A stretch of DNA of 58,036 nt, taken from contig JAHBUM010000001.1 in the NCBI GenBank assembly GCA_019638075.1, positions 1 to 58,036 of the forward strand. The letters are read 5' to 3'. A model generated the notes under the pieces. The model was not told the DNA's origin and ran no database searches. It saw only the letters and a program-made list of their open reading frames with translations. Both the position numbers and the translations under genes were made by a program. The stretch is from Flavobacteriales bacterium (GTDB lineage: Bacteria > Bacteroidota > Bacteroidia > Flavobacteriales_F > PHOS-HE28). How positions within the stretch are numbered: the first letter of the stretch is position 1; every line of letters begins with the position of its first letter. This document shows positions 1 through 58,036 of this stretch, piece after piece.

Positions 1-240
1 GGTGCGCTCGATGAAGTACTGCTGCATCTCCGGGCTGATGAACTCGAAGAAATAGCGCGCATAGCCCAGCACCGGGAAGTTGCGCATGATGGTGTGGCGC
101 TCCTGCCGGATGTTCATGAAGCCCACGAACACCACGGGGATCAGCACCATGTACCACCACCACACGATGTGGTGCCAGTAGCCGATGAGGCCCACGAGGG
201 CGAGCAGGAAGAAGCTGATGCCGTAGAACCACTTGCGCAT
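1..240 (-). CDS. FMN-binding glutamate synthase family protein, N-terminal 80 codons only (gene runs off the left edge)
   Basis: Hand translation from ATG 240-238: MRKWFYGISFFLLALVGLIGYWHHIVWWWYMVLIPVVFVGFMNIRQERHTIMRNFPVLGYARYFFEFISPEMQQYFIERT. TM helices followed by the RNFPVLG..RY...I.PE.QQYF motif remembered for this family. No stop before position 1. Confidence 0.7.
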   Translation of the reverse strand, partial: MRKWFYGISFFLLALVGLIGYWHHIVWWWYMVLIPVVFVGFMNIRQERHTIMRNFPVLGYARYFFEFISPEMQQYFIERT

Positions 241-300
241 GACAGGATGATGGAGCCGCAAACATAGCCCCGCGCGAAGGGGTGGATGCAAGTATCCACC

Positions 301-864
301 TCACTGCTCCTCCGCGATCACCTCCGCCAACGCCCGCTCATGGAACTTCACGCTGAAGCCTGCATATCCCAGTCGCACATCCGCGTTGGTGGTTTTCCAA
401 GCACCGCTGTGGTCCCACGGCAGTGTGGGATACCGTGCTGCGAACACGCACGGATCTTCGCTCACGACGAACTCGGCATGCTCCCATCCTTCCGCATAAG
501 GGCTGCCGGGTTTGGGTGCGGGTAGTTCCACCACATCGATCGCGCGGCCTTGGAAGAGGATGGGCTTTCGCAGCAGGAAGGTAGCGATGGGCCGCCCGCC
601 GATGGTGTGTTCGCCAAGCAACGTGCCGTTCATGGCAAGATGGTCCTTCCACGCCGTATAGCGCTCCATCGTTCCCACGCGGTAGCAGAGGTGGTCCAGT
701 ACAAGGCCGTCAGTGGCGATGCGATCACGCTCGAGCGCTCCGAAGAGCCTTTGCAGGAAGGTCGACGCGTCAGGCAATTCCACGAGGGCGAAGATGGTGC
801 AGGAAGAACGGATCGACCTTGCCCTTGTCACGAGCGGGTCGGCCTTGTCATTGGCCTTGCGCAT
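301..864 (-). CDS. VOC-superfamily protein, YecM-like
   Basis: 187-aa ORF. DHLCYRV...GRPIATF...VVELPAPKPGSPYAEGWEHAEFVV...VKFH matches the E. coli YecM pattern (ADHISLRC..INGRPI..VELPWP..YPHEGWEHIE..IKFH). Confidence 0.8.
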   Translation of the reverse strand: MRKANDKADPLVTRARSIRSSCTIFALVELPDASTFLQRLFGALERDRIATDGLVLDHLCYRVGTMERYTAWKDHLAMNGTLLGEHTIGGRPIATFLLRKPILFQGRAIDVVELPAPKPGSPYAEGWEHAEFVVSEDPCVFAARYPTLPWDHSGAWKTTNADVRLGYAGFSVKFHERALAEVIAEEQ

Positions 865-888
865 CGCGGCATGCGCACACCGTTCGCG

Positions 889-1839
889 CTACTTCACGGT
901 CACCCGCTTCATCACCCGTCCGGCCTTGGCATGGATGCCGACAAGGTATTGGCCCGCTGCGAGCTGGCCCAGATCGAGCTGGTGGTTGGCTGCCGCGCTG
1001 CGCGGGCTATCGTCGATCAGCACGACCCGGCCGAGCGCGTTGATGACCTCGATGCGCCCGAAGGGTTCACCGGTACCGTTGCTGATGGTCACGATATGGT
1101 CGGCAGGGTTGGGCCACAGGCCGATCTTGGCGGCCATCTCTTCCCCGATGCCCGAGAGCGGATCCACGGTGAACTGGATCACCGGCCGCCGATCGTTCAC
1201 GCTGATGTTGTTGTCCGTGCTGGAGAGCGTGGCCGGGAGGGATGTGTTGCCGCTGGCGTAGATGCGGTCCACCACGGTAGTGTTCACCCACTCGAAGCTC
1301 CCGGTGGCGATGGGGGCGGGAGCGGCCGAGATGTCCCATTCCGTAAGGATCTCCAAAGAACCGCCGGTGTACATGAACGGGGCGGTGAGCGTGAAGTCGA
1401 TGTAGTTCGGGCTGGCCGTGGCGGGAATGGACTGTGCTGATTCGGTATAGACCTGCGCGGCTCCCGCGCTCAGGGCGGTCCATTCCACCGACGGTGCGGA
1501 GTACGCTGCGGCGCTGGAATTCTTCATGTAGATGCTGAAGACCGCCGGACCCGCTGCGGAGTGGGACGTGCTCTTCATCCAGCCGACGCCAAGGATCCGG
1601 TTGCCGGGAAGGATGCCGGCCGCAGCAAGTTCGTCCTGCGTGTACAGGTATGCGAAACGGCTGTACCGGTAGAAGAGGGTGGATGATACATAAACGGGAC
1701 CCACGGCGTAGAGCGGGTCGTTCGCCGCCCCGGTGTTGATCTCGATGGTCTGCTGCGCACGTGCTTGGAACGCATCAGCAGATAGGAGCGTGAGGAGGAA
1801 GAAGGTGGCGAGGCTGCGGCGGGGTACTGATGTGCTCAT
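889..1839 (-). CDS. secreted protein with T9SS type-A C-terminal sorting domain
   Basis: 316 aa. N-terminal signal peptide (FFLLTLLSADAFQARAQ). C-terminal roughly 80 aa LWPNPADHIVTISNG...LAAGQYLVGIHAKAGRVMKRVTVK is typical of Por_Secre_tail. Confidence 0.75.
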   Translation of the reverse strand: MSTSVPRRSLATFFLLTLLSADAFQARAQQTIEINTGAANDPLYAVGPVYVSSTLFYRYSRFAYLYTQDELAAAGILPGNRILGVGWMKSTSHSAAGPAVFSIYMKNSSAAAYSAPSVEWTALSAGAAQVYTESAQSIPATASPNYIDFTLTAPFMYTGGSLEILTEWDISAAPAPIATGSFEWVNTTVVDRIYASGNTSLPATLSSTDNNISVNDRRPVIQFTVDPLSGIGEEMAAKIGLWPNPADHIVTISNGTGEPFGRIEVINALGRVVLIDDSPRSAAANHQLDLGQLAAGQYLVGIHAKAGRVMKRVTVK

Positions 1840-1900
1840 GGTCCGGGAGAGGGGGTTGTGACCGATCCGTTCGGGCGCAGCGATCCGCCGCGCGTAGGAA

Positions 1901-1908
1901 CAAACCTA
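1901..1908 (-). promoter_or_regulatory. candidate Bacteroidota -7 box TAggTTTG upstream of the T9SS cargo gene
   Basis: Plus-strand caaaccta equals minus-strand TAGGTTTG, an exact match to TAnnTTTG, about 60 nt upstream of ATG 1839. Confidence 0.35.
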
Positions 1909-2021
1909 TGCGATCCCGGAATGATATGCACCTGAGCAGACCGATGTCCGATCAGCGGGCATTGATAACGACACAACGTAGGGGATCGACCCTTCAGCGC
2001 CTCTGCCCCACCCGGCGGGAA

Positions 2022-2909
2022 TTAACCTTTCAAGGCTTCGGCCCCGCCTACGATCTCAAGGATCTCGCCCGTAATAGCGGCCTGCCTTGCCTTGTTGTAG
2101 GACAGTTTCAACCCCTTCAGCAGGCTGTCGGCGTTGTCCGTGGCCTTGTGCATGGCGGTCATGCGGGCACCGTGCTCCGCAGCATTGCTGTCCAGCAGCG
2201 CCTTGTAGAGCTGGATCTTCAGGCTCTTCGGGATGATGTTCTCCACGATCTCCTCCCGGCTCGGCTCCATGATGTAGTCCACCTTGGAGGGAGCGGCTTT
2301 GGAGGAGGCCTCCGCTTTGGGCGGTGCCACGGGCAGATAGGGCTCCTCCACGAGGATCTGCACCGCAGCGTTCTTGAACTTGTTGTACACCAGCACGACC
2401 TGGTCGTAGGTGCCGTTGGCGAAGAGCTCCATGAGCAGCTCGGCCTTCGGAGCCACCTTGTCGAAGCTCAGGCCATCGTACAGGCTGGCACCATCCGTAG
2501 GTAGGTCGGCGTTGAAGTACTTCGTGCGGCGGTAGGTATCCAGCGCCTTCTTGCCGAGGGGCAGGATGTGAACGGTCTTGCCTTCGCTCTCCAACTGTGC
2601 AACTGTGCGGCGGATCTGGCGGAACACCTGCGTGTTGAAGGCGCCGGCCAGACCACGATTGCTCACGATGGCCACCATCAATACCTTTTTCACCTCGCGC
2701 TGCTGGCTGTACTTGCCTTCGCTGCTGTCCAGCGAAGCACTCACGTTGCTCAGGATCTGCTGCAGCTTCTCCGCGTAAGGACGCATACGCGTGATCGCAT
2801 CCTGGGCACGACGCAGCTTGGCCGCGCTCACCATCTTCATGGCTGCGGTGATCTGCTTGGTGCTGTTGACCGAGACGATCCGGTTGCGTACTTCCTTCAG
2901 GCTTGGCAT
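2022..2909 (-). CDS. atpG: F0F1 ATP synthase subunit gamma
   Basis: 295 aa. MPSLKEVRNRIVSVNSTKQITAAMKMVSAAKLRRAQ ... ITGEILEIVGGAEALKG are the canonical gamma termini. Lies in the atp operon. Confidence 0.97.
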   Translation of the reverse strand: MPSLKEVRNRIVSVNSTKQITAAMKMVSAAKLRRAQDAITRMRPYAEKLQQILSNVSASLDSSEGKYSQQREVKKVLMVAIVSNRGLAGAFNTQVFRQIRRTVAQLESEGKTVHILPLGKKALDTYRRTKYFNADLPTDGASLYDGLSFDKVAPKAELLMELFANGTYDQVVLVYNKFKNAAVQILVEEPYLPVAPPKAEASSKAAPSKVDYIMEPSREEIVENIIPKSLKIQLYKALLDSNAAEHGARMTAMHKATDNADSLLKGLKLSYNKARQAAITGEILEIVGGAEALKG

Positions 2910-2929
2910 CGGAGGAGGAGTCTAGTTGC

Positions 2930-2998
2930 GAGTAACGAGTGGCGAGTAGCGAGTGCTGCGACCATCAGGCAGCACTCGCTACTCGCCACTCGTTACTC
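2930..2998 (-). terminator. perfect 30-bp stem / 9-nt loop hairpin in the atpA-atpG spacer (attenuator or mRNA-stabiliser candidate, no U-tract)
   Basis: 2930-2959 gagtaacgagtggcgagtagcgagtgctgc is the exact reverse complement of 2969-2998. Checked base by base. Confidence 0.6.
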
Positions 2999-3010
2999 AT
3001 CACGCGCATT

Positions 3011-4591
3011 TTAGTTATCCAGGCTCTTCACCAGATCTGCGGCAACCTTCTCCAGCGTACTGGTGATCTGGTCGTTGTAATCACCCTTCTTCAACGCTTC
3101 CAGCACATCGTTGTGCTTGTTGCGCAGCATGGTGATGAACTCGGCTTCGAACTGCTTGATGTTCTTCACCGGCACCTTGCTCAGCAGGCCCTTGGTACCG
3201 CAGTAGATGATGGCGATCTGCTCTTCCACGCGCACCGGGCTGTTCTGCCCCTGCTTCAGGATCTCCACGTTGCGGGCGCCTTTATCCAACACCGCTTTCG
3301 TAGCAGCGTCGAGGTCGGAACCGAACTTCGAGAAGGCCTCCAATTCGCGATAAGCGGCCTGGTCAAGCTTCAGCGTACCGGCCACTTTCTTCATGGACTT
3401 GATCTGCGCGTTGCCACCTACGCGGCTCACGCTGATACCCACGTTGATGGCGGGGCGCACACCGCTGAGGAACAGGTTGCTCTCCAGGAAGATCTGTCCA
3501 TCGGTGATGGAGATCACGTTCGTGGGGATGTAGGCGGATACGTCACCGGCCTGCGTTTCGATGATCGGCAGGGCGGTCAAGGAACCACCACCTTTCACTT
3601 TGCCTTTCAGCGAAGCCGGCAGATCGTTCATCTGTTCAGCTACGCTTTGGTCGGCGGTCACTTTCGCGGCGCGCTCCAGCAGACGGCTGTGCAGGTAGAA
3701 CACGTCACCAGGATAAGCCTCACGTCCGGGAGGACGACGCAGCAGCAGCGACACTTCGCGGTAGGCCACGGCTTGCTTCGAGAGATCATCGTACACGATC
3801 AGTGCAGGACGACCGGTATCGCGGAAGTATTCGCCGATGGCGGCACCGGTGAACGGCGCGTAGAATTGCATCGGGGCAGGGTCGCTGGCGTTGGCGGCCA
3901 CCACCGTGGTGTAGGCCATGGCGCCTGCTTCCTCCAACACCTTCACCGTACCGGCCACCGTGGAGCCTTTCTGTCCGACGGCCACGTAGATGCAGTACAC
4001 CGGTTTGCCGGCGTCGAAGAATTCCTTCTGGTTGATGATCGTATCGATCGCCACCGTGCTCTTGCCGGTCTGGCGGTCACCGATGATCAATTCGCGCTGG
4101 CCACGGCCCACGGGGATCATGGCGTCGATGGCCTTGATACCCGTTTGCAGCGGCTCCTTCACAGGCTCACGGTAGATCACACCGGGGGCTTTGCGCTCGA
4201 TCGGCATCTCGAACAGCTCGCCGCTGATCGGGCCTTTCCCGTCGATGGGTTCGCCGAGGGTGTTCACCACACGGCCGACGATGCCTTCGCCGGTCTTGAT
4301 GCTCGCGATGCGCTTGGTACGCTTCACCGTGTCACCTTCCTTGATCCCCACGCTGGGGCCAAGCAGTACGGCACCCACGTTGTCCTCCTCCAAGTTCAGC
4401 ACGATGGCCTGCAGGCCGCTGTTGAACTCGATGAGCTCACCGCTCTGCACGCCCTTCAGGCCGTAGATGCGGGCGATGCCATCACCCACTTGCAGCACGG
4501 TACCGACCTCCTCGAGCTCGGCCTCGCTGCGGAAACCGGCGAGTTCTTGTTTCAGGATCGCCGATACTTCGGCGGGTTGCACTTGAGCCAT
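3011..4591 (-). CDS. atpA: F0F1 ATP synthase subunit alpha
   Basis: 526 aa. Walker A GDRQTGKS, ...[25 protein letters not shown]. Confidence 0.98.
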
Positions 4592-4739
4592 TGCGTTGAC
4601 GCTGGAGCGTGGTTATGAGAGAGAGGTGAGAAGGGCGAATGAGGTAAGGGGGGTAATGGATGCAATGCGGGCAGGGGAGTGAACGTGCATGGGCACTTCT
4701 CTTACCGCCTTTACCATCCTCTCCATCTTCACCATGGTC

Positions 4740-5300
4740 TCAGATCTCGGGGATGTACGGGTTCTTGGAGAATTCGCGGCGCAGGTCGTTCAGGCGGCGG
4801 CTCACGCTACCGTCGTACTGTTCGTCGCCGATGCGGATCGTCACGCCGCCGATGAGGGCGGGGTCCACCTTCTCCACCAGTTCGATGGACTTGCCGGGGT
4901 GCTTGGCGGCGGCCAGTTCCTGGAACCGCTTGCGGGCGTCATCCGAGAGGGGCACGGCGCTGGTCACCTCGGCGGTGACGATGCCTTTGTGTTGCTTGTA
5001 GAGTTCGGTGAAGGCGGCGGCCACCTGGGGCAGCAGCGCTTCACGACCCTTGCGTACAAGGATGCCGATGAAGCGGTTGGTCATTTCGCCGATCCTTCCG
5101 GCGAACACTTGTTCCAACACCTTCTCCTTCTTGTCGGCCTTCACCACCGGGCTGTTCAGCAGCACCTGTAGCTCGCGGCTGCCCGCGCAGGTATTGGCCA
5201 CCAACGCCATGTCCTCGTGCACGGCCTCCACCACGGCTTTCTCCGTGGCGAGGTCCATCAACGAGCGGGCGTAGCGGTATGCGACCGGGGTGATGTTCAT
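4740..5300 (-). CDS. atpH: F0F1 ATP synthase subunit delta
   Basis: 186 aa. VAYRYARSLMDLA start and OSCP-like C-terminus (GGVTIRIGDEQYDGSV). Position between atpF and atpA, with ATGA overlap with atpF. Confidence 0.9.
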   Translation of the reverse strand: MNITPVAYRYARSLMDLATEKAVVEAVHEDMALVANTCAGSRELQVLLNSPVVKADKKEKVLEQVFAGRIGEMTNRFIGILVRKGREALLPQVAAAFTELYKQHKGIVTAEVTSAVPLSDDARKRFQELAAAKHPGKSIELVEKVDPALIGGVTIRIGDEQYDGSVSRRLNDLRREFSKNPYIPEI

Positions 5301-5794
5301 GACTTGCGCAGGTCGGCGTCGCTCATCACCTTATCCACCAGAGCCTTCTGGGCAGCGGCATCGCTGAGCTTCTCCTTCAGGATGCGCTCGGCCACCATGA
5401 CGCTCAGTTCGGCCACCTGGTTCTTCATCTCGGTGAGGGCGGCGTTCTTCTCGTTCCGGATCTCCTCACGGGCACGGGTCAGCATGGCATCACCTTCGGC
5501 CTTGGCCTTCGCCTTGGCTTCGCTGATCTCACGATCGCGGATGTCGCGGGCTTCCTTCAGCAACACCTCGCGCTCCTCGCGTGCAGCACGCATCAGGTCC
5601 TCGTTCTGCGACTTCAGCACGGCGAACTCGTCGCGCGCTTTCTTCGCTTCATTGAGGGCGTCCTCGATGGTACGCTCGCGTTCGCTCAGCACACCGAGGA
5701 TCGGCTTCCAAGCGAACTTCCCGAGGATGAACAACACCACCAGGAAGGAGACCGTCATCCAGAAGATGAGGCCGAAGGAGAATTCGATGAGCAT
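5297..5794 (-). CDS. atpF: F0F1 ATP synthase subunit b
   Basis: 165 aa. One N-terminal TM helix followed by a long charged coiled coil. Operon position. Confidence 0.9.
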   Translation of the reverse strand: MLIEFSFGLIFWMTVSFLVVLFILGKFAWKPILGVLSERERTIEDALNEAKKARDEFAVLKSQNEDLMRAAREEREVLLKEARDIRDREISEAKAKAKAEGDAMLTRAREEIRNEKNAALTEMKNQVAELSVMVAERILKEKLSDAAAQKALVDKVMSDADLRKS

Positions 5795-5842
5795 GGCTCA
5801 GACTGGGAAAAGGGTTATTGACCGTGACCGCCTCGCCGATGC

Positions 5843-6106
<264 letters not shown>

Positions 6107-6127
6107 TTAGCGTGTGTTGGAAGGTTC

Positions 6128-7285
6128 TCAGTGATGTTCGGCGTGTGCGCCCTCGATGGCCGAACCGAAGTACATGGCCGAAAGGAAGGTGAACACGAAG
6201 GCTTGGATGAAGGCCACGAGCAATTCCATCATGCTCATGAACACGGTGAAGACCAGTGAGAAGATCGATACGCCCCAGCCGAGTCCGGCGTGGATCTCCC
6301 CGAAGATGAAGATCAGTGCGAAGAAGCTTAGTACGATGATGTGACCTGCCGTGATGTTGGCGAACAGTCGGATCATCAGGATCGCCGGGCGCAAGAACAC
6401 ACCGAGGATCTCCACGGGGGTCAAAATGAACAACACCGGCTTGGGTACGCCTGGCATCGCCAGAATGTGGCCCCAGTAGTGGCGGTTACCGTTGATCAGC
6501 GTGATGATGAAAGTGATGGCCGCCAAGGCGAAGGTCACCGAGATGCTGCCGCTCACGTTGGCGCCGAAAGGGAAGATGGGGATCAGGCCCATCAGGTTAT
6601 TGATCAGGATGAAGAAGAACACCGTGAGCAGGTACGGCATGAAGCGCGCATAGCCAGGGCCGATGTTCGCCTTGGCCACATCGTCACGGACGAAGAGGAT
6701 GATCGGCTCGATGAAGCGGGCGATGCCCTTTGGAGCGCCCAGGCCATTGGTGCGGTAGTGCCTCGCCACGCTCAGGAACACCAGCAGCATGATGGTGATG
6801 CTCACCAACATACCCAGCACGTTCTTGGTGATGCTCACATCCCACGTGGCCTTGGTGAGGGCCTCGTCGATCGCGGCGTGGTGCGCGTCCGTGCCATCGG
6901 CTGCCGTAGTGGCCACCACCTTGCCCTCGTGCAGCATGTAGCCGCCGTAGGTCTTGTGGCCGTGGTCGAAGTGGCCGCTGCTGAAGCTGGTGAAGCCGCG
7001 TTCGGTGTTGTAGATGATGATGGGGAGGGGGAGCGTGGTGTGGCCCCAGAGGTGCCAGCCGTGCTCGTCGCCCACGTGGCCCATGATCATCTCGCCCGGG
7101 TTGAACTTGGTATGCCCCTCGGCATGGGTCGGATGCTCTTCGGCCACATCCTCCGCGTCGAGCTGGGCGTTCGAGACCGCAGCGTGGCTGCTGTCGTGGC
7201 CGGTGTGGGCGCCAGATTGCGCAGCGATCGCACCCACGAGGAGCGTGCTCAGGGTCAGGAAAGTAGCGCGGATCAAGGCTTTCAT
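6128..7285 (-). CDS. atpB: F0F1 ATP synthase subunit a with His-rich N-terminal extension
   Basis: C-terminal part ...LRPAILMIRLFANITAGHI... is the subunit-a signature. ATG 7285 (MKALIRATFLTLSTLLVGAIA) is preferred over the ORF-track start 7366. A His-rich N-terminal extension is, as I recall, usual for Bacteroidota subunit a. Confidence 0.9.
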   Translation of the reverse strand: MKALIRATFLTLSTLLVGAIAAQSGAHTGHDSSHAAVSNAQLDAEDVAEEHPTHAEGHTKFNPGEMIMGHVGDEHGWHLWGHTTLPLPIIIYNTERGFTSFSSGHFDHGHKTYGGYMLHEGKVVATTAADGTDAHHAAIDEALTKATWDVSITKNVLGMLVSITIMLLVFLSVARHYRTNGLGAPKGIARFIEPIILFVRDDVAKANIGPGYARFMPYLLTVFFFILINNLMGLIPIFPFGANVSGSISVTFALAAITFIITLINGNRHYWGHILAMPGVPKPVLFILTPVEILGVFLRPAILMIRLFANITAGHIIVLSFFALIFIFGEIHAGLGWGVSIFSLVFTVFMSMMELLVAFIQAFVFTFLSAMYFGSAIEGAHAEHH

Positions 7286-7323
7286 CACATTCGATGAGCG
7301 GGATACCCCCCTCAATTCGGCCG

Positions 7324-7331
7324 CAAAGGTA
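7324..7331 (-). promoter_or_regulatory. candidate -7 box TAccTTTG upstream of atpB
   Basis: Plus-strand caaaggta equals minus-strand TACCTTTG, about 40 nt upstream of ATG 7285. Confidence 0.4.
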
Positions 7332-7388
7332 GATGTTACGGTGTTACGAAAGTCACTGCACTGCACGGAAGATCAGGCTTGTCGGGGA

Positions 7389-7619
7389 TCACGGCTTCCG
7401 GGTGGCCCGGAACAGGTACGCCATGGCTCCCGCCACCCCGATCAGGGCCCCGGCGATGGTGCATACCGGCACCCGCCAGCCGGTGAACCCGTCCAGCCAC
7501 CGGCCCAGCAGGGTACACACGGTGACGCAGCCCGCCATGGTGAGGCCGATGCCCGAATACCGCATGTAGTCCTTGGTCCCCGAAGGGATCAGGGAGCGCC
7601 GGGTTTTCGGCGCCGTCAT
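7389..7619 (-). CDS. AtpZ/AtpI family small membrane protein
   Basis: 76 aa with two TM helices (YSGIGLTMAGCVTVCTLLGRWLD...AGALIGVAGAMAYLF), directly upstream of atpB. Confidence 0.7.
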   Translation of the reverse strand: MTAPKTRRSLIPSGTKDYMRYSGIGLTMAGCVTVCTLLGRWLDGFTGWRVPVCTIAGALIGVAGAMAYLFRATRKP

Positions 7620-7990
7620 GGGCGCGGTGGACTCATGGCCCGGAACTGCGTGGCCGTGTCGTACACCAAGAAGATGAGGTAGAGCCCGCCGAAGGTCAGG
7701 GCCATCACCAGCACCCGCTCACGTGGGGTGGCGAAGATCACCAGCACCAGCACCAGCAGGGAGACCATCATTTTCAGGGCCATCGCCATCATGGACGAGC
7801 GCACCGCCTGCTTGGGGTCGCGGGCCATGCCGTGCATGGCACGGCCACCGAGGCTCAACAAGGCGAAGAACACGATCAGCAGATAGGGCACTACACCGGC
7901 TCGTTCGCCGAGGAAGTGGAACACTGCGTACACGAGCACCGCGCAAAGCCCGGCAAGGACCAGCGGTCCCCGGATGGTGCTGAAGGACAT
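7616..7990 (-). CDS. hypothetical multi-pass membrane protein (atp-operon associated)
   Basis: 124 aa with about 4 hydrophobic helices. 4-nt overlap with the AtpZ-like gene. No family recognised. Confidence 0.5.
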   Translation of the reverse strand: MSFSTIRGPLVLAGLCAVLVYAVFHFLGERAGVVPYLLIVFFALLSLGGRAMHGMARDPKQAVRSSMMAMALKMMVSLLVLVLVIFATPRERVLVMALTFGGLYLIFLVYDTATQFRAMSPPRP

Positions 7991-8006
7991 GGTGCGGGTA
8001 CGACGC

Positions 8007-8471
8007 TTAGCGTGCGGCCTGTTGTTCCGGGCGTGCCACGGGGTTGTTGTCGGTGCGCAGGCGAACGGGGTCCATCTCCTTCACCACGCCGCCGCCCATG
8101 CTGCAATTGCCGGTGAACACGGCGCCCGGCTCTATGGCCAGCTTCTTCGTGTTGATGTCGCCCTGCAACTTGGCGGTGGCCTTCAGGCTCAACAGGTCCT
8201 GACAGTTCACCTTGCCGATCACCGTGCCTTCGATATCGCTGCTCTGGCACACGATCTCGCCTTCGATGGTGCCGGTCTGTCCCACGATCACGCGGCCGCG
8301 CGCATGCACCGTGCCCTTCACCTTCCCGTCGATGCGGATATTGCTGTCGCTGTTGATCTCCCCTACGATGGAGGTGCCCTCCATGATGCTGTTGATCTTG
8401 CCGGGGCTTACGGGTTCTGCGGTCTTGGTGCTCATGGGTGCGGGGTTCGCAGGTTTTTCGGAGCGGAACAT
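8007..8471 (-). CDS. bactofilin family (polymer-forming cytoskeletal) protein
   Basis: 154 aa. Repetitive beta-helix pattern IVGEINSDSNIRIDGKVKGTVHARGRVIVGQTGTIEGEIVCQSSDIEGTVIGKV...GDINTKKLAIEPGAVFTGNCSM. Confidence 0.85.
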   Translation of the reverse strand: MFRSEKPANPAPMSTKTAEPVSPGKINSIMEGTSIVGEINSDSNIRIDGKVKGTVHARGRVIVGQTGTIEGEIVCQSSDIEGTVIGKVNCQDLLSLKATAKLQGDINTKKLAIEPGAVFTGNCSMGGGVVKEMDPVRLRTDNNPVARPEQQAAR

Positions 8472-8506
8472 GGTCGTTCTGGTCGTTGGGGAGGAGCAGG
8501 TCGGGT

Positions 8507-8514
8507 CAAAGATA
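8507..8514 (-). promoter_or_regulatory. candidate -7 box TAtcTTTG upstream of the bactofilin gene
   Basis: Plus-strand caaagata equals minus-strand TATCTTTG, 36 nt upstream of ATG 8471. Confidence 0.4.
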
Positions 8515-8533
8515 GTCGCCTCGTCCGGTTATC

Positions 8534-11164
8534 CTACTGACGGTCAAGGTAATTCTGTGTGAAGAAGGAGGTGTACCCTTCCACATCCTTGCTTTTGTAC
8601 AGTTGGGTGTAGTTGGCGGTGGTGATGGGGAAGGCCGGGTAGCCTTGGTCGTTGATGCCTGCAAGCTGCTCGCTGCCGCCGGTGAACAGGTTGTGGTACT
8701 GCATGGCCATGTCCTTGGTGGTGAAGCCGCTGATCAGTACCACTTGATGCTGCGGATCGAGGAAACTGCTGGTGATCTCCACGGGCGTGCTGGGGTAGTA
8801 CTGCTGGTTGAAGGCCGATATGCGGGTCTTCACGCTGTTCAGGTCGGAGCCTTCGTTGGGGATGATGAGGGCGAAGAAATGCGGTCCCGGATCGGTGGCG
8901 TACACCCCGGCGGCACCCTGCTTGGGCGGTGGTGGCGGGGCGCTGCCGGCCGTGCGGTCAAGTGCGGCCAGCATCTCGGTGGCGGCGCGCTCCTCATCGG
9001 TTCCGGCGAATTTGGTCTTCACCTCGTTCAGCGCCGCCCGGAACCCGGCATGGTCGCGCAGCCCGCCCAAGGCCAGTGCCCGCAGCAGGTGGTACTTGGG
9101 GAGGAAGTGATTGCGGGGCTCGTTCTCGATCACGCCGTCGCAGGAAACGATCACCGAGCTGTACATGTGCTGGCGGTACCGGTCATAGACCTCCTTGTAG
9201 GCCGTCTCCTCCTCCTTTCTGCGCGCATCGTCCGCTTGCAGGATATTGGGGTCCCGCACCAGGCGTGCGAACTCCGAATCGGGCCAGCGCTCCTGGATCA
9301 CTCCGGCGTAGTAGGCCGAGCCGAGGCCATCGGGCGCGAAATAGTTCGTGGTCTGTTCCTTCTCCAAGTAGATGCGATAGAGCTGGTAGAAGCTCTCGGG
9401 CGTGTAGCGGCATTCCTCGAAACGGCCGTTGAGCACCTCGAAGCTCTCGATCGCGTTGTCGGCGTCCTTCAGCTGCTCCTTGTAGATCATGCCGCTCGTG
9501 TACAGGGCGGCGCAGATGCGGGCGTTGGAGGCCTCCAGCGCTACGTCATCCTTGGGGATGTCCTTCGTGTGGAAGGCGGGATCCTTCCATTCGGCCTCCT
9601 TCTTCTCGGCAGCTTCCTTTTCCTCGGCCTCCTCCTTTTCCTCCGGCAGGTCGGCCAGCGCGCTTCCGCTCTTGTCCTTGCGCCGCCAGTCGTCCTCCAG
9701 CGGCCGGTTGCCCCATTTCTTGCGGAAGCTGGAAAGGCCGCGCCCGATCTGTTGCGGGTCGTAGAAGTACCAGGCACCCCGGGTCACGCCACCCGTTGGT
9801 GGCTGGGGTTTTCCCGCATCGGGGTTGGCCTCGGCGGCGGCGCGGGCCAGCTCCTCGGCCTGGAGTCGCTCCGCTTCGGCCTGCTCCCGCGCACGGATGA
9901 TGCCGCGGATCTTCTTGTCCAGGTCCTTCTCGTCGAGCTGGGCCAGCGCCTGTAGACTATCCTCCCGTTCGATGATGGCGAGCTGTTCCACCAGTTCGCC
10001 CAGCACCCTGGCCCGCGTGCTCACCTCGTCGTGCCGCACGTGTTCCTCGCTCAGGATGGTCTGCGTGGAATCGTAGTACCGCTGTGCGCTGGCGTAGATC
10101 CGGTCCTCGAAATAGAGGTCGGCCAGCTTCAGGAAGGTCTTGGCCTTCTGCCGCGTGTCCGTGGTGCTTACGCGGGCGCTGGTCATCAGGTGCGCGATCG
10201 CCGAGGAGTCCTTGCGTTCCTTCAGATCAAGGTCCGCCAAGGCATAGTGCAGCATGTCGAAGTGGTCGATGTGCTTGTCATCGCGCAGCATGCGGTTCAG
10301 CTTCTTGCGGATCTCCTTGCTGTTGCCTTTGCTGAAGGCCAGCGCCTGGAAGATCTGCGTGTGGAAGGCCATCTCGTAGGGCGGGCTCATCCGGGCCACG
10401 GCATCGAACTGCTTGATGGACTTCTCTTCCAGCCCTTTCATCTGGTAGAGCTGCGCCAGCACGAAGGCCCAGCGCACGCGCTCCTTCTTGGTGCGCGCAT
10501 TGGGTATGGCGGCCTCCAGATGCACGATGGCGTCATCCACCTTGCCGCGCTTCAGGGCCAATTCGGCCTTCACGGCTTCCAGTTCGCCGTGATCGAACCG
10601 CTTGGGCAGCACCTTCTGGTTGTCGATCTCGTCCAAGGCGCTCTGGGCCTTCCCGAACTGCTCCAGGAGGATGGCCGTGCGGGCCAGCCACACCAGGCTT
10701 TCGAGGTGGCGGTTCTCTCCTTTGAAACGGCGGCTCACGTAGGTGAACCCGCGTTCGGCCTCGTAGTGGTTCTTCTTGTAGAAGTTGCTCTTGGCGATCA
10801 CGAACCAGGCATCGTCGATCCATGTGTTGCGCTCCTTGCCGCCGATGTTCATCGAATGCCGCTCGATGACGACCGAGCACTTGTCGATGCACTTCTCCAG
10901 CTCGGGGATGGCCGTCTTCGCCTGCGCCTCGGTGCCGTAGATGAACAGCGGCAGCACCTCGTCGTAGTTGTCCACGTGGGCATCTTCCATGCCGGCCACC
11001 ACCTCTTTCAGCTTCTCGTTGGCGTTGAACCAGCCGTTGTCGCGGGTGGTGAGGCGGTGGAAGGTGCGGTTCAGGAAGGCATCCTTCTCCTGCGAGCAGC
11101 CCACGCCAAGGAGCACCACCAGCAGGAGTGCGCCGAACGATCGGAAGGGCCGGGGAAGTCGCAT
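8534..11164 (-). CDS. sprE: T9SS periplasmic TPR lipoprotein PorW/SprE
   Basis: 876 aa. Lipobox LLGVGC. N-terminus CSQEKDAFLNRTFHRLTTRDNGWFNANEKL resembles the SprE/PorW N-terminus. TPR-like helical repeats and an acidic/Lys-rich linker. Size matches SprE (about 870 aa). Confidence 0.7.
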   Translation of the reverse strand: MRLPRPFRSFGALLLVVLLGVGCSQEKDAFLNRTFHRLTTRDNGWFNANEKLKEVVAGMEDAHVDNYDEVLPLFIYGTEAQAKTAIPELEKCIDKCSVVIERHSMNIGGKERNTWIDDAWFVIAKSNFYKKNHYEAERGFTYVSRRFKGENRHLESLVWLARTAILLEQFGKAQSALDEIDNQKVLPKRFDHGELEAVKAELALKRGKVDDAIVHLEAAIPNARTKKERVRWAFVLAQLYQMKGLEEKSIKQFDAVARMSPPYEMAFHTQIFQALAFSKGNSKEIRKKLNRMLRDDKHIDHFDMLHYALADLDLKERKDSSAIAHLMTSARVSTTDTRQKAKTFLKLADLYFEDRIYASAQRYYDSTQTILSEEHVRHDEVSTRARVLGELVEQLAIIEREDSLQALAQLDEKDLDKKIRGIIRAREQAEAERLQAEELARAAAEANPDAGKPQPPTGGVTRGAWYFYDPQQIGRGLSSFRKKWGNRPLEDDWRRKDKSGSALADLPEEKEEAEEKEAAEKKEAEWKDPAFHTKDIPKDDVALEASNARICAALYTSGMIYKEQLKDADNAIESFEVLNGRFEECRYTPESFYQLYRIYLEKEQTTNYFAPDGLGSAYYAGVIQERWPDSEFARLVRDPNILQADDARRKEEETAYKEVYDRYRQHMYSSVIVSCDGVIENEPRNHFLPKYHLLRALALGGLRDHAGFRAALNEVKTKFAGTDEERAATEMLAALDRTAGSAPPPPPKQGAAGVYATDPGPHFFALIIPNEGSDLNSVKTRISAFNQQYYPSTPVEITSSFLDPQHQVVLISGFTTKDMAMQYHNLFTGGSEQLAGINDQGYPAFPITTANYTQLYKSKDVEGYTSFFTQNYLDRQ

Positions 11165-11233
11165 GGGAACGCCGCAGCAGGGATAACTACGAACGGGCGA
11201 AGATATTTCACGGTGAGGAACCGCGCGTGGCGG

Positions 11234-12028
11234 TCACGCCCCCGCCCCGCCCTGCCGGTCGCGAAGGGCGCGGAAGTTGCGGCCGATGCGGAGGTATTGC
11301 CCGATGGTGGGGGTGGTCCACTTGGTGCCAAGGCCCTGCGGGTGGGCGGCGGCCAAACGGGCGGGCAGGTCGTCCAGCACCTGGCGGAGTCCGGCGGCGC
11401 TGGCGTCCAGTACGGCTTTCATGGTATGGGCCACCGTGGCGCGCAGGGTGGGCTGGAAGATGATGGGCACCTCCTGCTGATGGACGATGGCCCCCGTGTC
11501 TATCCCCTTGTCGATCCGGTGGATGGTGTAGCCCGTCACCGCCGAGCCGTTGTAGAGCTGCCAGATCACGCCTTGGGCGTTCTGGTAGGCGGGCAGCAGT
11601 TCGTGGTGGATGTTGAGCATGCCCAGCCGGGGCGCTTGGAACACCCTGCTGCCGATGTAGCCGTTGCCCAGGCTGATGGCGATGTCGGCACCGGCCTCCT
11701 GCATGGCCCACACCGTGTGCGCGTGGTTCACCGCCGGGGTGGCCGTCAGCTCCACGCCCGCTTCCATGCACAACGCGGCCAGGTCCTTGATCCCCGCGAG
11801 GGCCTGCACATCGGTACCGTACCAGGGCCGCATCCGGTAGCCCACCCATGCGCCCAGCGGCCCTATGCGGAGGATCTTGTGCAGCTTCTTCTTCCAACGG
11901 CCCTTGGGCGCGGCGCCCCCCTGCGCAAGGATCACGCGCACCACCTGGAACCGTTCGCTGCCCAGCAGGAAGGGCAGGTGGTGGCTGGCCGTTCCGCAGG
12001 CTGAACTGGTGAGCAGCACCACCCTCAT
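11234..12028 (-). CDS. formyltransferase family protein
   Basis: 264 aa. N-terminal MRVVLLTS. Variant of the HxSLLPxxRG motif (NIHHELLPAYQNAQG) and a downstream IHRIDKGIDTGAIV Asp motif. Confidence 0.7.
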   Translation of the reverse strand: MRVVLLTSSACGTASHHLPFLLGSERFQVVRVILAQGGAAPKGRWKKKLHKILRIGPLGAWVGYRMRPWYGTDVQALAGIKDLAALCMEAGVELTATPAVNHAHTVWAMQEAGADIAISLGNGYIGSRVFQAPRLGMLNIHHELLPAYQNAQGVIWQLYNGSAVTGYTIHRIDKGIDTGAIVHQQEVPIIFQPTLRATVAHTMKAVLDASAAGLRQVLDDLPARLAAAHPQGLGTKWTTPTIGQYLRIGRNFRALRDRQGGAGA

Positions 12029-12900
12029 GCGGCGAGGTAGGGGTTGCCGCCGGCATCACCGCGCAGGGCGTTCGTGGCCAGGAAATACCTGGTGTGCGCC
12101 ATGGGCCAGTCCAGTATGATGTGGTCGCGGCGGATGAGCAGTTCGTTCGCAGGCACAGGGGCGCTGTTGCCGTGGCAGCCCCGCTCGGCGGTGGCACAGC
12201 TCAGGTGCCCGGCGGCCATCACCGCATGGTACCCGGCCGCCGTGAAGTCCGTGAAGCGTCCGTAGGGGAAGGCGAAGTGGTCCGCCCGGCCCACCCATTC
12301 GATCAAGGTGCTGCGCGTTCGTTCGATGTCCGCCACCAGCGCTTCGGGATCCAGCCGGTCCATGTGGTGGTGCTCCCAGGTGTGCGAGCCGATCTCGTGG
12401 CCCAGGTGTGCCAGTTCATCCAGCTCGGCCCGGTCCAGGAACCGCACGGGCGGCAGGCTGAAGCGTTCGGCGCAGATGCTGCGGATACGCTCCGGATCCT
12501 TCAGGCCGATCAGTGCCGGGTTGACGAAGAAGCAGGCGCTGATGCCCAGGCGGTGAAGCACGCGCGCGCCATCCAGGTTGTTGCGGAAGCCATCGTCGGA
12601 GCTCACGCAGAGGTACGGCCGGTCCATGGTGCCCTGCTGCACGCGCTGCACGGCCTCGCTGTATGGGATGAAGGTATGCGTGCGGGCCAGTTCCTCCACC
12701 AGGCGCTCCAGTGCCGCCAGCTCATCGGTGAAGGTGTGGTGGATGTAGAGGAACTGCACACGGGGCTGCGACAGGGCCCGCTCGGTGCGCCCCTGCATCC
12801 GCTGCGCGAGGGCCAGCACATCCAGTGCGGCATGGCGCGCACGCACGCGCAGGCCACCTTCGGTGCCTTTGATGTCGGCGTAGCGCTCCACGTACGTCAC
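12025..12900 (-). CDS. polysaccharide deacetylase (NodB/CE4) family protein
   Basis: SSDDGF...FFVNPALIG...GSHTWEHHHM motifs. ORF is open to 12993, but GTG 12900 is preferred because a TActTTCG -7-like box lies 4 nt upstream and the longer form overlaps the divergent M23 gene. 4-nt overlap with the formyltransferase gene. Confidence 0.7.
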   Translation of the reverse strand: MTYVERYADIKGTEGGLRVRARHAALDVLALAQRMQGRTERALSQPRVQFLYIHHTFTDELAALERLVEELARTHTFIPYSEAVQRVQQGTMDRPYLCVSSDDGFRNNLDGARVLHRLGISACFFVNPALIGLKDPERIRSICAERFSLPPVRFLDRAELDELAHLGHEIGSHTWEHHHMDRLDPEALVADIERTRSTLIEWVGRADHFAFPYGRFTDFTAAGYHAVMAAGHLSCATAERGCHGNSAPVPANELLIRRDHIILDWPMAHTRYFLATNALRGDAGGNPYLAA

Positions 12901-12904
12901 GGGC

Positions 12905-12912
12905 CGAAAGTA
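12905..12912 (-). promoter_or_regulatory. candidate -7 box TActTTCG, 4 nt from GTG 12900 (leaderless geometry)
   Basis: Read directly from sequence. One mismatch to TAnnTTTG. Confidence 0.3.
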
Positions 12913-12968
12913 GGGCGCACCGGAGGCACGATGGTGCCCGGCGCATGCGCATGCGGCCCCACAGCACC

Positions 12969-12976
12969 GATATTTG
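12969..12976 (+). promoter_or_regulatory. candidate -7 box GAtaTTTG, 4 nt from ATG 12981 (leaderless geometry)
   Basis: gatatttg cccg atg read directly from sequence. Confidence 0.35.
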
Positions 12977-12980
12977 CCCG

Positions 12981-13880
12981 ATGCCCACCGCACCAGCCAG
13001 CAAGGGGAGCGATAAGCGCGGCCGAAGGCGCAAGCTGCTCCGCAAGCTGCGCGACCGCTACCGCCTGCTGCTGATCAACGACAGCACCTTCGAGGAGCGG
13101 TTCACCATGCGGCTGAACCGGCTGAACGTGCTGCTGCTGGGCGCGGCGGCCTTCCTCGCGTACGGGGCCTTCGTCACGGCGGTCATCGTGTTCACGCCGC
13201 TCAAGCGGTACATCCCCGGCTACGCCGATCAGGAGACCAAGCGCAATGCCTACCGGAGCCTGCTGCTGGCCGATTCCTTGGAACAGCGGCTGCACGAGCG
13301 CGACCTGTACATCGCCAACCTGCGGAACGTGCTTCAGGGCCACGCCCCGGCCGATAGTGCCACGCTCTTCGCGCCGCTGGCGGAAAAGCCCTCGCCGGAG
13401 GATCTGGCACCGGGCGTGGCCGACAGCCTGTTGCGCCAGCGCGTGGCACGGGAGGAGGCCTTCAGTGTGAAGGAGGGCCGCGTGAGCAGCGACCGGCGCG
13501 AACTGGCCGGCGTCTTCTTCTTCCCGCCCCTGCGTGGCATCGTCACCAGCCGGTTCGAGCGGCAGAAGAGCCATTTCGGCATCGACATCGTGGCCAAGGC
13601 CGATGCAGCGGTGAAAGCCTGTCTGGCGGGGACCGTCACCCTCGCGAGCTGGACCACCGACGCGGGCCACGTGCTGCAGATCCAGCACGGCAACGATCTG
13701 GTGAGCGTGTACAAGCACAACAGCGTGCTGCTGAAGAAGGTGGGCGACAAGGTGAAGGCCGGGGAAGCCATCGCCATCGTGGGCAACAGCGGCGAACTCA
13801 CCAGCGGGCCGCACCTCCACTTCGAACTGTGGCTCAACGGCGAACCCGTGGATCCGCAGGCATACATGGTGTTCGAATGA
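12981..13880 (+). CDS. M23 family metallopeptidase
   Basis: KLRDRYRLLLINDSTFEE N-terminus, a TM helix, and the C-terminal LytM domain HFGIDIV...HVLQIQHGNDLVSVYKHN...GNSGELTSGPHLHFELW. ATG 12981 preferred; the ORF track starts at 12945. Confidence 0.88.
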   Translation: MPTAPASKGSDKRGRRRKLLRKLRDRYRLLLINDSTFEERFTMRLNRLNVLLLGAAAFLAYGAFVTAVIVFTPLKRYIPGYADQETKRNAYRSLLLADSLEQRLHERDLYIANLRNVLQGHAPADSATLFAPLAEKPSPEDLAPGVADSLLRQRVAREEAFSVKEGRVSSDRRELAGVFFFPPLRGIVTSRFERQKSHFGIDIVAKADAAVKACLAGTVTLASWTTDAGHVLQIQHGNDLVSVYKHNSVLLKKVGDKVKAGEAIAIVGNSGELTSGPHLHFELWLNGEPVDPQAYMVFE

Positions 13881-13892
13881 GTGTGAACTCAA

Positions 13893-13959
13893 GGGGCAGG
13901 GGCAGGAGCAGGGGCAATGATCCCGTCTTGCTCCTGCTCCTGCTCCTGCACCCCGCCCC
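13893..13959 (+). terminator. long hairpin (about 25 bp, GGGGCA-hexamer arms) after the M23 gene, abutting the GH3 start codon
   Basis: 13893-13917 pairs with 13928-13952. 19 Watson-Crick pairs, 2 G-U and 1 mismatch counted by hand. 10-nt loop. Confidence 0.55.
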
Positions 13960-15432
13960 ATGAGCCTCAAGTCCGCCATCGCCAAGCCGTACGCCAATGC
14001 CGTTACCAAGGCGGTGATGAAGCGCGCGCTGGATCCCGTTGCCACACAGGCGGCCGTGTTGAAGGAGCTGGTGCGGTTCGCGGGCGACACCAGCTTCGGG
14101 TTGGAGCACCGGTTGCATCAGGTCACCGATCATGCAGGTCTTGTGCAGGCCGTGCCGCTGCGCGATTACGAAGGCTTCAAGCCGTACATCGAGCGCATCC
14201 GCTTCGGTGAAGAGGATGTGCTGTGGCCCGGCAAGCCGCTCTACCTGTGCAAGACCAGCGGCACCACCAGCGGCGCCAAATACATCCCCATCACCAAGGA
14301 GAGCCTGCCCAACCACATCGGCAGCGCGCGGCGTGCATTGCTGGCCTACATCGCGCATAGCGGGAAGGCGGACTTCGTGGATGGGAAGATGATCTTCCTG
14401 CAAGGCAGCCCCGTGTTGGACCGCAGCACACACATCCCCAGCGGGCGCCTCAGCGGCATCGTGGCGAACCATGTGCCCGCCTACCTGCTCAGGAACCGCA
14501 TGCCCAGCTTCGCCACCAACAGCATCGCCGATTGGGAAACGAAGGTGGAGGCCATCGTGAGCGAGACGATGGCCTCCGACATGCGTCTGATCAGCGGCAT
14601 ACCGGCGTGGGTGCAGATGTATTTCGAGCGCCTGCTCTCGCGCACCGGCAAGGCCGATGTCAAGAGCGTGTTCCCCAATTTCTCGCTCTTCGTGTACGGC
14701 GGGGTGAACTATGCGCCCTACCGCAACCGCATGGAAGCGCTCATCGGCGGCAATGTGCCCAGTGTGGAACTGTTCCCGGCCAGCGAGGGCTTCATCGCCT
14801 ATCAGGACCGCAGCGCCGAAGAGGGCCTGCTGCTGGTGCTGGACAACGGCATCTACTTCGGCTTCGTGCCCATGCACGGCGATGACCGCCGCCCACGTTC
14901 CATCGCCGAGGTGGAACTGAATACGCAGTACGCGCTGGTGCTCTACACCAATGCCGGGCTGTGGGGCTACGAGATCGGCGATACGGTGAAGTTCGTTTCG
15001 CTGTCACCGCCGCGCATCGTGGTCACGGGGCGCACCAAACATTTCACCAGTGCGTTCGGCGAGCACGTGATCGCGGAGGAGGTGGAAGGAGCGTTGAAGG
15101 ATGCCATGGCTTCCGTGCCGTGCGAAGTGGCGGAGTTCACCGTGGCACCGCAGCTTTCGCCACGGGAAGGGCTTCCGTACCACGAGTGGCACATCGAATT
15201 CGCCGCGCCACCGGCCGATATGCCGCGTTTCGCCGCACTGATCGACGAGGCGTTGCAGCGGCGCAATGTCTATTACAAGGACCTGATCACCGGCAAGGTG
15301 CTACGGCCGCTGGTCATCCGTCCGCTCCAGCGCGGGGCGTTCGCCGCATGGATGAAAGCGCGCGGCATGAACGATGCGCAGAGCAAGGTACCGCGTCTGG
15401 CGAACGATCGGCGCTACGTGGACGGGCTTTGA
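13960..15432 (+). CDS. GH3 (auxin-responsive promoter) family acyl-adenylate-forming enzyme
   Basis: 490 aa. ...LCKTSGTTSGAKYIPIT... AMP-binding-like motif. Length and N-terminus are typical of Bacteroidota GH3-family proteins. Confidence 0.75.
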   Translation: MSLKSAIAKPYANAVTKAVMKRALDPVATQAAVLKELVRFAGDTSFGLEHRLHQVTDHAGLVQAVPLRDYEGFKPYIERIRFGEEDVLWPGKPLYLCKTSGTTSGAKYIPITKESLPNHIGSARRALLAYIAHSGKADFVDGKMIFLQGSPVLDRSTHIPSGRLSGIVANHVPAYLLRNRMPSFATNSIADWETKVEAIVSETMASDMRLISGIPAWVQMYFERLLSRTGKADVKSVFPNFSLFVYGGVNYAPYRNRMEALIGGNVPSVELFPASEGFIAYQDRSAEEGLLLVLDNGIYFGFVPMHGDDRRPRSIAEVELNTQYALVLYTNAGLWGYEIGDTVKFVSLSPPRIVVTGRTKHFTSAFGEHVIAEEVEGALKDAMASVPCEVAEFTVAPQLSPREGLPYHEWHIEFAAPPADMPRFAALIDEALQRRNVYYKDLITGKVLRPLVIRPLQRGAFAAWMKARGMNDAQSKVPRLANDRRYVDGL

Positions 15433-15615
15433 TCAGCCGATCACCTGCGCCTGCGGGTAACGCTTCTTCCAGAACTCGAGCGCCTTCAGGCTGGCAAGGG
15501 TGATCACCGTGCGGTGGTCCAACTGCACCTTGATCGCTTTCAGACCTTCCTTGATCGGCTGCGTGAGGATGATCTTCTTCTTTGCACGTGGCATGGCCGT
15601 TAGGTATTGGTTCAT
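15433..15615 (-). CDS. small hypothetical protein (60 aa, Lys-rich)
   Basis: ORF only. Protein-like composition (MPRAKKKIILTQPIKEGLKAIKVQLDHRTVITLASLKALEFWKKRYPQ). Abuts the GH3 stop codon in convergent orientation. Confidence 0.4.
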   Translation of the reverse strand: MNQYLTAMPRAKKKIILTQPIKEGLKAIKVQLDHRTVITLASLKALEFWKKRYPQAQVIG

Positions 15616-15735
15616 TGGTATGACGCACAGAACCGTGCCGAAGGTGCGCGTGGCAGGTTAAGAAGTGTGAAAAGGGCGGGAGCGGGGCGTACGCTGCCTG
15701 TTCGTGGGGAACAGGTTCCACATGCACTGCTGTGC

Positions 15736-15743
15736 GACCTTTG
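15736..15743 (+). promoter_or_regulatory. candidate -7 box GAccTTTG, 4 nt from ATG 15748 (leaderless geometry)
   Basis: gacctttg cggc atg read directly from sequence. Confidence 0.35.
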
Positions 15744-15747
15744 CGGC

Positions 15748-16737
15748 ATGCCCGCCCGCACCGGCACCGACCTTGCAACCGCCGCCGCCTTGTTGCGCAA
15801 CGGCGAATTGGTGGCCATCCCCACCGAAACGGTGTACGGCCTTGCGGCCAACGCCTTCGACGAGGCCGCCGTGCTGAAGATCTTCCAAGCCAAGGAGCGC
15901 CCGGCCTTCGATCCGCTGATCGTACACATCGGCCGGAAAGACGCCGTACACGCCATCGCGCGCGAACTGCCGCCCGGTGCCGAAGCGCTGATGGACGCTT
16001 TCTGGCCGGGGCCGCTCACCTTGGTGCTGCCGAAGCAAGCAGCGGTCCCCGACATCGTCACCAGCGGTCTGGACACCGTGGGCGTGCGCATGCCCGCGCA
16101 TCCGCTCACCCGCGAACTGCTCGGGCAAATAGAATTCCCTTTGGCCGCACCCAGTGCCAACCCTTTCGGCTATGTGAGCCCCACCACCGCGCAACACGTG
16201 GCCGACCAGCTCGGCGAACACATCCCGTACATCCTCGATGGCGGGCCATGCACGGTGGGCGTGGAAAGCACGATCATCGGGTGGGACGCAGGGGCGGACG
16301 ATCGCTCGACCGCTATGGGCCGCCCCGGCAGATGGTGCCTGTACCGCGCGGGCGGGATCCCGTTAGAAGCCATCGAGTCGGTCATCGGTACCGTGGGATC
16401 CGCCGTAAAGCCGGTGATCCCGGTGGCGCCCGGCATGCTCGACAGCCACTACGCGCCGCGCAAGCCGGTGTTCGTGGGTGATGTGAACGCGCTTCTGCCT
16501 GCGCATGCGGGCAAGCGGGTGGCCGTGATCAGTTTCAGTACAGCCTATGCCGCGCATCAGAACGAGGTGCTTTCCCCGAAAGGCGATCTGGCCGAAGCCG
16601 CGCGCCGCTTATTCGCTGTGCTGCGCGAACTGGATGCCAGCGACGCCGATGTGATCCTCGCGGAGCGCTTTCCTGACGAAGGCTTGGGCCGCGCGATCAA
16701 CGACCGGTTGCGACGGGCGGCCGCAGGGCGGGGGTGA
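15748..16737 (+). CDS. tsaC: L-threonylcarbamoyladenylate synthase (YrdC domain plus Sua5 C-terminal domain)
   Basis: LLRNGELVAIPTETVYGLAANA...KERPAFDPLIVHI...GPLTLVLP...VGVRMPAHP...PSANPFG. Internal ATG 15748 chosen over ORF-track start 15607. Confidence 0.9.
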   Translation: MPARTGTDLATAAALLRNGELVAIPTETVYGLAANAFDEAAVLKIFQAKERPAFDPLIVHIGRKDAVHAIARELPPGAEALMDAFWPGPLTLVLPKQAAVPDIVTSGLDTVGVRMPAHPLTRELLGQIEFPLAAPSANPFGYVSPTTAQHVADQLGEHIPYILDGGPCTVGVESTIIGWDAGADDRSTAMGRPGRWCLYRAGGIPLEAIESVIGTVGSAVKPVIPVAPGMLDSHYAPRKPVFVGDVNALLPAHAGKRVAVISFSTAYAAHQNEVLSPKGDLAEAARRLFAVLRELDASDADVILAERFPDEGLGRAINDRLRRAAAGRG

Positions 16738-16743
16738 ACACGA

Positions 16744-17004
16744 TCACCGGTACACCTCCTTCCGGTCGCCCACTTCACGCACCTCAACGATGCGTACGTC
16801 ATCATTGATGGCATAGATGATCCGGTAGTTACCCACGCGGATACGCCAAAGGATGGAGCGGCTGCCTTTGAGCTTCTTGCATCCGGAAGGACGGGGTTCA
16901 TCGCCCAACGCGCGTATGGCCTGCACGATGCGCGGCACCATGCGTACAGGTAACGCATCAATGTCCTTTTCCGCGTCGCGGGCGATGTGTACCCGATAGC
17001 TCAC
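16744..17004 (-). CDS. type II toxin, RelE/ParE family
   Basis: 86 aa. ...LKGSRSILWRIRVGNYRIIYAINDDVRIVEVREVGDRKEVYR is the classic RelE/ParE C-terminus. 4-nt overlap with the upstream small gene. Confidence 0.85.
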   Translation of the reverse strand: MSYRVHIARDAEKDIDALPVRMVPRIVQAIRALGDEPRPSGCKKLKGSRSILWRIRVGNYRIIYAINDDVRIVEVREVGDRKEVYR

Positions 17005-17207
17005 AACTTGCCCTTCTTCCGCAGCTTCTTCTCAAGCGCTTCCAACGTGATGGTCGGTTGACCGGCGCGCTGCTCGGCGATGAGCGCGTCGATCATATCC
17101 TCCACTTCTTCGCGCTTCTTGTCCAGCACGGCCACATCGATCTGGAGGAACCGTTTGTCGTTGACTTCGTCGTGAAGAATGGTCACGCCTTTCATGGCTC
17201 TGGGCAT
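17001..17207 (-). CDS. cognate antitoxin (family not recognised)
   Basis: 68 aa, acidic/Lys-rich, immediately upstream of and overlapping the RelE/ParE toxin. Confidence 0.6.
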   Translation of the reverse strand: MPRAMKGVTILHDEVNDKRFLQIDVAVLDKKREEVEDMIDALIAEQRAGQPTITLEALEKKLRKKGKL

Positions 17208-17280
17208 CAGTGAGGCGAAGATACCGCAATTCGGGTCATCGTGTTTTCCGTATCAACGACCGGTTGCGCAGGCGATATCC

Positions 17281-18057
17281 CTACTTCGGTTCACCCTTGC
17301 GCGCCTCGCTGAGCGGCAACCTCCAGAACGCCCCCACCATCAGCGTGTGGTCGAACTCCTCATCGATCCCATTCCCGCGCACGAGGTATTGCAGTTGATA
17401 CCCCGCCGTGATCTGCAGATGCTCCCACGGCCGGTACCCGAGCTGCACCGCAGGCCGTATCTGGTCGAAGGCTCCATTGAACGTATCGTCGCCGAAGCGC
17501 ATCATCGTTTCCTTCTGCAGGATCGCCTGCCATTCGCCCGCCTTGCCGCTCCTGCCGTTCAGCGGGGCGATCACGCGGGCACGGTACCGTAGCCGCCCCA
17601 CGTACTTGTGCCCTTGTGATACGGGGCCTTCGGGCTGGGCAAGGTGCCGCTCAAGGAAGCGCTGTTCGCAGCGCAACCGGTGGTCCATGCGCCAGTTGCC
17701 GAGCGGGTGCTGGTAGCCGAGCTGCGCCCACGTGCGGTGCTCGCGTTGCATGGCCGGTGTGCGGAAGCGGCCGTAGGGGTGCGAGCGCCAGTAGGCATAG
17801 CCGGGCTGCAACGACCAGCGCCCCGTGCGGTATTCCGATGCGAGCAGCAGCCCCTCCTGCAAGTGATGGCCGAACCCGCCCGCCCTGCGCCAATGCACTT
17901 CCGGCGTGAACCACCAACGTTGCGCCACTTGCACATGTGCCACGGCCGAGGTCCATGCGTTGAACTGGTGCACGGTGCGGCCGTCGCGGTCGTTGGCCGA
18001 TGCCGATGGCAGAAATGGCGCGAGGATCAGGAAGGCGGAAAAGGTGCTGCAACGCAT
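17281..18057 (-). CDS. outer-membrane beta-barrel-like protein, probably DUF2490 family
   Basis: 258 aa. Signal peptide, Trp/Tyr/Arg-rich alternating strands, terminal aromatic residue. DUF2490 assignment is from memory of the family pattern. Confidence 0.5.
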   Translation of the reverse strand: MRCSTFSAFLILAPFLPSASANDRDGRTVHQFNAWTSAVAHVQVAQRWWFTPEVHWRRAGGFGHHLQEGLLLASEYRTGRWSLQPGYAYWRSHPYGRFRTPAMQREHRTWAQLGYQHPLGNWRMDHRLRCEQRFLERHLAQPEGPVSQGHKYVGRLRYRARVIAPLNGRSGKAGEWQAILQKETMMRFGDDTFNGAFDQIRPAVQLGYRPWEHLQITAGYQLQYLVRGNGIDEEFDHTLMVGAFWRLPLSEARKGEPK

Positions 18058-18177
18058 CGGGGGGCGAATTTCGAGGAGGGAACCGGGAAAGATCCGGGAA
18101 CGGGACGTGTTGGCATTTATTGGCGGAACGGTCGCAGACGCTGCCGTGCGGATACCGTGCCATCCACTGCCAAAAGC

Positions 18178-18185
18178 GATCTTTG
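18178..18185 (+). promoter_or_regulatory. candidate -7 box GAtcTTTG upstream of dxr
   Basis: gatctttg, 57 nt upstream of ATG 18242. Confidence 0.3.
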
Positions 18186-18241
18186 CCCTTTCACCACGAC
18201 CCGGCGTTCATGTTCACATGGGCATACGGTTCCATGTCCAC

Positions 18242-19402
18242 ATGAAAAAGATCGCCATCCTCGGCTCCACCGGCTCCATCGGCACGCAGGCCCTCGACGT
18301 GGTGCGCGAGCAGCCCGGGCATTTCGAGGTGGAACTGCTGAGCTGTGGCAACAACTGCGACCTGCTCATTCAACAGGCGCTGGAGTTCAAGCCCAACGCC
18401 GTGGTGATCGGCGATGCCGCCAAGCTGGAGATGGTGAAGGATGCGCTCTTCCCGCAGGGCATCAAAGCCTACGCCGGTGCCGAGGCGCTGGAGCAGTGCG
18501 TACGCATGGAAGGCATCGAACTGGTGCTCACGGCGCTGGTGGGTTATGCCGGTCTGCGCCCCACATTGGCCGCGATCGATGCGGGCAAGCACATCGCATT
18601 GGCGAACAAGGAAACGCTCGTCGTTGCTGGCGGGTTGGTGACGAAGGCCGCGCGTGAAAAAGGCGTGAACATCTACCCGGTGGACAGCGAGCACAGCGCC
18701 ATCTTCCAATGCCTCGCCGGTGAATGGCACAACCCGATCGAGAAGATCGTGCTCACCGCGAGCGGTGGTCCGTTCCGTGGGAAGTCGCGCGAGGAACTGG
18801 CGAAGGTGACCAAGGCACAAGCCCTGAAGCATCCCAACTGGGACATGGGCGCCAAGATCACCATCGACAGCGCCAGCCTGATGAACAAGGGGCTGGAGGC
18901 GATCGAAGCGAAGTGGCTCTTCAACCTGAAGGCCGACCAGATCGAGATCGTGGTGCATCCGCAGAGCATCATCCACAGCATGGTGCAGTTCCGCGATGGC
19001 AGCATGAAGGCCCAGATGGGATTGCCCGACATGAAACTGCCGATCCAGTACGCGATGGCCTACCCGGAGCGGTTGCCCACCAACTGGCCGCGTTTCGACT
19101 TCATGAAGTACCCGGCATTCACCTTCGAGCAGCCGGATATGGACACCTTCCGCAACCTCGCGCTGGCCCTGCAAGCCATGGAGAAGGGCGGCAATGCGCC
19201 CTGCGTGCTCAACGCCGCGAACGAAGTGGCCGTTGAGCTTTTCCTGAAGGACCGCATCGGCTTCCTTGAGATGAGCGACCTGATCGCACATACGCTGGAA
19301 ACCGTGCCCTTCGTTACCGACCCTGCGCTCGCAGACCTTGAAGCCAGCGACGCCGAGGCGCGCCGCGTGGCCCGCACACATACCCTTGCATGGAATTCCT
19401 GA
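18242..19402 (+). CDS. dxr: 1-deoxy-D-xylulose-5-phosphate reductoisomerase
   Basis: MKKIAILGSTGSIGTQALDVV...LANKETLV...DSEHSAIFQC...LTASGGPFR...HPNWDMGAKITIDSA...NKGLE. ATG 18242 chosen over ORF-track start 17906. Confidence 0.97.
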   Translation: MKKIAILGSTGSIGTQALDVVREQPGHFEVELLSCGNNCDLLIQQALEFKPNAVVIGDAAKLEMVKDALFPQGIKAYAGAEALEQCVRMEGIELVLTALVGYAGLRPTLAAIDAGKHIALANKETLVVAGGLVTKAAREKGVNIYPVDSEHSAIFQCLAGEWHNPIEKIVLTASGGPFRGKSREELAKVTKAQALKHPNWDMGAKITIDSASLMNKGLEAIEAKWLFNLKADQIEIVVHPQSIIHSMVQFRDGSMKAQMGLPDMKLPIQYAMAYPERLPTNWPRFDFMKYPAFTFEQPDMDTFRNLALALQAMEKGGNAPCVLNAANEVAVELFLKDRIGFLEMSDLIAHTLETVPFVTDPALADLEASDAEARRVARTHTLAWNS

Positions 19403-20715
19403 TCAAAGCCGCCCAGTTCATCCTGAGCCTGTCCATCATCGTGACCCTGCACGAGATGGGCCACTTCATTCCCGCCCGTTGGTTCAAGGTGCGCGTGGAG
19501 AAGTTCTACCTCTTCTTCGATCCGTGGATCTCGCTGTGGAAGAAGAAGATCGGCGACACCGAGTACGGCGTGGGCTGGCTGCCGCTGGGCGGCTATGTGA
19601 AACTGAGCGGCATGGTGGACGAGAGCATGGACAAGGAGCAGATGGCCCGGCCCGCGCAGCCGTGGGAGTTCCGCAGCAAACCCGCATGGCAGCGCCTCAT
19701 CATCATGGTGGGCGGCGTTACGGTGAACCTGCTGCTGGGCATGCTGATCTACATCGGCGTGCTGTACACGTGGGGCAGGGAATACCTGCCGCTGAGCGAG
19801 GCGAAGTACGGCGTGCATGTCAGCGATGTGATGAAGGAAGCAGGGTTCCAAGAGGGCGATGTCATCCTCGGTGTGGAAGGCGCTGACGTGCGATCGCTGG
19901 AAGATGTGGGCCGTGCGATCCTGATCACCGGAGCGCGCAAGGTGGAGGTGGAGCGCGATGGCGGGCGCACCACCGTGGCACTGGCCCCCGACGTGCATGA
20001 GCGGATCCTGTCCGGCCGCGAGAAGCAGTTGTTCGCACCACGGGTGCCTTTGGCGATCGATTCGGTGGTGGCCGATGGGCCTGCTGCACGAAGCGGCCTG
20101 CTGAAGAGCGACAAGGTGCTGGCCGTGAACGAGGTCAACACCGCCTACTTCGGGGATCTGCGCAAGGCGCTGGCGGAGCACAAGGGAGCGAACGTGACGT
20201 TGAAGGTGGAGCGTGACGGCCAGCGCATGGGCATCGAGGTGCCGGTGAGCGATGAGGGCACGATCGGCATCGGCAACAGGCCCGCGACGGAGTTCTTCAC
20301 CCCGGCCCGCGAGACCTACGGCCTGCTGGCCTCCATTCCCGCCGGGATCAAGCATGGATGGGAAACGCTGGGCGGCTACGTGAGTTCCATGAAGCTGCTC
20401 TTCTCCAAGAGCGGCGCCAGCCAGATCGGCGGCTTCGGCACCATCGGAAGCCTGTTCAGCCCGCAATGGGACTGGCAGGTGTTCTGGAACATGACCGCCT
20501 TTCTCAGCATCATCCTCGCCTTCATGAACATCCTGCCCATCCCCGCGCTGGACGGCGGCCACGTGATGTTCCTGATCTACGAGATGGTCGTGGGGAAACC
20601 CGCACCACAGCGCGTGCTGGAAGTGGCGCAGATGATCGGCATGGTGCTGCTCCTCGGTCTGCTGCTCTTCGCCAACGGCAACGACCTGTTCAAAGGCATC
20701 ACCGGCCGCTTCTGA
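19390..20715 (+). CDS. rseP: RIP (site-2) zinc metalloprotease RseP
   Basis: 441 aa. HEMGHF motif, PDZ region, C-terminal NILPIPALDGGH. Overlaps the dxr 3' end by 13 nt. Confidence 0.93.
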   Translation: MEFLIKAAQFILSLSIIVTLHEMGHFIPARWFKVRVEKFYLFFDPWISLWKKKIGDTEYGVGWLPLGGYVKLSGMVDESMDKEQMARPAQPWEFRSKPAWQRLIIMVGGVTVNLLLGMLIYIGVLYTWGREYLPLSEAKYGVHVSDVMKEAGFQEGDVILGVEGADVRSLEDVGRAILITGARKVEVERDGGRTTVALAPDVHERILSGREKQLFAPRVPLAIDSVVADGPAARSGLLKSDKVLAVNEVNTAYFGDLRKALAEHKGANVTLKVERDGQRMGIEVPVSDEGTIGIGNRPATEFFTPARETYGLLASIPAGIKHGWETLGGYVSSMKLLFSKSGASQIGGFGTIGSLFSPQWDWQVFWNMTAFLSIILAFMNILPIPALDGGHVMFLIYEMVVGKPAPQRVLEVAQMIGMVLLLGLLLFANGNDLFKGITGRF

Positions 20716-20733
20716 TCACGTGCCCGCCCCGCC

Positions 20734-21201
20734 ATGCTCTCGCGTGCCAAGGCCCTTTCGGAGAACAAGAAGCAGCTCACCAAGTTCGTGCTGATCGGCG
20801 GGCTGGCGGTGCTTACCGATCTGGCCTGCTACTACGTGTTCCTGAACGTGATCCCGGCCAACGCGTTCCCGCCGCCGATCGACAACGAGGCGGTGAGCAA
20901 GACGCTCTCCTTCCTATGCGGCCTGTCGGTCACCTACTGGTTCAACAAGCGCTGGACATGGCGCCGCCGCGACCGCGACAACCGGCGGCTGGCCAAGTTC
21001 CTGCTTACCTACGGCGTGTCGCTGGTGCTCAATGTGGGGATCAACTCCGGCCTGCTGCACGTGCTGCACACATGGCCGGTGTTCGCCGATGTGCCGCTGA
21101 AGTACCTGATCGCCTTCGTGGGCGCCACGGGCTTCTGTTCGGCCTTCAACTTCGTGGGCCAGAAGTTCTGGATCTTCAGGCTGGGGGAGGAGGAGGGGTA
21201 G
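20734..21201 (+). CDS. GtrA family membrane protein
   Basis: 155 aa. ...QLTKFVLIGGLAVLTDLACYYV... ...FNFVGQKFWIFR, typical GtrA ends. Confidence 0.8.
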   Translation: MLSRAKALSENKKQLTKFVLIGGLAVLTDLACYYVFLNVIPANAFPPPIDNEAVSKTLSFLCGLSVTYWFNKRWTWRRRDRDNRRLAKFLLTYGVSLVLNVGINSGLLHVLHTWPVFADVPLKYLIAFVGATGFCSAFNFVGQKFWIFRLGEEEG

Positions 21202-21210
21202 AGCAAGTAG

Positions 21211-21359
21211 GCAGCAGGCAGTCAGCAGCAGGCAGTCGGCAGCACGCGGTCCGCGATGTACTGCTGAGCCGGACCATCGCAGGCACCAATAAGCCATCGG
21301 CTTCCCGCTGCGGCGATAGGTGCCGAACTGCCGACTGCCTGCTGCTGACTGCCTGCTGC
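21211..21359. repeat. 149-nt element: perfect 32-bp terminal inverted repeats flanking an 85-nt structured core (MITE-like element or structured RNA)
   Basis: 21211-21242 gcagcaggcagtcagcagcaggcagtcggcag is the exact reverse complement of 21328-21359. Each arm is itself about 2.3 copies of a 14-mer. The core contains nested small stems (ggcacc/ggtgcc, aagcc/ggctt). Confidence 0.6.
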
Positions 21360-21409
21360 ATTCTGCATTCCCCCCGAACCCCGAACTCCTTCTTCACGTA
21401 CAACACACC

Positions 21410-21769
21410 ATGCCTCATGTGGTGCTGGTGGAGGACGACGCGCTCGTTCGCAAGCTTTTGGAAAAGCGGCTCGTTGTGGCCGGATGGCAGGTCACCAGCC
21501 TGCGCGATGGCCGTGGCCTCGTGGCCCAGCTTCAGCAGCAGCCCGCGGACCTCATCCTCATCGACCTCGGCCTGCCGCACATCGATGGCCTCGCCTTGGT
21601 GGAGGATCTCCGCGCCAGCGGCATCGACACGCCGGTGATGATCCTCACCGCCTACGACCTGCCGCACCTGCACGCCACCGTGCGCAGCACAGGCGCGAAC
21701 GCACTGGTGCAGAAACCCTACGATCAGGAAGACCTGATCCGGCGGATGCACCGGTTGCTGGCAGCTTGA
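21410..21769 (+). CDS. single-domain response regulator (CheY-like receiver)
   Basis: MPHVVLVEDDALVRKLL...DLILIDLGLPHIDG...PVMILTAY...KPY. ATG 21410 chosen over GTG 21320, which lies inside the inverted repeat. Confidence 0.88.
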   Translation: MPHVVLVEDDALVRKLLEKRLVVAGWQVTSLRDGRGLVAQLQQQPADLILIDLGLPHIDGLALVEDLRASGIDTPVMILTAYDLPHLHATVRSTGANALVQKPYDQEDLIRRMHRLLAA

Positions 21770-21779
21770 ACGAAATACA

Positions 21780-21835
21780 GGGGCAGGGGCAGGAGGCAGG
21801 GACGCGTCATTGCCCCTGCCAACTGCTCCTGCTCC
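21780..21835 (+). terminator. GGGGCA-word hairpin after the response regulator (degenerate relative of 13893-13959)
   Basis: ggcaggggca (21782-21791) pairs with tgcccctgcc (21811-21820). Shares ggggcaggggcaggag and ctgctcctgctcc with the 13.9-kb hairpin. Confidence 0.45.
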
Positions 21836-21843
21836 ACAACCCC

Positions 21844-21851
21844 GACCTTTG
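21844..21851 (+). promoter_or_regulatory. candidate -7 box GAccTTTG, 5 nt from GTG 21857 (leaderless geometry)
   Basis: gacctttg caccc gtg read directly from sequence. Confidence 0.3.
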
Positions 21852-21856
21852 CACCC

Positions 21857-22894
21857 GTGCGCGCTCCTTCGTTCACACACGACGTCATCATCATCGGCCA
21901 AGGATTGGCCGGCACGGTGCTGTCCGCCACGTTGCAGCAGCGCGGCAGGCGCGTGGTGGTGTTCGATGTGCCGCTTGCGGGCCGTGCATCGGAAGTGGCG
22001 GCCGGCTTGGTGAACCCGGTGGTGCTGCGCCGCACGGTGCTCACGTGGCGCGCGTCGGAGATGCTGGCGATCGCCGGGGCGTTCTACCGCGACCTCGGCC
22101 TGCAGTACGACAAGGCGTTCTGGCACCCCATGCCGTTGGTCGCCATCTTCCCCACGGCGCAGGAGGCGGGCATCTGGGAGCTGCGCACGAAGGATCCGGA
22201 GACCATGCGTTTCGTGCGCATGGACACCTCCGCCGACCAAGCCCTCGATGCCCTGCCGCAGCCCTACGGCCGTGGCGTGGTGGACCGCTCGGCATGGGTG
22301 GATGTGAAGGCCCTGCTCGCCGCACACCGCAACGAACTGCGCGCGGGCGACGCGCTGCGCGAACAACGCGTGGAAGCCGGGGACATCATCCGGTACGACG
22401 ATGGCATCGGCATACATGACTGTTCGGCGCCGCTGGTGGTGCATTGCGCAGGGCCTTTCGCGGAAGTGCCCGGTCTGGTGCCGGTGAAGGGCGAAGGGCT
22501 CACGGTACGCATCCCCGGCCTGCACTTGGACCGCATCGTGCATCGCGGCGTGTTCCTGCTGCCGCTTGGCGCGGACGTGTACCGCGTGGGCGCCACCTTC
22601 GCGTGGGACGATGTGTGGAGCGGCCCTTCGGAGGAAGCCCGGCACTACCTGCTGGACCGTACCGAACGCTTGGTGGAACGCGAGGTGGAAGTGCTGGACC
22701 ACTGGTGCGGCGTGCGCCCCGCATCCAAGGACCGCCGCCCTCTCCTCGGCCGCATCGGCACGCACGAAGTGGTGTTCAACGGACTGGGTTCGCGCGGCGT
22801 GATGCTGGCACCGTGGTGTGCGCAGCAGTTGTGCGGGCATTTGCTCGATGGTGCGCCGTTGGATGTCGAGGTGCGCGTGGAGCGGTTCGGATAG
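21857..22894 (+). CDS. FAD-dependent oxidoreductase (DAO family)
   Basis: 345 aa. N-terminal Rossmann HDVIIIGQGLAGTVLSATLQQRGRRVVVFD. Substrate not inferable. Confidence 0.75.
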   Translation: MRAPSFTHDVIIIGQGLAGTVLSATLQQRGRRVVVFDVPLAGRASEVAAGLVNPVVLRRTVLTWRASEMLAIAGAFYRDLGLQYDKAFWHPMPLVAIFPTAQEAGIWELRTKDPETMRFVRMDTSADQALDALPQPYGRGVVDRSAWVDVKALLAAHRNELRAGDALREQRVEAGDIIRYDDGIGIHDCSAPLVVHCAGPFAEVPGLVPVKGEGLTVRIPGLHLDRIVHRGVFLLPLGADVYRVGATFAWDDVWSGPSEEARHYLLDRTERLVEREVEVLDHWCGVRPASKDRRPLLGRIGTHEVVFNGLGSRGVMLAPWCAQQLCGHLLDGAPLDVEVRVERFG

Positions 22895-23003
22895 CTGAAG
22901 TGCGATGCGCTGTGTGATAGCCGCGCCGCGTCCATCCGAGGAGCAGCCGGTCGGAGCAACGAAGGCACGCTCGGACACATCATATTCTTTCCCCGCCCGC
23001 TCG

Positions 23004-23011
23004 CATCTTTG
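23004..23011 (+). promoter_or_regulatory. candidate -7-like box CAtcTTTG upstream of glyQS
   Basis: catctttg, 71 nt upstream of ATG 23083. The leader contains a small hairpin, ccgcc...ggcgg, at 23050-23075. Confidence 0.25.
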
Positions 23012-23082
23012 CAGCCGCGCCGCCAAAGGATTCCAAGGCGACCGCGACACCGCCTCCGCATAAATGCTACGGCGGATGAGAC

Positions 23083-24624
23083 ATGAGCACCAACGAGGAC
23101 AAACTCAAGACCCTGATCGGCCATGCCAAGGAGTATGGCTACGTGTTCCAAAGCAGCGAGATCTACGACGGCCTCAGCGCCACGTACGACTACGGCCCGT
23201 ACGGCGTGGAGCTGAAGAACAACATCCGCCGCTACTGGTGGGAGGCCATGACCAAGCTCCACGAGAACATCGTGGGCATCGACGCGGCCATCTTCATGCA
23301 CCCCACCACGTGGAAGGCGAGCGGACACGTGGACGCCTTCAACGACCCGCTGATCGACAACAAGGACAGCAAGAAACGCTACCGCGCCGATGTGCTGCTG
23401 GAAGAGCACATGGCGAAGTATGCCGACAAGATCGAGAAGGAGGTGGAGAAGGGTCGGAAGAAGTTCGGTGATGCCTTCGATGAAGCGCAGTTCCGTGCCA
23501 CCAACCCGAACGTGAAGCGTTCGCAGGAGCGCATCGACTCCGTGGAAGGCCGCATGAAAACCGCACTGGAGGCCAACGATCTGGAGGCCGTGCGTCAGCT
23601 TATCATCGACGAGGAGATCAAGTGCCCGGTGAGCGGCACCGGCAATTGGACCGAGGTGCGGCAGTTCAACCTGATGTTCGCCACCGAGCTGGGCAGCGTG
23701 AGCGGCGAGAGCAGCACGATCTACCTGCGGCCCGAAACGGCGCAGGGCATCTTCGTGAACTTCCTGAACGTGCAGAAGAGCGCGCGCATGAAGCTGCCCT
23801 TCGGCATCGCGCAGACCGGCAAGGCCTTCCGCAACGAGATCGTGGCGCGCCAGTTCATCTTCCGCATGCGCGAGTTCGAGCAGATGGAGATGCAGTTCTT
23901 CATCAAGCCCGGTACGCAGCAGGACTGGTACGAATACTGGAAGACCAAGCGCATGGAATGGCACCGCGCACTCGGCCTGCCAACGGAGAATTACCGCTTC
24001 CACGACCACATCAAACTGGCGCACTACGCCGATGCGGCCTGCGACATCGAGTTCAAGTTCCCCATGGGCTTCAAGGAGCTCGAAGGGATCCACAGCCGCA
24101 CCGACTTCGACCTGGGCAACCACGAGAAGTACAGCGGCAAGAAGCTGCGCTACTTCGATACCGAGACCAACGAGAGCTACGTGCCCTACGTGCTGGAGAC
24201 GAGCATCGGCCTGGACCGCATGTTCCTTGCGATCCTCAGCGCGGCCTACGAGGAGGAAAAACTGGAAAGCGGCGAAACACGCGAAGTGCTGCGCATCCCC
24301 GCGCCGCTGGCCCCGGTGAAGGTGGCCGTGCTGCCGCTGATCAAGAAGGACGGCCTGCCCGAGAAGGCACGCGCCATCATCGACGGGCTGAAACTGTCGC
24401 ACAACTGCCAGTACGACGACAAGGACAGCATCGGCAAGCGTTACCGCCGCCAGGATGCCATCGGTACGCCCTACTGCATCACCGTGGACCACGACACGCT
24501 CACCGACAACGCCGTCACCATCCGCGAGCGCGACAGCATGAAGCAGGAGCGGGTGCCCATCAGCGAGGTGGAGCGGATCGTGGGCGAGAAGGTGGATATG
24601 CGCACGCTGCTGCGGCAGTTGTGA
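23083..24624 (+). CDS. glyQS: glycine--tRNA ligase (homodimeric class II type)
   Basis: 513 aa. ...YGYVFQSSEIYDGLSATYDYGPYGVELKNNI...YLRPETAQGIFVNF...FRNEI..R..IFRMREFEQMEMQFF... Confidence 0.96.
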   Translation: MSTNEDKLKTLIGHAKEYGYVFQSSEIYDGLSATYDYGPYGVELKNNIRRYWWEAMTKLHENIVGIDAAIFMHPTTWKASGHVDAFNDPLIDNKDSKKRYRADVLLEEHMAKYADKIEKEVEKGRKKFGDAFDEAQFRATNPNVKRSQERIDSVEGRMKTALEANDLEAVRQLIIDEEIKCPVSGTGNWTEVRQFNLMFATELGSVSGESSTIYLRPETAQGIFVNFLNVQKSARMKLPFGIAQTGKAFRNEIVARQFIFRMREFEQMEMQFFIKPGTQQDWYEYWKTKRMEWHRALGLPTENYRFHDHIKLAHYADAACDIEFKFPMGFKELEGIHSRTDFDLGNHEKYSGKKLRYFDTETNESYVPYVLETSIGLDRMFLAILSAAYEEEKLESGETREVLRIPAPLAPVKVAVLPLIKKDGLPEKARAIIDGLKLSHNCQYDDKDSIGKRYRRQDAIGTPYCITVDHDTLTDNAVTIRERDSMKQERVPISEVERIVGEKVDMRTLLRQL

Positions 24625-24658
24625 TCGCGCGGCCCGGAGCGCCATCCGACCTTTTGGT

Positions 24659-24695
24659 GCGAACAGTCCCTCCGTTCAAGGAGCGGGCTGTTCGT
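24659..24695 (+). terminator. hairpin downstream of glyQS
   Basis: cgaacag (24660-24666) pairs with ctgttcg (24688-24694), with an inner ctcc/ggag stem. Weak T-content follows. Confidence 0.4.
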
Positions 24696-24726
24696 GCTTC
24701 TGCATGATGATATATTACCCATCCCG

Positions 24727-24751
24727 GGATCGACGTATTTAATGTCGATCC
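24727..24751. promoter_or_regulatory. palindromic operator candidate GGATCGAC-N9-GTCGATCC upstream of dinB
   Basis: Read directly from sequence. Ends 8 nt before ATG 24759. The same arms and spacing occur at 30760-30782 before dnaE2. Confidence 0.55.
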
Positions 24752-24758
24752 GCCCTCG

Positions 24759-25985
24759 ATGTCCTCCGCCGAGCAACGCGTCATCCTGCACCTGGACCTG
24801 GACAGCTTCTTCGTGAGCGTGGAGCGGCTGCACAACCCGGCCCTGGTGGGCAAACCCGTGATCGTGGGTGCCGACAGCGACCGCGGCGTGGTGGCCAGCT
24901 GCAGCTACGAGGCCCGGGCCTACGGTGTGCGCAGCGCCATGCCCATGCGCACCGCCAAGCAGCTCTGCCCCGACGCCATCATCGTGCGCGGCAACAGCGG
25001 TGCCTACATGGAGATGAGCGATGTGGTGACCGAGCTCATCCGCGCGCGCGTGCCGCTGTTCGAGAAGACCAGCGTGGACGAGTTCTACGTGGACCTCACG
25101 GGCACGGAGAAGTTCTTCGGCGCGGAGAAGCTGGCGCGCGATGTGCGGGCGGCGATCCTGCGCGAAACCCACCTGCCCAACAGCTTCGGCCTCTCCGCGA
25201 ACAAGACCGTGAGCAAGGTGGCCACCGATGATGCGAAGCCCAACGGCACCAAGCAGATCGCGCACGGCACCGAGAAGCCCTACCTGGCCCCCAAGCCCAT
25301 CGAGGCCATCCCGGGCGTGGGCGGCAAGACGGCGCATCTGCTGCGCAGCATGGGCGTGGCGCGCATCGCCACCATGCAGGAGATGCCCATGGAGTTGCTG
25401 GAACGGCTGCTCGGCGCGCACGGCCCCGTGCTGTGGCGCAAGGCCAACGGCATCGACCCCAGCCCCGTGGTGCCCTGGCACGAACGCAAGAGCATCGGCA
25501 CTGAACGCACCTTCGCCACCGACACGCTCGACCTGGTGAAGGTGCGCGGCATGCTCACCGCCATGGCCGAGAGCCTGGCCTTCCAGCTGCGCCGCGGGCG
25601 CCGGCTCACGGGCTGTGTGAACGTGCGCGTACGCTATGCCGACATGGAGACGCACGACCGCCAGCAGCGCATCCCCTACACCGCCTGCGACCACCTGCTG
25701 TTGCCGCTGGTGCACGACCTCTTCCACAAACTCTACGACCGCCGGCAGCGCATCCGGCTCATCGGCGTGCGCTTCAGCAACCTCGTGGGCGGCGGCCACC
25801 AGATGGACGCCTTCACCGACACCGAGGAGGCCATGCGGCTGTACCAGGCCATGGACAAGATCCGCCAGCGCTTCGGCGACCGCACCGTGATGCGCGCCAG
25901 CGGCATGGACGCGCACAGCATCGGCCGTATGGACGATCCGTTCGACGGGCAGGCACCGCTGCTGCTGGCCAACCGACGTACTTAG
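24759..25985 (+). CDS. dinB: DNA polymerase IV (Y-family)
   Basis: 408 aa. ILHLDLDSFFVSVE...SCSYEARAYGVRSAMP...VDEFYVDLTG...KTVSKVATD.AKPNG are the Y-family catalytic motifs. Confidence 0.93.
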   Translation: MSSAEQRVILHLDLDSFFVSVERLHNPALVGKPVIVGADSDRGVVASCSYEARAYGVRSAMPMRTAKQLCPDAIIVRGNSGAYMEMSDVVTELIRARVPLFEKTSVDEFYVDLTGTEKFFGAEKLARDVRAAILRETHLPNSFGLSANKTVSKVATDDAKPNGTKQIAHGTEKPYLAPKPIEAIPGVGGKTAHLLRSMGVARIATMQEMPMELLERLLGAHGPVLWRKANGIDPSPVVPWHERKSIGTERTFATDTLDLVKVRGMLTAMAESLAFQLRRGRRLTGCVNVRVRYADMETHDRQQRIPYTACDHLLLPLVHDLFHKLYDRRQRIRLIGVRFSNLVGGGHQMDAFTDTEEAMRLYQAMDKIRQRFGDRTVMRASGMDAHSIGRMDDPFDGQAPLLLANRRT

Positions 25986-25999
25986 GGGTGACAGAACGG

Positions 26000-27601
26000 T
26001 CACTCCACCACCACGCGAAGGGCCTCTTCACCCGCTATACGGAGCAGGTAGAGCCCCGGCATCAAACCAGTCACATCCACCGTGCTGCGACCGGGACGCA
26101 GCGATAAGCGCTGCACCCGCTGACCCGCGCTGTTCATCAGTTCGGCGGGCACGGGGAGGCTTCCCTTGCGTTCAATATGCAACAGACCGGTGGTCGGGTT
26201 GGGCCACGCATGCAGATCGTTGGAGGTGGGCCTCGTGTGCACACCGGTGGTGATCCCCGCGATACGCCCCAGCACGGCCGCCTGGCCCCCATCGCTGTTC
26301 ACGCTGAAAGGCCCGTAGGTCAGATCGCCCGAAGTGTGTGCCACGAAGTGCACGGCATCGGCTTCCGCACCGCTGGTGATTGTCTGGGCCGTCACGAAGA
26401 TGCCCGCGGCAGCGCTATTGGCGACCCATTGCGGCACGCCATCGGGATCGATGGCCAGCACCGCGAGGCGGCGGCTGGTGATGCCGGGCCCACCGCTCAC
26501 CACGCCATTGCCCCAGCCCACCGTGCCGCGAGTGGAGCCCGTGAAATACACCTCACCCGCATTACCGACCGCGATACAGGCGCCTTGGGCACGCTGCACA
26601 TCACCGGTGATGCCCTCGCCGGTGGGATGCGCCTCCAGCCCCCAGATGAAATGGCCCGTGCTGTCGAGCCGGGCGATGAACACATCGTGCCCCCAATTGG
26701 TGCCGATGAATTGCATGCCGCCCCACAACCCGCCCGATAGGTTCAGATCTCCCGCCAAGTAGGCGTGCCCATCCTGCGTGGCGGCCACGGTGGGATGGGT
26801 GAAGGTGAAGTCCCGCGCGAACTCTGCGAATCCTGCCGTGCCATCGGGCCGGTAGCGCAGCACGAACATGTTGTAGCCCTCGGTGCTCTCAACAGCAAAG
26901 CTCTGCCCACCGAACGTGAGGTCGCCGTTCTCGCACGATCCGCTCACGTACAAACCGCCCCATGGGTCGAAGCTCAGGTTGCCGAAGCGCCGGACGCCGC
27001 TGATGGTGCGTTCCTCCACATCGTTGCCCGCCGCATCCACACGCACCACCTTGCCGGACATGAAATCCTCCACGAGGTACCACAAGTGTCCGTCGGGATC
27101 GATCGCCAGGGAGGGGACCTCATCTCCGCCGGGATGCGCGATGCTGAGGTTGCGGCACCACAGCGGTGTGCCCGTGGTGAGGTCCCACGCGAGGAGGAAA
27201 TGGTTCATCGTCAGGAAGCTGCCCAGGCTGGGCACTTGGGTGCCATCGCAGAGCACCAAGGCATCGCCGGCGAACGCTCCAGTGAAATAGCCGATGCCCT
27301 GGGGCGACACCGCTGCGGCGCCCACGGACACGGAATCGGACACGGCACAGGATAGGCCCACAGCACCAGTGGCCGGGTCCAGCGCATCGAGGACGACCGT
27401 ACCGAGGATATGGGTGCCGTAAATGAGCGACACATCCGCCATGCGCATGGCCGCCAAGTGGCCCGGCGCGGAAGCCAGTTCGTGGCGCGGCATGCCCGGG
27501 TTGGAGATGTAATCGACCGACGCCTCATTGAGCCAGCTCACTTGCTGGGCATGCGACACGGGCCCCACGAGCAGGGCAAGGGAGAGGAGATGGGTACGCA
27601 T
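26000..27601 (-). CDS. secreted beta-propeller-like protein with T9SS type-A C-terminal sorting domain
   Basis: ATG 27601 (MRTHLLSLALLVGPVSHAQ signal) chosen over ORF-track start 28030. C-terminus WPNPTTGLLHIERKG...GLYLLRIAGEEALRVVVE. Confidence 0.75.
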   Translation of the reverse strand: MRTHLLSLALLVGPVSHAQQVSWLNEASVDYISNPGMPRHELASAPGHLAAMRMADVSLIYGTHILGTVVLDALDPATGAVGLSCAVSDSVSVGAAAVSPQGIGYFTGAFAGDALVLCDGTQVPSLGSFLTMNHFLLAWDLTTGTPLWCRNLSIAHPGGDEVPSLAIDPDGHLWYLVEDFMSGKVVRVDAAGNDVEERTISGVRRFGNLSFDPWGGLYVSGSCENGDLTFGGQSFAVESTEGYNMFVLRYRPDGTAGFAEFARDFTFTHPTVAATQDGHAYLAGDLNLSGGLWGGMQFIGTNWGHDVFIARLDSTGHFIWGLEAHPTGEGITGDVQRAQGACIAVGNAGEVYFTGSTRGTVGWGNGVVSGGPGITSRRLAVLAIDPDGVPQWVANSAAAGIFVTAQTITSGAEADAVHFVAHTSGDLTYGPFSVNSDGGQAAVLGRIAGITTGVHTRPTSNDLHAWPNPTTGLLHIERKGSLPVPAELMNSAGQRVQRLSLRPGRSTVDVTGLMPGLYLLRIAGEEALRVVVE

Positions 27602-27663
27602 GGGATCCGCCTTCTTGGTGGAAGGACGCGGGCGGACCGCTCGGCGGATGCCTCGTTCTCGTA

Positions 27664-30600
27664 CTATTTGGCCCCGTACCGCGGATCGGGCTTCCACGGC
27701 AATTTCATGAACCGTTCGGTGCGCAGGGCGCAATGCCCGAACTCCTCCTCCACCACACCGGTGAGCAGATACACACCGCGCCCACGGAAGGGATGGCGCG
27801 CGGCCACCTGCGGGAACTGCGTGCTGTCCCAGAAGTCGCCCGCGGGATCGATGAACGAACCGAAGGTCATCTGTTGCCCGTAGTGCGTGGTGGTCGTCTT
27901 CACGTGGATCAGATAGCCGCGCATGGCGACGCGGCGGCCGATGTGCTGGGGCATGTCGCGCGCGCCGATGTGCGGCAGGTCCGTGGGAATGGTGTCGGCG
28001 GTCGCGTCCACCAGCGTGAACGGATCGCACAGCGGGAAGCCCAGCAGCTCCAGCTCGTCGTAGGCATCGGCCAGCGGATGATGGTGCAGCGGTGGCAGCG
28101 CAGGCTCTTCCACACGCGTGGCGAACAGATCATGACCCGCACCGACACGTGCCGGACGATGCAGCAGGGCCAGGTCCCACAACAGCTGCGGCTTGCTGCG
28201 ACCGGTGAAGCGCAACGCCCCGGCACGCACCAGCAGACGCGCCTGCTCGAGCTCCAGCGGCACACGCCGCAGCAGGTCCTGCAGATCGGTGAAGGGCCCG
28301 CGGCGACGCCGTTCTTCCAGCACCGCGTGCACCGTATCGCTCGTGAGGCCTTTGATGTGCGCGAGGCCGAGTTGGATCCGGGGAGCCGGTCGGGAGTTGT
28401 CGGTCGTGGGTCGGTCGCGCTCACCGTGACAACGCACAACCGACCACTGACACCCCCTCCTTGCCAACGAACACCACTCCTCGCTCGTGTTCACGCACGG
28501 CGCCTCGATCACCGCGCCCGCCCGTTCCGCCTCGTGCAGGTAGAACTCGGTGCGGTAGAACCCACCGAAGTTGTTGGCCACGGCCACTAGGAACTCCAGC
28601 GGGTGGTGGGCCTTGAGGTAGAGGCTCTGGTAGCTCTCCACGGCATAGCTCGCACTGTGGCCCTTGGCGAAGCTGAAGCTGGCGAAGCTTTCGATCTGGC
28701 GCCAGATCTCCTCCACCTCCTGCGGTGGATGGCCGAACCGTTGGCAATTGGCGAAGAACTTCCGCTCCACTTCCTTGAAGTCGTCCCGTTCGCGGTAGCG
28801 CAGGTTCATGCCGCGCCGCACCTGATCGGCCTCGGACAAGTTCAAGCCACCGTACTGCACCGCCACCTTGATCACGTCCTCCTGGTACACCATCACGCCG
28901 TAGGTCTCGGGCATGATCTCCAGCAGTCGCTTGGGGGCCTGCTTGCGCCGTTCGGGGTCGTGGTGACGCAGCAGGTACTCGCGCATCATGCCGCTCTCGG
29001 CCACGCCCGGGCGGATGATGCTGCTGGCCGCCACCAGCCCGAGGTAGTCCTCCACGCGCAGCTTCTTCAGCAGCATGCGCATGGCCGGGCTCTCCACGTA
29101 GAAGCAGCCGATGGTGTCGCCCTTGCGCAGCAGCTCCTTGATCGCGGGGTCCTGCTTGAAGCGCGGGATGTCGTGGATGTCGACGGGCTCCGGGGCCGCG
29201 GCGTTCACCATCTCCACCGCATCGCGGATGTGGCCCAGGCCGCGCTGGCTCAGCAGATCGAACTTGTGCAGACCCAGGTCCTCGCACTCCAGCATGCTGA
29301 TCTGTGTCACCGGAAAGCCTTTGGGCGGGCGATGCAGCGCGGTGAAGTGCGTCACGGGCCTCTCGGTGATCACCACGCCCCCGGCATGGATGCCGAACTG
29401 GTGCGGCATGCCGATGAGCCGTTGCGCATGCCGCACCACCGCGCGCGCCACGCGGTCCACGGTGCCTGCCCGCACCTGCGCGCTGGGAGCGCCGCGCCCC
29501 CAGCCGCCTTCGTCGCCCGCGCTCAGCGCATCGATCTCTGCGGGTGGCAGGCCGAGCGCCTTGCCCAGCTCACGCACCGCACCCCGCCATTGGAAGGTGG
29601 TGTAGGTGGCGATCTGCGCGGCATGGATGCGTCCCGCGTCGGGACCGTTGTACTTCGAGAAGATGTAGCGGTACACCTCGTCGCGGTCCTTCCAGCTGAA
29701 GTCGATGTCGAAGTCGGGCGGGTTGCGCCGCGCGGGATTGATGAAGCGCTCGAAGTAGAGGTCCAATTCCAGCGGGTCCACGTCGGTGATCCCGAGGCAA
29801 TAGGCCACCAGGCTGTTGGCGCCGCTGCCGCGCCCCACGTGGAAGAAGCCCCGGCTCCGCGCGAAGTCCACGATGTCCTGGTTGATACGGAAGTAGCTCA
29901 CGAAGCCCTTCTGGTCGATCACGTCGAGCTCGTGGCGCAACCGCTCCAAGGCCCGCTGCGACGGCCGTCCGTAGCGGGTGTGCAGCCCGCGCAAGGCATC
30001 GGCGTGCAGGCGCTCGCGGTCCTCGCGCTCGTCGGCGCCGAAACTGCGCCAGGTCTTGTCGCTGGCGTCGAAGGCGATGATGCATTCCTCCAGCAGGGCC
30101 ATGGTGTTCCGCGGCAGGTGCGGATGGTCCTGGTAGATGCGCATCACCTCGTCGGATGAGCGGAACACTTCGTCGGGCCGGGCCAGTTCCTCGGGTGGTA
30201 GCAGGCTCAGCACGGTGTTGTGGGCCACGGTGCGCAGCAGCCGGTGCAGATCGAACTCGCGATGGCGTTCCGTGCCGGGATCGCGGAAGGTCACCGGCAT
30301 CCAGGCCACGAGGTCCTTGGTGGATCGGGCCCAGGGGCTGAAGGGCAGGCGCGTGAGGTCGCTGGGGCGCACGCCGATGCGTTCGTGCGGCAGTAGCGTG
30401 CGGTGCGGCGTGGTGAAGGGCAGGATGAAGTACGTGTGCTCCAGCAGCGGCGGTCGTTCGGGCAGCGGCGTGCCATCGAGCAGGTGGGTACTGAGGAGCG
30501 TGTTGAGCGCTTGGAAGCCCTCGTTGTTGCGGGCCAATCCGATGTACAGCAGGTGCGACCCTTGCCGGAACTCGATGCCCACCACGGGCCGCACACCGTG

Positions 30601-30759
30601 CTTCGGTGCGTCGCGCACGAAGTCGGGCACGCCGGCCGTGCAGTGGATGTCGGTGAGCGCGCACACCGTGGCACCCGCGCGTGCGGCCTCCTCCAGCAAG
30701 GCGCCGGGCCGCAGCACGCCGTACTTCAGGCTGAACCAGCTGTGGCAGTTGAGGAACAT
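27664..30759 (-). CDS. dnaE2: error-prone DNA polymerase III alpha-subunit homolog (DnaE2-like, about 1031 aa)
   Basis: PHP domain MFLNCHSWFSLKYGVL...ALTDIH. Pol III alpha core FHVGRGSGANSLVAYCLGITDVDP...FERFINPAR...PDFDIDF...HAGGVVI. Its short length fits DnaE2 rather than replicative DnaE. ATG 30759 chosen over TTG 30792. Confidence 0.85.
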   Translation of the reverse strand: MFLNCHSWFSLKYGVLRPGALLEEAARAGATVCALTDIHCTAGVPDFVRDAPKHGVRPVVGIEFRQGSHLLYIGLARNNEGFQALNTLLSTHLLDGTPLPERPPLLEHTYFILPFTTPHRTLLPHERIGVRPSDLTRLPFSPWARSTKDLVAWMPVTFRDPGTERHREFDLHRLLRTVAHNTVLSLLPPEELARPDEVFRSSDEVMRIYQDHPHLPRNTMALLEECIIAFDASDKTWRSFGADEREDRERLHADALRGLHTRYGRPSQRALERLRHELDVIDQKGFVSYFRINQDIVDFARSRGFFHVGRGSGANSLVAYCLGITDVDPLELDLYFERFINPARRNPPDFDIDFSWKDRDEVYRYIFSKYNGPDAGRIHAAQIATYTTFQWRGAVRELGKALGLPPAEIDALSAGDEGGWGRGAPSAQVRAGTVDRVARAVVRHAQRLIGMPHQFGIHAGGVVITERPVTHFTALHRPPKGFPVTQISMLECEDLGLHKFDLLSQRGLGHIRDAVEMVNAAAPEPVDIHDIPRFKQDPAIKELLRKGDTIGCFYVESPAMRMLLKKLRVEDYLGLVAASSIIRPGVAESGMMREYLLRHHDPERRKQAPKRLLEIMPETYGVMVYQEDVIKVAVQYGGLNLSEADQVRRGMNLRYRERDDFKEVERKFFANCQRFGHPPQEVEEIWRQIESFASFSFAKGHSASYAVESYQSLYLKAHHPLEFLVAVANNFGGFYRTEFYLHEAERAGAVIEAPCVNTSEEWCSLARRGCQWSVVRCHGERDRPTTDNSRPAPRIQLGLAHIKGLTSDTVHAVLEERRRRGPFTDLQDLLRRVPLELEQARLLVRAGALRFTGRSKPQLLWDLALLHRPARVGAGHDLFATRVEEPALPPLHHHPLADAYDELELLGFPLCDPFTLVDATADTIPTDLPHIGARDMPQHIGRRVAMRGYLIHVKTTTTHYGQQMTFGSFIDPAGDFWDSTQFPQVAARHPFRGRGVYLLTGVVEEEFGHCALRTERFMKLPWKPDPRYGAK

Positions 30760-30782
30760 GATCGACGGATATTGCGTCGATC
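30760..30782. promoter_or_regulatory. palindromic operator candidate GATCGAC-N9-GTCGATC abutting the dnaE2 start codon
   Basis: Read directly from sequence. An extra GTCGATC half-site lies at 30784-30790. Confidence 0.55.
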
Positions 30783-30789
30783 CGTCGAT

Positions 30790-30799
30790 CAAAAAGATA
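30790..30799 (-). promoter_or_regulatory. candidate -7-like box TAtcTTTTTG for dnaE2
   Basis: Plus-strand caaaaagata equals minus-strand TATCTTTTTG, 7 nt upstream of the operator candidate. Confidence 0.3.
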
Positions 30800-30867
30800 G
30801 CTCGATCAGGTATCTCGGGCTTGTAACTTCATTCGCCGATGAGCCGTCCCATCGACGGTACCCTCCC

Positions 30868-32391
30868 ATGCGCTTCCTCACACCGCTCCTGCTTGTTCAG
30901 GGCCTGTGGCTGCAGGCCCAACCGGGCATCCTCGCCGCCATCGACCTGCGCGACCAACACCACGACCGCCTCGCGGTGGAGTTGACCGTGCCGCCGCTCA
31001 ATGTCGATCAGGCTGTCTTCGCCCTGCCGCGCATCGTGCCGGGGATCTATGGCATCATGGACCACGGTCGCCTGGCCAGTGACCTCCAGGCCTTCGACCC
31101 GAACGGAGAGCCCATCCCTGTGCAGCGCCTCGACGTGGGCCGCTGGACGATCCCCGAAGCACGCGCCCTGCACCGCATCACCTATTCCGTGGACGATGGC
31201 TGGGAGGAGTTCGACATCCGTTTTTCCCTGGGCAACTACCGCTCTTCAGAAGGCACGGTGAAGCACGAGGCCGTGGTGCTGAACCATAACACGGTGATCG
31301 GTTATTTCGAAGGGCACGAAGCGTTGCCGTACACCATCCACCTGAAGAAGCCCGCCGCGCACTACGCTGCCACCAGCCTGCCACGCACGCAGGAGACCAC
31401 CGATGCCATCACCTTCAACGCCCGCAGTTACCGCCATCTGGTTGACAACCCTGTGATGGTGGCCCCGGCGGACACGGCCCACATCCGCTTGAAGGACATC
31501 AACGTGCTGGTGGCCTGCCACAGCACCACGGGCAAGGCCATCGCACACGACGTGGCGAAGGAGATCCGTCCGTTGCTGGCGGACCAACGTGCCTATCTCG
31601 GGGGCGCTCTGCCGGTGAAGGACTATACCTTCCTGATCTACCACCACCCGAGCGACGTGGAGGGCAGTAGCATGGGCGACGGTCTGGAGCACTCGGCCAG
31701 CACGTTGATCCTGCTGTGCATGCCGCTGGATGCGGAGATGATCGCGCGCAGCGTGTACGGCATCGCCAGCCACGAGTTCTTCCACACGATCCTGCCGTTG
31801 AGCGTACACAGCGAGGAGATCGCGCAGTACGATTTCAACGCGCCGCGCATGAGCCGTCACCTCTGGCTCTACGAAGGCATGACCGAATACTTCGCCATAC
31901 ACATGCCGGTGAAGCAGGGCAGGCAACCGGTTGAGGAGTTCCTCGGTGTATTGAAGGAGAAGATCCGGATGATGCGCAAGTTCCCGGACGACATCGCCCT
32001 GACCACCCTGAGCCAGCAGGCCATGGAACAACAGGAGCAGTACTACAACTTCTACCTGAAGGGCACGCTCTTCTGCATGGGGTTGGACATCGCCTTGCGC
32101 GAACGATCGAAGGGCACCTACGGCGTGGTGGAACTGGTGCAGGACCTGCAACGCGAATACGGCCCCGGCAGGCCGTTCAAGGACGAGGAGTTGTTCGCCA
32201 CCATCGAGCGCCTTGCCGGGCCGGACATCGGGGCTTTCCTGCAACGCCACCTGAACGAACCCAGCGTGCTGCCGGTGGAGGAATGGTTGGGCAAGGCGGG
32301 GATCACCATGGACAAGAACAGCGTTCCGCTGGCCGAGGCGAAGCCCACCAAGGAGCAGAAGCGTTTGCGGACGTGGTGGCTGGGCCGATAG
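30868..32391 (+). CDS. secreted zinc metallopeptidase (HExxH gluzincin, M61/M1-like)
   Basis: 507 aa. Signal MRFLTPLLLVQGLWLQA. SHEFFHTILP...HLWLYEGMTEYFA (HExxH plus downstream E). Family assignment is tentative. Confidence 0.6.
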   Translation: MRFLTPLLLVQGLWLQAQPGILAAIDLRDQHHDRLAVELTVPPLNVDQAVFALPRIVPGIYGIMDHGRLASDLQAFDPNGEPIPVQRLDVGRWTIPEARALHRITYSVDDGWEEFDIRFSLGNYRSSEGTVKHEAVVLNHNTVIGYFEGHEALPYTIHLKKPAAHYAATSLPRTQETTDAITFNARSYRHLVDNPVMVAPADTAHIRLKDINVLVACHSTTGKAIAHDVAKEIRPLLADQRAYLGGALPVKDYTFLIYHHPSDVEGSSMGDGLEHSASTLILLCMPLDAEMIARSVYGIASHEFFHTILPLSVHSEEIAQYDFNAPRMSRHLWLYEGMTEYFAIHMPVKQGRQPVEEFLGVLKEKIRMMRKFPDDIALTTLSQQAMEQQEQYYNFYLKGTLFCMGLDIALRERSKGTYGVVELVQDLQREYGPGRPFKDEELFATIERLAGPDIGAFLQRHLNEPSVLPVEEWLGKAGITMDKNSVPLAEAKPTKEQKRLRTWWLGR

Positions 32392-32629
32392 CAGGGCTTT
32401 GCGGGCATCGCCAAGGCTGGACCACAACAGGGCCCCGCGAAGAGCTCCAGTTCTGGCCATCTACTACATGAGTAGTATTGGAAGGGTGCGCAATACCTCC
32501 CAATTTCGTCCCCGCCTTCCCGTGCCGCTGACCGCGCCTTTGCATGGCCGCCCCCTGCTCCGCCGAGACTTCGCGGAGGCATGGTCGGCGAAGCAAGGAG
32601 CTTCGGCAGGGCCATAAGGCGGACAACCC

Positions 32630-34432
32630 ATGCGCCTCCTCATCCTACCCCTGCTGCTGATCCACTGTGCGCTCCTGCACGCACAGGAACAGCCCACCAC
32701 ACACGCCCGCCCGCTCGCCGACACGGTGCAGGCCGACGTGCTCATCGACAGTCTGAAGCGGTACGTGGGCACGGGCCGGATCGAGGAGGCACTGGTGCTC
32801 GTTCCGGAGCTGGAGGCGGTGATCGCGGGCATCCGCACGGGTGGTGATCACCCCGCGCTGCTGCCCCGGCGTTTGCAGGCCACCAAGCTCGAAGGCATCG
32901 CGCACTACCGCGCAGGCGCATACCCCAAGGCGCTCGACGCGTTCCAGCGGTTCCAACAGGTGGCCGAACTGTACGGCGCCCCCGAGCACATCGGCGCAGC
33001 GCACAACTACCAGTCATACCAGTACCGCGAGATGAACGATGTGCCGCGTGCGATGGAAGCCTCCCGCAAGGCCATCGCCATCCTGCGCACCCTGCCGCCC
33101 GGCGACGACCTCGCCAACGCGCTCTCCGGCCTTACCTCCATCGCCTCCGATCAGGGCCTGTACGACAGCGCCGTCACTTACGCACGCGAGGCCGTTGCCA
33201 TCTATGCGCGCACCGGCAACGACATGAACCGTGGATCCACCCTGCTGAACATGACCGACGCCTTCATCCAACAGGAACGGTACGATTCCGCCCTCGCCTG
33301 TGTGAAGCGGGCCATGCCCTTGGTGGAGGCTGCCGGCAACCCCTATTACCTCCTCATTGCCCACGGCCAGCATGGGCGTGCGCTGCTTGCCACGCGGCAG
33401 TACGTCGCCGCCGCCGATGAACTGGGCATCGCGGAGCGGATGGCCGTGGAATTGGAGGACGATGAATCGCTGGGGCGGATCAAGGACCTGCGGGCCCTGA
33501 TCAGTGCGCAGGGCAACGACCCCGTTGCTGCCATACGCCAGCTTCAGGACGGCCGCGACGCCCTCATCCGCGACCTCGATCTGGCGAAGGTGCAGGAGAT
33601 CACCGAGGTGCGGTTGAAAGCCGAGCACGAGCAGGAGCAACAGTTGGCCGCGATCCGGCTGGCCGAAGAGCGGCAACGCCGCCACCATGCGTTGATCGGC
33701 GGGGCGCTGGTGCTGCTCATCGCCCTGCTGCTGGCATGGCTGCTGATCGCCACCCGCCGCAAGAACGCCCAGATCATCCGCGCCCAACAGCAGGTGGTGG
33801 AGGTCGAAAAGCAACACGAAGCCGAGCAGGTGCGCACCCGCATCGCCCGCGACATCCACGACGACATCGGCAGCGGCCTCACCAAGATCGCCATGCTCGG
33901 CAGCGAGGCCCGGCAGCACGTGCAGGAGCATTCCGAAGAACTACGCGGCACCTTGGAACGCATCATCGGCCACAGCCGCGAGGTGAATGCCGCCCTCAGC
34001 GACATCGTGTGGAGCGTAGATCCCGCCCATGACACAAGCGAGGAACTGGTGCATCATGCCCGCAACGTGGCGCAGCGCCTGCTGGAAGGCAGCGGCGTGG
34101 CGCATGAGCTGCTTTTCGATCACATCGATCCCGCGCATCCGGTGGCACCCGGCACCAAGCACCACGTGGTGATGGTGATGAAGGAGGCCATTAATAATGC
34201 ACTGAAGTATGCTGGCGCAAAACACATCAACGTGCATTTGGAAGCCGGTGGTCACCACGTGAAGCTGGTGATCGCCGATGATGGCAAGGGCTTCGATCCG
34301 GAAGCGATGGCACGCGCGGGGAATGGGCTGCGCAACATGCGGGCGCGGGCGGAAGCCATCGGGGTACGGTTGACCCTGCATTCAACGCCCGGGCATGGCT
34401 GCACTGTGGAATTCGATGGATCTTTGGCGTAG
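32630..34432 (+). CDS. TPR-repeat sensor histidine kinase (HisKA_3/HATPase_c, NarX-type catalytic core), paralog 1
   Basis: 600 aa. Signal peptide, TPR-like repeats, coiled coil, TM helix (ALIGGALVLLIALLLAWLLI), then RIARDIHDDIGSGLT (H-box) and N/G boxes. Confidence 0.88.
   Translation: MRLLILPLLLIHCALLHAQEQPTTHARPLADTVQADVLIDSLKRYVGTGRIEEALVLVPELEAVIAGIRTGGDHPALLPRRLQATKLEGIAHYRAGAYPKALDAFQRFQQVAELYGAPEHIGAAHNYQSYQYREMNDVPRAMEASRKAIAILRTLPPGDDLANALSGLTSIASDQGLYDSAVTYAREAVAIYARTGNDMNRGSTLLNMTDAFIQQERYDSALACVKRAMPLVEAAGNPYYLLIAHGQHGRALLATRQYVAAADELGIAERMAVELEDDESLGRIKDLRALISAQGNDPVAAIRQLQDGRDALIRDLDLAKVQEITEVRLKAEHEQEQQLAAIRLAEERQRRHHALIGGALVLLIALLLAWLLIATRRKNAQIIRAQQQVVEVEKQHEAEQVRTRIARDIHDDIGSGLTKIAMLGSEARQHVQEHSEELRGTLERIIGHSREVNAALSDIVWSVDPAHDTSEELVHHARNVAQRLLEGSGVAHELLFDHIDPAHPVAPGTKHHVVMVMKEAINNALKYAGAKHINVHLEAGGHHVKLVIADDGKGFDPEAMARAGNGLRNMRARAEAIGVRLTLHSTPGHGCTVEFDGSLA
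33830..34432 (+). repeat. duplicated kinase-core segment, copy 1 (pairs with 35904-36506)
   Basis: The first 90 nt are identical to 35904-35993. Scattered substitutions after that. Confidence 0.85.
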
Positions 34433-34514
34433 TCCGTACATGGCGGCATGTTGGTCACGCTCACCCGGAAGGCCTGAACGGGACGGCCATCATGTACGGA
34501 TCCGCACAGCACCC

Positions 34515-36506
34515 ATGCGATCGGCTCTTTCCGTACTCCTTTCCGCTTGCATTCTCCCTGTCGCATTTGCACAGTATGCTCCGCAACGGCTCGACTCGGT
34601 CCTGCGCGAACTGGACCGCCCACAGCATGATACGGCCCGCATCGAGCTTCTCATCCTTGCGTCGGAATCGTGGTTCACATCACCCAAGGCCTATCCCTAT
34701 CTGGAAGAGCTTGCGCAGGTAAGCGAACGGCTGGCACAAAGCCCCGACACCACCTTCCGCGAACGAGCGCTGCACGGATCCGCGTACCACGGTTACTTCA
34801 TCGGTTACCACGCCAAGTTCGAACGCAACGTGCCGCTCGGGCTGCATTCGTTCAGGCAGGCGCTGGCGCATTTCACCGCTTTGCGGGATACCGCCATGCT
34901 CGCCGAGTGCCACGATGCCCTCGGTGTGCTGCTCCAGGCAGCAGGCGACCCCGCGCAGGCGCAGGCCCAGTTCAGGCGCGAACTCCTTCTGGCCCGCGCA
35001 CGGGGAAACACGCGGCAGACGATCCAGGCCTTGGTGCATCTGGCGGCCTGTGAGCGCGACCTCGGCCGTATCGCATCGGCACATGCATTGTTGGACAGTT
35101 GCCCACCCGGAAGCCCTGCGGATCGGTCACTGGCCCTGCTCGAACGCGCCCGGACGTTCCTTGAGGAACACGATACTACCATGGCCTTGCAGGTGTTGGA
35201 GCAAAGCCTCGGGGCCGCCGCAGCTTCCGACAACGAATGGGACAAACTGCCCGTGTTGACGGTGCGCAGCCGGGTCTTCCTGCAACGGGGCCGCACGCAC
35301 GAGGCGTTGGAGGATGCCACCCGATGCGCGGAACTGGCCGGTAGGATGAACGATCGTACGGCCCAATGCGGCTGCATTGTGTTGCAGGCATACGCACGAA
35401 GGGACATGGCCGAGCCCGAAAAGGCGGATGCCCTGCTGGCTGCGGCGCAGGAACTGGCCATCGGATCGCGCAATGTGGGTTCTGCGCGCGAGGCCGGCGA
35501 TGAAGGCTCGCAACTCGCCATCGCGGACCTGTGGCGCCGTGTGCTGGCGGACATGGGACGTGAACGGGATGCCCGCATGATGACCGAGCGTTGGGCTCTG
35601 TTGAAGGATAGTGTGGCCGGCATGGACGGCCGCGATGAGATCCTCGCGTTCGAGTTCCGCACACAGGCACTGCGCGACAGCATGCACTATGCACAGCGCA
35701 TGCACGAGGCATCGCTGGCGCACGAGCGCGACCTCTCCCGCGAGCGCGGCCGCAGGTACCTGTTCATCGGGCTGGCCTCGATGGCCCTGTTGACCGGCTC
35801 CTTGCTCTGGGCCCGCGTCCGCACGGTACGCCGGGCCAACAAAGCCATCCTTGAGGCCCAGGACAAGTTCGTGGAAAGCGAGCGAGCGCGTGAAGCGGGC
35901 GAAGTGCGCACCCGCATCGCCCGCGACATCCACGACGACATCGGCAGCGGCCTCACCAAGATCGCCATGCTCGGCAGCGAGGCCCGGCAGCACATGCAGG
36001 AGCATTCCGAAGAACTGCGCACCACGCTGGAACGCATCATCGGGCACAGCCGCGAGGTGAACGCCGCCCTCAGCGACATCGTATGGAGCGTAGATCCCAC
36101 GCACGACACCAGTGAGGAACTGGTGCATCATGCCCGCAACGTGGCGCAACGCCTGCTGGAAGGCAGCGGCGTGGCGCATGAACTGCGCTTCGATCATACC
36201 GGCCCATCGCACCCCGTTGCGCCCGGCACCAAACATCACGTGGTGATGGTGATGAAGGAGGCCATCAACAATGCGTTGAAGTATGCGGATGCAAAGCATA
36301 TCAACGTCCATCTGGAAGCCGGGGCGCACCGCGTGAAACTGGTGGTGGCCGATGATGGCAAAGGCTTTGATCCCGGGGCCATGGCTCGTGCGGGTAACGG
36401 CCTGCGCAACATGCGGGCGCGGGCGGAAACCATCGGGGCCGATCTGCGGATGGAAAGTGCCGAGGGAAAGGGATGCGCGATCACGCTGGCGGGGAAGCTG
36501 GCGTAG
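34515..36506 (+). CDS. TPR-repeat sensor histidine kinase, paralog 2
   Basis: ATG 34515 (MRSALSVLLSACILPVAFAQ signal) chosen over ORF-track start 34395. Same architecture as paralog 1. The DHp/CA region is nearly identical at protein level. Confidence 0.88.
   Translation: MRSALSVLLSACILPVAFAQYAPQRLDSVLRELDRPQHDTARIELLILASESWFTSPKAYPYLEELAQVSERLAQSPDTTFRERALHGSAYHGYFIGYHAKFERNVPLGLHSFRQALAHFTALRDTAMLAECHDALGVLLQAAGDPAQAQAQFRRELLLARARGNTRQTIQALVHLAACERDLGRIASAHALLDSCPPGSPADRSLALLERARTFLEEHDTTMALQVLEQSLGAAAASDNEWDKLPVLTVRSRVFLQRGRTHEALEDATRCAELAGRMNDRTAQCGCIVLQAYARRDMAEPEKADALLAAAQELAIGSRNVGSAREAGDEGSQLAIADLWRRVLADMGRERDARMMTERWALLKDSVAGMDGRDEILAFEFRTQALRDSMHYAQRMHEASLAHERDLSRERGRRYLFIGLASMALLTGSLLWARVRTVRRANKAILEAQDKFVESERAREAGEVRTRIARDIHDDIGSGLTKIAMLGSEARQHMQEHSEELRTTLERIIGHSREVNAALSDIVWSVDPTHDTSEELVHHARNVAQRLLEGSGVAHELRFDHTGPSHPVAPGTKHHVVMVMKEAINNALKYADAKHINVHLEAGAHRVKLVVADDGKGFDPGAMARAGNGLRNMRARAETIGADLRMESAEGKGCAITLAGKLA
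35904..36506 (+). repeat. duplicated kinase-core segment, copy 2
   Basis: See copy 1. Confidence 0.85.
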
Positions 36507-36509
36507 GGG

Positions 36510-36599
36510 GAGAAGTAAGCGAGTGGCGAGTAGGCGAGTACCGCAACATCCACCATGCGGCACCCGCCACTCTTCTACCCGCCACTCATTTACTTCTTC
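36510..36599 (+). terminator. long imperfect hairpin (GAGTGGC/GAGTAGG-word arms) between kinase 2 and the response regulator
   Basis: gaagtaa (36512-36518) pairs with ttacttc (36590-36596). gagtggcg (36521-36528) pairs with cgccactc (36580-36587), plus inner gtag/ctac and gagt/actc. Shares gagtggcgagtag with the atpA-atpG hairpin. Confidence 0.5.
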
Positions 36600-36614
36600 A
36601 CTACATTAGCGGAC

Positions 36615-37256
36615 ATGTCCGCCAGCCCCATCCGTGTCGCCATCGTGGAGGACGATAGCGAGATCCGGCAATTGCTGCGCAATATGCTGTTGCGGGCCGA
36701 TGGCTTCCGCGTGGTAGGCTCTTATCCCGATGCGGACACCTACCTCGCCGATCTGGAGCGCATCGCGCCGGAAGTGGTGCTGATGGATATCGGACTGCCG
36801 GGCATGAACGGGATCGAGTGCGTGCGCAAGGCCAAGCCCCGATCCGAGGCCACGCAATACCTGATGAGCACCGTGTTCGAGAGCCCGGCCTACATCCACC
36901 AAGCGTTGTGCGCGGGCGCCACCGGTTACCTGATCAAGAGCGCCGAGCCGGACGAGATCATCGCCGCAGTGCGCGACATCCACGCCGGTGGCTCGCCCAT
37001 GTCGCCGCCTATCGCGCGGCTGGTGGTGGCCAGTTTCCAGCAGCAGATCAAGCAGGACATTCAGGATCACCTGCTCAGCGAGCGTGAGAAGAGCGTGCTG
37101 GATCAGCTTGCCAACGGGCTCTCGTACAAAGAGATCGCCGCCAAGGCAGGGATCAGCACCGAAACGGTGCGCAAGCACGTGCGCAACATCTACGGCAAGC
37201 TACAGGTGAGCTGTAGGCACGAAGCGGTGCGCAAGGTGTATCCTGGAAGGAAGTGA
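36615..37256 (+). CDS. NarL/LuxR-family response regulator
   Basis: PIRVAIVEDDSEIRQLL...VVLMDIGLPGMNGIE receiver domain, then a C-terminal LSEREKSVLDQLANGLSYKEIAAKAGISTETVRKHVRNIYGKLQV HTH. ATG 36615 chosen over ORF-track start 36555. Confidence 0.92.
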   Translation: MSASPIRVAIVEDDSEIRQLLRNMLLRADGFRVVGSYPDADTYLADLERIAPEVVLMDIGLPGMNGIECVRKAKPRSEATQYLMSTVFESPAYIHQALCAGATGYLIKSAEPDEIIAAVRDIHAGGSPMSPPIARLVVASFQQQIKQDIQDHLLSEREKSVLDQLANGLSYKEIAAKAGISTETVRKHVRNIYGKLQVSCRHEAVRKVYPGRK

Positions 37257-37481
37257 TGCGCCGTAAGCCCGCCGAGGCGGGGTACAAGACACACTACTAA
37301 AGGGGTAGTGCCCGTCAAGTCGTCCTTTTGCATCAGCAGGATGCCCCCAACGCCCCTCTGATGCCGACATGAGCGCACACACGCTCCTTCCCGCGCCTGC
37401 GCCAGCAGGCCAGTGAAGTGGCCGCAGGTCGCGACCGGGCCGGTGGCGTGGTTCCGCTTGCTCGCGGTCGGAGAACCCCGC

Positions 37482-37844
37482 TTAGGGGGTCATCATCTTC
37501 ACCATGTTGGCCGCCTTCATGGCCTCCGTCTGGTTGTATTCCGAAGCCATCTTGTTGGCGTTCACCGCATCGATGATCGTGCCGATGCCGCAGAAGCCCC
37601 ATGTAAGGAGGTAGGCGACCCCCATGCCGGTCTGTCCAACGATGAACCGCTGGATGCCCGCGATGCCCAACAGGCCCACCAAGGACAGAAGCAGCAGGGT
37701 CTGCCCATCCTTCCGGCTGCCCGAGTACATGGCGATGAATTGGCGCACCTGGTTCTCGTTCATCCCCGCCGTTGCGCTCTGAATGACCATCAATTCATCG
37801 GGTTTCAAGCCCGGAAGCATCATCATCAACTGTTGCTGATCCAT
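37482..37844 (-). CDS. TM2 domain-containing membrane protein
   Basis: 120 aa. ...LLSLVGLLGIAGIQRFIVGQTGMGVAYLLTWGFCGIGTIIDAVN is the TM2 pattern. Confidence 0.75.
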   Translation of the reverse strand: MDQQQLMMMLPGLKPDELMVIQSATAGMNENQVRQFIAMYSGSRKDGQTLLLLSLVGLLGIAGIQRFIVGQTGMGVAYLLTWGFCGIGTIIDAVNANKMASEYNQTEAMKAANMVKMMTP

Positions 37845-38143
37845 GTGGTTCGTTGTTTGGTTCGTGGTCTGCTTAGCTCGTAGACCCTGTACAGCAGGAT
37901 CAGGAGGATCGGGATGCCCAGTGGATGGTGTTCCATCGAGGCGCTGAATTCGAGGTGCATCGCATCGTGCAGGGCATGCCCTATGCCACAGCCCCAGCAG
38001 GAGGTGAGGCCCATCCAGTGGAAGAGGCAGAGCGTGGGGCCTTCATCGCCGTGGCCGAAGAAGAGAACGAGCAATCCGACGCTCCATGCCATCCGTTCGG
38101 AGGTCGCATACCCGATCAGCTTTTTCAGCTTCTGCCAACTCAT
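37826..38143 (-). CDS. DUF2752 domain-containing membrane protein
   Basis: 105 aa from ATG 38143. ...CLFHWMGLTSCWGCGIGHALHDAM (C..F....G..C.GCG..HA) is the DUF2752 signature. 19-nt overlap with the TM2 gene. Confidence 0.7.
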   Translation of the reverse strand: MSWQKLKKLIGYATSERMAWSVGLLVLFFGHGDEGPTLCLFHWMGLTSCWGCGIGHALHDAMHLEFSASMEHHPLGIPILLILLYRVYELSRPRTKQRTTWISNS

Positions 38144-38166
38144 CACGATCGTGATGAGTTGGCAGA
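38131..38166. promoter_or_regulatory. perfect 36-bp palindrome spanning the DUF2752 start codon
   Basis: tctgccaactcatcacgatcgtgatgagttggcaga equals its own reverse complement, verified base by base. Confidence 0.6.
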
Positions 38167-38229
38167 TATTCGGAACGGCCAGATCCGCAGGGGGGCAGTT
38201 CTTCTTCTTCCGCTTCGGCCCGGCGTCAA

Positions 38230-38493
38230 TCAATGATGCCGACAGGAAAGGACCGTTACACGGTAGTCCTCTTTGCTCCCGCTCACGGCGTAGACCAAGC
38301 GGTGCTCCATGTCTATCCTCCTCGACCAGTAACCGGCCAGTTGATGACGCAGGGGTTCCAGCTTGCCAAGCCCTTTGAACGGGCCCCACTTTATATCGGC
38401 GATAAGCTCCCGGATCCTGTTGGCCTTGGTCAGGTCGGCATCCAACCAAAAGCAGAAGTCAGACCATGCGGGTGCGCTGAACTGGACCCGCAT
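38230..38493 (-). CDS. yoeB: type II toxin, Txe/YoeB family
   Basis: 87 aa from ATG 38493. MRVQFSAPAWSDFCFW...IKWGPFKGLGKLEPLRHQLAGYWSRRIDMEHRLVY...VLSCRHH matches the YoeB pattern (..A..D..YW.....I..LI.D......G.GKPE.L...L.G.WSRRI...HRLVY...C..HY). Confidence 0.88.
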   Translation of the reverse strand: MRVQFSAPAWSDFCFWLDADLTKANRIRELIADIKWGPFKGLGKLEPLRHQLAGYWSRRIDMEHRLVYAVSGSKEDYRVTVLSCRHH

Positions 38494-38503
38494 GATGCCT
38501 CTG

Positions 38504-38726
38504 TCACGGAGCCTCGTTGAACTCGTCCGGCGTGACCACATCGCCACGCTTCATTTCGGCGATGAACACTCCAGCAGTTCGCGGTTCTTCTTCTTGGCGG
38601 CAGGATCACCACGGAGTCGTTCTCATCGGCGCTGCGCGACACCACGATCACCTCGAACGACTTGGTCACGCGGTCGAGATAGCTCTTCAACTTGTCGCGC
38701 AGCGTGGTGACGGGTATAGCGATCAT
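38504..38726 (-). pseudogene. Phd/YefM-family antitoxin interrupted by a +1 frameshift at an (AAG)n run
   Basis: ATG 38726 gives MIAIPVTTLRDKLKSYLDRVTKSFEVIVVSRSADENDSVVILP, a YefM-like N-terminus. The protein-like C-terminus ...FIAEMKRGDVVTPDEFNEAP* ends at 38504, 10 nt before the yoeB ATG, but is in another frame. The span is 223 nt, not a multiple of 3. The switch lies near 38585-38600. Confidence 0.6.
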
Positions 38727-38775
38727 GTCGGTTAGTTGTGCGTACAAACGTGCGACATTCCGGCCTTCTGGGCCA

Positions 38776-39108
38776 TCAGTCCTTCCGGCGCTTCTTCTTC
38801 GCCTTCGGTAACGGCAGCACTTCCCCCATCCGCAGCAGGACCCCCGCCAGCTTGCGCTCACCAACGATCACATCCTCCGGCACGAGGTAGTAGTCCTTCG
38901 AGCCAGGATAGGGATGGCCTCGCTCGCAATGGTCCAACGCGGCGCTCTCGGGCATGATCTTCACGAATAGCTGGTCGTCGCAGATGAAGGCCACGGGCTT
39001 GCCATTGGCGTACAGGGCGAACTCGCCGAACATGGGCTTCACGCTGAAGCGGTCGGGGTGGCCCAATTGTTCGAGGATGAAGGCGGCGGTGTCCTTGCGG
39101 GTAGCCAT
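38776..39108 (-). CDS. TfoX/Sxy N-terminal-domain family protein
   Basis: 110 aa from ATG 39108. ...FILEQLGHPDRFSVKPMFGEFALYANGKPVAFICDDQLFVK is the TfoX_N pattern. The start overlaps the mce stop (TGATG). Confidence 0.7.
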   Translation of the reverse strand: MATRKDTAAFILEQLGHPDRFSVKPMFGEFALYANGKPVAFICDDQLFVKIMPESAALDHCERGHPYPGSKDYYLVPEDVIVGERKLAGVLLRMGEVLPLPKAKKKRRKD

Positions 39109-39512
39109 CACTTCACGATCTCCTGACACAGTTCCACCAGCACACCGCCCGCGCTCTTCGGGTGTACGAAGCACACGAGCTTGTTATCGGCGCCGCGTTT
39201 GGGCTCCTCGTTCAGCAGGGTGAAGCCTTCTGCTTTCAGGCGGGCCATTTCCGCGCGGATGTCTGCCACCTCATAGGCGATGTGGTGGATGCCCTCGCCA
39301 CGCTTCTCTATGGCCTTGGCGATGGGTCCATCGGGGCGGGTGCTTTCCAGCAGTTCGATCTTGTTCGGCCCCACTTGGAAGAACGAGGTGATGACGCCTT
39401 CGCTCTCCACGGCTTCGCGCTTGTAGCTGGCGGCACCCAGCAGCTTGTGGTACAGTTCCTCGGCGGCGCTGAGGTCCTTCACGGCGATGCCGATGTGTTC
39501 GATGCGGATCAT
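39108..39512 (-). CDS. mce: methylmalonyl-CoA epimerase (VOC family)
   Basis: 134 aa. IEHIGIAVKDL..A...Y...LG...........EGV...F......KIELLE......PIAKAIEKRGEGIHHIAYEV.DI......LK..G...L...P..GA.....CFVHPKS..GVLVEL. Confidence 0.88.
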   Translation of the reverse strand: MIRIEHIGIAVKDLSAAEELYHKLLGAASYKREAVESEGVITSFFQVGPNKIELLESTRPDGPIAKAIEKRGEGIHHIAYEVADIRAEMARLKAEGFTLLNEEPKRGADNKLVCFVHPKSAGGVLVELCQEIVK

Positions 39513-39525
39513 GGGTGGAGGGGGC

Positions 39526-39600
39526 GTCAGTTGTCAGTTGTTGGTTGTCAGGCTGTGGGAGTGTGCTGGTCGGCAGCCTGACAACTGACGACCAACAACC
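39526..39600 (-). terminator. long hairpin (about 26 bp, GTCAGTT/GTTGGTT-word arms) between a canonical terminator and the mce start
   Basis: 39530-39555 pairs with 39574-39599. By hand, 21 Watson-Crick pairs, 3 G-U and 2 mismatches. 18-nt loop. Confidence 0.5.
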
Positions 39601-39606
39601 ACCTCC

Positions 39607-39631
39607 AAAGAAAAACCCTCCGGCAGGAGGG
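39607..39631 (-). terminator. canonical intrinsic terminator of the 39656-40441 gene
   Basis: Minus strand reads CCCTCC-tgcc-GGAGGG followed by TTTTTCTTT, 25 nt after the stop codon. Confidence 0.7.
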
Positions 39632-39655
39632 TCTTCCAACGCGTTTTTGATCCCC

Positions 39656-40441
39656 TCAACGCTTGATGAACGTCTCGCCCGTCTTGTTGTCGTAGTTGAG
39701 GTAGTAGAGGTCCTTCTTCAGGGTGGCCACCTCCACGCGATCGGCGTAGCCGCGCTTCACGATGTTGCCGTACTGGTCGTAGATCTCGAACAGGGTGGTG
39801 CCGCTGAAAACGATCTCGTCCTTCGGCTTGGGCGGGCTCCATGTGATGGGCACCACGGTGGATCCATAGGTGACGGCTTCGCTGTACCGCGCGCGCTTGC
39901 TGAGGTCCATCTGCTTGACGCGGAACATGTTCTCGCCACTGTGGGGCGTGATCTTGAACTCGTAGCTGTGCTCGCCGGGCTTGCCGATGCCCATCACCTC
40001 ACCGGCCTTCACCCACTTGTTCCAGCGTTTCTGCTCCACGATGAAGGGCAGCTCGCCGGTCTCGTTGGTGGTGGTCCACGTGTAGGTGCCGTCGGTGCCG
40101 ATGGACTGCTTCACGATGTCGAAGGTGCTCTTGGGCTTCAGCACTTCGGGGTTGAGCACCACGGGCGTGCAACCATCCTTGTGCTTCACCTTCACCACCA
40201 CCTTGTCGCCCACGTTGAGGCCGAAGTTGTTCATGTCCACCTCGAAGGCGCTGCTGTTGATCTCGTCGGTGGCGATCTGGTCGTTCACCGTGACCTCGAA
40301 CACACAGAAGCCGACCCCGGCCTCGGAGAAGGGGTTCTGGATGAAGAGGTTCTTGCCTTGGTAATTGCCATCAAGCACGATCACGCCAGCGGAGGCGGGA
40401 ATGCTCAAGGCAGCAGCGAAGAAAAGGGGGATGGCACGCAT
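39656..40441 (-). CDS. hypothetical secreted protein
   Basis: ATG 40441 (MRAIPLFFAAALSIPASAG signal); the ORF-track start is 40465. Beta-rich, Lys-rich. Visibly lower GC than its neighbours. No family recognised. Confidence 0.55.
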   Translation of the reverse strand: MRAIPLFFAAALSIPASAGVIVLDGNYQGKNLFIQNPFSEAGVGFCVFEVTVNDQIATDEINSSAFEVDMNNFGLNVGDKVVVKVKHKDGCTPVVLNPEVLKPKSTFDIVKQSIGTDGTYTWTTTNETGELPFIVEQKRWNKWVKAGEVMGIGKPGEHSYEFKITPHSGENMFRVKQMDLSKRARYSEAVTYGSTVVPITWSPPKPKDEIVFSGTTLFEIYDQYGNIVKRGYADRVEVATLKKDLYYLNYDNKTGETFIKR

Positions 40442-40567
40442 GGCGGTAGTCCGGTGAAGCTGCAAGGATAACCGATCCGGACCGGGTTTCCAAGGGCTTT
40501 TCGACGCCGTGTGTACGGGGGATCGACCGATCGGTTACAGCGGGTCTCCGGGAAGCCCCGCCCCGGC

Positions 40568-41170
40568 TCAGTCGTGGTGCCTGAGCACCCCCGCCCGCAC
40601 GGCCACTTCCAAGTGGTTCTCCGGTGGCGGAATGGGGCAGGAATAGCGCCCGCCGTAAGCGCAATACGGGTTGTAGGCCCGGTTGAAATCCAGTTCCACC
40701 GCATCGCCCAAGGGGCCTTCCAGATCGAGGTAACGCCCTCCGCCATAGGTGGTTTCGCCGTTGGTGAGGTCGGTGAAGGGCACGAAGAGGTAGTTGCGGT
40801 AATCGTCCAACCGGCTGAGGTCGATGTTCCGGTACACGGTGAGCTGCTGCTCCGTTCCATCCAGCGTGAAATGCAGGAGGCCCACGCTCTGGTACTTCGG
40901 CTCGCGCTCGGTGCTGGTCTTCATGCCGAAGACCTCCCCGGTGCGTGGCTCGAAGCGGGCTGTGACCAGAAAGCTCCGGTCGGCGACGAAGCGGGGCAAT
41001 GCGGTGAAGCCCTCCCGGTCCTCCTTCGGCAGGGGCGAATGCAGGGTGTCGCGATAGGCCGAGTCGATCGCCGCCCAGTACCGGTCCAGCCCGGCCAGCC
41101 ATTCCTTGTCGCTTTGGGCTGCCAGTGTGTGGCCGGCCACCGCCAACAGCACGGCCATCAACAGCCTCAT
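40568..41170 (-). CDS. DUF1684 domain-containing protein
   Basis: 200 aa. ...VPFTDLTNGETTYGGGRYLDLE...ELDFNRAYNPYCAYGGRYSCPIPPPENHL is the DUF1684 signature. Confidence 0.8.
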   Translation of the reverse strand: MRLLMAVLLAVAGHTLAAQSDKEWLAGLDRYWAAIDSAYRDTLHSPLPKEDREGFTALPRFVADRSFLVTARFEPRTGEVFGMKTSTEREPKYQSVGLLHFTLDGTEQQLTVYRNIDLSRLDDYRNYLFVPFTDLTNGETTYGGGRYLDLEGPLGDAVELDFNRAYNPYCAYGGRYSCPIPPPENHLEVAVRAGVLRHHD

Positions 41171-41691
41171 GCCGCCGGTCTCACCTTGATGGAACCCGCC
41201 ATGCGCTTCACATCGGCCTCGTTGAAGCGCCGTTGCTCCACATCGGTGATCACGAAAGTGCGATCGCCCGCCTGCACAGCGCGGTAGAAGTGGATGTAGG
41301 TGCCAGCATCATCGGGGAACTCCGAGCGGTACACGAGCTTTTCGGGAGTCTCTTCGATCACCGTGTGCTTGCGCAGCATGTCGCGGTCCAAGTCGGCTTT
41401 CAGGCGGGCAAGGTCGGCGGGCTCTTCGGTGATGAGCAGGCCGAAATGCTCACCGGCGCTCACCTCCAAGTGGCCGAACTCCTCGTTCCATTTCACCGTG
41501 GCCGAATCCACGCCGAGGGTGGCCATATCGCCCAGTTCCACCAGCAGGGGCGTGTCGTAGGTCGCGAGGTCGAGCACGGCGGGCGCGATGGCGGTCTCGG
41601 TGCTGTCCACCACTTCGCCTTCGGGCGTGCCGTTGTTGCTTCCGCAGGCGGAGAAGCACAGGAGCAAGGCGATCGGGATGAGGGGTTTCAT
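41167..41691 (-). CDS. hypothetical lipoprotein
   Basis: ATG 41691 (MKPLIPIALLLCFSACGSNNG lipobox) chosen over ORF-track start 41769, which lies inside a hairpin. 4-nt overlap with the DUF1684 gene. Confidence 0.6.
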   Translation of the reverse strand: MKPLIPIALLLCFSACGSNNGTPEGEVVDSTETAIAPAVLDLATYDTPLLVELGDMATLGVDSATVKWNEEFGHLEVSAGEHFGLLITEEPADLARLKADLDRDMLRKHTVIEETPEKLVYRSEFPDDAGTYIHFYRAVQAGDRTFVITDVEQRRFNEADVKRMAGSIKVRPAA

Positions 41692-41757
41692 GGGGCGAAA
41701 GTTAGGCGGGGGATCGGTTGTCGGGCTCCTTGGCGGCAGAGCGGAGAAGCCACAAGT

Positions 41758-41843
41758 TTCAAGGCTCAAGCTTCAAGCTCAAAACGGCAAGCCCGACCGG
41801 TGATGCTTGTGCCTTTGAGCTTGAGCCTTGAAGCTTTGAGCTT
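41758..41843 (-). terminator. long imperfect hairpin (CAAGCTN-word arms) directly after the alpha-2-macroglobulin stop
   Basis: 41758-41792 pairs with 41805-41840. About 30 pairs with a few bulges, traced by hand. Confidence 0.5.
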
Positions 41844-41853
41844 CCTTCCTTTC

Positions 41854-44800
41854 CTACTCCACCACAACCCTTACACCTTCGCTGTGTGACGAAAACTCCG
41901 GTGCATACATGCACATCGCGGTGGTAAGCCCATTGCTCATGTCGCCTGCGTGGGTCACTTTCAGTTCGTACTCGAACACGTAGGTGCCCGGCGCGATGCG
42001 GTCGAAGAAGAAGTGCATGCCCGCGTCGCGGATGCTTTGGTAATAGCCGAGGCCGCCCTGCCACTTGTAGCCGCTGAGAGCTTCCACAGGCTCCAGCCCG
42101 GCCGCGCGTTGGTCCTTCAGGTGTACGTAGTCGAGGTGGCGGTCGGTGCGCAGTTCGATGCGGATGGTGATGCGGTCGCCGGGGGATAGCTTGGCATTCC
42201 CGCCCAACTCCACCAACTGCGGACCCGCATCGGTGGGCTTCTTCAGCAGCACCTGTTTCTTCAGGCTGAAGGGACTCTCATGCGGCGTCACCTTGTCCAT
42301 GCGTTCGAGGTATTGCCAGTGCAGCGCGCCCCATTGCACACCATCCTTCGCGGTGCTTACCGTTACACGGCCCATGCTTGGCTTGATGGCTTCGCCGGTC
42401 CAGCGCTCCTCGAAGTAGCCGGTGCCCGCTTCCGCCTTGTCCGGTTTCACGGTGTGGTCGCCCACTTTGATCGTTGGCGCATTGTCGGTGGTGAGCCAGT
42501 CATCACCGGTCAGGAGTAGCGCGTAGCAGGCATCGGCCGTGGCTTTGGTGGTCTTCCAATCGGTGGTCTGCTTCAGCTTCAACAGGTACTGGCGTAGTTG
42601 GTCCACGCTGGCCTTGTCCTTGCCCACTTCGTGGAAGGCTTCGATCAGGAGGGCATGCGTTTCCGTCGGGAATTCATTCCATACGTAACCCGCGTTGAAG
42701 CCCTTCCAGTACATGCCCAACTCTTCGCTGCGTGTGGCGCGTTCACCCAGCGACTTCAGGATGAGCTGTGCGGTGGTCTTGTCGCCGAGGCGGTCGAAGG
42801 CCAGTGCGAGCATCGCCTGTTCCTGTAGACCGCGCTGCACCCATGTTTCCTTGCAACGCGCGGCATAGAAGTCGATGGCCGTGCGCGTGGTGCCGTCGAT
42901 GGGCCAGCGTCGGAAGAAGGTGCGCGTGTACAACAGGTGTGCTTCCAACGCACCGGGCACGTACTTCTCGCGATCCTCGGGTTTCGTGTTCTTCACCAGT
43001 TCGCGGTAGCTGCGGTCCACATCGGCATCGAGCCACTGCACGGCGCGGCGCACCATCTGCTCGTTCGGTCCATCGCCGCGTGTATCGGCGGCCTTCAACG
43101 TTTCGAGATGCCCGAATCCCGCCACGATGTGCTGCGTGATGTAGCGGCTTTCGCGCATGCCGCTCCACCACGGCCATGCACCGTTCGGCAGTTGCATGTC
43201 GCGCAGTTTCTTCAGCGATGCCTGCTCTTCCGAGGCCATGCGTTGCATGTCGAAGAAGAGGGCGATGCGGCGCTTGCGTTCACCTTCGTCCTTCGCGTTG
43301 AGCACCCACGGTGTTCCTTCCAGCACCACGCTCTTCAGCTCGGGGTTCTTTTCGAGGGCGGAGAGAAATGCACCCTCACCCCCCGGCCCCCTCTCCGAGG
43401 GAGAAGGGGAACGCCATTGCTCGAACACAGTGCGCACAACGGGTCGTTGCTCCACGATGTGTGTGGCGAGGCGGTTGGCGTAGTAGCGGCTGAAGGTCTG
43501 CTCGGCGCATTCGTGCGGGAACTCCATCAGGTAGGGCAATGCCTGCACCGCGTACCATGCGGGGTTGGGTGTGAATTCCAGCTTGAGGCTGCGCTGTTGC
43601 AACGTGGTGCTGGTGTTCTTCACGAGCTTGTCCAGCGTGAATGTCTTGGTGCCTGCTTTCGTTACCGGCAACGGCAGGCTTTCGGTCACGAGCACCTTGT
43701 CCGTAAGCACCGGCAGCGGACGTTCTTCGCCATCGCTGATGCCCACTTGTACGGGCTTGCTTCGCTTCCGGCTTCTTGACCGCCGGGTGGGTGTGGCTGA
43801 CTGCTCCGTGGCTACGATGCGCACGCTCACCACGTCCACGTCTTCGGGCACGGTGATGGGCCACGCGGCCGTCGCGCTCGCCCCCGGCGCTGCGGTGAAC
43901 GCCTGTTCGGTGCGCTGCTGCGTGAAGCGCGTGGTGATCTCCCTGCCGCTCACCGGATCGAAGAGCGAGAGACGCACATTGCCATGTACGGTGCCTTCGG
44001 TCGCGTTGATCTTGGCGGTGAGCGTGATGCGGTCGCCGTGGCGCAGGTAGCGCGGCAGGTTGGGCACCACCATCAGCGGCTTGCTCGTGGTGGCCTGCTT
44101 GCTGAACTGCGCAAGCTCCAACTCCTTCGTATGCGCAAGGCCCATCACCTTCCAGCGCGTGAGCGCATCGGGCGTGGTGAACCGCAACACCACGCTGCCA
44201 TCGCGGTCGGTGAGCAGGTCGGGGAAGAAGAAGGCCGTTTCGCGGAAGTCGGTGCGGATGGGCTGGGGTGCTGATACGTCCCCGGTCTGCCGATCGCTCT
44301 CCCACGACTCATCCAAAGGTTCGTGCGCTGCGGCGTTCTTCCCTTCGACATTACCACGCCAATCGAACATCCCAGATGCGTCAGCGGGAGCTGCCGCGTT
44401 GGCCACCGCACTCCGCATGACTGCACCATTGGGTTCATATAGGCGTCGATGATAGATCCGATGAGAATAAAAGGACGATAACTGTGGATACACCCAGTTC
44501 GTATCCCCCGGAAGCCCGATACCCGTGTTCCACATGCTGCCCTGCCGCGTCGCGAACGGCTCACTGCGCTGCCAACCGTACTCCGCTCCGTTCATCGGCC
44601 ATTGGAACATGCTCCACGCATGCGGCGTGAAATGATCCAGCGAGGCATCGTACATCACGGCGAGCAGTTGCGCGGCCACCTTCTCCTTTTTCGGACCGGT
44701 GATGCGCAGGCGCCATTCCTCCTTCGCGCCGGGCAGCAGCTTGTCGCGGAAGCTCATCCATTCCACCTGCAACTCCTTGTTGGTCCACGGCACGTCGATC

Positions 44801-47800
44801 GCGATGGTCTTCTGGTGCGCGCGGCCACGTTCCACACAGAGGAAATGCACGGCGAAGCCACCGCGATCGCTCTCCTGCACGGGCAGTTCGATCAACTGCT
44901 GGGTGTTGTTCAGTACGAACGAACGGCTCGCGGCGATGCGGCCATCGCGTTCCACTTCCATCAGCACGCGGCCCGCTGGTAGGGCGCTGCTCAACAACAA
45001 CACGGCCTTCTCTCCCGGCTCGCAACGCGCTTTCACGGCTTCCACGTGGAAGGCCTCGTCGATGAAGCCCGTGTTCTGGATCGCGGTGTCGTACAGCGTC
45101 ACCAGCCGCGCCACTTTCACCGGCACGCCGTGCGCATCCTTCGCCTCCACTTCGATGCGGTACATGCCCACGGTGAAGTCGTGCATGCCGTTCACTTGCA
45201 AGGCGCGGCCTTGTGCGCGATGATCCTTCAGCTCGAAGACCACCCGGCGTACCGGCCAGCTCATGGGATCATCGGCAAGGTGCGTGTTGGGCAATTCTCC
45301 TTCAAGGATGCGGTCCGGGCGCTCCCACAGGCGCTCGCGGCGCGGTGCATCCGGTGGCGGCACCAGTTCCACGATGCGGATGTCCATCGGCATGTCCACC
45401 TCTTCGCTGTTGAGGTTCTTCACGCGCACGTCGATGCTGTCGGTGGTGGCGCGGTCCAACGCTTCACCGATGCGCAGGTCGATGTCGATGCTGCGGTAGG
45501 CGAGGCTGAGGCTCGTTGTTCCTGTCTGTGTTTCGCCGCTGATGTCGGTGGCATCGGCGGTGATGGAGAAGGTGAACGAAGGGTCGGACTTCTGCGGGAA
45601 TGCCTTGTCCGCTTCGGCTTGGAAGGTGACGGTGAAGCGGCCCTGCGCATCGCACACCGCAGTGCCACTCGCCACTTCGGTGCTGCGGCCCCACGGTAGT
45701 CCGCGCCAGCCCCAGCCGCACCACCACGGCATCATCGCGCTGCGGTCCGCATGCCAGTACACGGTGGCGCCATCGAGCGGCACACCGGCGTAGCTCTTCG
45801 CCGTGCCAGTGATCGTTACATCACCGCCGAGCTTCGGGGTGCCCGCGATCGGATCGAAGACCACCTCGAAGGTGGGGCGCTTGTATTCCTCCACCTGTAT
45901 GTACGCGCTGCCATGCTTTTCTTCGATGCGCATGCCGCCGGTGAGCGTGCCCGCAGGCGTGGTGAACTTCCCGTGGAACGCGCCGAAGTCATCGGTGGTC
46001 ACGTTCGCAGAATCGATCAGCTGTCCGTTCACATCGAAGAAGCGCACCACCGTTCGCAGCCCCGCCCTCACACCGGCCTGCTTGGCCTTGCGCGATACCA
46101 CGATGCCCTTGAAGAGCAGTTCCTGACCGGGGCGATAGATCGCGCGATCGGTGAAGAGGAAGGTGCGTACCTCTTCCTGCGGCTCGGCCATCGCGCGGCC
46201 GTAGTTCCATTGCTCGCCCGTGCGGTAGCGGTCGGCGCCCTGATCGAAGACGTGGTACACCGGCAGGTGATCGGTCAATGCGGGGAACTTCACGCGGCCT
46301 TCGGCATCGGTGATGGCGTCGCCCGCGCGCTCATGGGTCCGCTGTTGCGACCATAGCTCGGAGCGTTTCCAGCGGACCACCTTCACCCCGGCACGCGGCG
46401 CACCCGTGGCACGGTCCAGCACGATGGCCTCGGCCTCCTGCTTCACCGTGCGGTGCGTTACAGCGAAGCCTGTGACCCAGAAGAAGGCATGGGCCTGCGC
46501 ACCCTGCTCCGCGCGGAAGACGCCATCGCGCGCCACCAAGATCGCATACTGACCAGCGGGCAGCGCAGCCACCGGAAGCTCGATCGCATGCTCGTTCAGG
46601 TCGCCATCATCGGGCAGTTCCACGGCCCATTCCTTCACGGGCTTCTGGCCCACCAGCCACTTCTCCAGTTCGTTGCGCACGGGCTCCTCCTCATCGCGCA
46701 AGCGGATCACGCGCACGCCCACCTTGGGCACGTTGCGGTAGTACACGGCGATCGCGAAGTCCTTGTCCGGCACGTTGGCCTCCTCCACTTGGATGCGCAG
46801 CGACGGAAGCTCCAGTTCCGCTTTCAACTGCGCACACCGCCTCGCACCGAACGAGCCGGGGAAACGGGCGATCTCCTCTTCGCACAAAGTGTGGGCCGTG
46901 CGGTTCTCCCATTTCCACGCATCATCGGCCAGCCGTTGGTAGTTGCCACCCTGTTCCTTGTGCCACAGCGCCACGGCATGCGTCACCTCGGCGCGGCAAC
47001 TGTCGTTGGGCAGGCGGCTGCGCAGCGTGTTGAGGGCTTCGAGATACAGCGTATCTTTTTCAGGCACCACGCTGTTCTCGCGCACGTAGGCGAGGCGTTG
47101 CAGGGTGACATCCACCAGCGCATCGGGGGCGTTCGCGTTGAGGTGCGCGCGCTCCAGCCGCTGGTACAGGCGCAGGGCTTGGAACTCCCATGCCGTGCTA
47201 TCGCGATGTGCGAGCGCGCGGAACACGAAGGGCTCGAAGAGCGCGAAGTCCTTCGGGTCGTCCAGCTTGAAGCGCCACGCCGGTTCGGTGATGCGCGTTT
47301 CGCTGTTGGTGAACACTTCCAATGCGCGGTGGGCAAGCACATCGAACACGGTGGGGCGCAGGTGCAATGCCGTTCCTTCCCCCACGAGCAGTGCGCCCAG
47401 ATCGCCCACGGGGATGCGCAGCAATGTGTCCGCAGGGTCCAGCGAGGCGCGGTAATGCGCGATCACCTTGTCCATGTACATGCGTTGCGTCCATGTGGCG
47501 GGATCGTCGGTGGGCACGGCCAGTTCGGTGCGCTCAAGGATGTTCCAGCTATCTTCCTCGTACCGCTGCCACCACCCTTCTGCCACGGTGGAATGCATCA
47601 ATTGTTTCAACGGCACCGGCGCAGAAGCAGCGCGTGCCTCCATGGCGAACAGCACGCTGTCGGCGGAGCCGCCGGAGGCCTCGATGAAGGCGCTGCGCTG
47701 GCACCATGCACGATACTCGTTGCGCCAATCGCCGACGATGAGCGCTTCGGCGAGAAGCTCCTCGGTGCGCTTGAGCGCGCTGGCGTACTGTCCGAGGCGT

Positions 47801-47931
47801 TGCAACGAATCCACGGCCGTCCAGCGTGGGTCGGGTGTGCTGGCGCCCGTGCTCACGGCTTCGCGCTTGGAACGGCAGGTGATGAGCAGCAGGGCGAACG
47901 AAAGCAGTAGTATGGTGCGGGCAAGGCGCAT
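41854..47931 (-). CDS. alpha-2-macroglobulin family lipoprotein with intact thioester motif
   Basis: 2025 aa from ATG 47931 (MRLARTILLLSFALLLITC lipobox). CAEQ thioester (FPHECAEQTF) encoded at 43498-43509. Size and MG-domain-like beta content fit the bacterial YfhM/ECAM type. Confidence 0.85.
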   Translation of the reverse strand: MRLARTILLLSFALLLITCRSKREAVSTGASTPDPRWTAVDSLQRLGQYASALKRTEELLAEALIVGDWRNEYRAWCQRSAFIEASGGSADSVLFAMEARAASAPVPLKQLMHSTVAEGWWQRYEEDSWNILERTELAVPTDDPATWTQRMYMDKVIAHYRASLDPADTLLRIPVGDLGALLVGEGTALHLRPTVFDVLAHRALEVFTNSETRITEPAWRFKLDDPKDFALFEPFVFRALAHRDSTAWEFQALRLYQRLERAHLNANAPDALVDVTLQRLAYVRENSVVPEKDTLYLEALNTLRSRLPNDSCRAEVTHAVALWHKEQGGNYQRLADDAWKWENRTAHTLCEEEIARFPGSFGARRCAQLKAELELPSLRIQVEEANVPDKDFAIAVYYRNVPKVGVRVIRLRDEEEPVRNELEKWLVGQKPVKEWAVELPDDGDLNEHAIELPVAALPAGQYAILVARDGVFRAEQGAQAHAFFWVTGFAVTHRTVKQEAEAIVLDRATGAPRAGVKVVRWKRSELWSQQRTHERAGDAITDAEGRVKFPALTDHLPVYHVFDQGADRYRTGEQWNYGRAMAEPQEEVRTFLFTDRAIYRPGQELLFKGIVVSRKAKQAGVRAGLRTVVRFFDVNGQLIDSANVTTDDFGAFHGKFTTPAGTLTGGMRIEEKHGSAYIQVEEYKRPTFEVVFDPIAGTPKLGGDVTITGTAKSYAGVPLDGATVYWHADRSAMMPWWCGWGWRGLPWGRSTEVASGTAVCDAQGRFTVTFQAEADKAFPQKSDPSFTFSITADATDISGETQTGTTSLSLAYRSIDIDLRIGEALDRATTDSIDVRVKNLNSEEVDMPMDIRIVELVPPPDAPRRERLWERPDRILEGELPNTHLADDPMSWPVRRVVFELKDHRAQGRALQVNGMHDFTVGMYRIEVEAKDAHGVPVKVARLVTLYDTAIQNTGFIDEAFHVEAVKARCEPGEKAVLLLSSALPAGRVLMEVERDGRIAASRSFVLNNTQQLIELPVQESDRGGFAVHFLCVERGRAHQKTIAIDVPWTNKELQVEWMSFRDKLLPGAKEEWRLRITGPKKEKVAAQLLAVMYDASLDHFTPHAWSMFQWPMNGAEYGWQRSEPFATRQGSMWNTGIGLPGDTNWVYPQLSSFYSHRIYHRRLYEPNGAVMRSAVANAAAPADASGMFDWRGNVEGKNAAAHEPLDESWESDRQTGDVSAPQPIRTDFRETAFFFPDLLTDRDGSVVLRFTTPDALTRWKVMGLAHTKELELAQFSKQATTSKPLMVVPNLPRYLRHGDRITLTAKINATEGTVHGNVRLSLFDPVSGREITTRFTQQRTEQAFTAAPGASATAAWPITVPEDVDVVSVRIVATEQSATPTRRSRSRKRSKPVQVGISDGEERPLPVLTDKVLVTESLPLPVTKAGTKTFTLDKLVKNTSTTLQQRSLKLEFTPNPAWYAVQALPYLMEFPHECAEQTFSRYYANRLATHIVEQRPVVRTVFEQWRSPSPSERGPGGEGAFLSALEKNPELKSVVLEGTPWVLNAKDEGERKRRIALFFDMQRMASEEQASLKKLRDMQLPNGAWPWWSGMRESRYITQHIVAGFGHLETLKAADTRGDGPNEQMVRRAVQWLDADVDRSYRELVKNTKPEDREKYVPGALEAHLLYTRTFFRRWPIDGTTRTAIDFYAARCKETWVQRGLQEQAMLALAFDRLGDKTTAQLILKSLGERATRSEELGMYWKGFNAGYVWNEFPTETHALLIEAFHEVGKDKASVDQLRQYLLKLKQTTDWKTTKATADACYALLLTGDDWLTTDNAPTIKVGDHTVKPDKAEAGTGYFEERWTGEAIKPSMGRVTVSTAKDGVQWGALHWQYLERMDKVTPHESPFSLKKQVLLKKPTDAGPQLVELGGNAKLSPGDRITIRIELRTDRHLDYVHLKDQRAAGLEPVEALSGYKWQGGLGYYQSIRDAGMHFFFDRIAPGTYVFEYELKVTHAGDMSNGLTTAMCMYAPEFSSHSEGVRVVVE

Positions 47932-48082
47932 GCGTGTTGGGTTCGGATGCAAAGGTCCGAACGTTCGTGGAAGGGATAACGTGTTTGGGCGAAGGATGAT
48001 GTGGAGGTGGGCGCGATGCCGCATGACGGCCATGGTGCGTAGCCGCTGGCCATGTTGATGCGCGTCACGCCATCTTTGTGCC

Positions 48083-48628
48083 ATGCGGGTCCCAACGGCC
48101 CTGTTGATAGGCACGCTCATAGCAGCTTGTTCCACTGCGGATCATCCCAATAGCGGGTCCTTGGAGGCTACGTCCGTTGAAGCTGAGCCTGTTCCTGTGG
48201 AGGGTCTCGACGCGGATGAGGAATACGACCCCACGATGGGCCATGCCGAGTTCCATGTCACCATCGCGGACACGAGCCATGACTTCGCCCGCTTGGAAGC
48301 GTTGATGCAGGAGCTGGCGGCGACCCTTCCGGCCAGCATCGACATGATGGGCCGCCGCTACCATCCCGAACGCGACTCGTTGTTGCTGCCCTTCGACGAT
48401 GCCGATGAGCTTTACGCTGGATCCTATTTCCCCCGTCGCTTCCCATCGGGAGACCTGAGCATCGAGTACCTTGACAACTACACGACCGCGTCGCCGGGTG
48501 CATTCGCGTTGGTGACCGGTATCTGGGAGACCTCGCAACAGGCCGACTCCGCGTTGCGGGGGCTGGCCCCCATGGCACCTTCCGCGTTCACTGTGCAGGC
48601 GGAGTTGTTCTTGGGGTGCATGCATTGA
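48083..48628 (+). CDS. hypothetical lipoprotein
   Basis: 181 aa. MRVPTALLIGTLIAAC lipobox. No family recognised. Confidence 0.5.
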   Translation: MRVPTALLIGTLIAACSTADHPNSGSLEATSVEAEPVPVEGLDADEEYDPTMGHAEFHVTIADTSHDFARLEALMQELAATLPASIDMMGRRYHPERDSLLLPFDDADELYAGSYFPRRFPSGDLSIEYLDNYTTASPGAFALVTGIWETSQQADSALRGLAPMAPSAFTVQAELFLGCMH

Positions 48629-48638
48629 GGGTGCGGTG

Positions 48639-48665
48639 CAATTGCGAATTGCTAATTGCTAATTG
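48639..48665. repeat. tandem heptamer repeat (N)AATTGC, about 4 copies
   Basis: caattgc gaattgc taattgc taattg read directly from sequence, in the convergent intergenic spacer. Confidence 0.6.
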
Positions 48666-48748
48666 ATCCATTCCGGCTGTGGCGCTCACCTACGGTGCGG
48701 GCACAGCGTATGCCGCACGATAGGCCCTATCAGCAATTCACGATCGCA

Positions 48749-49738
48749 TCAGAACGCACTGCTCGTCGCCCTGCGATCACGTCCCGAGTGCATGCCATAG
48801 TACATCAGCGAGAACTCGAACGCGCCGTTCCTGCGTGTGTAGTTCTTCAGCGACGATACGTTGGCGTCGTAGCTGAAGCGGTAGTAGATGTTCTTGTGCT
48901 TAAGCCCCGCATGCGCGATGATGGCATCGTTCAATCGGTACGCCACACCGGCCAGCACGCTGTACACCGAGCCGCCGAGGCCCACTTCGCTCATCACGCC
49001 CACGTTCACCTGTTGGTCCGCACGCTGACGCATGTAGAGGGCGGACGGTGAGATGTACGTGTTCTGCACCACCTCGATCCGCGCACCAGCGTTCACCGAA
49101 TACCGGATGGGCAGATCGCTTTGCGTGGTGCGCATGAGCGATTCGTTCGGCGTGTTCACGTGGAACATGGCGAAGTTGGCGAAGGGGTTCACGCGTTTCC
49201 GCGCGTTCGTCGACTTATAGGATACACCACCAGCGATGTCCAGCATCAGCCGTGACCAGCGTTGGATCAGTTCGCCCGATGGCAGATCGGTGTTGAAGTA
49301 GCCGTTGTCGTACTGCGCATCCCAGACGAGCTGCTGGTCGTTCATCTTCTTGTAGACGATGCCGATGTTGAAGCCACCCGAAAGGATGTAGCGCGAGTCG
49401 CGACCGGCCACGTTGTAGGCTGCCGAAAGGCCGCTCTGGAACGTGTTCAGGATACCGGCCATGTTGTAGTTGTTCAGGTACATGCCGATACCATAGCGGT
49501 CCTGCATGGCCACGTCGTAGCCGAAACCCGTGGTGGTGAAACTGCTGGAAAGGCTGTTCCACTGGCTGCGCACGTTGCTGGTCATGCGGAAGTCCGCATT
49601 GCTGTACATGCCGGTGAGCGCGGGATTGAGCAGGGCGGGTGCCGCGTCGTAATGCGACAGGTGGCCGTCCTGGGCTTGAAGGGCTCCCGCAGTGCAGAGT
49701 GTGAAAGCGAGCGCGATCCTGTTCATTTTGTTGGTCAT
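48749..49738 (-). CDS. PorP/SprF family type IX secretion system membrane protein
   Basis: 329 aa. Signal peptide, then QDGHLSHYDAAPALLNPALTGMY...FRMTSNVRSQWNSL is the PorP/SprF N-terminal signature. Sits 12 nt downstream of a type-B CTD cargo gene. Confidence 0.85.
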   Translation of the reverse strand: MTNKMNRIALAFTLCTAGALQAQDGHLSHYDAAPALLNPALTGMYSNADFRMTSNVRSQWNSLSSSFTTTGFGYDVAMQDRYGIGMYLNNYNMAGILNTFQSGLSAAYNVAGRDSRYILSGGFNIGIVYKKMNDQQLVWDAQYDNGYFNTDLPSGELIQRWSRLMLDIAGGVSYKSTNARKRVNPFANFAMFHVNTPNESLMRTTQSDLPIRYSVNAGARIEVVQNTYISPSALYMRQRADQQVNVGVMSEVGLGGSVYSVLAGVAYRLNDAIIAHAGLKHKNIYYRFSYDANVSSLKNYTRRNGAFEFSLMYYGMHSGRDRRATSSAF

Positions 49739-49750
49739 CTTGCTGCGGGT

Positions 49751-52700
49751 TTATCGGGTCAGTGTCACTTTGCCTGCGCGGTCATGCGTTTCGCCGGTCG
49801 TTGTCGTGGCGACCACGGAATACACATACACGCCGTTGATCTCGGCCTTGCCCTTGTGCGTTCCATCCCAGCCGGCCGTGGGATCGGTGGTCTCGAAGAC
49901 GAGCTCGCCCCAGCCGTTGTAGATCTTCAGTTCCATCGTCTCGAAGGGGCCGCCGCGCACGAAGAACACATCGTTCACGCCATCGCCGTTCGGGCTGAAC
50001 GCATTCGGCAGTTTCGGCGGCAGGATGTCCTTCACCTCGATGGTGATCAGCAGCGAGTCACGATCCATGCAGCCGTTCGCGTTCGTCACCGTTTGCACGA
50101 TGAGGTACTGGCCGGGCTGTGCGTACTCATGCACCGGTGAAGCGGTGATCGCTCCCTGACCATCGCCGAAGTCATAACGCCAGTTGGTGGCACCCATGGA
50201 TGTATCGGCGAAGGCGATCGGTGTCTCTGCAAGCAGTTCGCCGTCCATGCTGAACCCTGCGATCGGCGCAGCCAATACCTCGATGGTACGGGTGCTCGTG
50301 GCACTGCAACCGTTCTGCGCGAACACGGTGAGGGTGGCCGTGTATTCACCGGGAGCATCGAACGTCGCGTTCACCTGCGGCCCGTTGCCCGTGATGCCGT
50401 TGTCGAAGCTCCAGCTCCAACCGATGATGGGCGATCCGCTGGTGGTGCTGGCATCCATGAACCTCGTCTCCGATCCCGCGCAGGCGTTGGTGAGGCCGAA
50501 CGCCGGTTGCAGCGGGTTGGTGAACGAGAGGAACAGTGTGTCGCTGGCCGCCGCACACACACCGTTGCCGGTGGTGGTGAGGATCATGCGTACGGTTCCC
50601 AGTTGCTCATCCGTAGCACCGGGCTGATAGGTGGCGTTGAGGTCGGTATTGCTGGGGAGGAAGACACCAGCGCCGTTCGACGACCACAGCACACCGGCAG
50701 CACCTGTGGATGATGCACCAAGTTGAACAGCGGCCGAGGCATCGCACACGTTGATGTCGGCGCCTGCGCTCACCGTGGGCTTCTGTTGCAGGCTCACCAC
50801 CATGGTATCGGTGTGTGCCGGGCAGCCCATGTTGCCGGTCGTGGCCAGCACGAAGCGCAGTTCACCGAAGACCATGTCCGTGGCACTTGGCACGTAAGCC
50901 GCTCCGAGCGTGGTGTTATCCGGGAGGAAGGTGCCCGTACCCGTGGTGCTCCACACGCCGCCGCTCACACCGGTGATGGCGCCGTTCATCTGGATGGGGT
51001 TGCCATCGGCGCAGATCGACTGGTCGATGCCTGCATTGGCGATGCGCGTGGGTCCGATGTCCACGAAGAGCGAATCGGAGGTGTTGCCACAGGTGCCGGT
51101 ACCGTATCCGGTGAGGATCAGGTACACACCGCCTGCGATGCTGTCGTTGGCCGTGGGTGTGTACACCGCGTTGGTCACATCAGCCGCCGGGCTGAAGCTG
51201 CCCGTGCCCGTGGTGAACCACTGCACGCTTCCTGCGTTCTGCACAGCGCCATTGAGTTGAACATCTTCGAGGCCATCGCACAGGATCACACTCGCGCCTG
51301 CATCCACGGTCGGTGGCACGTGGTAGCTCACCACTAGGGTATCGCGACCAGCAGCACAGCCCTGGTTCTCGGTGGTGCGCAGGATCAGCGATACGTTGCC
51401 GATCACGAAATCCGCCGGACCGGGAACGTACGTTGCGTTGAGCGCTGTGGCACTTGGCGTGAACGAACCTGTTCCTGTTGTGCTCCAGATGCCGGTAGTG
51501 GTACCTGTGACCGCTCCGTTCAACACGATGTTCGGGTCGGTGCTGCATGCGATCACATCGGCACCGGCTGTTGCTGCGAGACCCCCGCCGAAGGTGATCA
51601 CGAGCTGGTCGCTCACTGCTGCGCACGGTGCTACACCAATGGTGGTTACGGTCAAAGTGATGCTGCCTGCCGTGCTATCTGCAGCGCTCGGCGTGTAGAG
51701 CGTGGTTAGGGCGTTAGTGTTCAAGAAGGTTCCCGTGCCGGAGGTGGTCCAGGTACCCGAAGGCGCGTTCACCGCATTGGCGATCAGCTGCACCGGTGCG
51801 GCCGTGCAGGCTACGATGTCCGCTCCCGCATTGATCTGTGGCAGCGCTTGAACACTTACCTGCATCACGTCGTTCACCGGGGCGCAGGAGCCATTGGTGA
51901 TCGTGGTCACGCGCAGTTGTACACCACCGTTGGCGATGTCCGCCGCACTCAACGTGTAGCTCGCTTGTGGATCGGTGGTGTTACTGAAGAAGCCGCTGCC
52001 ATTGCTGCTCCACAACACGCCCTGGGCTCCACCACTATAATTGGCGTTCAGTTGCACGAGCGGAGAGTTCGCGCACACCACTTGATCATCACCCGCGAAG
52101 GCAAAGCTGGTGTTGCCGAAGGTGAGCACCAGTTGGTCCTGTACCGGTGGGCATGTGCCCGTGTTGGTGCTGAGCAAGGTGAGCACCACGCTGCCGTTGG
52201 CCACGTCGGCCGCGGAGAAGTGGTACTGCGCGTTCAGCACATCCGGACCGGGCACGAAGGAACCCGTACCCGTGGCGGACCAAAGACCCGACGGCGAACC
52301 GTTGATGATCTGGCCTTGCAGTTGAGCGTAGGTGCCGAGCACACACACGCTCTGGTCGGGACCAGCGTTGGCGGCCAGGCCATCGGTGAGGTAGATCGTC
52401 ATCTGATCCGTCACCACGTTGCAGTTCGCGTTGTTCAGCGAGGTCAGCGTGAAGGTGATGGCACCCGCCGACACATCGGCCGCGCTGGCTGCGTAGGTGG
52501 TGCTGAGCGAACCGGCGTTGGCGATGGTGCCTGTACCGGTCGTGCTCCAGATGCCCGTGGTGGTGATACCGGAGATCACGCCGTTCAGGTCGAAGCTGCT
52601 CACCTGGTTGCAATAGGTCTGGTCGGCACCGGCGTGTACGGTGGGCGCAGGCGTCAATTCCAACACCAGCGCATCGGTGGCCGCATTGCAGCTATTGAGC

Positions 52701-55700
52701 GCGCTCAGCGTAAGCGTGACGTTGCCGAGTATGGCATCCGCAGCGCCCGGGATGTACGTGGGCGTGAGCACCGCATTGTTCGGGAAGAACTGGCCCGTGC
52801 CCGAGGTGGTCCACTGGATCTGCGTGGCATCGCCCACCAGCGAACCGTTCAGCTGCACCACCGCATTGTTGGCGCAGTAGCTCAGGTCGGCACCCGCGTT
52901 CACGGTGCCGAAGGGCAGGATCGCGATATGGATGGTGTCGGCTGCGGCAGGGCATACGCTCGTGCCGGTGGCCGTGAGGATCAGGTCCACTCCGGCGGCG
53001 AGCGAATCCGCCGTGCTGGCGTTGTAGATGTTGGCGAGCGCACTGGTGGCGTTCGTGAACGTGCCGGACCCCAGCGTGCTCCACACGCCCGTGTTCGATG
53101 CACCGCTCACCGAGCCGTTCACAAGGATGCTCATGTTGCTCACGCAGGTCACCTGATCGGTGCCGGCGCTCACCTGCGACTCGGGTACGATGGTCACCGT
53201 CATCTGGTCCATCGCGTTGTCGCAGCTGTTCACGCTCCACGTGAAGGTGAGCGTTCCTGCATCGGTCGGTGCGAACTGGTAGACCGCGTTGGCCGCAGCG
53301 GCGTTCGGCACGAAGCCGCCCGCACCCGTGGTGGTCCACGTGCCCTCGGTCGCGTTGCCGGTGATGCCACCGGCCAGTTGCACACTGGTCTCCGAAGCGC
53401 ACACGATCTGGTCGGCGCCCGCATGGGCCACGGCGTTCGGCAGGATGGTCAGCGTCAGCACATCGCTCACAGCGTTGCACAGGCCATTGCCGGTGCTGGT
53501 CAGCGTCAGCGTCACACTGCCGTTCAGCGAATCGAGGCTGCTGGCGATGTAAGTGGCGTTGAGGATGTTCGCGTTCGGGAAGAAGGTGCCCGTACCCGAA
53601 GTGCTCCACACGCCGGTGGTCGCTCCCGCGCTCACCGCACCGTTCAGCGGCACGTTCAGCGCGCTGGAGCAGGCGGTGATATCCGCACCGGCATTCACCA
53701 CAGGCGCAGGTGTCACGGTGATCGTCACCTGATCGGTCACGGCAAGGCAGTTGCCGTTGCCCGTGCTGGTCAGCGTGAGCGTCACACTGCCTTGTTGCAG
53801 CTCGAACGGCGTGAGCGTGTATTGTGCGTTCAGTGCACTGGCATCGGGCGCATAGCTGCCCAGACCGCCGCTCCAAGCACCTCCCGCAGCCACAGTGACG
53901 GAACCACTGAGGTCCACCACCGGGTTGCTCGCACACACGTTCAGGTCAACTCCGGCATTCGCGACAGGTTCAGGCGTGAAGGTGATCAGCACCTGATCAT
54001 TCTCTGCGAAGCAGTTGCCATTGCCCGTGCTGGTCAGCGTGAGCGTCACACTGCCGTTCGCGATCTCCGCTGCCGTCGGCGTGTACACCGGAGCGAACAC
54101 GTTGTTGGCCGGAGCGTACGTGCCGTTGCCACCGCTCCACACGCCACCGTTGGCGTTGGTCACGTTGCCGTTCAGTTGAACAGCGCTGTTGTTCGAGCAG
54201 ATAGCGAGGTCGCTGCCCGCATCCACCACAGGTGCACCAGTGAAGGTGATCGTCATCTGATCGCTCATGGCGTTGCAGATGGTGGTGCCCGTGCTGGTGA
54301 GCGTGAAGGTGATGGAGCCTGCGGCGATCTCATCGGGCGTAGGCTGGTACTGCGTAGCGGTGGCCGTGGCACCCGACACGTAGATGCCGTTGCCGCCGCT
54401 CCAGATGGCTCCGGGCGCGTTGCCCACGAAGCCGTTCAGTTGCAGCGTCGGATTGTTGGCGCAGATCGACTGGTCGGGTCCGGCGTTCACCACGGGAACC
54501 GGATCGATGGTGATCACCATGTTGTCCTGCACCGCGATACAGTTACCGATGCCCGTGGTGGTGAGCGTGAGCGTGGCGCTGCCCGCCGCGATCTCGCCAA
54601 GGCTTGGCGTGTAGATCGCGTTCAAGGTGGTATTGTTCGGGCTGAAGCTTCCTGCCCCGCCGCTCCACACACCTCCGGTCGCGACCGTGACCGCACCGTT
54701 CAATTCCACTTCCGCATCGTTGGCGCAGACGTGCGCATCCAGACCGGCATTCACAGTAGGTGCGGGTGTGAAGAACACCTGCACGGAATCGCGCGCGCTG
54801 TTGCAGCCACCGTTGCCCGTGGAGGTGAGGTACAGCCACAGGCTGCCCGCGTTGATCTCCGCATTGCTTGGCGTGTACACAGCGGATAGGTTGCTGGCGC
54901 CCGGTGCATACGTGCCCGATCCGCCGCTCCACACACCGCCGGTGGAACCTGTTACACTGCCCGCCAATTGCACGGCGGCGTTGTTCGCGCACAAGGTCTG
55001 CGATGCGCCCGCTTCAACCACCGGTGCCGGGGTGAAGGTGATCGTGACGTTCGAAGTCACCGGCGTGCAAAGGCCATTGCCCGTGCTGGTAAGTGTCACG
55101 GTAGCGCTGCCTGCGGCGATCTCAGCGGCCGTGGGCGTGTAGGTCGCGTTCAAGGTGGTCGCGTTCGGGCTGAATGTGCCCGCCCCACTCCACATACCGC
55201 CAGCGGCGTTGAGCACGGAGCCGTTCAATTGAGCGCTCGCATTGTTCGCGCACACTTGTATCGCATTCCCAGCTTGAACAATGGGTGCAGGCGCGATGGT
55301 GATCACCACCTGATCGCTCACCGCGTTGCAGAGGCCGTTGCCCACCGTGGTGAGCGTGAGCGTTGCCGTACCGGCTGCGATCTCCGCTGCACTGGGCGTG
55401 TAGGTCGCGTTCAGCGTGCTGTTGTTCGGGTTGAAGCCACCCGTGCCACCAGTCCAGAGACCGCCCGTGGCCACGGTGATCGCGCCGTTCAGTTGCACGG
55501 TCGCGCTGTTGGCGCAGCTGTTCAGGTCGATGCCTGCGTTGGCCGTCGGAGCGGGCGTGAAGGTGTAGGTCACCTGATCGCTCACCGAGGTGCAACCGTT
55601 GTTGCCCGTTGTTGAAAGTGTCAATGTCACGCTGCCAGCAGCCAGTTCGCCCACCGAGGGTGTGTACACCGGATTGAGCACGTTGGCGTTCGGGCTGAAG

Positions 55701-58036
55701 GTGCCCTGCGCGCCGGACCATGCGCCACCGTTGGCCACGGTCACGCTGCCGTTCAATGGGATGCTCGCGTTGTTCGCGCAGAACACTCCACCATTACCCG
55801 CTTCAGCAGTGGGTGCGGCGGTGAAGGTGATCAGCACGTTGTCGGTCACCGCCACGCAGTTGCCGTTGCCGATCGTGGTCAACGTCAGGGTCAGCGTGCC
55901 AGCGGCGATCTCGGCCGCAGTAGGATGATACACCGCGTTCAACGATGCGATCGAAGGCGTGAAGGTGCCGGCACCACCGCTCCACTGACCGCCGCCAGCA
56001 CCCGTGACACTGCCACCGAGTTGCACATTGGCGTTGTTGCTGCACACGAACAGGTCGTTGCCCGCATTGGCCACCGGCGATGCGATGATGGTGATCGTCA
56101 TCTGATCGGTCACCGCGTTGCACAGACCGTTCTGTGTGGAGGTGAGCGTGAGCGTCGCTGTGCCCAGCGCCACTTCGGCAGGGCTTGGCGTGTAGCTCGC
56201 GTTCAGCGTGTTCGCGTTCGGGGTGAAGGTGCCGCCGCCGCCGCTCCAGACGCCGCCACCGGCGACCGTCACCGATCCGTTCAAGTTCACCGTGGCACCG
56301 TTGGCGCACACCGTGACATCCGCACCGGCGTTGACCACCGGCGTTTGCGTGAAGACGATGAAGACCTGATCCGTGACTTGGGCGCACGTGCCATTGCCCG
56401 TGCTGGTCAGGTTCAGCGTTACCGATCCGTTGTTCAGTTCCGTGGTGCTCGGCGTGTACACCGCGTTGAGCGATGTGATGCTCGGCGAGAAGCCACCGGT
56501 GCCGCCACTCCAGATGCCACCGCCCGCATTGCTAACGGTGGCAGCCAGTTGCACGGCGGCGTTGTTCGAGCACACCGTCGCATCCAGACCGGCATTCACT
56601 ACTGGTGCTGGCGCGATGTTGATCACCACTTGATCGCTCACCGCGTTGCACAGCCCGTTGCCCGTGCTGGTCAACGTAAGCGTAAGCGTGCCCGCCGCGA
56701 TCTCGCCCGGCGTGGGCGTGTAGGTCGCGTTCAGGTTGGTGTTGCTTGGGTTGAAGGTGCCCGATCCACCGCTCCACACACCACCGGTGGCGTTGTTCAC
56801 GATACCGGCGAGCTGTGCCGTGGATTGGTTGGCGCACACCGTGATGTTCACACCAGCGTTCACCACAGGCGCAGGCGTGATGGTGATCGTCATCTGATCG
56901 CTCACCGGATTGCTGTTGCCATTACCCACCGTGGTGAGCGTGAGCGTTACACTGCCCGCCGCGATCTCAGTCGCACTGGGCACGTAGGTCGCGTTCAGCG
57001 CGCCGCTGTTCGGCGTGTAGGTGCCGGTACCGCCGCTCCAGATGCCGCCCGTGGCGATGGTCACTTCACCGTTCAACACCACACTGGCGTTGTTCGCGCA
57101 GATGGTCTGGTCCGGACCGGCGTTGGCGGTGGGCGCGGCACTGAAGGTGATCGTCATCTGATCGCTCGAAGCCGCACACGCGCCGTTGCCCGTGGTGGTG
57201 AGCGTCAAGGTCACACTGCCAGCCGCGATCTCCGCAGCGGTCGGCGTGTACACCGCGTTCACCGTGGTGTTGTTCGGGTTGTACGTGCCCGCGCCACCGC
57301 TCCACACGATGCCCGTGGCGATGGTGAAGGATCCGGCCAATGTGGTGTTCGCATTGTTGCTGCTCACCGTCTGGTCAGGACCCGCGTTCGCCATCGGCGC
57401 CGGGGTGAAGGTGAGTTGTACCTGATCGCTCACCGCCGCGCAGTTGTTGTTGCCCGTGGTGGTCACGGTCAGGATCACGCTGCCGTTCGCGATCTCGATC
57501 GGCGAAGGCATGTAGGTGATATTCTGCGCCGTGCTGCCCGGTGCGTACAGGCCCGTTCCGCCGGACCATTGCACACCCGTGGCCACGGTGATCGCTGCGT
57601 TCAACACCGCGTTGGCGTTGTTGCCGCAGAGCGTTTGATCCACACCCGCGTTCACCGTGGGAGCAGGCGTGATGATGAAGGTCACTTGATCGGTCACCGC
57701 ATTGCACAGGCCATTGCCCGCAGAAGTGAGCGTGAGCGTCACACTGCCGTTCGCGATCTCCGCCGCAGTGGGCATGTAGGTCGCGGTCAGCGTGATGCTG
57801 TTCGGCGAGAACACACCGGCACCACCGCTCCACACACCACCGACGGCGCCGTTCACGGTACCGTTCAGGTTGATCAATGGAGCGTTCGCGCACACCGTTC
57901 CATCCACACCGGCGTTCACGATCGGCGCGGGCGTGTAGGTGATGATGCGTGTATCCGTAGCCGGGGCGCAGTTGCCATTGCCCGTGGTGGTCAGCGTCAA
58001 GGTGATCTGCCCGGCGGCGATGTCCGCAGCGCCCGG
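49751..58036 (-). CDS. giant repetitive cell-surface adhesin (SprB-like class) with two PKD domains and a T9SS type-B (gliding-motility-associated) C-terminal domain; 5' end lies outside the window
   Basis: More than 2760 codons open to the window edge. C-terminus PNAFSPNGDGVNDVFFVRG...ELKIYNGWGELVFE...GWDGTHKGK..INGVYVYSV is the type-B CTD signature. At least 28 tandem modules of about 88 aa. Confidence 0.9.
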   Translation of the reverse strand, partial: PGAADIAAGQITLTLTTTGNGNCAPATDTRIITYTPAPIVNAGVDGTVCANAPLINLNGTVNGAVGGVWSGGAGVFSPNSITLTATYMPTAAEIANGSVTLTLTSAGNGLCNAVTDQVTFIITPAPTVNAGVDQTLCGNNANAVLNAAITVATGVQWSGGTGLYAPGSTAQNITYMPSPIEIANGSVILTVTTTGNNNCAAVSDQVQLTFTPAPMANAGPDQTVSSNNANTTLAGSFTIATGIVWSGGAGTYNPNNTTVNAVYTPTAAEIAAGSVTLTLTTTGNGACAASSDQMTITFSAAPTANAGPDQTICANNASVVLNGEVTIATGGIWSGGTGTYTPNSGALNATYVPSATEIAAGSVTLTLTTVGNGNSNPVSDQMTITITPAPVVNAGVNITVCANQSTAQLAGIVNNATGGVWSGGSGTFNPSNTNLNATYTPTPGEIAAGTLTLTLTSTGNGLCNAVSDQVVINIAPAPVVNAGLDATVCSNNAAVQLAATVSNAGGGIWSGGTGGFSPSITSLNAVYTPSTTELNNGSVTLNLTSTGNGTCAQVTDQVFIVFTQTPVVNAGADVTVCANGATVNLNGSVTVAGGGVWSGGGGTFTPNANTLNASYTPSPAEVALGTATLTLTSTQNGLCNAVTDQMTITIIASPVANAGNDLFVCSNNANVQLGGSVTGAGGGQWSGGAGTFTPSIASLNAVYHPTAAEIAAGTLTLTLTTIGNGNCVAVTDNVLITFTAAPTAEAGNGGVFCANNASIPLNGSVTVANGGAWSGAQGTFSPNANVLNPVYTPSVGELAAGSVTLTLSTTGNNGCTSVSDQVTYTFTPAPTANAGIDLNSCANSATVQLNGAITVATGGLWTGGTGGFNPNNSTLNATYTPSAAEIAAGTATLTLTTVGNGLCNAVSDQVVITIAPAPIVQAGNAIQVCANNASAQLNGSVLNAAGGMWSGAGTFSPNATTLNATYTPTAAEIAAGSATVTLTSTGNGLCTPVTSNVTITFTPAPVVEAGASQTLCANNAAVQLAGSVTGSTGGVWSGGSGTYAPGASNLSAVYTPSNAEINAGSLWLYLTSTGNGGCNSARDSVQVFFTPAPTVNAGLDAHVCANDAEVELNGAVTVATGGVWSGGAGSFSPNNTTLNAIYTPSLGEIAAGSATLTLTTTGIGNCIAVQDNMVITIDPVPVVNAGPDQSICANNPTLQLNGFVGNAPGAIWSGGNGIYVSGATATATQYQPTPDEIAAGSITFTLTSTGTTICNAMSDQMTITFTGAPVVDAGSDLAICSNNSAVQLNGNVTNANGGVWSGGNGTYAPANNVFAPVYTPTAAEIANGSVTLTLTSTGNGNCFAENDQVLITFTPEPVANAGVDLNVCASNPVVDLSGSVTVAAGGAWSGGLGSYAPDASALNAQYTLTPFELQQGSVTLTLTSTGNGNCLAVTDQVTITVTPAPVVNAGADITACSSALNVPLNGAVSAGATTGVWSTSGTGTFFPNANILNATYIASSLDSLNGSVTLTLTSTGNGLCNAVSDVLTLTILPNAVAHAGADQIVCASETSVQLAGGITGNATEGTWTTTGAGGFVPNAAAANAVYQFAPTDAGTLTFTWSVNSCDNAMDQMTVTIVPESQVSAGTDQVTCVSNMSILVNGSVSGASNTGVWSTLGSGTFTNATSALANIYNASTADSLAAGVDLILTATGTSVCPAAADTIHIAILPFGTVNAGADLSYCANNAVVQLNGSLVGDATQIQWTTSGTGQFFPNNAVLTPTYIPGAADAILGNVTLTLSALNSCNAATDALVLELTPAPTVHAGADQTYCNQVSSFDLNGVISGITTTGIWSTTGTGTIANAGSLSTTYAASAADVSAGAITFTLTSLNNANCNVVTDQMTIYLTDGLAANAGPDQSVCVLGTYAQLQGQIINGSPSGLWSATGTGSFVPGPDVLNAQYHFSAADVANGSVVLTLLSTNTGTCPPVQDQLVLTFGNTSFAFAGDDQVVCANSPLVQLNANYSGGAQGVLWSSNGSGFFSNTTDPQASYTLSAADIANGGVQLRVTTITNGSCAPVNDVMQVSVQALPQINAGADIVACTAAPVQLIANAVNAPSGTWTTSGTGTFLNTNALTTLYTPSAADSTAGSITLTVTTIGVAPCAAVSDQLVITFGGGLAATAGADVIACSTDPNIVLNGAVTGTTTGIWSTTGTGSFTPSATALNATYVPGPADFVIGNVSLILRTTENQGCAAGRDTLVVSYHVPPTVDAGASVILCDGLEDVQLNGAVQNAGSVQWFTTGTGSFSPAADVTNAVYTPTANDSIAGGVYLILTGYGTGTCGNTSDSLFVDIGPTRIANAGIDQSICADGNPIQMNGAITGVSGGVWSTTGTGTFLPDNTTLGAAYVPSATDMVFGELRFVLATTGNMGCPAHTDTMVVSLQQKPTVSAGADINVCDASAAVQLGASSTGAAGVLWSSNGAGVFLPSNTDLNATYQPGATDEQLGTVRMILTTTGNGVCAAASDTLFLSFTNPLQPAFGLTNACAGSETRFMDASTTSGSPIIGWSWSFDNGITGNGPQVNATFDAPGEYTATLTVFAQNGCSATSTRTIEVLAAPIAGFSMDGELLAETPIAFADTSMGATNWRYDFGDGQGAITASPVHEYAQPGQYLIVQTVTNANGCMDRDSLLITIEVKDILPPKLPNAFSPNGDGVNDVFFVRGGPFETMELKIYNGWGELVFETTDPTAGWDGTHKGKAEINGVYVYSVVATTTTGETHDRAGKVTLTR
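50520..58036 (-). repeat. coding tandem array of at least 28 modules of about 260 nt (about 88 aa) within the adhesin gene
   Basis: 28 occurrences of the (N/D/E/H/S)AG.D..(V/I)C module start were counted in the translation. Consensus ..AG.D..VC.N...V.L.G.V....GG.WSGG.G.F.PN...LNA.YTP...EI..GSVTLTLT..GNG.C.AV.DQ..I...P.P. Confidence 0.85.

Follow-up and report, generated by a model that had tools for sequence, protein, structure and literature searches.

The window analysed here, a stretch of 58,036 nt from a Flavobacteriales metagenome-assembled genome of 63% GC, carries atp operon genes on the minus strand, with a long hairpin (H1) in the spacer between atpA and atpG:

2022..2909, minus strand: atpG (ATP synthase gamma, 295 aa; protein P0001, PF00231), the gene downstream of H1
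2930..2998, minus strand: H1 hairpin, with arms at 2930-2959 and 2969-2998 and the loop at 2960-2968
3011..4591, minus strand: atpA (ATP synthase alpha, 526 aa; Pfam assignment of the L083 orthologue), the gene upstream of H1

The arms of H1 are complementary at 30 of 30 positions around a 9-nt loop, as an earlier note on this DNA had described, and the coordinates (atpA ORF end at 3011, atpG ATG at 2909, both on the minus strand) agree with the 101-nt spacer given there, with 12 nt between the atpA stop and the stem and 20 nt between the stem and the atpG ATG. The arm is built of the words GAGTAAC GAGTGGC GAGTAGC GAGTGCT and has a lag-7 identity of 0.70 (P ~0.001-0.002 against random window segments). 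The predicted RNA fold on the transcribed (minus) strand reaches -64.8 kcal/mol, whereas 200 dinucleotide shuffles give -25.9 ± 3.1 and none of them equals it (z -12.4; 0/200). A simple calculation puts the chance expectation for perfect 30-bp inverted repeats (loop ≤40 nt) at about 2e-12 per 58 kb. The palindrome is present in two independent short-read assemblies (L081, L082), each of which breaks inside it. Exact-protein look-ups for strain polymorphism with AtpG and AtpA returned one 1.2-kb contig only and no record, respectively. In line with the earlier reading of H1 as a hairpin without a U-tract, the sense strand has no T-run 3′ of the stem (GCAACTAGACTCC), and a consensus terminator scan left the site unflagged. 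Rfam gave no matches at gathering thresholds across the whole window, in which no rRNA was found; for H1 itself, only generic eukaryotic miRNA-precursor models appeared at E≤1, far below threshold, and these were discarded as meaningless long-hairpin matches.

Sliding-window minimum free energies (background -38 ± 7 kcal per 110 nt) were uninformative because of the high GC content, and stem-quality filters and shuffle z-scores were used instead. Since a gapless hairpin scan misses bulged members, TRF and a search for reverse-complement partners were added. The further features of the window are as follows:

4615..4735, minus strand: H8, a weak purine-arm/pyrimidine-arm structure in the atpH-atpA spacer (z -2.6 sense, -3.7 antisense)
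13893..13953, plus strand: H3, a (GGGGCA)n / (TGCTCC)n hairpin (z -7.3) in the M23 peptidase-GH3 spacer, 12 nt past the stop and 6 nt ahead of the ATG
21209..21359, plus strand: H5, a long-loop hairpin of AGGCAGC/GCAGTCA words (z -9.0) in the GtrA-response-regulator spacer (stop 21201, ATG 21410)
21356..21386, plus strand: two fresh heptamer duplications, (CTGCATT)x2 and (CCCCGAA)x2, adjoining H5
21780..21835, plus strand: H4, a paralogue of H3 (z -7.6) in the response-regulator-DAO oxidoreductase spacer
36509..36600, plus strand: H2, an imperfect paralogue of H1 (z -7.5) with the words GAAGTAAGC GAGTGGC GAGTAGGC GAGTACCGC ..., occupying the whole histidine-kinase-LuxR response-regulator spacer (stop 36506, ATG 36615)
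39517..39606, minus strand: H6, a hairpin of GTCAGTT/GTTGGTT words (z -4.0; sense ...CAACTGA CAACTGA...)
39607..39637, minus strand: canonical intrinsic terminator (GGAAGACCCTCC tgcc GGAGGGTTTTTCTTT), kept in three relatives
41746..41844, minus strand: H7, a CAAGCTT-word hairpin (z -3.4) in the spacer between an A2M-like gene (2093 aa) and a lipoprotein gene
48640..48665, strand not assigned: (AATTGCT)x3.7 direct heptamer array without an inverted partner

Six of the seven further tandem-word hairpins that the earlier note had listed are solid; the seventh, H8 at 4615, is weak on its sense strand, and its membership in the family is doubtful. All the hairpins sit in co-directional spacers, as had been claimed. 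The accompanying claim that all lie directly 3′ of a stop codon does not extend to H6 (listed there at 39526), which comes after the canonical U-tract terminator instead, between it and the glyoxalase ATG (39512). The arms of H5 (21209-21244 and 21328-21359) form a stem of ~32 bp around a loop of ~83 nt, with an array-plus-partner score of 32. A strict array-plus-partner criterion returned 5 inverted tandem arrays in the 58-kb window (7 when two below the criterion are included) and 16 at 80 other loci (1.42 Mb), 12 of these 16 being in the atpA-atpG spacer. The partnerless array at 48640 may be a precursor stage, or unrelated. Three ORF starts in the window overlap hairpin arms.

The terminator at 39607-39637 bears on the suggestion that H1 attenuates read-through into atpG as an intrinsic terminator without a U-tract. 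H1 does place a very stable GC-rich stem immediately 3′ of atpA, at a position that suits the 3:1 alpha:gamma requirement, and the enrichment of hairpins at atp junctions (below) would fit such a role. Against it stand the absent T-run, the silent consensus scan and a geometry (30-bp stem, 9-nt loop) beyond the usual short GC-rich stem with a 3-8-nt loop and U-tract. Moreover, the terminator at 39607-39637 is conserved in relatives without H6, and H6 has been inserted directly after it, so that the clade evidently terminates with canonical U-tract hairpins; in L109 and L133, arms of the type described here enclose a separate terminator. Termination-type attenuation is therefore very unlikely.

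The earlier note had each hairpin using different words, but the alignments group four of them into two families. H1 and H2 align across arms and loop (z 15.9), as do H3 and H4 (z 16.0), with all remaining pairs at z ≤2.1. An H3-type copy, loop included, lies in the atpI-atpB spacer of a related species (L086) and is absent from that position in the window and in L083. At the orthologous H3 site, L086/L090 and L088 have weaker, decayed copies (-33 vs -54 kcal), whereas at the orthologous H4 site L088 and L090 lack the element (spacer of 87 nt filled vs 17-32 nt empty) and L087 has a larger hairpin of related words. The spacer of H5 measures 208 nt filled and 37 nt empty (L087), that of H7 ~160 nt against 14-35 nt in relatives, and the atpH-atpA spacer 148 nt in the window against 44 nt in L083 and 12 nt in L086; H6 is absent at the orthologous sites of L091, L093 and L095. 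Relatives with 89-95% AtpG identity have different hairpins in the atpA-atpG spacer. Orthologous spacers are thus empty, differently occupied or hold decayed copies, which is the presence/absence behaviour that the earlier note had proposed to look for, and together with the paralogous families and the H3-family copy that another species has at a non-orthologous site it favours the mobile palindromic element among the roles suggested there. Of the marks of a MITE (terminal inverted repeats, a target-site duplication and a related autonomous element), the target-site duplication was not visible at four filled/empty site pairs.

Dispersed extragenic palindromes within operons, right behind stop codons, and a hairpin headed by GTAG in the corresponding spacer of relatives would also be expected of a REP/BIME-type element moved by a RAYT (Y1) transposase. 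REPs, however, are imperfect palindromes of 20-40 bp with an unpaired GTAG or CGTC end tag (PMC3733652), whereas the present elements measure 56-151 nt and the flanks of H1-H7 have no unpaired tag of either kind, in accordance with the earlier note, which had not recognised them as members of this class. REPs are further marked by an associated RAYT and a high copy number; RAYT/Y1 transposase was found in 0 of 30 window ORFs scanned, two copies per family were counted in these 58 kb, and neither transposase, RAYT nor reverse transcriptase was found in the window or in ~200 kb of high-GC relatives. The GTAG...GTCGACCC hairpin of the relatives was itself considered as a REP and rejected, since its single copy per 20-kb locus makes it a conserved orthologous hairpin, not a dispersed repeat. 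We consider a REP origin of H1 highly improbable.

We surveyed the junctions of 72-80 Bacteroidota atp operons, counting hairpins of -15 kcal or stronger. Such hairpins occur in 72% of atpE-atpF and 51% of atpA-atpG spacers, compared with 1% at atpB-atpE, 1% at atpF-atpH and 4% at atpH-atpA. That strong hairpins follow only atpE and atpA supports, indirectly, the stoichiometric or 3′-end role that the earlier note had offered as alternatives. In the atpE-atpF hairpin, 9-12 positions are 91-100% paired and have 4-6 pair types, and the GTCGACCC hairpin at atpA-atpG is kept in six high-GC relatives. The junction enrichment could nevertheless reflect tolerance of insertions and not selection for them. 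Among the atpA-atpG hairpins, neither stability (17 vs 18 more stable; Wilcoxon p 0.92) nor G.U content was biased towards the sense strand, and no specific pointer to selection acting on the RNA emerged.

The perfect symmetry of H1 and this absence of strand bias would suit a site acting in DNA (a cruciform, a recombination site such as attC, or a repeat array whose words are iterated binding sites for a protein). The words vary between families, however, the hairpins sit in operons with housekeeping roles, and the window ORFs scanned include no integrase; we give a DNA-level site scarcely any credence. The ends of H1 do not match attC core sites, and G-quadruplexes were set aside as only one hairpin family is G-rich.

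A more serious competitor is a neutral mutational origin, in which slippage during replication generates heptamer arrays and template switching their inverted copies, functionless and persisting where tolerated. Heptamer units have indeed been duplicated in situ next to H5, where the orthologue has one CCCGAAC only; the direct array at 48640..48665 has no partner; the orthologous H3 copies have decayed as neutral decay predicts; and the missing strand asymmetry at atpA-atpG is in keeping with it. Heptanucleotides are reported to be the commonest long SSR class in bacteria and have been ascribed to polymerase slippage (Mrazek 2007, cited in PMC4679880). A metagenome pattern scan with (GAGTNNC)x3.5 found at least 120 loci, with an inverted partner in 19 of 80 arrays among the matches listed; the scan establishes no more than a wide occurrence of such arrays and of inverted pairs among them, and does not single out GAGT words. 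In-situ slippage, however, leaves unexplained the paralogues that have word order and loop in common at different sites and in different species. The restriction of hairpins to two of five junctions on one transcript and the retention of an atpA-atpG hairpin in six relatives also speak against the neutral reading. We regard a purely neutral origin as unlikely, if a good deal less so than the preceding alternatives.

A different line of evidence comes from cassettes at the same junction. In five Flavobacteriales species a PF05635/TIGR02436 (23S rRNA intervening-sequence protein, S23p) ORF lies in the loop of the atpA-atpG hairpin, in a spacer of ~400 nt, between arms of the form (GAGTTAT)n...(ATAACTC)n. 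The same inverted flanks surround three further chromosomal TIGR02436 genes and 10 of 11 plasmid genes, and the cassette of L189 is flanked by (GAGTAAC)x4...(GTTACTC)x5. Altogether 20 of 21 TIGR02436 genes examined lie between inverted tandem-heptamer arrays, in five phyla (Bacteroidota, Cyanobacteriota, Spirochaetota, Bacillota, Chloroflexota), compared with a fraction of 0.0007 of random flanks scoring ≥20. ORF-less spacers have arm sequence in common with the cassette arms of that site (L049, z 10; L020, z 10.6). Tblastn and HMM searches found no TIGR02436/PF05635 homologue in the window or in ~200 kb of high-GC relatives, so that H1 is linked to the cassettes by architecture, not homology. 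The window elements are inverted-repeat throughout; the TIGR02436 cassette, which may be their full-length form, has been seen in other lineages only. Searching the literature for a connection of four-helix-bundle genes with inverted arrays of heptamers gave only one paper, on the Coxiella intervening sequence (IVS; PMC4990558).

The closest known relatives of H1 are IVSs of this Coxiella type and the STRR hairpins of cyanobacteria. The 23S rRNA IVS of Coxiella burnetii has a 28-bp stem with a variable number of tandem GACAGAT heptamers, is cut by RNase III, leaves the upstream 23S fragment in excess over the downstream one, and is considered a selfish element (PMC4990558). Like H1 with its four 7-nt words, 23S IVSs with an S23p gene (PF05635, TIGR02436) have long terminal inverted repeats, a stem of ~28-30 bp and tandem heptamers in the stem; in contrast, H1 lies in an mRNA spacer and not in helix 25 or 45 of 23S rRNA. 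It also differs from full-length IVSs in its 9-nt loop without an ORF, and no PF05635 gene was seen in its clade. Both ORF-bearing (~400 nt) and short ORF-less IVSs occur, and the absence of a PF05635 ORF from the loop therefore rules out the full-length form only. The STRR (short tandemly repeated repetitive sequence) of the hupS-hupL spacer forms an intercistronic hairpin of 7-bp tandem repeats, for which a part in transcript stability or translational coupling has been suggested (PMC2670836); STRR are likewise recorded within RNase P RNA (Vioque 1997). The statement in the earlier note that the architecture is not a described one was thus overstated, given the STRR hairpins and the Coxiella stem. 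The intercistronic STRR hairpin resembles H1 in that both arms are built from 7-bp tandem units, whereas STRR belong to another phylum (heterocystous cyanobacteria), have consensus units other than the words of the window hairpins and are described mainly as direct arrays; dispersal of whole-hairpin families and a TIGR02436 link form no part of the accessible text.

Intergenic direct repeats of the heptamer TAACTGA are found in Beggiatoaceae, Cyanobacteria and five Bacteroidetes (PMC4679880), and TTTTGAA repeats in Nostoc (bioRxiv 10.1101/2022.06.06.494920). As in H6, which has CAACTGA CAACTGA on its sense strand 10 nt ahead of the ATG, these are intergenic and near start codons, but they are direct arrays for which long-stem inverted partners are not defining (one case in 170 sets). 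The Correia/nemis elements of Neisseria, which are cut by RNase III, and the REP in malE-malF of E. coli are transcribed palindromes that shape mRNA fate. They resemble the window hairpins as dispersed palindromes of operon spacers that in mRNA alter upstream versus downstream stability, and differ in having a conserved consensus and defined ends or tags, with arms not made of tandem words. Eukaryotic foldback (FB) transposons have terminal inverted repeats composed of tandem sub-repeats, may or may not have a coding region in the centre, and in many copies consist of the hairpin alone; being eukaryotic and of kilobase scale, they are an analogy to the window elements only, without homology.

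On balance, and with somewhat more confidence than doubt, we read H1 as an IVS-like foldback element without an ORF, which is transcribed together with its neighbours and probably processed by RNase III, uncoupling atpA from atpG mRNA. It is one of a dispersed family of fully palindromic foldback elements with arms of tandem 6-7-nt words; intercistronic spacers gain and lose these elements and exchange one for another. The arms change by duplication of word units, such as the heptamer doubled at H5 in the window and single in the orthologue, and probably also by arm-to-arm copying. Transcribed within the atp operon mRNA, H1 would form a perfect 30-bp double-stranded stem, which, by analogy with IVS stems, RNase III most likely cuts, and which would at least block 3′ exonucleases. 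The upstream atpA and downstream atpG RNAs could then decay independently, favouring alpha over gamma.

More tentatively, TIGR02436/PF05635 (S23p, Avd-like) genes may define a phylum-spanning and so far unrecognised foldback class. Its members would consist of a small four-helix-bundle gene between inverted tandem-heptamer arrays; they would insert at transcribed, dispensable positions (rRNA helix tips and intercistronic spacers such as those of atpA-atpG, cas2-cas1 and hsdS-hsdR); hosts would tolerate them since the hairpin is taken out or split by RNase III; and ORF-less derivatives would have proliferated in this high-GC genome and been co-opted to set intra-operon mRNA ratios. Taken jointly, these four propositions are possible rather than probable.

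If this is true, the S23p 23S rRNA intervening sequences, the cyanobacterial STRR and heptamer repeats and the "four helix bundle protein" genes, which are ubiquitous and scattered in operons and defence loci, three phenomena so far described apart and little understood, would be one kind of element, residing in transcribed spacers and handled at the RNA level. In practical terms, perfect palindromes of this kind interrupt short-read assemblies and can lead to wrong start-codon calls. To our knowledge, Bacteroidota are without Shine-Dalgarno-based tuning. It is precisely atpE and atpA, the two high-copy genes of ATP synthase, that strong hairpins follow, and elements such as H1 would, if this reading holds, offer a testable mechanism for subunit ratios in this phylum.

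H1, the palindrome in the spacer between atpA and atpG, consists of two arms (2930-2959 and 2969-2998) that are perfectly complementary over 30 bp around a 9-nt loop, the first reading GAGTAAC GAGTGGC GAGTAGC GAGTGCTGC. The spacer is co-directional and 101 nt long, with 12 nt between the atpA stop and H1 and 20 nt between H1 and the atpG ATG. Folding of the transcribed strand gave -64.8 kcal/mol, compared with -25.9 ± 3.1 for 200 dinucleotide shuffles (z -12.4). No T-run was found 3' of the stem and a consensus terminator scan left the site unflagged; the earlier note's description of a perfect hairpin without a U-tract was confirmed throughout. The palindrome was also present in two independent short-read assemblies, both broken inside it, and is therefore not a single-assembly artefact; their contig starts fall within it (L081 1-53, L082 1-21). 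Perfect foldback elements break up assemblies, and counts taken from MAGs will be too low.

The entire 58,036-bp contig (Flavobacteriales MAG, 63% GC) was searched for such tandem-word hairpins (H1-H8). Its gene map was built from ORFs, GC3, Pfam and orthologues, with starts corrected via orthologues and Pfam. H1, its neighbors and the other hairpins are as follows.

2022-2909, minus strand: atpG, 3' neighbor of H1
3011-4591, minus strand: atpA, 5' neighbor of H1
4615-4735: H8, weak, antisense fold better than sense
13893-13953: H3, M23/GH3 spacer, z -7.3, solid
21209-21244 and 21328-21359: H5, GtrA/response regulator spacer, 32-bp stem, ~83-nt loop, z -9.0, solid
21780-21835: H4, response regulator/DAO oxidoreductase spacer, z -7.6, solid
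36509-36600: H2, histidine kinase/LuxR regulator spacer, z -7.5, solid
39517-39606: H6, upstream of the glyoxalase ATG, z -4.0, solid
41746-41844: H7, z -3.4, solid

The folds thus bear out six of the seven further hairpins proposed in the earlier note (shuffle z -3.4 to -9.0 for H2-H7), H8 being the exception. All eight lie in co-directional spacers, as it had stated, but only most begin just past a stop codon (2-12 nt). Arm periodicity at lags 6-7, relative to random window segments, was significant for H1, H3, H5, H6 and H7 (P<0.015 per arm) and marginal for H4 and H8; the ungapped arms of H2 were not significantly periodic, and TRF detected 7/8-nt words in them. Pairing TRF arrays with reverse-complement partners yielded 5 inverted tandem arrays per 58 kb in the window (7 with H4 and H6) and 16 in 1.42 Mb of 80 other Bacteroidota loci, 12 of these in atpA-atpG. 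In a mechanical ORF list, the longest-ORF starts of four genes (21320, 36555, 39533 and 41769) fall in hairpin arms, the orthologue-based true starts being 21410, 36615, 39512 and 41691; tandem-word hairpins inflate N-termini in automatic annotation. A perfect 16-bp palindrome centered on GATC (38131-38166, TCTGCCAACTCATCAC gatc GTGATGAGTTGGCAGA), in or beside a DUF2752 ORF, is of a non-tandem-word type.

H1 and H2 align word by word through both arms and the loop (local score z 15.9), as do H3 and H4 (z 16.0), which contradicts the proposal that each hairpin uses different words; no remaining pair exceeded z 2.1. A third H3-type copy, with loop GGGATCATTGCCCCTGC in common, was found in the atpI-atpB spacer of L086, a species at 95% AtpG identity; neither the window nor L083 has a copy there. 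Orthologous spacers also appear to act as filled and empty sites: GtrA/response regulator (208 nt in the window vs 37 nt in L087, 3' 35 nt conserved), response regulator/DAO oxidoreductase (87 vs 17-32 nt in relatives), A2M/lipoprotein (about 160 vs 14-35 nt) and atpH-atpA (148 vs 12-44 nt). H1 thus belongs to a family of fully palindromic elements, armed with tandem words, that is dispersed and prone to turnover, in line with the mobile palindromic element suggested in the earlier note.

At the atpA-atpG site, H1 is present in a 99% relative, 95% relatives carry a GTAGCGTCGACCC...GGGTCGAC hairpin or else a weak, unrelated one, and in an 89% relative the hairpin, perfect over 28 bp, is another again, likewise with a 9-nt loop. 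A GTAGCGTCGACCC-nnn-GGGTCGACCTAC hairpin lies just 5' of atpG in the high-GC loci L007-L011, L013 and L086 (e.g., L086 9945-9972), in a single copy per locus with an invariant stem and variable loop. Because it is common to six more distant relatives, this hairpin was probably the ancestral occupant, replaced by H1. H3 is older; window and L086 alike have it in a 79-nt spacer, with decay evident in the L086 copy (-33 vs -54 kcal). Beside H5, 21356-21386 holds (CTGCATT)x2 and (CCCCGAA)x2 where the orthologous L087 spacer (9411-9447) has a single CCCGAAC, and an intergenic direct array, (AATTGCT)x3.7 at 48640-48665, has no inverted partner. Together these indicate that word-unit duplication is ongoing, the 7-nt doubling beside H5 reading as direct evidence of a recent event. 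The window also encodes a Y-family DNA polymerase (IMS/impB family, 24759-25985, plus strand) and, nearby, a 1042-aa DNA polymerase III alpha-like protein (27664-30792, minus strand), possibly of the error-prone DnaE2 type; the pair may be relevant to mutagenesis by slippage or template switching.

Filled and empty orthologous spacers showed no target-site duplications, and no transposase, RAYT or reverse transcriptase was found among the window ORFs scanned. As dispersed palindromes the hairpins invite comparison with REP/RAYT elements, but they fall outside the REP definition of a 20-40 bp palindrome with a GTAG or CGTC tag (PMC3733652), as the earlier note had judged, and we consider this origin very improbable.

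Tandem-word hairpins are not terminators. Insertion of H6 separated the glyoxalase ATG from a canonical U-tract terminator (39607-39637), and three relatives, all without H6, keep that terminator; in metagenome loci L109 (1443-1680, minus strand) and L133 (6243-6450, minus strand), (GAGTGGC)n arms surround a separate A-tract/hairpin/T-tract terminator. These observations and the T-run-less H1 stem speak against the terminator-type attenuator once proposed. An attenuator needing no U-tract is unlikely in our estimation.

Among 80 Bacteroidota atpA-atpG spacers, 31 are at most 38 nt, most others 65-108 nt, and five ~400 nt. Hairpins of -15 kcal or stronger occur within 1% of atpB-atpE, 72% of atpE-atpF, 1% of atpF-atpH, 4% of atpH-atpA and 51% of atpA-atpG spacers, an enrichment at exactly two junctions, in each of which the gene of a high-copy subunit (c, alpha) is followed by that of a low-copy one (b, gamma). 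Since the five junctions share one transcript, expression level does not explain this difference. The atpE-atpF hairpin, which matched no Rfam family, has an invariant apex (AAC-GGTTG-GTT) on species-specific stems in 48/74 Bacteroidota loci (e.g., L030 7250-7284), often with a T-run 3'; its stem has 9-12 positions that pair in 91-100% of 46 distinct sequences and draw on 4-6 pair types apiece. Neither the window (equivalent 5795-5842) nor its high-GC relatives carry it. Many atpA-atpG hairpins of low-GC species have 7-8-nt word arms (TAAATGC TAAATTT TAAATGA; ATTTGAAG ATTTGAAA; TAGTGAT TAGTAAT). Signs of RNA-level selection were not seen in atpA-atpG hairpins, with sense and antisense stability equal (17 vs 18; p 0.92) and no sense-strand excess of G.U pairs. 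Such symmetry is compatible with a DNA-level site, to which we give very little credence, and with the view that slippage and template switching yield such hairpins as a purely neutral by-product, which, set beside the two-junction enrichment, we rate as improbable though the strongest of the rivals.

The five ~400-nt spacers consist of (GAGTTAT)n and (ATAACTC)n arms enclosing a 112-aa ORF that matches PF05635 ('23S rRNA-intervening sequence protein', 74.5 bits, cutoff 33.8) and TIGR02436 ('four helix bundle protein'; solved relative PDB 2RLD). Inverted arrays flank three further chromosomal TIGR02436 genes, e.g., (TTATTCG)n...(CGAATAA)x12 in Flavobacterium agri, and 10/11 plasmid genes (hosts Nostoc, Anabaena, Euhalothece, Planktothrix, Chondrinema, Bernardetia, Treponema, Monoglobus and Chlorohelix). 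A metagenome search using the H1-type word pattern alone recovered a locus in which (GAGTAAC)x4 and (GTTACTC)x5 enclose such an ORF. Flank-to-flank inverted alignment scores of at least 20, typical of cassettes, occurred at a frequency of 0.0007 among 1500 random pseudo-genes. TIGR02436 genes lie inside operons at atpA-atpG, cas2-cas1, RND adaptor-permease, hsdS-hsdR and DrmD-PglX. In L217, L218, L223, L225, L226 and L227 (Nostoc, Anabaena, Monoglobus, Chlorohelix, Pseudanabaena and Planktothrix) they are wedged into plasmid defense operons (cas2/cas1, hsdS/hsdR, helicase/methylase, DrmD/PglX), one adjoining cas1 and two on the opposite strand. ORF-less atpA-atpG spacers have arm sequence in common with same-site cassettes (L049 z 10.0, L020 z 10.6), which indicates that the two forms interconvert. 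The H1-family architecture equals that of these cassette arms; the high-GC clade (window and relatives' loci) yielded no TIGR02436 gene.

The Coxiella burnetii intervening sequence (IVS), described as a selfish element, occupies 428 nt within 23S rRNA and has an S23p ORF, a 28-bp terminal stem and tandem GACAGAT heptamers of strain-variable number; RNase III cuts at the first repeat, and once the element is excised, the 23S fragment upstream of it consistently outnumbers the downstream fragment (PMC4990558). In filamentous cyanobacteria, hairpins of STRR type ('usually made up of 7 bp repeats') occupy the hupS/hupL spacer and have been proposed to act on transcript stability or to couple translation (PMC2670836). 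Direct heptamer repeats close to start codons are known from Beggiatoaceae, Cyanobacteria and five Bacteroidetes (PMC4679880) and from Nostoc (bioRxiv 10.1101/2022.06.06.494920). The window hairpins are a variant of IVS-type and STRR-type hairpins, differing in host clade, mRNA-spacer location, lack of an ORF and multiple dispersed families. We found no open-access report that inverted heptamer arrays are a general feature of the flanks of TIGR02436 genes, or that such elements occupy operon spacers, and this generalization, resting on 21 genes, may be new.

Arms would lengthen by unit slippage and stay perfect through arm-to-arm template switching or recent birth. The H1 spacer is probably co-transcribed with atpA and atpG, because no terminator is detectable in it and a promoter scan was empty there (sigma-70-type consensus, Bacteroidota promoters lying outside its coverage). 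By the established rule that RNase III cleaves duplexes some two helical turns long, and by the IVS precedent, the perfect 30-bp stem would be a substrate. The identity of the element is likely and ranks above RNase III processing with an effect on stoichiometry, which we put forward tentatively; for the combined reading we lean slightly in favor. RNase III cleavage or exonuclease blockage at H1 would uncouple the fates of atpA and atpG mRNA.

Follow-up and report, generated by a model that had tools for sequence, protein, structure and literature searches.

The window (the whole stretch of DNA analysed, 58,036 nucleotides, with a G+C content of about 63%) carries an ATP synthase operon, dxr and a class II aminoacyl-tRNA synthetase gene (Gly/His/Pro/Ser/Thr group) as housekeeping genes, and also encodes type IX secretion cargo proteins and two-component systems. 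Two ORFs of 2093 and 2749 aa on the minus strand (41854-48135 and 49751-58000) fill its last 16 kb, and giant SprB/CHU_C proteins are found near the regulator gene in two related loci, L202 and L203. The dinB gene at 24759-25985 (plus strand) codes for a 408-aa Y-family DNA polymerase IV with the Pfam domains IMS, IMS_C and IMS_HHH; the protein passes the NCBIfam Pol IV model NF002677 (276 bits, cut-off 256) and the catalytic acidic motifs LDLDSFF and SVDEFY are present in its translation. A second Pol III alpha paralog of 1031 aa (Pfam PHP, DNA_pol3_alpha, DNA_pol3_finger and HHH_6) is encoded at 27664-30759 on the minus strand. This polymerase scores 496 bits with the NCBIfam DnaE2 model NF004225 (cut-off 939) and 518 bits with the DnaE model (cut-off 1002), and because it falls under both cut-offs it is called only DnaE2-like here. 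The sequence-only reading had taken the two genes for the error-prone polymerases DinB and DnaE2; the Pol IV part holds, while the DnaE2 part is reduced to a likeness, as its score stays below the family cut-off, imuA and imuB are absent and the partner is a DinB whose catalytic residues are intact. dinB and the dnaE2-like gene converge on a type IX secretion cargo gene that lies between them, and an M61 peptidase gene is divergent from the dnaE2-like gene.

Exact matches to GATCGAC-N9-GTCGATC occur twice in the window, at 24728-24750 (GATCGACGTATTTAATGTCGATC) and 30760-30782 (GATCGACGGATATTGCGTCGATC), so that the same palindrome does stand before both polymerase genes as first described. Putative operator 1 reads GATCGAC-GTATTTAAT-GTCGATC, with a GAC-N9-GTC core and an AT-rich centre; one further complementary base on each side (an extra G/C pair) extends it to 24727-24751, and it ends 7-8 nt upstream of the dinB ATG (24759). 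Putative operator 2 reads GATCGAC-GCAATATCC-GTCGATC in the gene sense and directly abuts the minus-strand ATG (30759-30757) of the dnaE2-like gene; both sites are annotated without strand. In 100 dinucleotide-preserving shuffles of the window the exact palindrome was found 0 times (0 expected) against two in the real sequence, in agreement with the earlier judgement that a two-copy palindrome is very unlikely by chance. When up to two mismatches were allowed, three matches were found in the window versus 0.42 expected, the third of which, at 17072, is non-palindromic.

The -7 promoter consensus of Bacteroidota is TAnnTTTG, and transcription starts were inferred from this box consensus. Putative -7 boxes were read from the sequence at 24711-24718 on the plus strand for dinB (TATATTAC) and at 30799-30792 on the minus strand for the dnaE2-like gene (TATCTTTT). 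The gap between box and palindrome is 9 nt in both promoters, and site 1 is found, as reported before, downstream of an AT-rich box and 8 nt before the dinB ATG. An additional direct half-site, also read by eye, lies at 30784-30790 (GTCGATC on the plus strand, GATCGAC in the gene sense, no strand assigned), one base from operator 2, and fills the space between the -7 box and the palindrome in the dnaE2-like promoter; CCGTC is often present at the equivalent place in related dnaE2-like promoters. This half-site may provide an auxiliary contact or represent an overlapping second site. A search of Rfam gave no match at the sites or leaders, the sole match being a tRNA in locus L004. The sequence-only reading had also noted that the window lacks a repressor gene, and indeed no HTH+S24 gene was found in it by tblastn or by Pfam searches of most called genes.

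The dyad in related loci

A DinB query against species-representative genomes yielded 80 loci, which together with the window amount to 1.25 Mb. About 70 of the 80 loci belong to uncultured Flavobacteriales (DinB identity 74-97%) and a few to Prolixibacteraceae/Draconibacterium, Marinilabiliaceae and Cytophagales (Algoriphagus, Belliella), with a DinB identity of 54-58%. Several relatives presumably come from activated sludge and freshwater, to go by the names of their genome records. With x = 9 the pattern ATCGAC-Nx-GTCGAT has 23 matches in the 1.25 Mb, and with any x from 5 to 8 or from 10 to 13 it has 0-1; GAC-N7-CCGTC has 67 matches versus 6-16 for other spacings. The spacing is rigid: among the spacings tested, enrichment is limited to the 9-nt spacer.

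The motif compiled from 75 sites is T-Y-GAC-R-N2-WWW-N2-C-GTC-R-A with an AT-rich centre. The GAC/GTC core is invariant in all 75, which is partly circular because the matrix was built from sites picked for a GAC/GTC core; this circularity does not touch the flanks, spacer composition or spacing statistics. The base flanking the core is a pyrimidine in 75/75 sites, the first spacer base is a purine in 74/75, and C precedes GTC in 67/75. The matrix was built without the window sites, so that the scores of operator 1 (25.2 bits) and operator 2 (28.8 bits) come from the sites of other genomes only. A scan of the 1.25 Mb at a threshold of at least 14 bits gave 96 matches, against 3-6 in block shuffles. 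The compiled site list accounts for 73 of these 96, and 16 of the remaining 23 are additional sites upstream of dinB; about 89 of the 96 strong matches thus stand at the expected promoters.

Conservation at the orthologous promoters, which the earlier proposal had named as a test, was found. A site of at least 14 bits lies within 500 nt upstream of dinB in 67/77 loci (within 60 nt in 44), and the dinB loci without a site are mainly those of distant families or with truncated flanks. For the dnaE2-like gene, a site lies within 60 nt of the start in 20/24 loci; of the four exceptions, L071-L073 have the gene as the second in a dinB operon, and the best site in L035 reaches 11 bits. The distance from the orthologous sites to the gene start is 10-21 nt for dinB and 4-12 nt for the dnaE2-like gene, and the sites always lie 8-9 nt downstream of a conserved cTAnCTTAT box. 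The motif, its position, its conservation and its promoter specificity were in this way observed directly. In the loci retrieved, the putative targets seen are dinB, the dnaE2-like gene and a regulator/ORF6N unit only; the one uvrA promoter seen there is without a site, and these loci contain no recA.

The half-site is TCGAC in the lineage of the window and TTGAC or ATGAC in relatives; at the equivalent place, TTGAC- or CTGAC-N9-GTCAT is found in the loci from Prolixibacteraceae and Draconibacterium. A reading of the palindromes as restriction or Dam (GATC) sites was rejected, as the TTGAC and ATGAC versions are without GATC and the position relative to the promoter is fixed. Three Cytophagales loci, L074 (Arthrospiribacter), L077 and L078 (both Algoriphagus), have TGTTTA-N5-TAAACA before dinB and not GAC-N9-GTC. 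Two dyads, TGTTTA-N5-TAAACA and TGTTAA-N5-TTAACA, are in fact arranged there in tandem; L074 and L078 carry a homologous S24 regulator gene (44-45% identity) upstream of dinB, and L077 only a fragment of it. These dyads are apparently another specificity variant of the same regulator family. A metagenome-wide search with the exact 14-base pattern matched at least 120 loci, nearly all of those listed being in coding DNA of unrelated high-GC bacteria; those matches were set aside as chance, and the few promoter-like ones, without a recognisable gene, are of no use for defining a regulon.

Two further elements were observed in the dinB leaders of relatives. A conserved GC-rich element of 150-170 nt, not present in the window, occupies the long leader between operator/promoter and dinB in L004 (9770-9920), L015 (9707-9870), L027 (9680-9828), L028 (9817-9965), L048 (9733-9876), L050 (18-167), L051 (9748-9897), L053 (1948-2091), L058 (9721-9864), L063 (4389-4537), L068 (6597-6746) and L080 (9684-9832), and a copy is found elsewhere in L030 (18483-18632). 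Its conserved blocks are CCAGGGAUGG, GCGAGGAGG, ACCCCGCAG and ACUACAGCGGACAGCCCG. Folded as a consensus, the element forms 34 pairs at 93% pairing (31-43% in slid controls), and 20 pairs show compensatory changes versus 9.3 +/- 1.9 in shuffles, none of 500 of which reaches 20; no Rfam match was found for the element even at E<=5. It is a candidate for an undescribed structured leader RNA, or could instead be a small mobile inverted-repeat element, given that it forms one long hairpin and has the copy elsewhere in L030. The second element is a short upstream ORF, M-(E/Q)-R-T-(I/L)-(L/Q)-H-L-D-L-stop, a copy of the first 10 dinB codons with synonymous changes; directly after it come the hairpin GGGCGCATCATGATGCGCCC and the real dinB ATG. 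It was seen in L027 (about 9935-10000), L038 (9935-10010), L044 (9950-10012), L048 (9945-10010) and L063 (4581-4645), and also in L047, L050 and L053; the dinB gene of the window is without it. Conservation of the peptide, and not of the DNA, between the copies suggests a dinB leader peptide or a translational-coupling device.

The regulator gene in relatives

Near dinB or the dnaE2-like gene, 30 loci encode an HTH_3+Peptidase_S24 protein with a length of 267-296 aa. The representative regulator P0001 matches Pfam HTH_3 (PF01381) at 1e-15 and Peptidase_S24 at 26 bits (cut-off 23.3), and A118-G119, S156 (in GDSMPP) and K195 are invariant in the family; these domains and catalytic residues were observed directly. 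An AlphaFold model of the regulator (mean pLDDT 70; about 90 in the HTH and 60-90 in the beta domain) predicts a five-helix HTH, a beta domain and a C-terminal helix at 247-270, this helix with low confidence. In Foldseek searches the C-terminal domain of the model resembles LexA catalytic domains (TM about 0.5-0.58, rmsd ~3 Å) and phage 186/lambda repressors, and the N-terminal domain resembles the XRE repressors CylR2, ImmR and SinR (TM 0.76-0.87). When the regulator sequence was compared with the PDB, XRE HTH domains were the only matches, the S24 match having come through the model and the fold search. Members of the clade are annotated at NCBI as 'LexA family transcriptional regulator'. 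By domains, residues and predicted structure, the regulator of the relatives fits the non-canonical LexA family, whose members combine an XRE/CI-type HTH at the N-terminus with an S24 domain (Ser/Lys dyad, Ala-Gly site) and have an additional helix at the C-terminus.

In relatives, the sites at regulator genes agree with the expectation of the earlier reading that an HTH+S24 repressor gene would carry the motif at its own promoter. The promoter region directly ahead of the regulator gene carries a site in 9 loci, and in 15 more the site is upstream of a co-oriented ORF6N gene that precedes the regulator. In L009, L012 and L059 the site lies 30-56 nt upstream of the regulator gene, and in L017, L034, L039 and L073 the regulator gene is divergent from dinB with one common site. 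The other arrangement, found in about 15 loci, has the regulator gene preceded by one to three tandem ORF6N (PF10543) genes of the same orientation, the first of which starts 58-61 nt downstream of the site; autoregulation in these 15 loci would need read-through from the ORF6N promoter, since no site lies directly upstream of the regulator gene. Examples of these ORF6N (KilA-N-like) genes are L004:9065-9670 and L063:3777-4289, both on the minus strand, the latter locus with more matches starting at 3669 and 3085. The ORF6N proteins could be co-regulators, anti-repressors or phage remnants.

The divergent promoters stand back to back, with TATGTTTG or TACATTTG on one strand and TAATTTG on the other, so that one operator spans the polymerase start region and the -33 region on the regulator side. 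More distant relatives, whose regulators are 63-66% and 50% identical, keep TTGAC-N9-GTCAA in the interval that separates the regulator gene from a dinB-dnaE2 operon. Where the identity is 63-66%, the regulator gene is divergent from the operon and the dyad, the sole such match in each 20-kb locus, directly follows a TATATTAT or TATTTTAT box. Two of the loci, L202 and L203, also have a site at the promoter of the regulator gene.

Probable repressor operators and other readings of the palindromes

We consider it probable that the palindromes are operators of an SOS-like repressor of the non-canonical LexA type, encoded outside the window. For the binding partner, the RecA dependence and the induction we draw on the precedent of the family (Sanchez-Osuna et al., 2021; PMC8565304). 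A dimer of a repressor with an XRE/CI-type HTH and a LexA-like S24 domain would recognise the GAC-N9-GTC dyad. The operator begins 9 nt after the -7 box and hence covers approximately the transcription start (+1) to about +25, a placement at which a bound repressor would bar RNA polymerase from the promoter or stop its escape. Upon DNA damage, RecA filaments would trigger self-cleavage of the repressor at Ala-Gly by the Ser/Lys pair, and the cleaved repressor would leave the operators, which would allow synthesis of Pol IV and the DnaE2-like polymerase. In the ancestral layout the regulator gene may have faced a dinB-dnaE2 operon across one common operator; in the lineage of the window this operon would have been split, each polymerase gene receiving its own operator. 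The split arrangement of dinB and the dnaE2-like gene is also found in L005, L009, L019 and others.

The same palindromes might act on RNA, as a hairpin in a short 5' leader that affects translation or mRNA stability. Both window sites are located within the predicted transcript, end 0-7 nt before the ATG, and fold at -15.4 and -18.1 kcal/mol; however, the complementarity of the stem is not conserved, which argues against a hairpin. The 16 sites on the ORF6N side are complementary over 4 bp only (TGAC/GTCA; median -2.4 kcal/mol), 9/21 dnaE2 sites have an uncompensated GCC in the arm, the GAC/GTC bases are constant with no co-variation, and a single site serves divergent gene pairs. We regard this reading as very unlikely. 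Still less credible is a chance or historical repeat, that is, a promoter segment that was copied when the dinB-dnaE2 operon was split and is now functionless. A duplication would yield the layout of box, 9 nt and palindrome that both promoters have, but beyond the dyad and the -7 box no similarity between the two window promoters was evident by inspection, the chance expectation is 0, and in many species both genes retain the dyad even though spacers and flanks have diverged. This conservation across species speaks for excluding chance or a dead duplication.

Somewhat more room is left for a DNA operator of a different factor, either an ORF6N/KilA-N-like protein or an unlinked regulator, which need not respond to damage. 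About 15 loci have the start of an ORF6N gene (PF10543) at a distance of 58-61 nt from the site, and the window encodes neither an ORF6N protein nor an S24 regulator. Against this, the motif stands beside the S24 regulator gene without ORF6N in L009, L012, L017, L034, L039, L059, L073, L202 and L203, and a layout of S24 regulator, dinB and Pol III alpha with a shared dyad is a published pattern. This alternative is unlikely in our view, and operators of a non-canonical LexA-type repressor are the reading that we carry forward. A lineage-specific SOS-type operator bound by an S24/CI-like repressor had been suggested from the two palindromes, and the suggestion is supported by the conservation at orthologous promoters and by the sites at regulator genes of relatives.

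Relation to known SOS repressors and meaning of the finding

Two motifs have been published for the non-canonical LexA proteins of Bacteroidetes, TTGGA-N5-TCCAA and CTAA-N5-TTAG (Sanchez-Osuna et al., 2021; PMC8565304). The sites in Table S8 of that study are TTTGGA-N5-TCCAAA and CTAA-N5-TTAG, and a divergent site, TTAC-N5-GTAA, was verified. In other Bacteroidetes, proteins of the same type bind dyads in front of dinB(-Pol III alpha) and in front of their own genes; EMSA with site-directed mutants and mitomycin C induction mediated by the regulator have been reported for those motifs (PMC8565304). In the tree labels of the study, as read here, Fluviicola taffensis and Owenweeksia hongkongensis have a regulator tag and no motif tag, which fits non-Flavobacteriaceae Flavobacteriales using a motif that the survey (PMC8565304) did not detect. 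In Table S8 the protein ids and locus tags are mismatched and the rows look scrambled, and because of this row pairing the table was not used to say which regulator lacks a site.

Neither published motif was found within 200 nt upstream of the two window genes. Among 76 dinB promoters, TGGA-N5-TCCA is found in 1 and CTAA-N5-TTAG in 0, which is no enrichment, and GGA-N5-TCC is found in 9/76, not above control spacings. The new sites nevertheless share much with the published operators: the same phylum, the same regulator architecture (in relatives), an AT-rich centre, and a fixed-spacing dyad at the promoters of dinB, the Pol III alpha paralog and, in relatives, the regulator gene. Read as GACGG-N5-CCGTC, the dyad has the 15-bp geometry and 5-nt AT-rich spacer of the published non-canonical LexA motifs. 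It differs from them in its conserved GAC and GTC 9 nt apart and in its arms, extended to GATCGAC in this lineage, and the regulon seen here is narrower, being composed of the mutagenic polymerases and the regulator unit. The TGTTTA-N5-TAAACA dyad of the three Cytophagales loci is closer to the published CTAA-type dyads.

Canonical LexA has a winged HTH, its SOS box in E. coli is CTGT-N8-ACAG, and it controls imuA-imuB-dnaE2 cassettes. As in canonical LexA boxes, the dyad overlaps the promoters of error-prone polymerases and the conserved blocks are about 12 bp apart from centre to centre, and the same logic of RecA-stimulated S24 self-cleavage may apply. Unlike the winged HTH of LexA, the DNA-binding domain of the regulator is a predicted five-helix XRE/CI-type HTH. 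The Y-family gene is DinB-like and not ImuB, since the catalytic residues are kept, and, unlike in the imuA-imuB-dnaE2 cassettes, no imuA was seen. Phage CI-type repressors, and the SOS regulators of the HdiR/UmuDAb type by which LexA has been replaced, also combine an HTH with an S24 domain and use palindromic operators. The regulator studied here resembles them in the fusion of an HTH to an S24 self-cleaving domain and in the predicted repression via palindromic operators; unlike them, it is chromosomal, conserved beside polymerase genes across families and not part of a prophage, and its operator sequence is unrelated to theirs.

A full-text literature search gave no paper that contains the motif strings and no more recent publication on an SOS motif of Bacteroidota. 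Within the literature open to such a search, the description of the operator as possibly undescribed in the sequence-only reading stands, and the word is fair because the motif differs from the two published Bacteroidetes motifs. On balance we favour the view that GAC-N9-GTC represents a third, undescribed class of non-canonical LexA operator in non-Flavobacteriaceae Flavobacteriales and Prolixibacteraceae/Draconibacterium-like lineages, with a minimal 'mutagenesis-only' regulon and with the operator duplicated at the split of the dinB-dnaE2 operon.

The finding is unsurprising in principle and of moderate specialist interest. It would carry the SOS system recently discovered in Bacteroidota over to a large clade of high-GC Flavobacteriales, most of it uncultured, and would give the missing recognition sequence for regulators that seemed unregulated. 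With the motif known, the damage regulon of these organisms may be predictable from genomes alone. It would also be one more case in which an S24 repressor switches its DNA specificity while the core targets, the mutagenic polymerases, are retained, and the split operon with its duplicated operator may illustrate how a regulon survives genome rearrangement intact.
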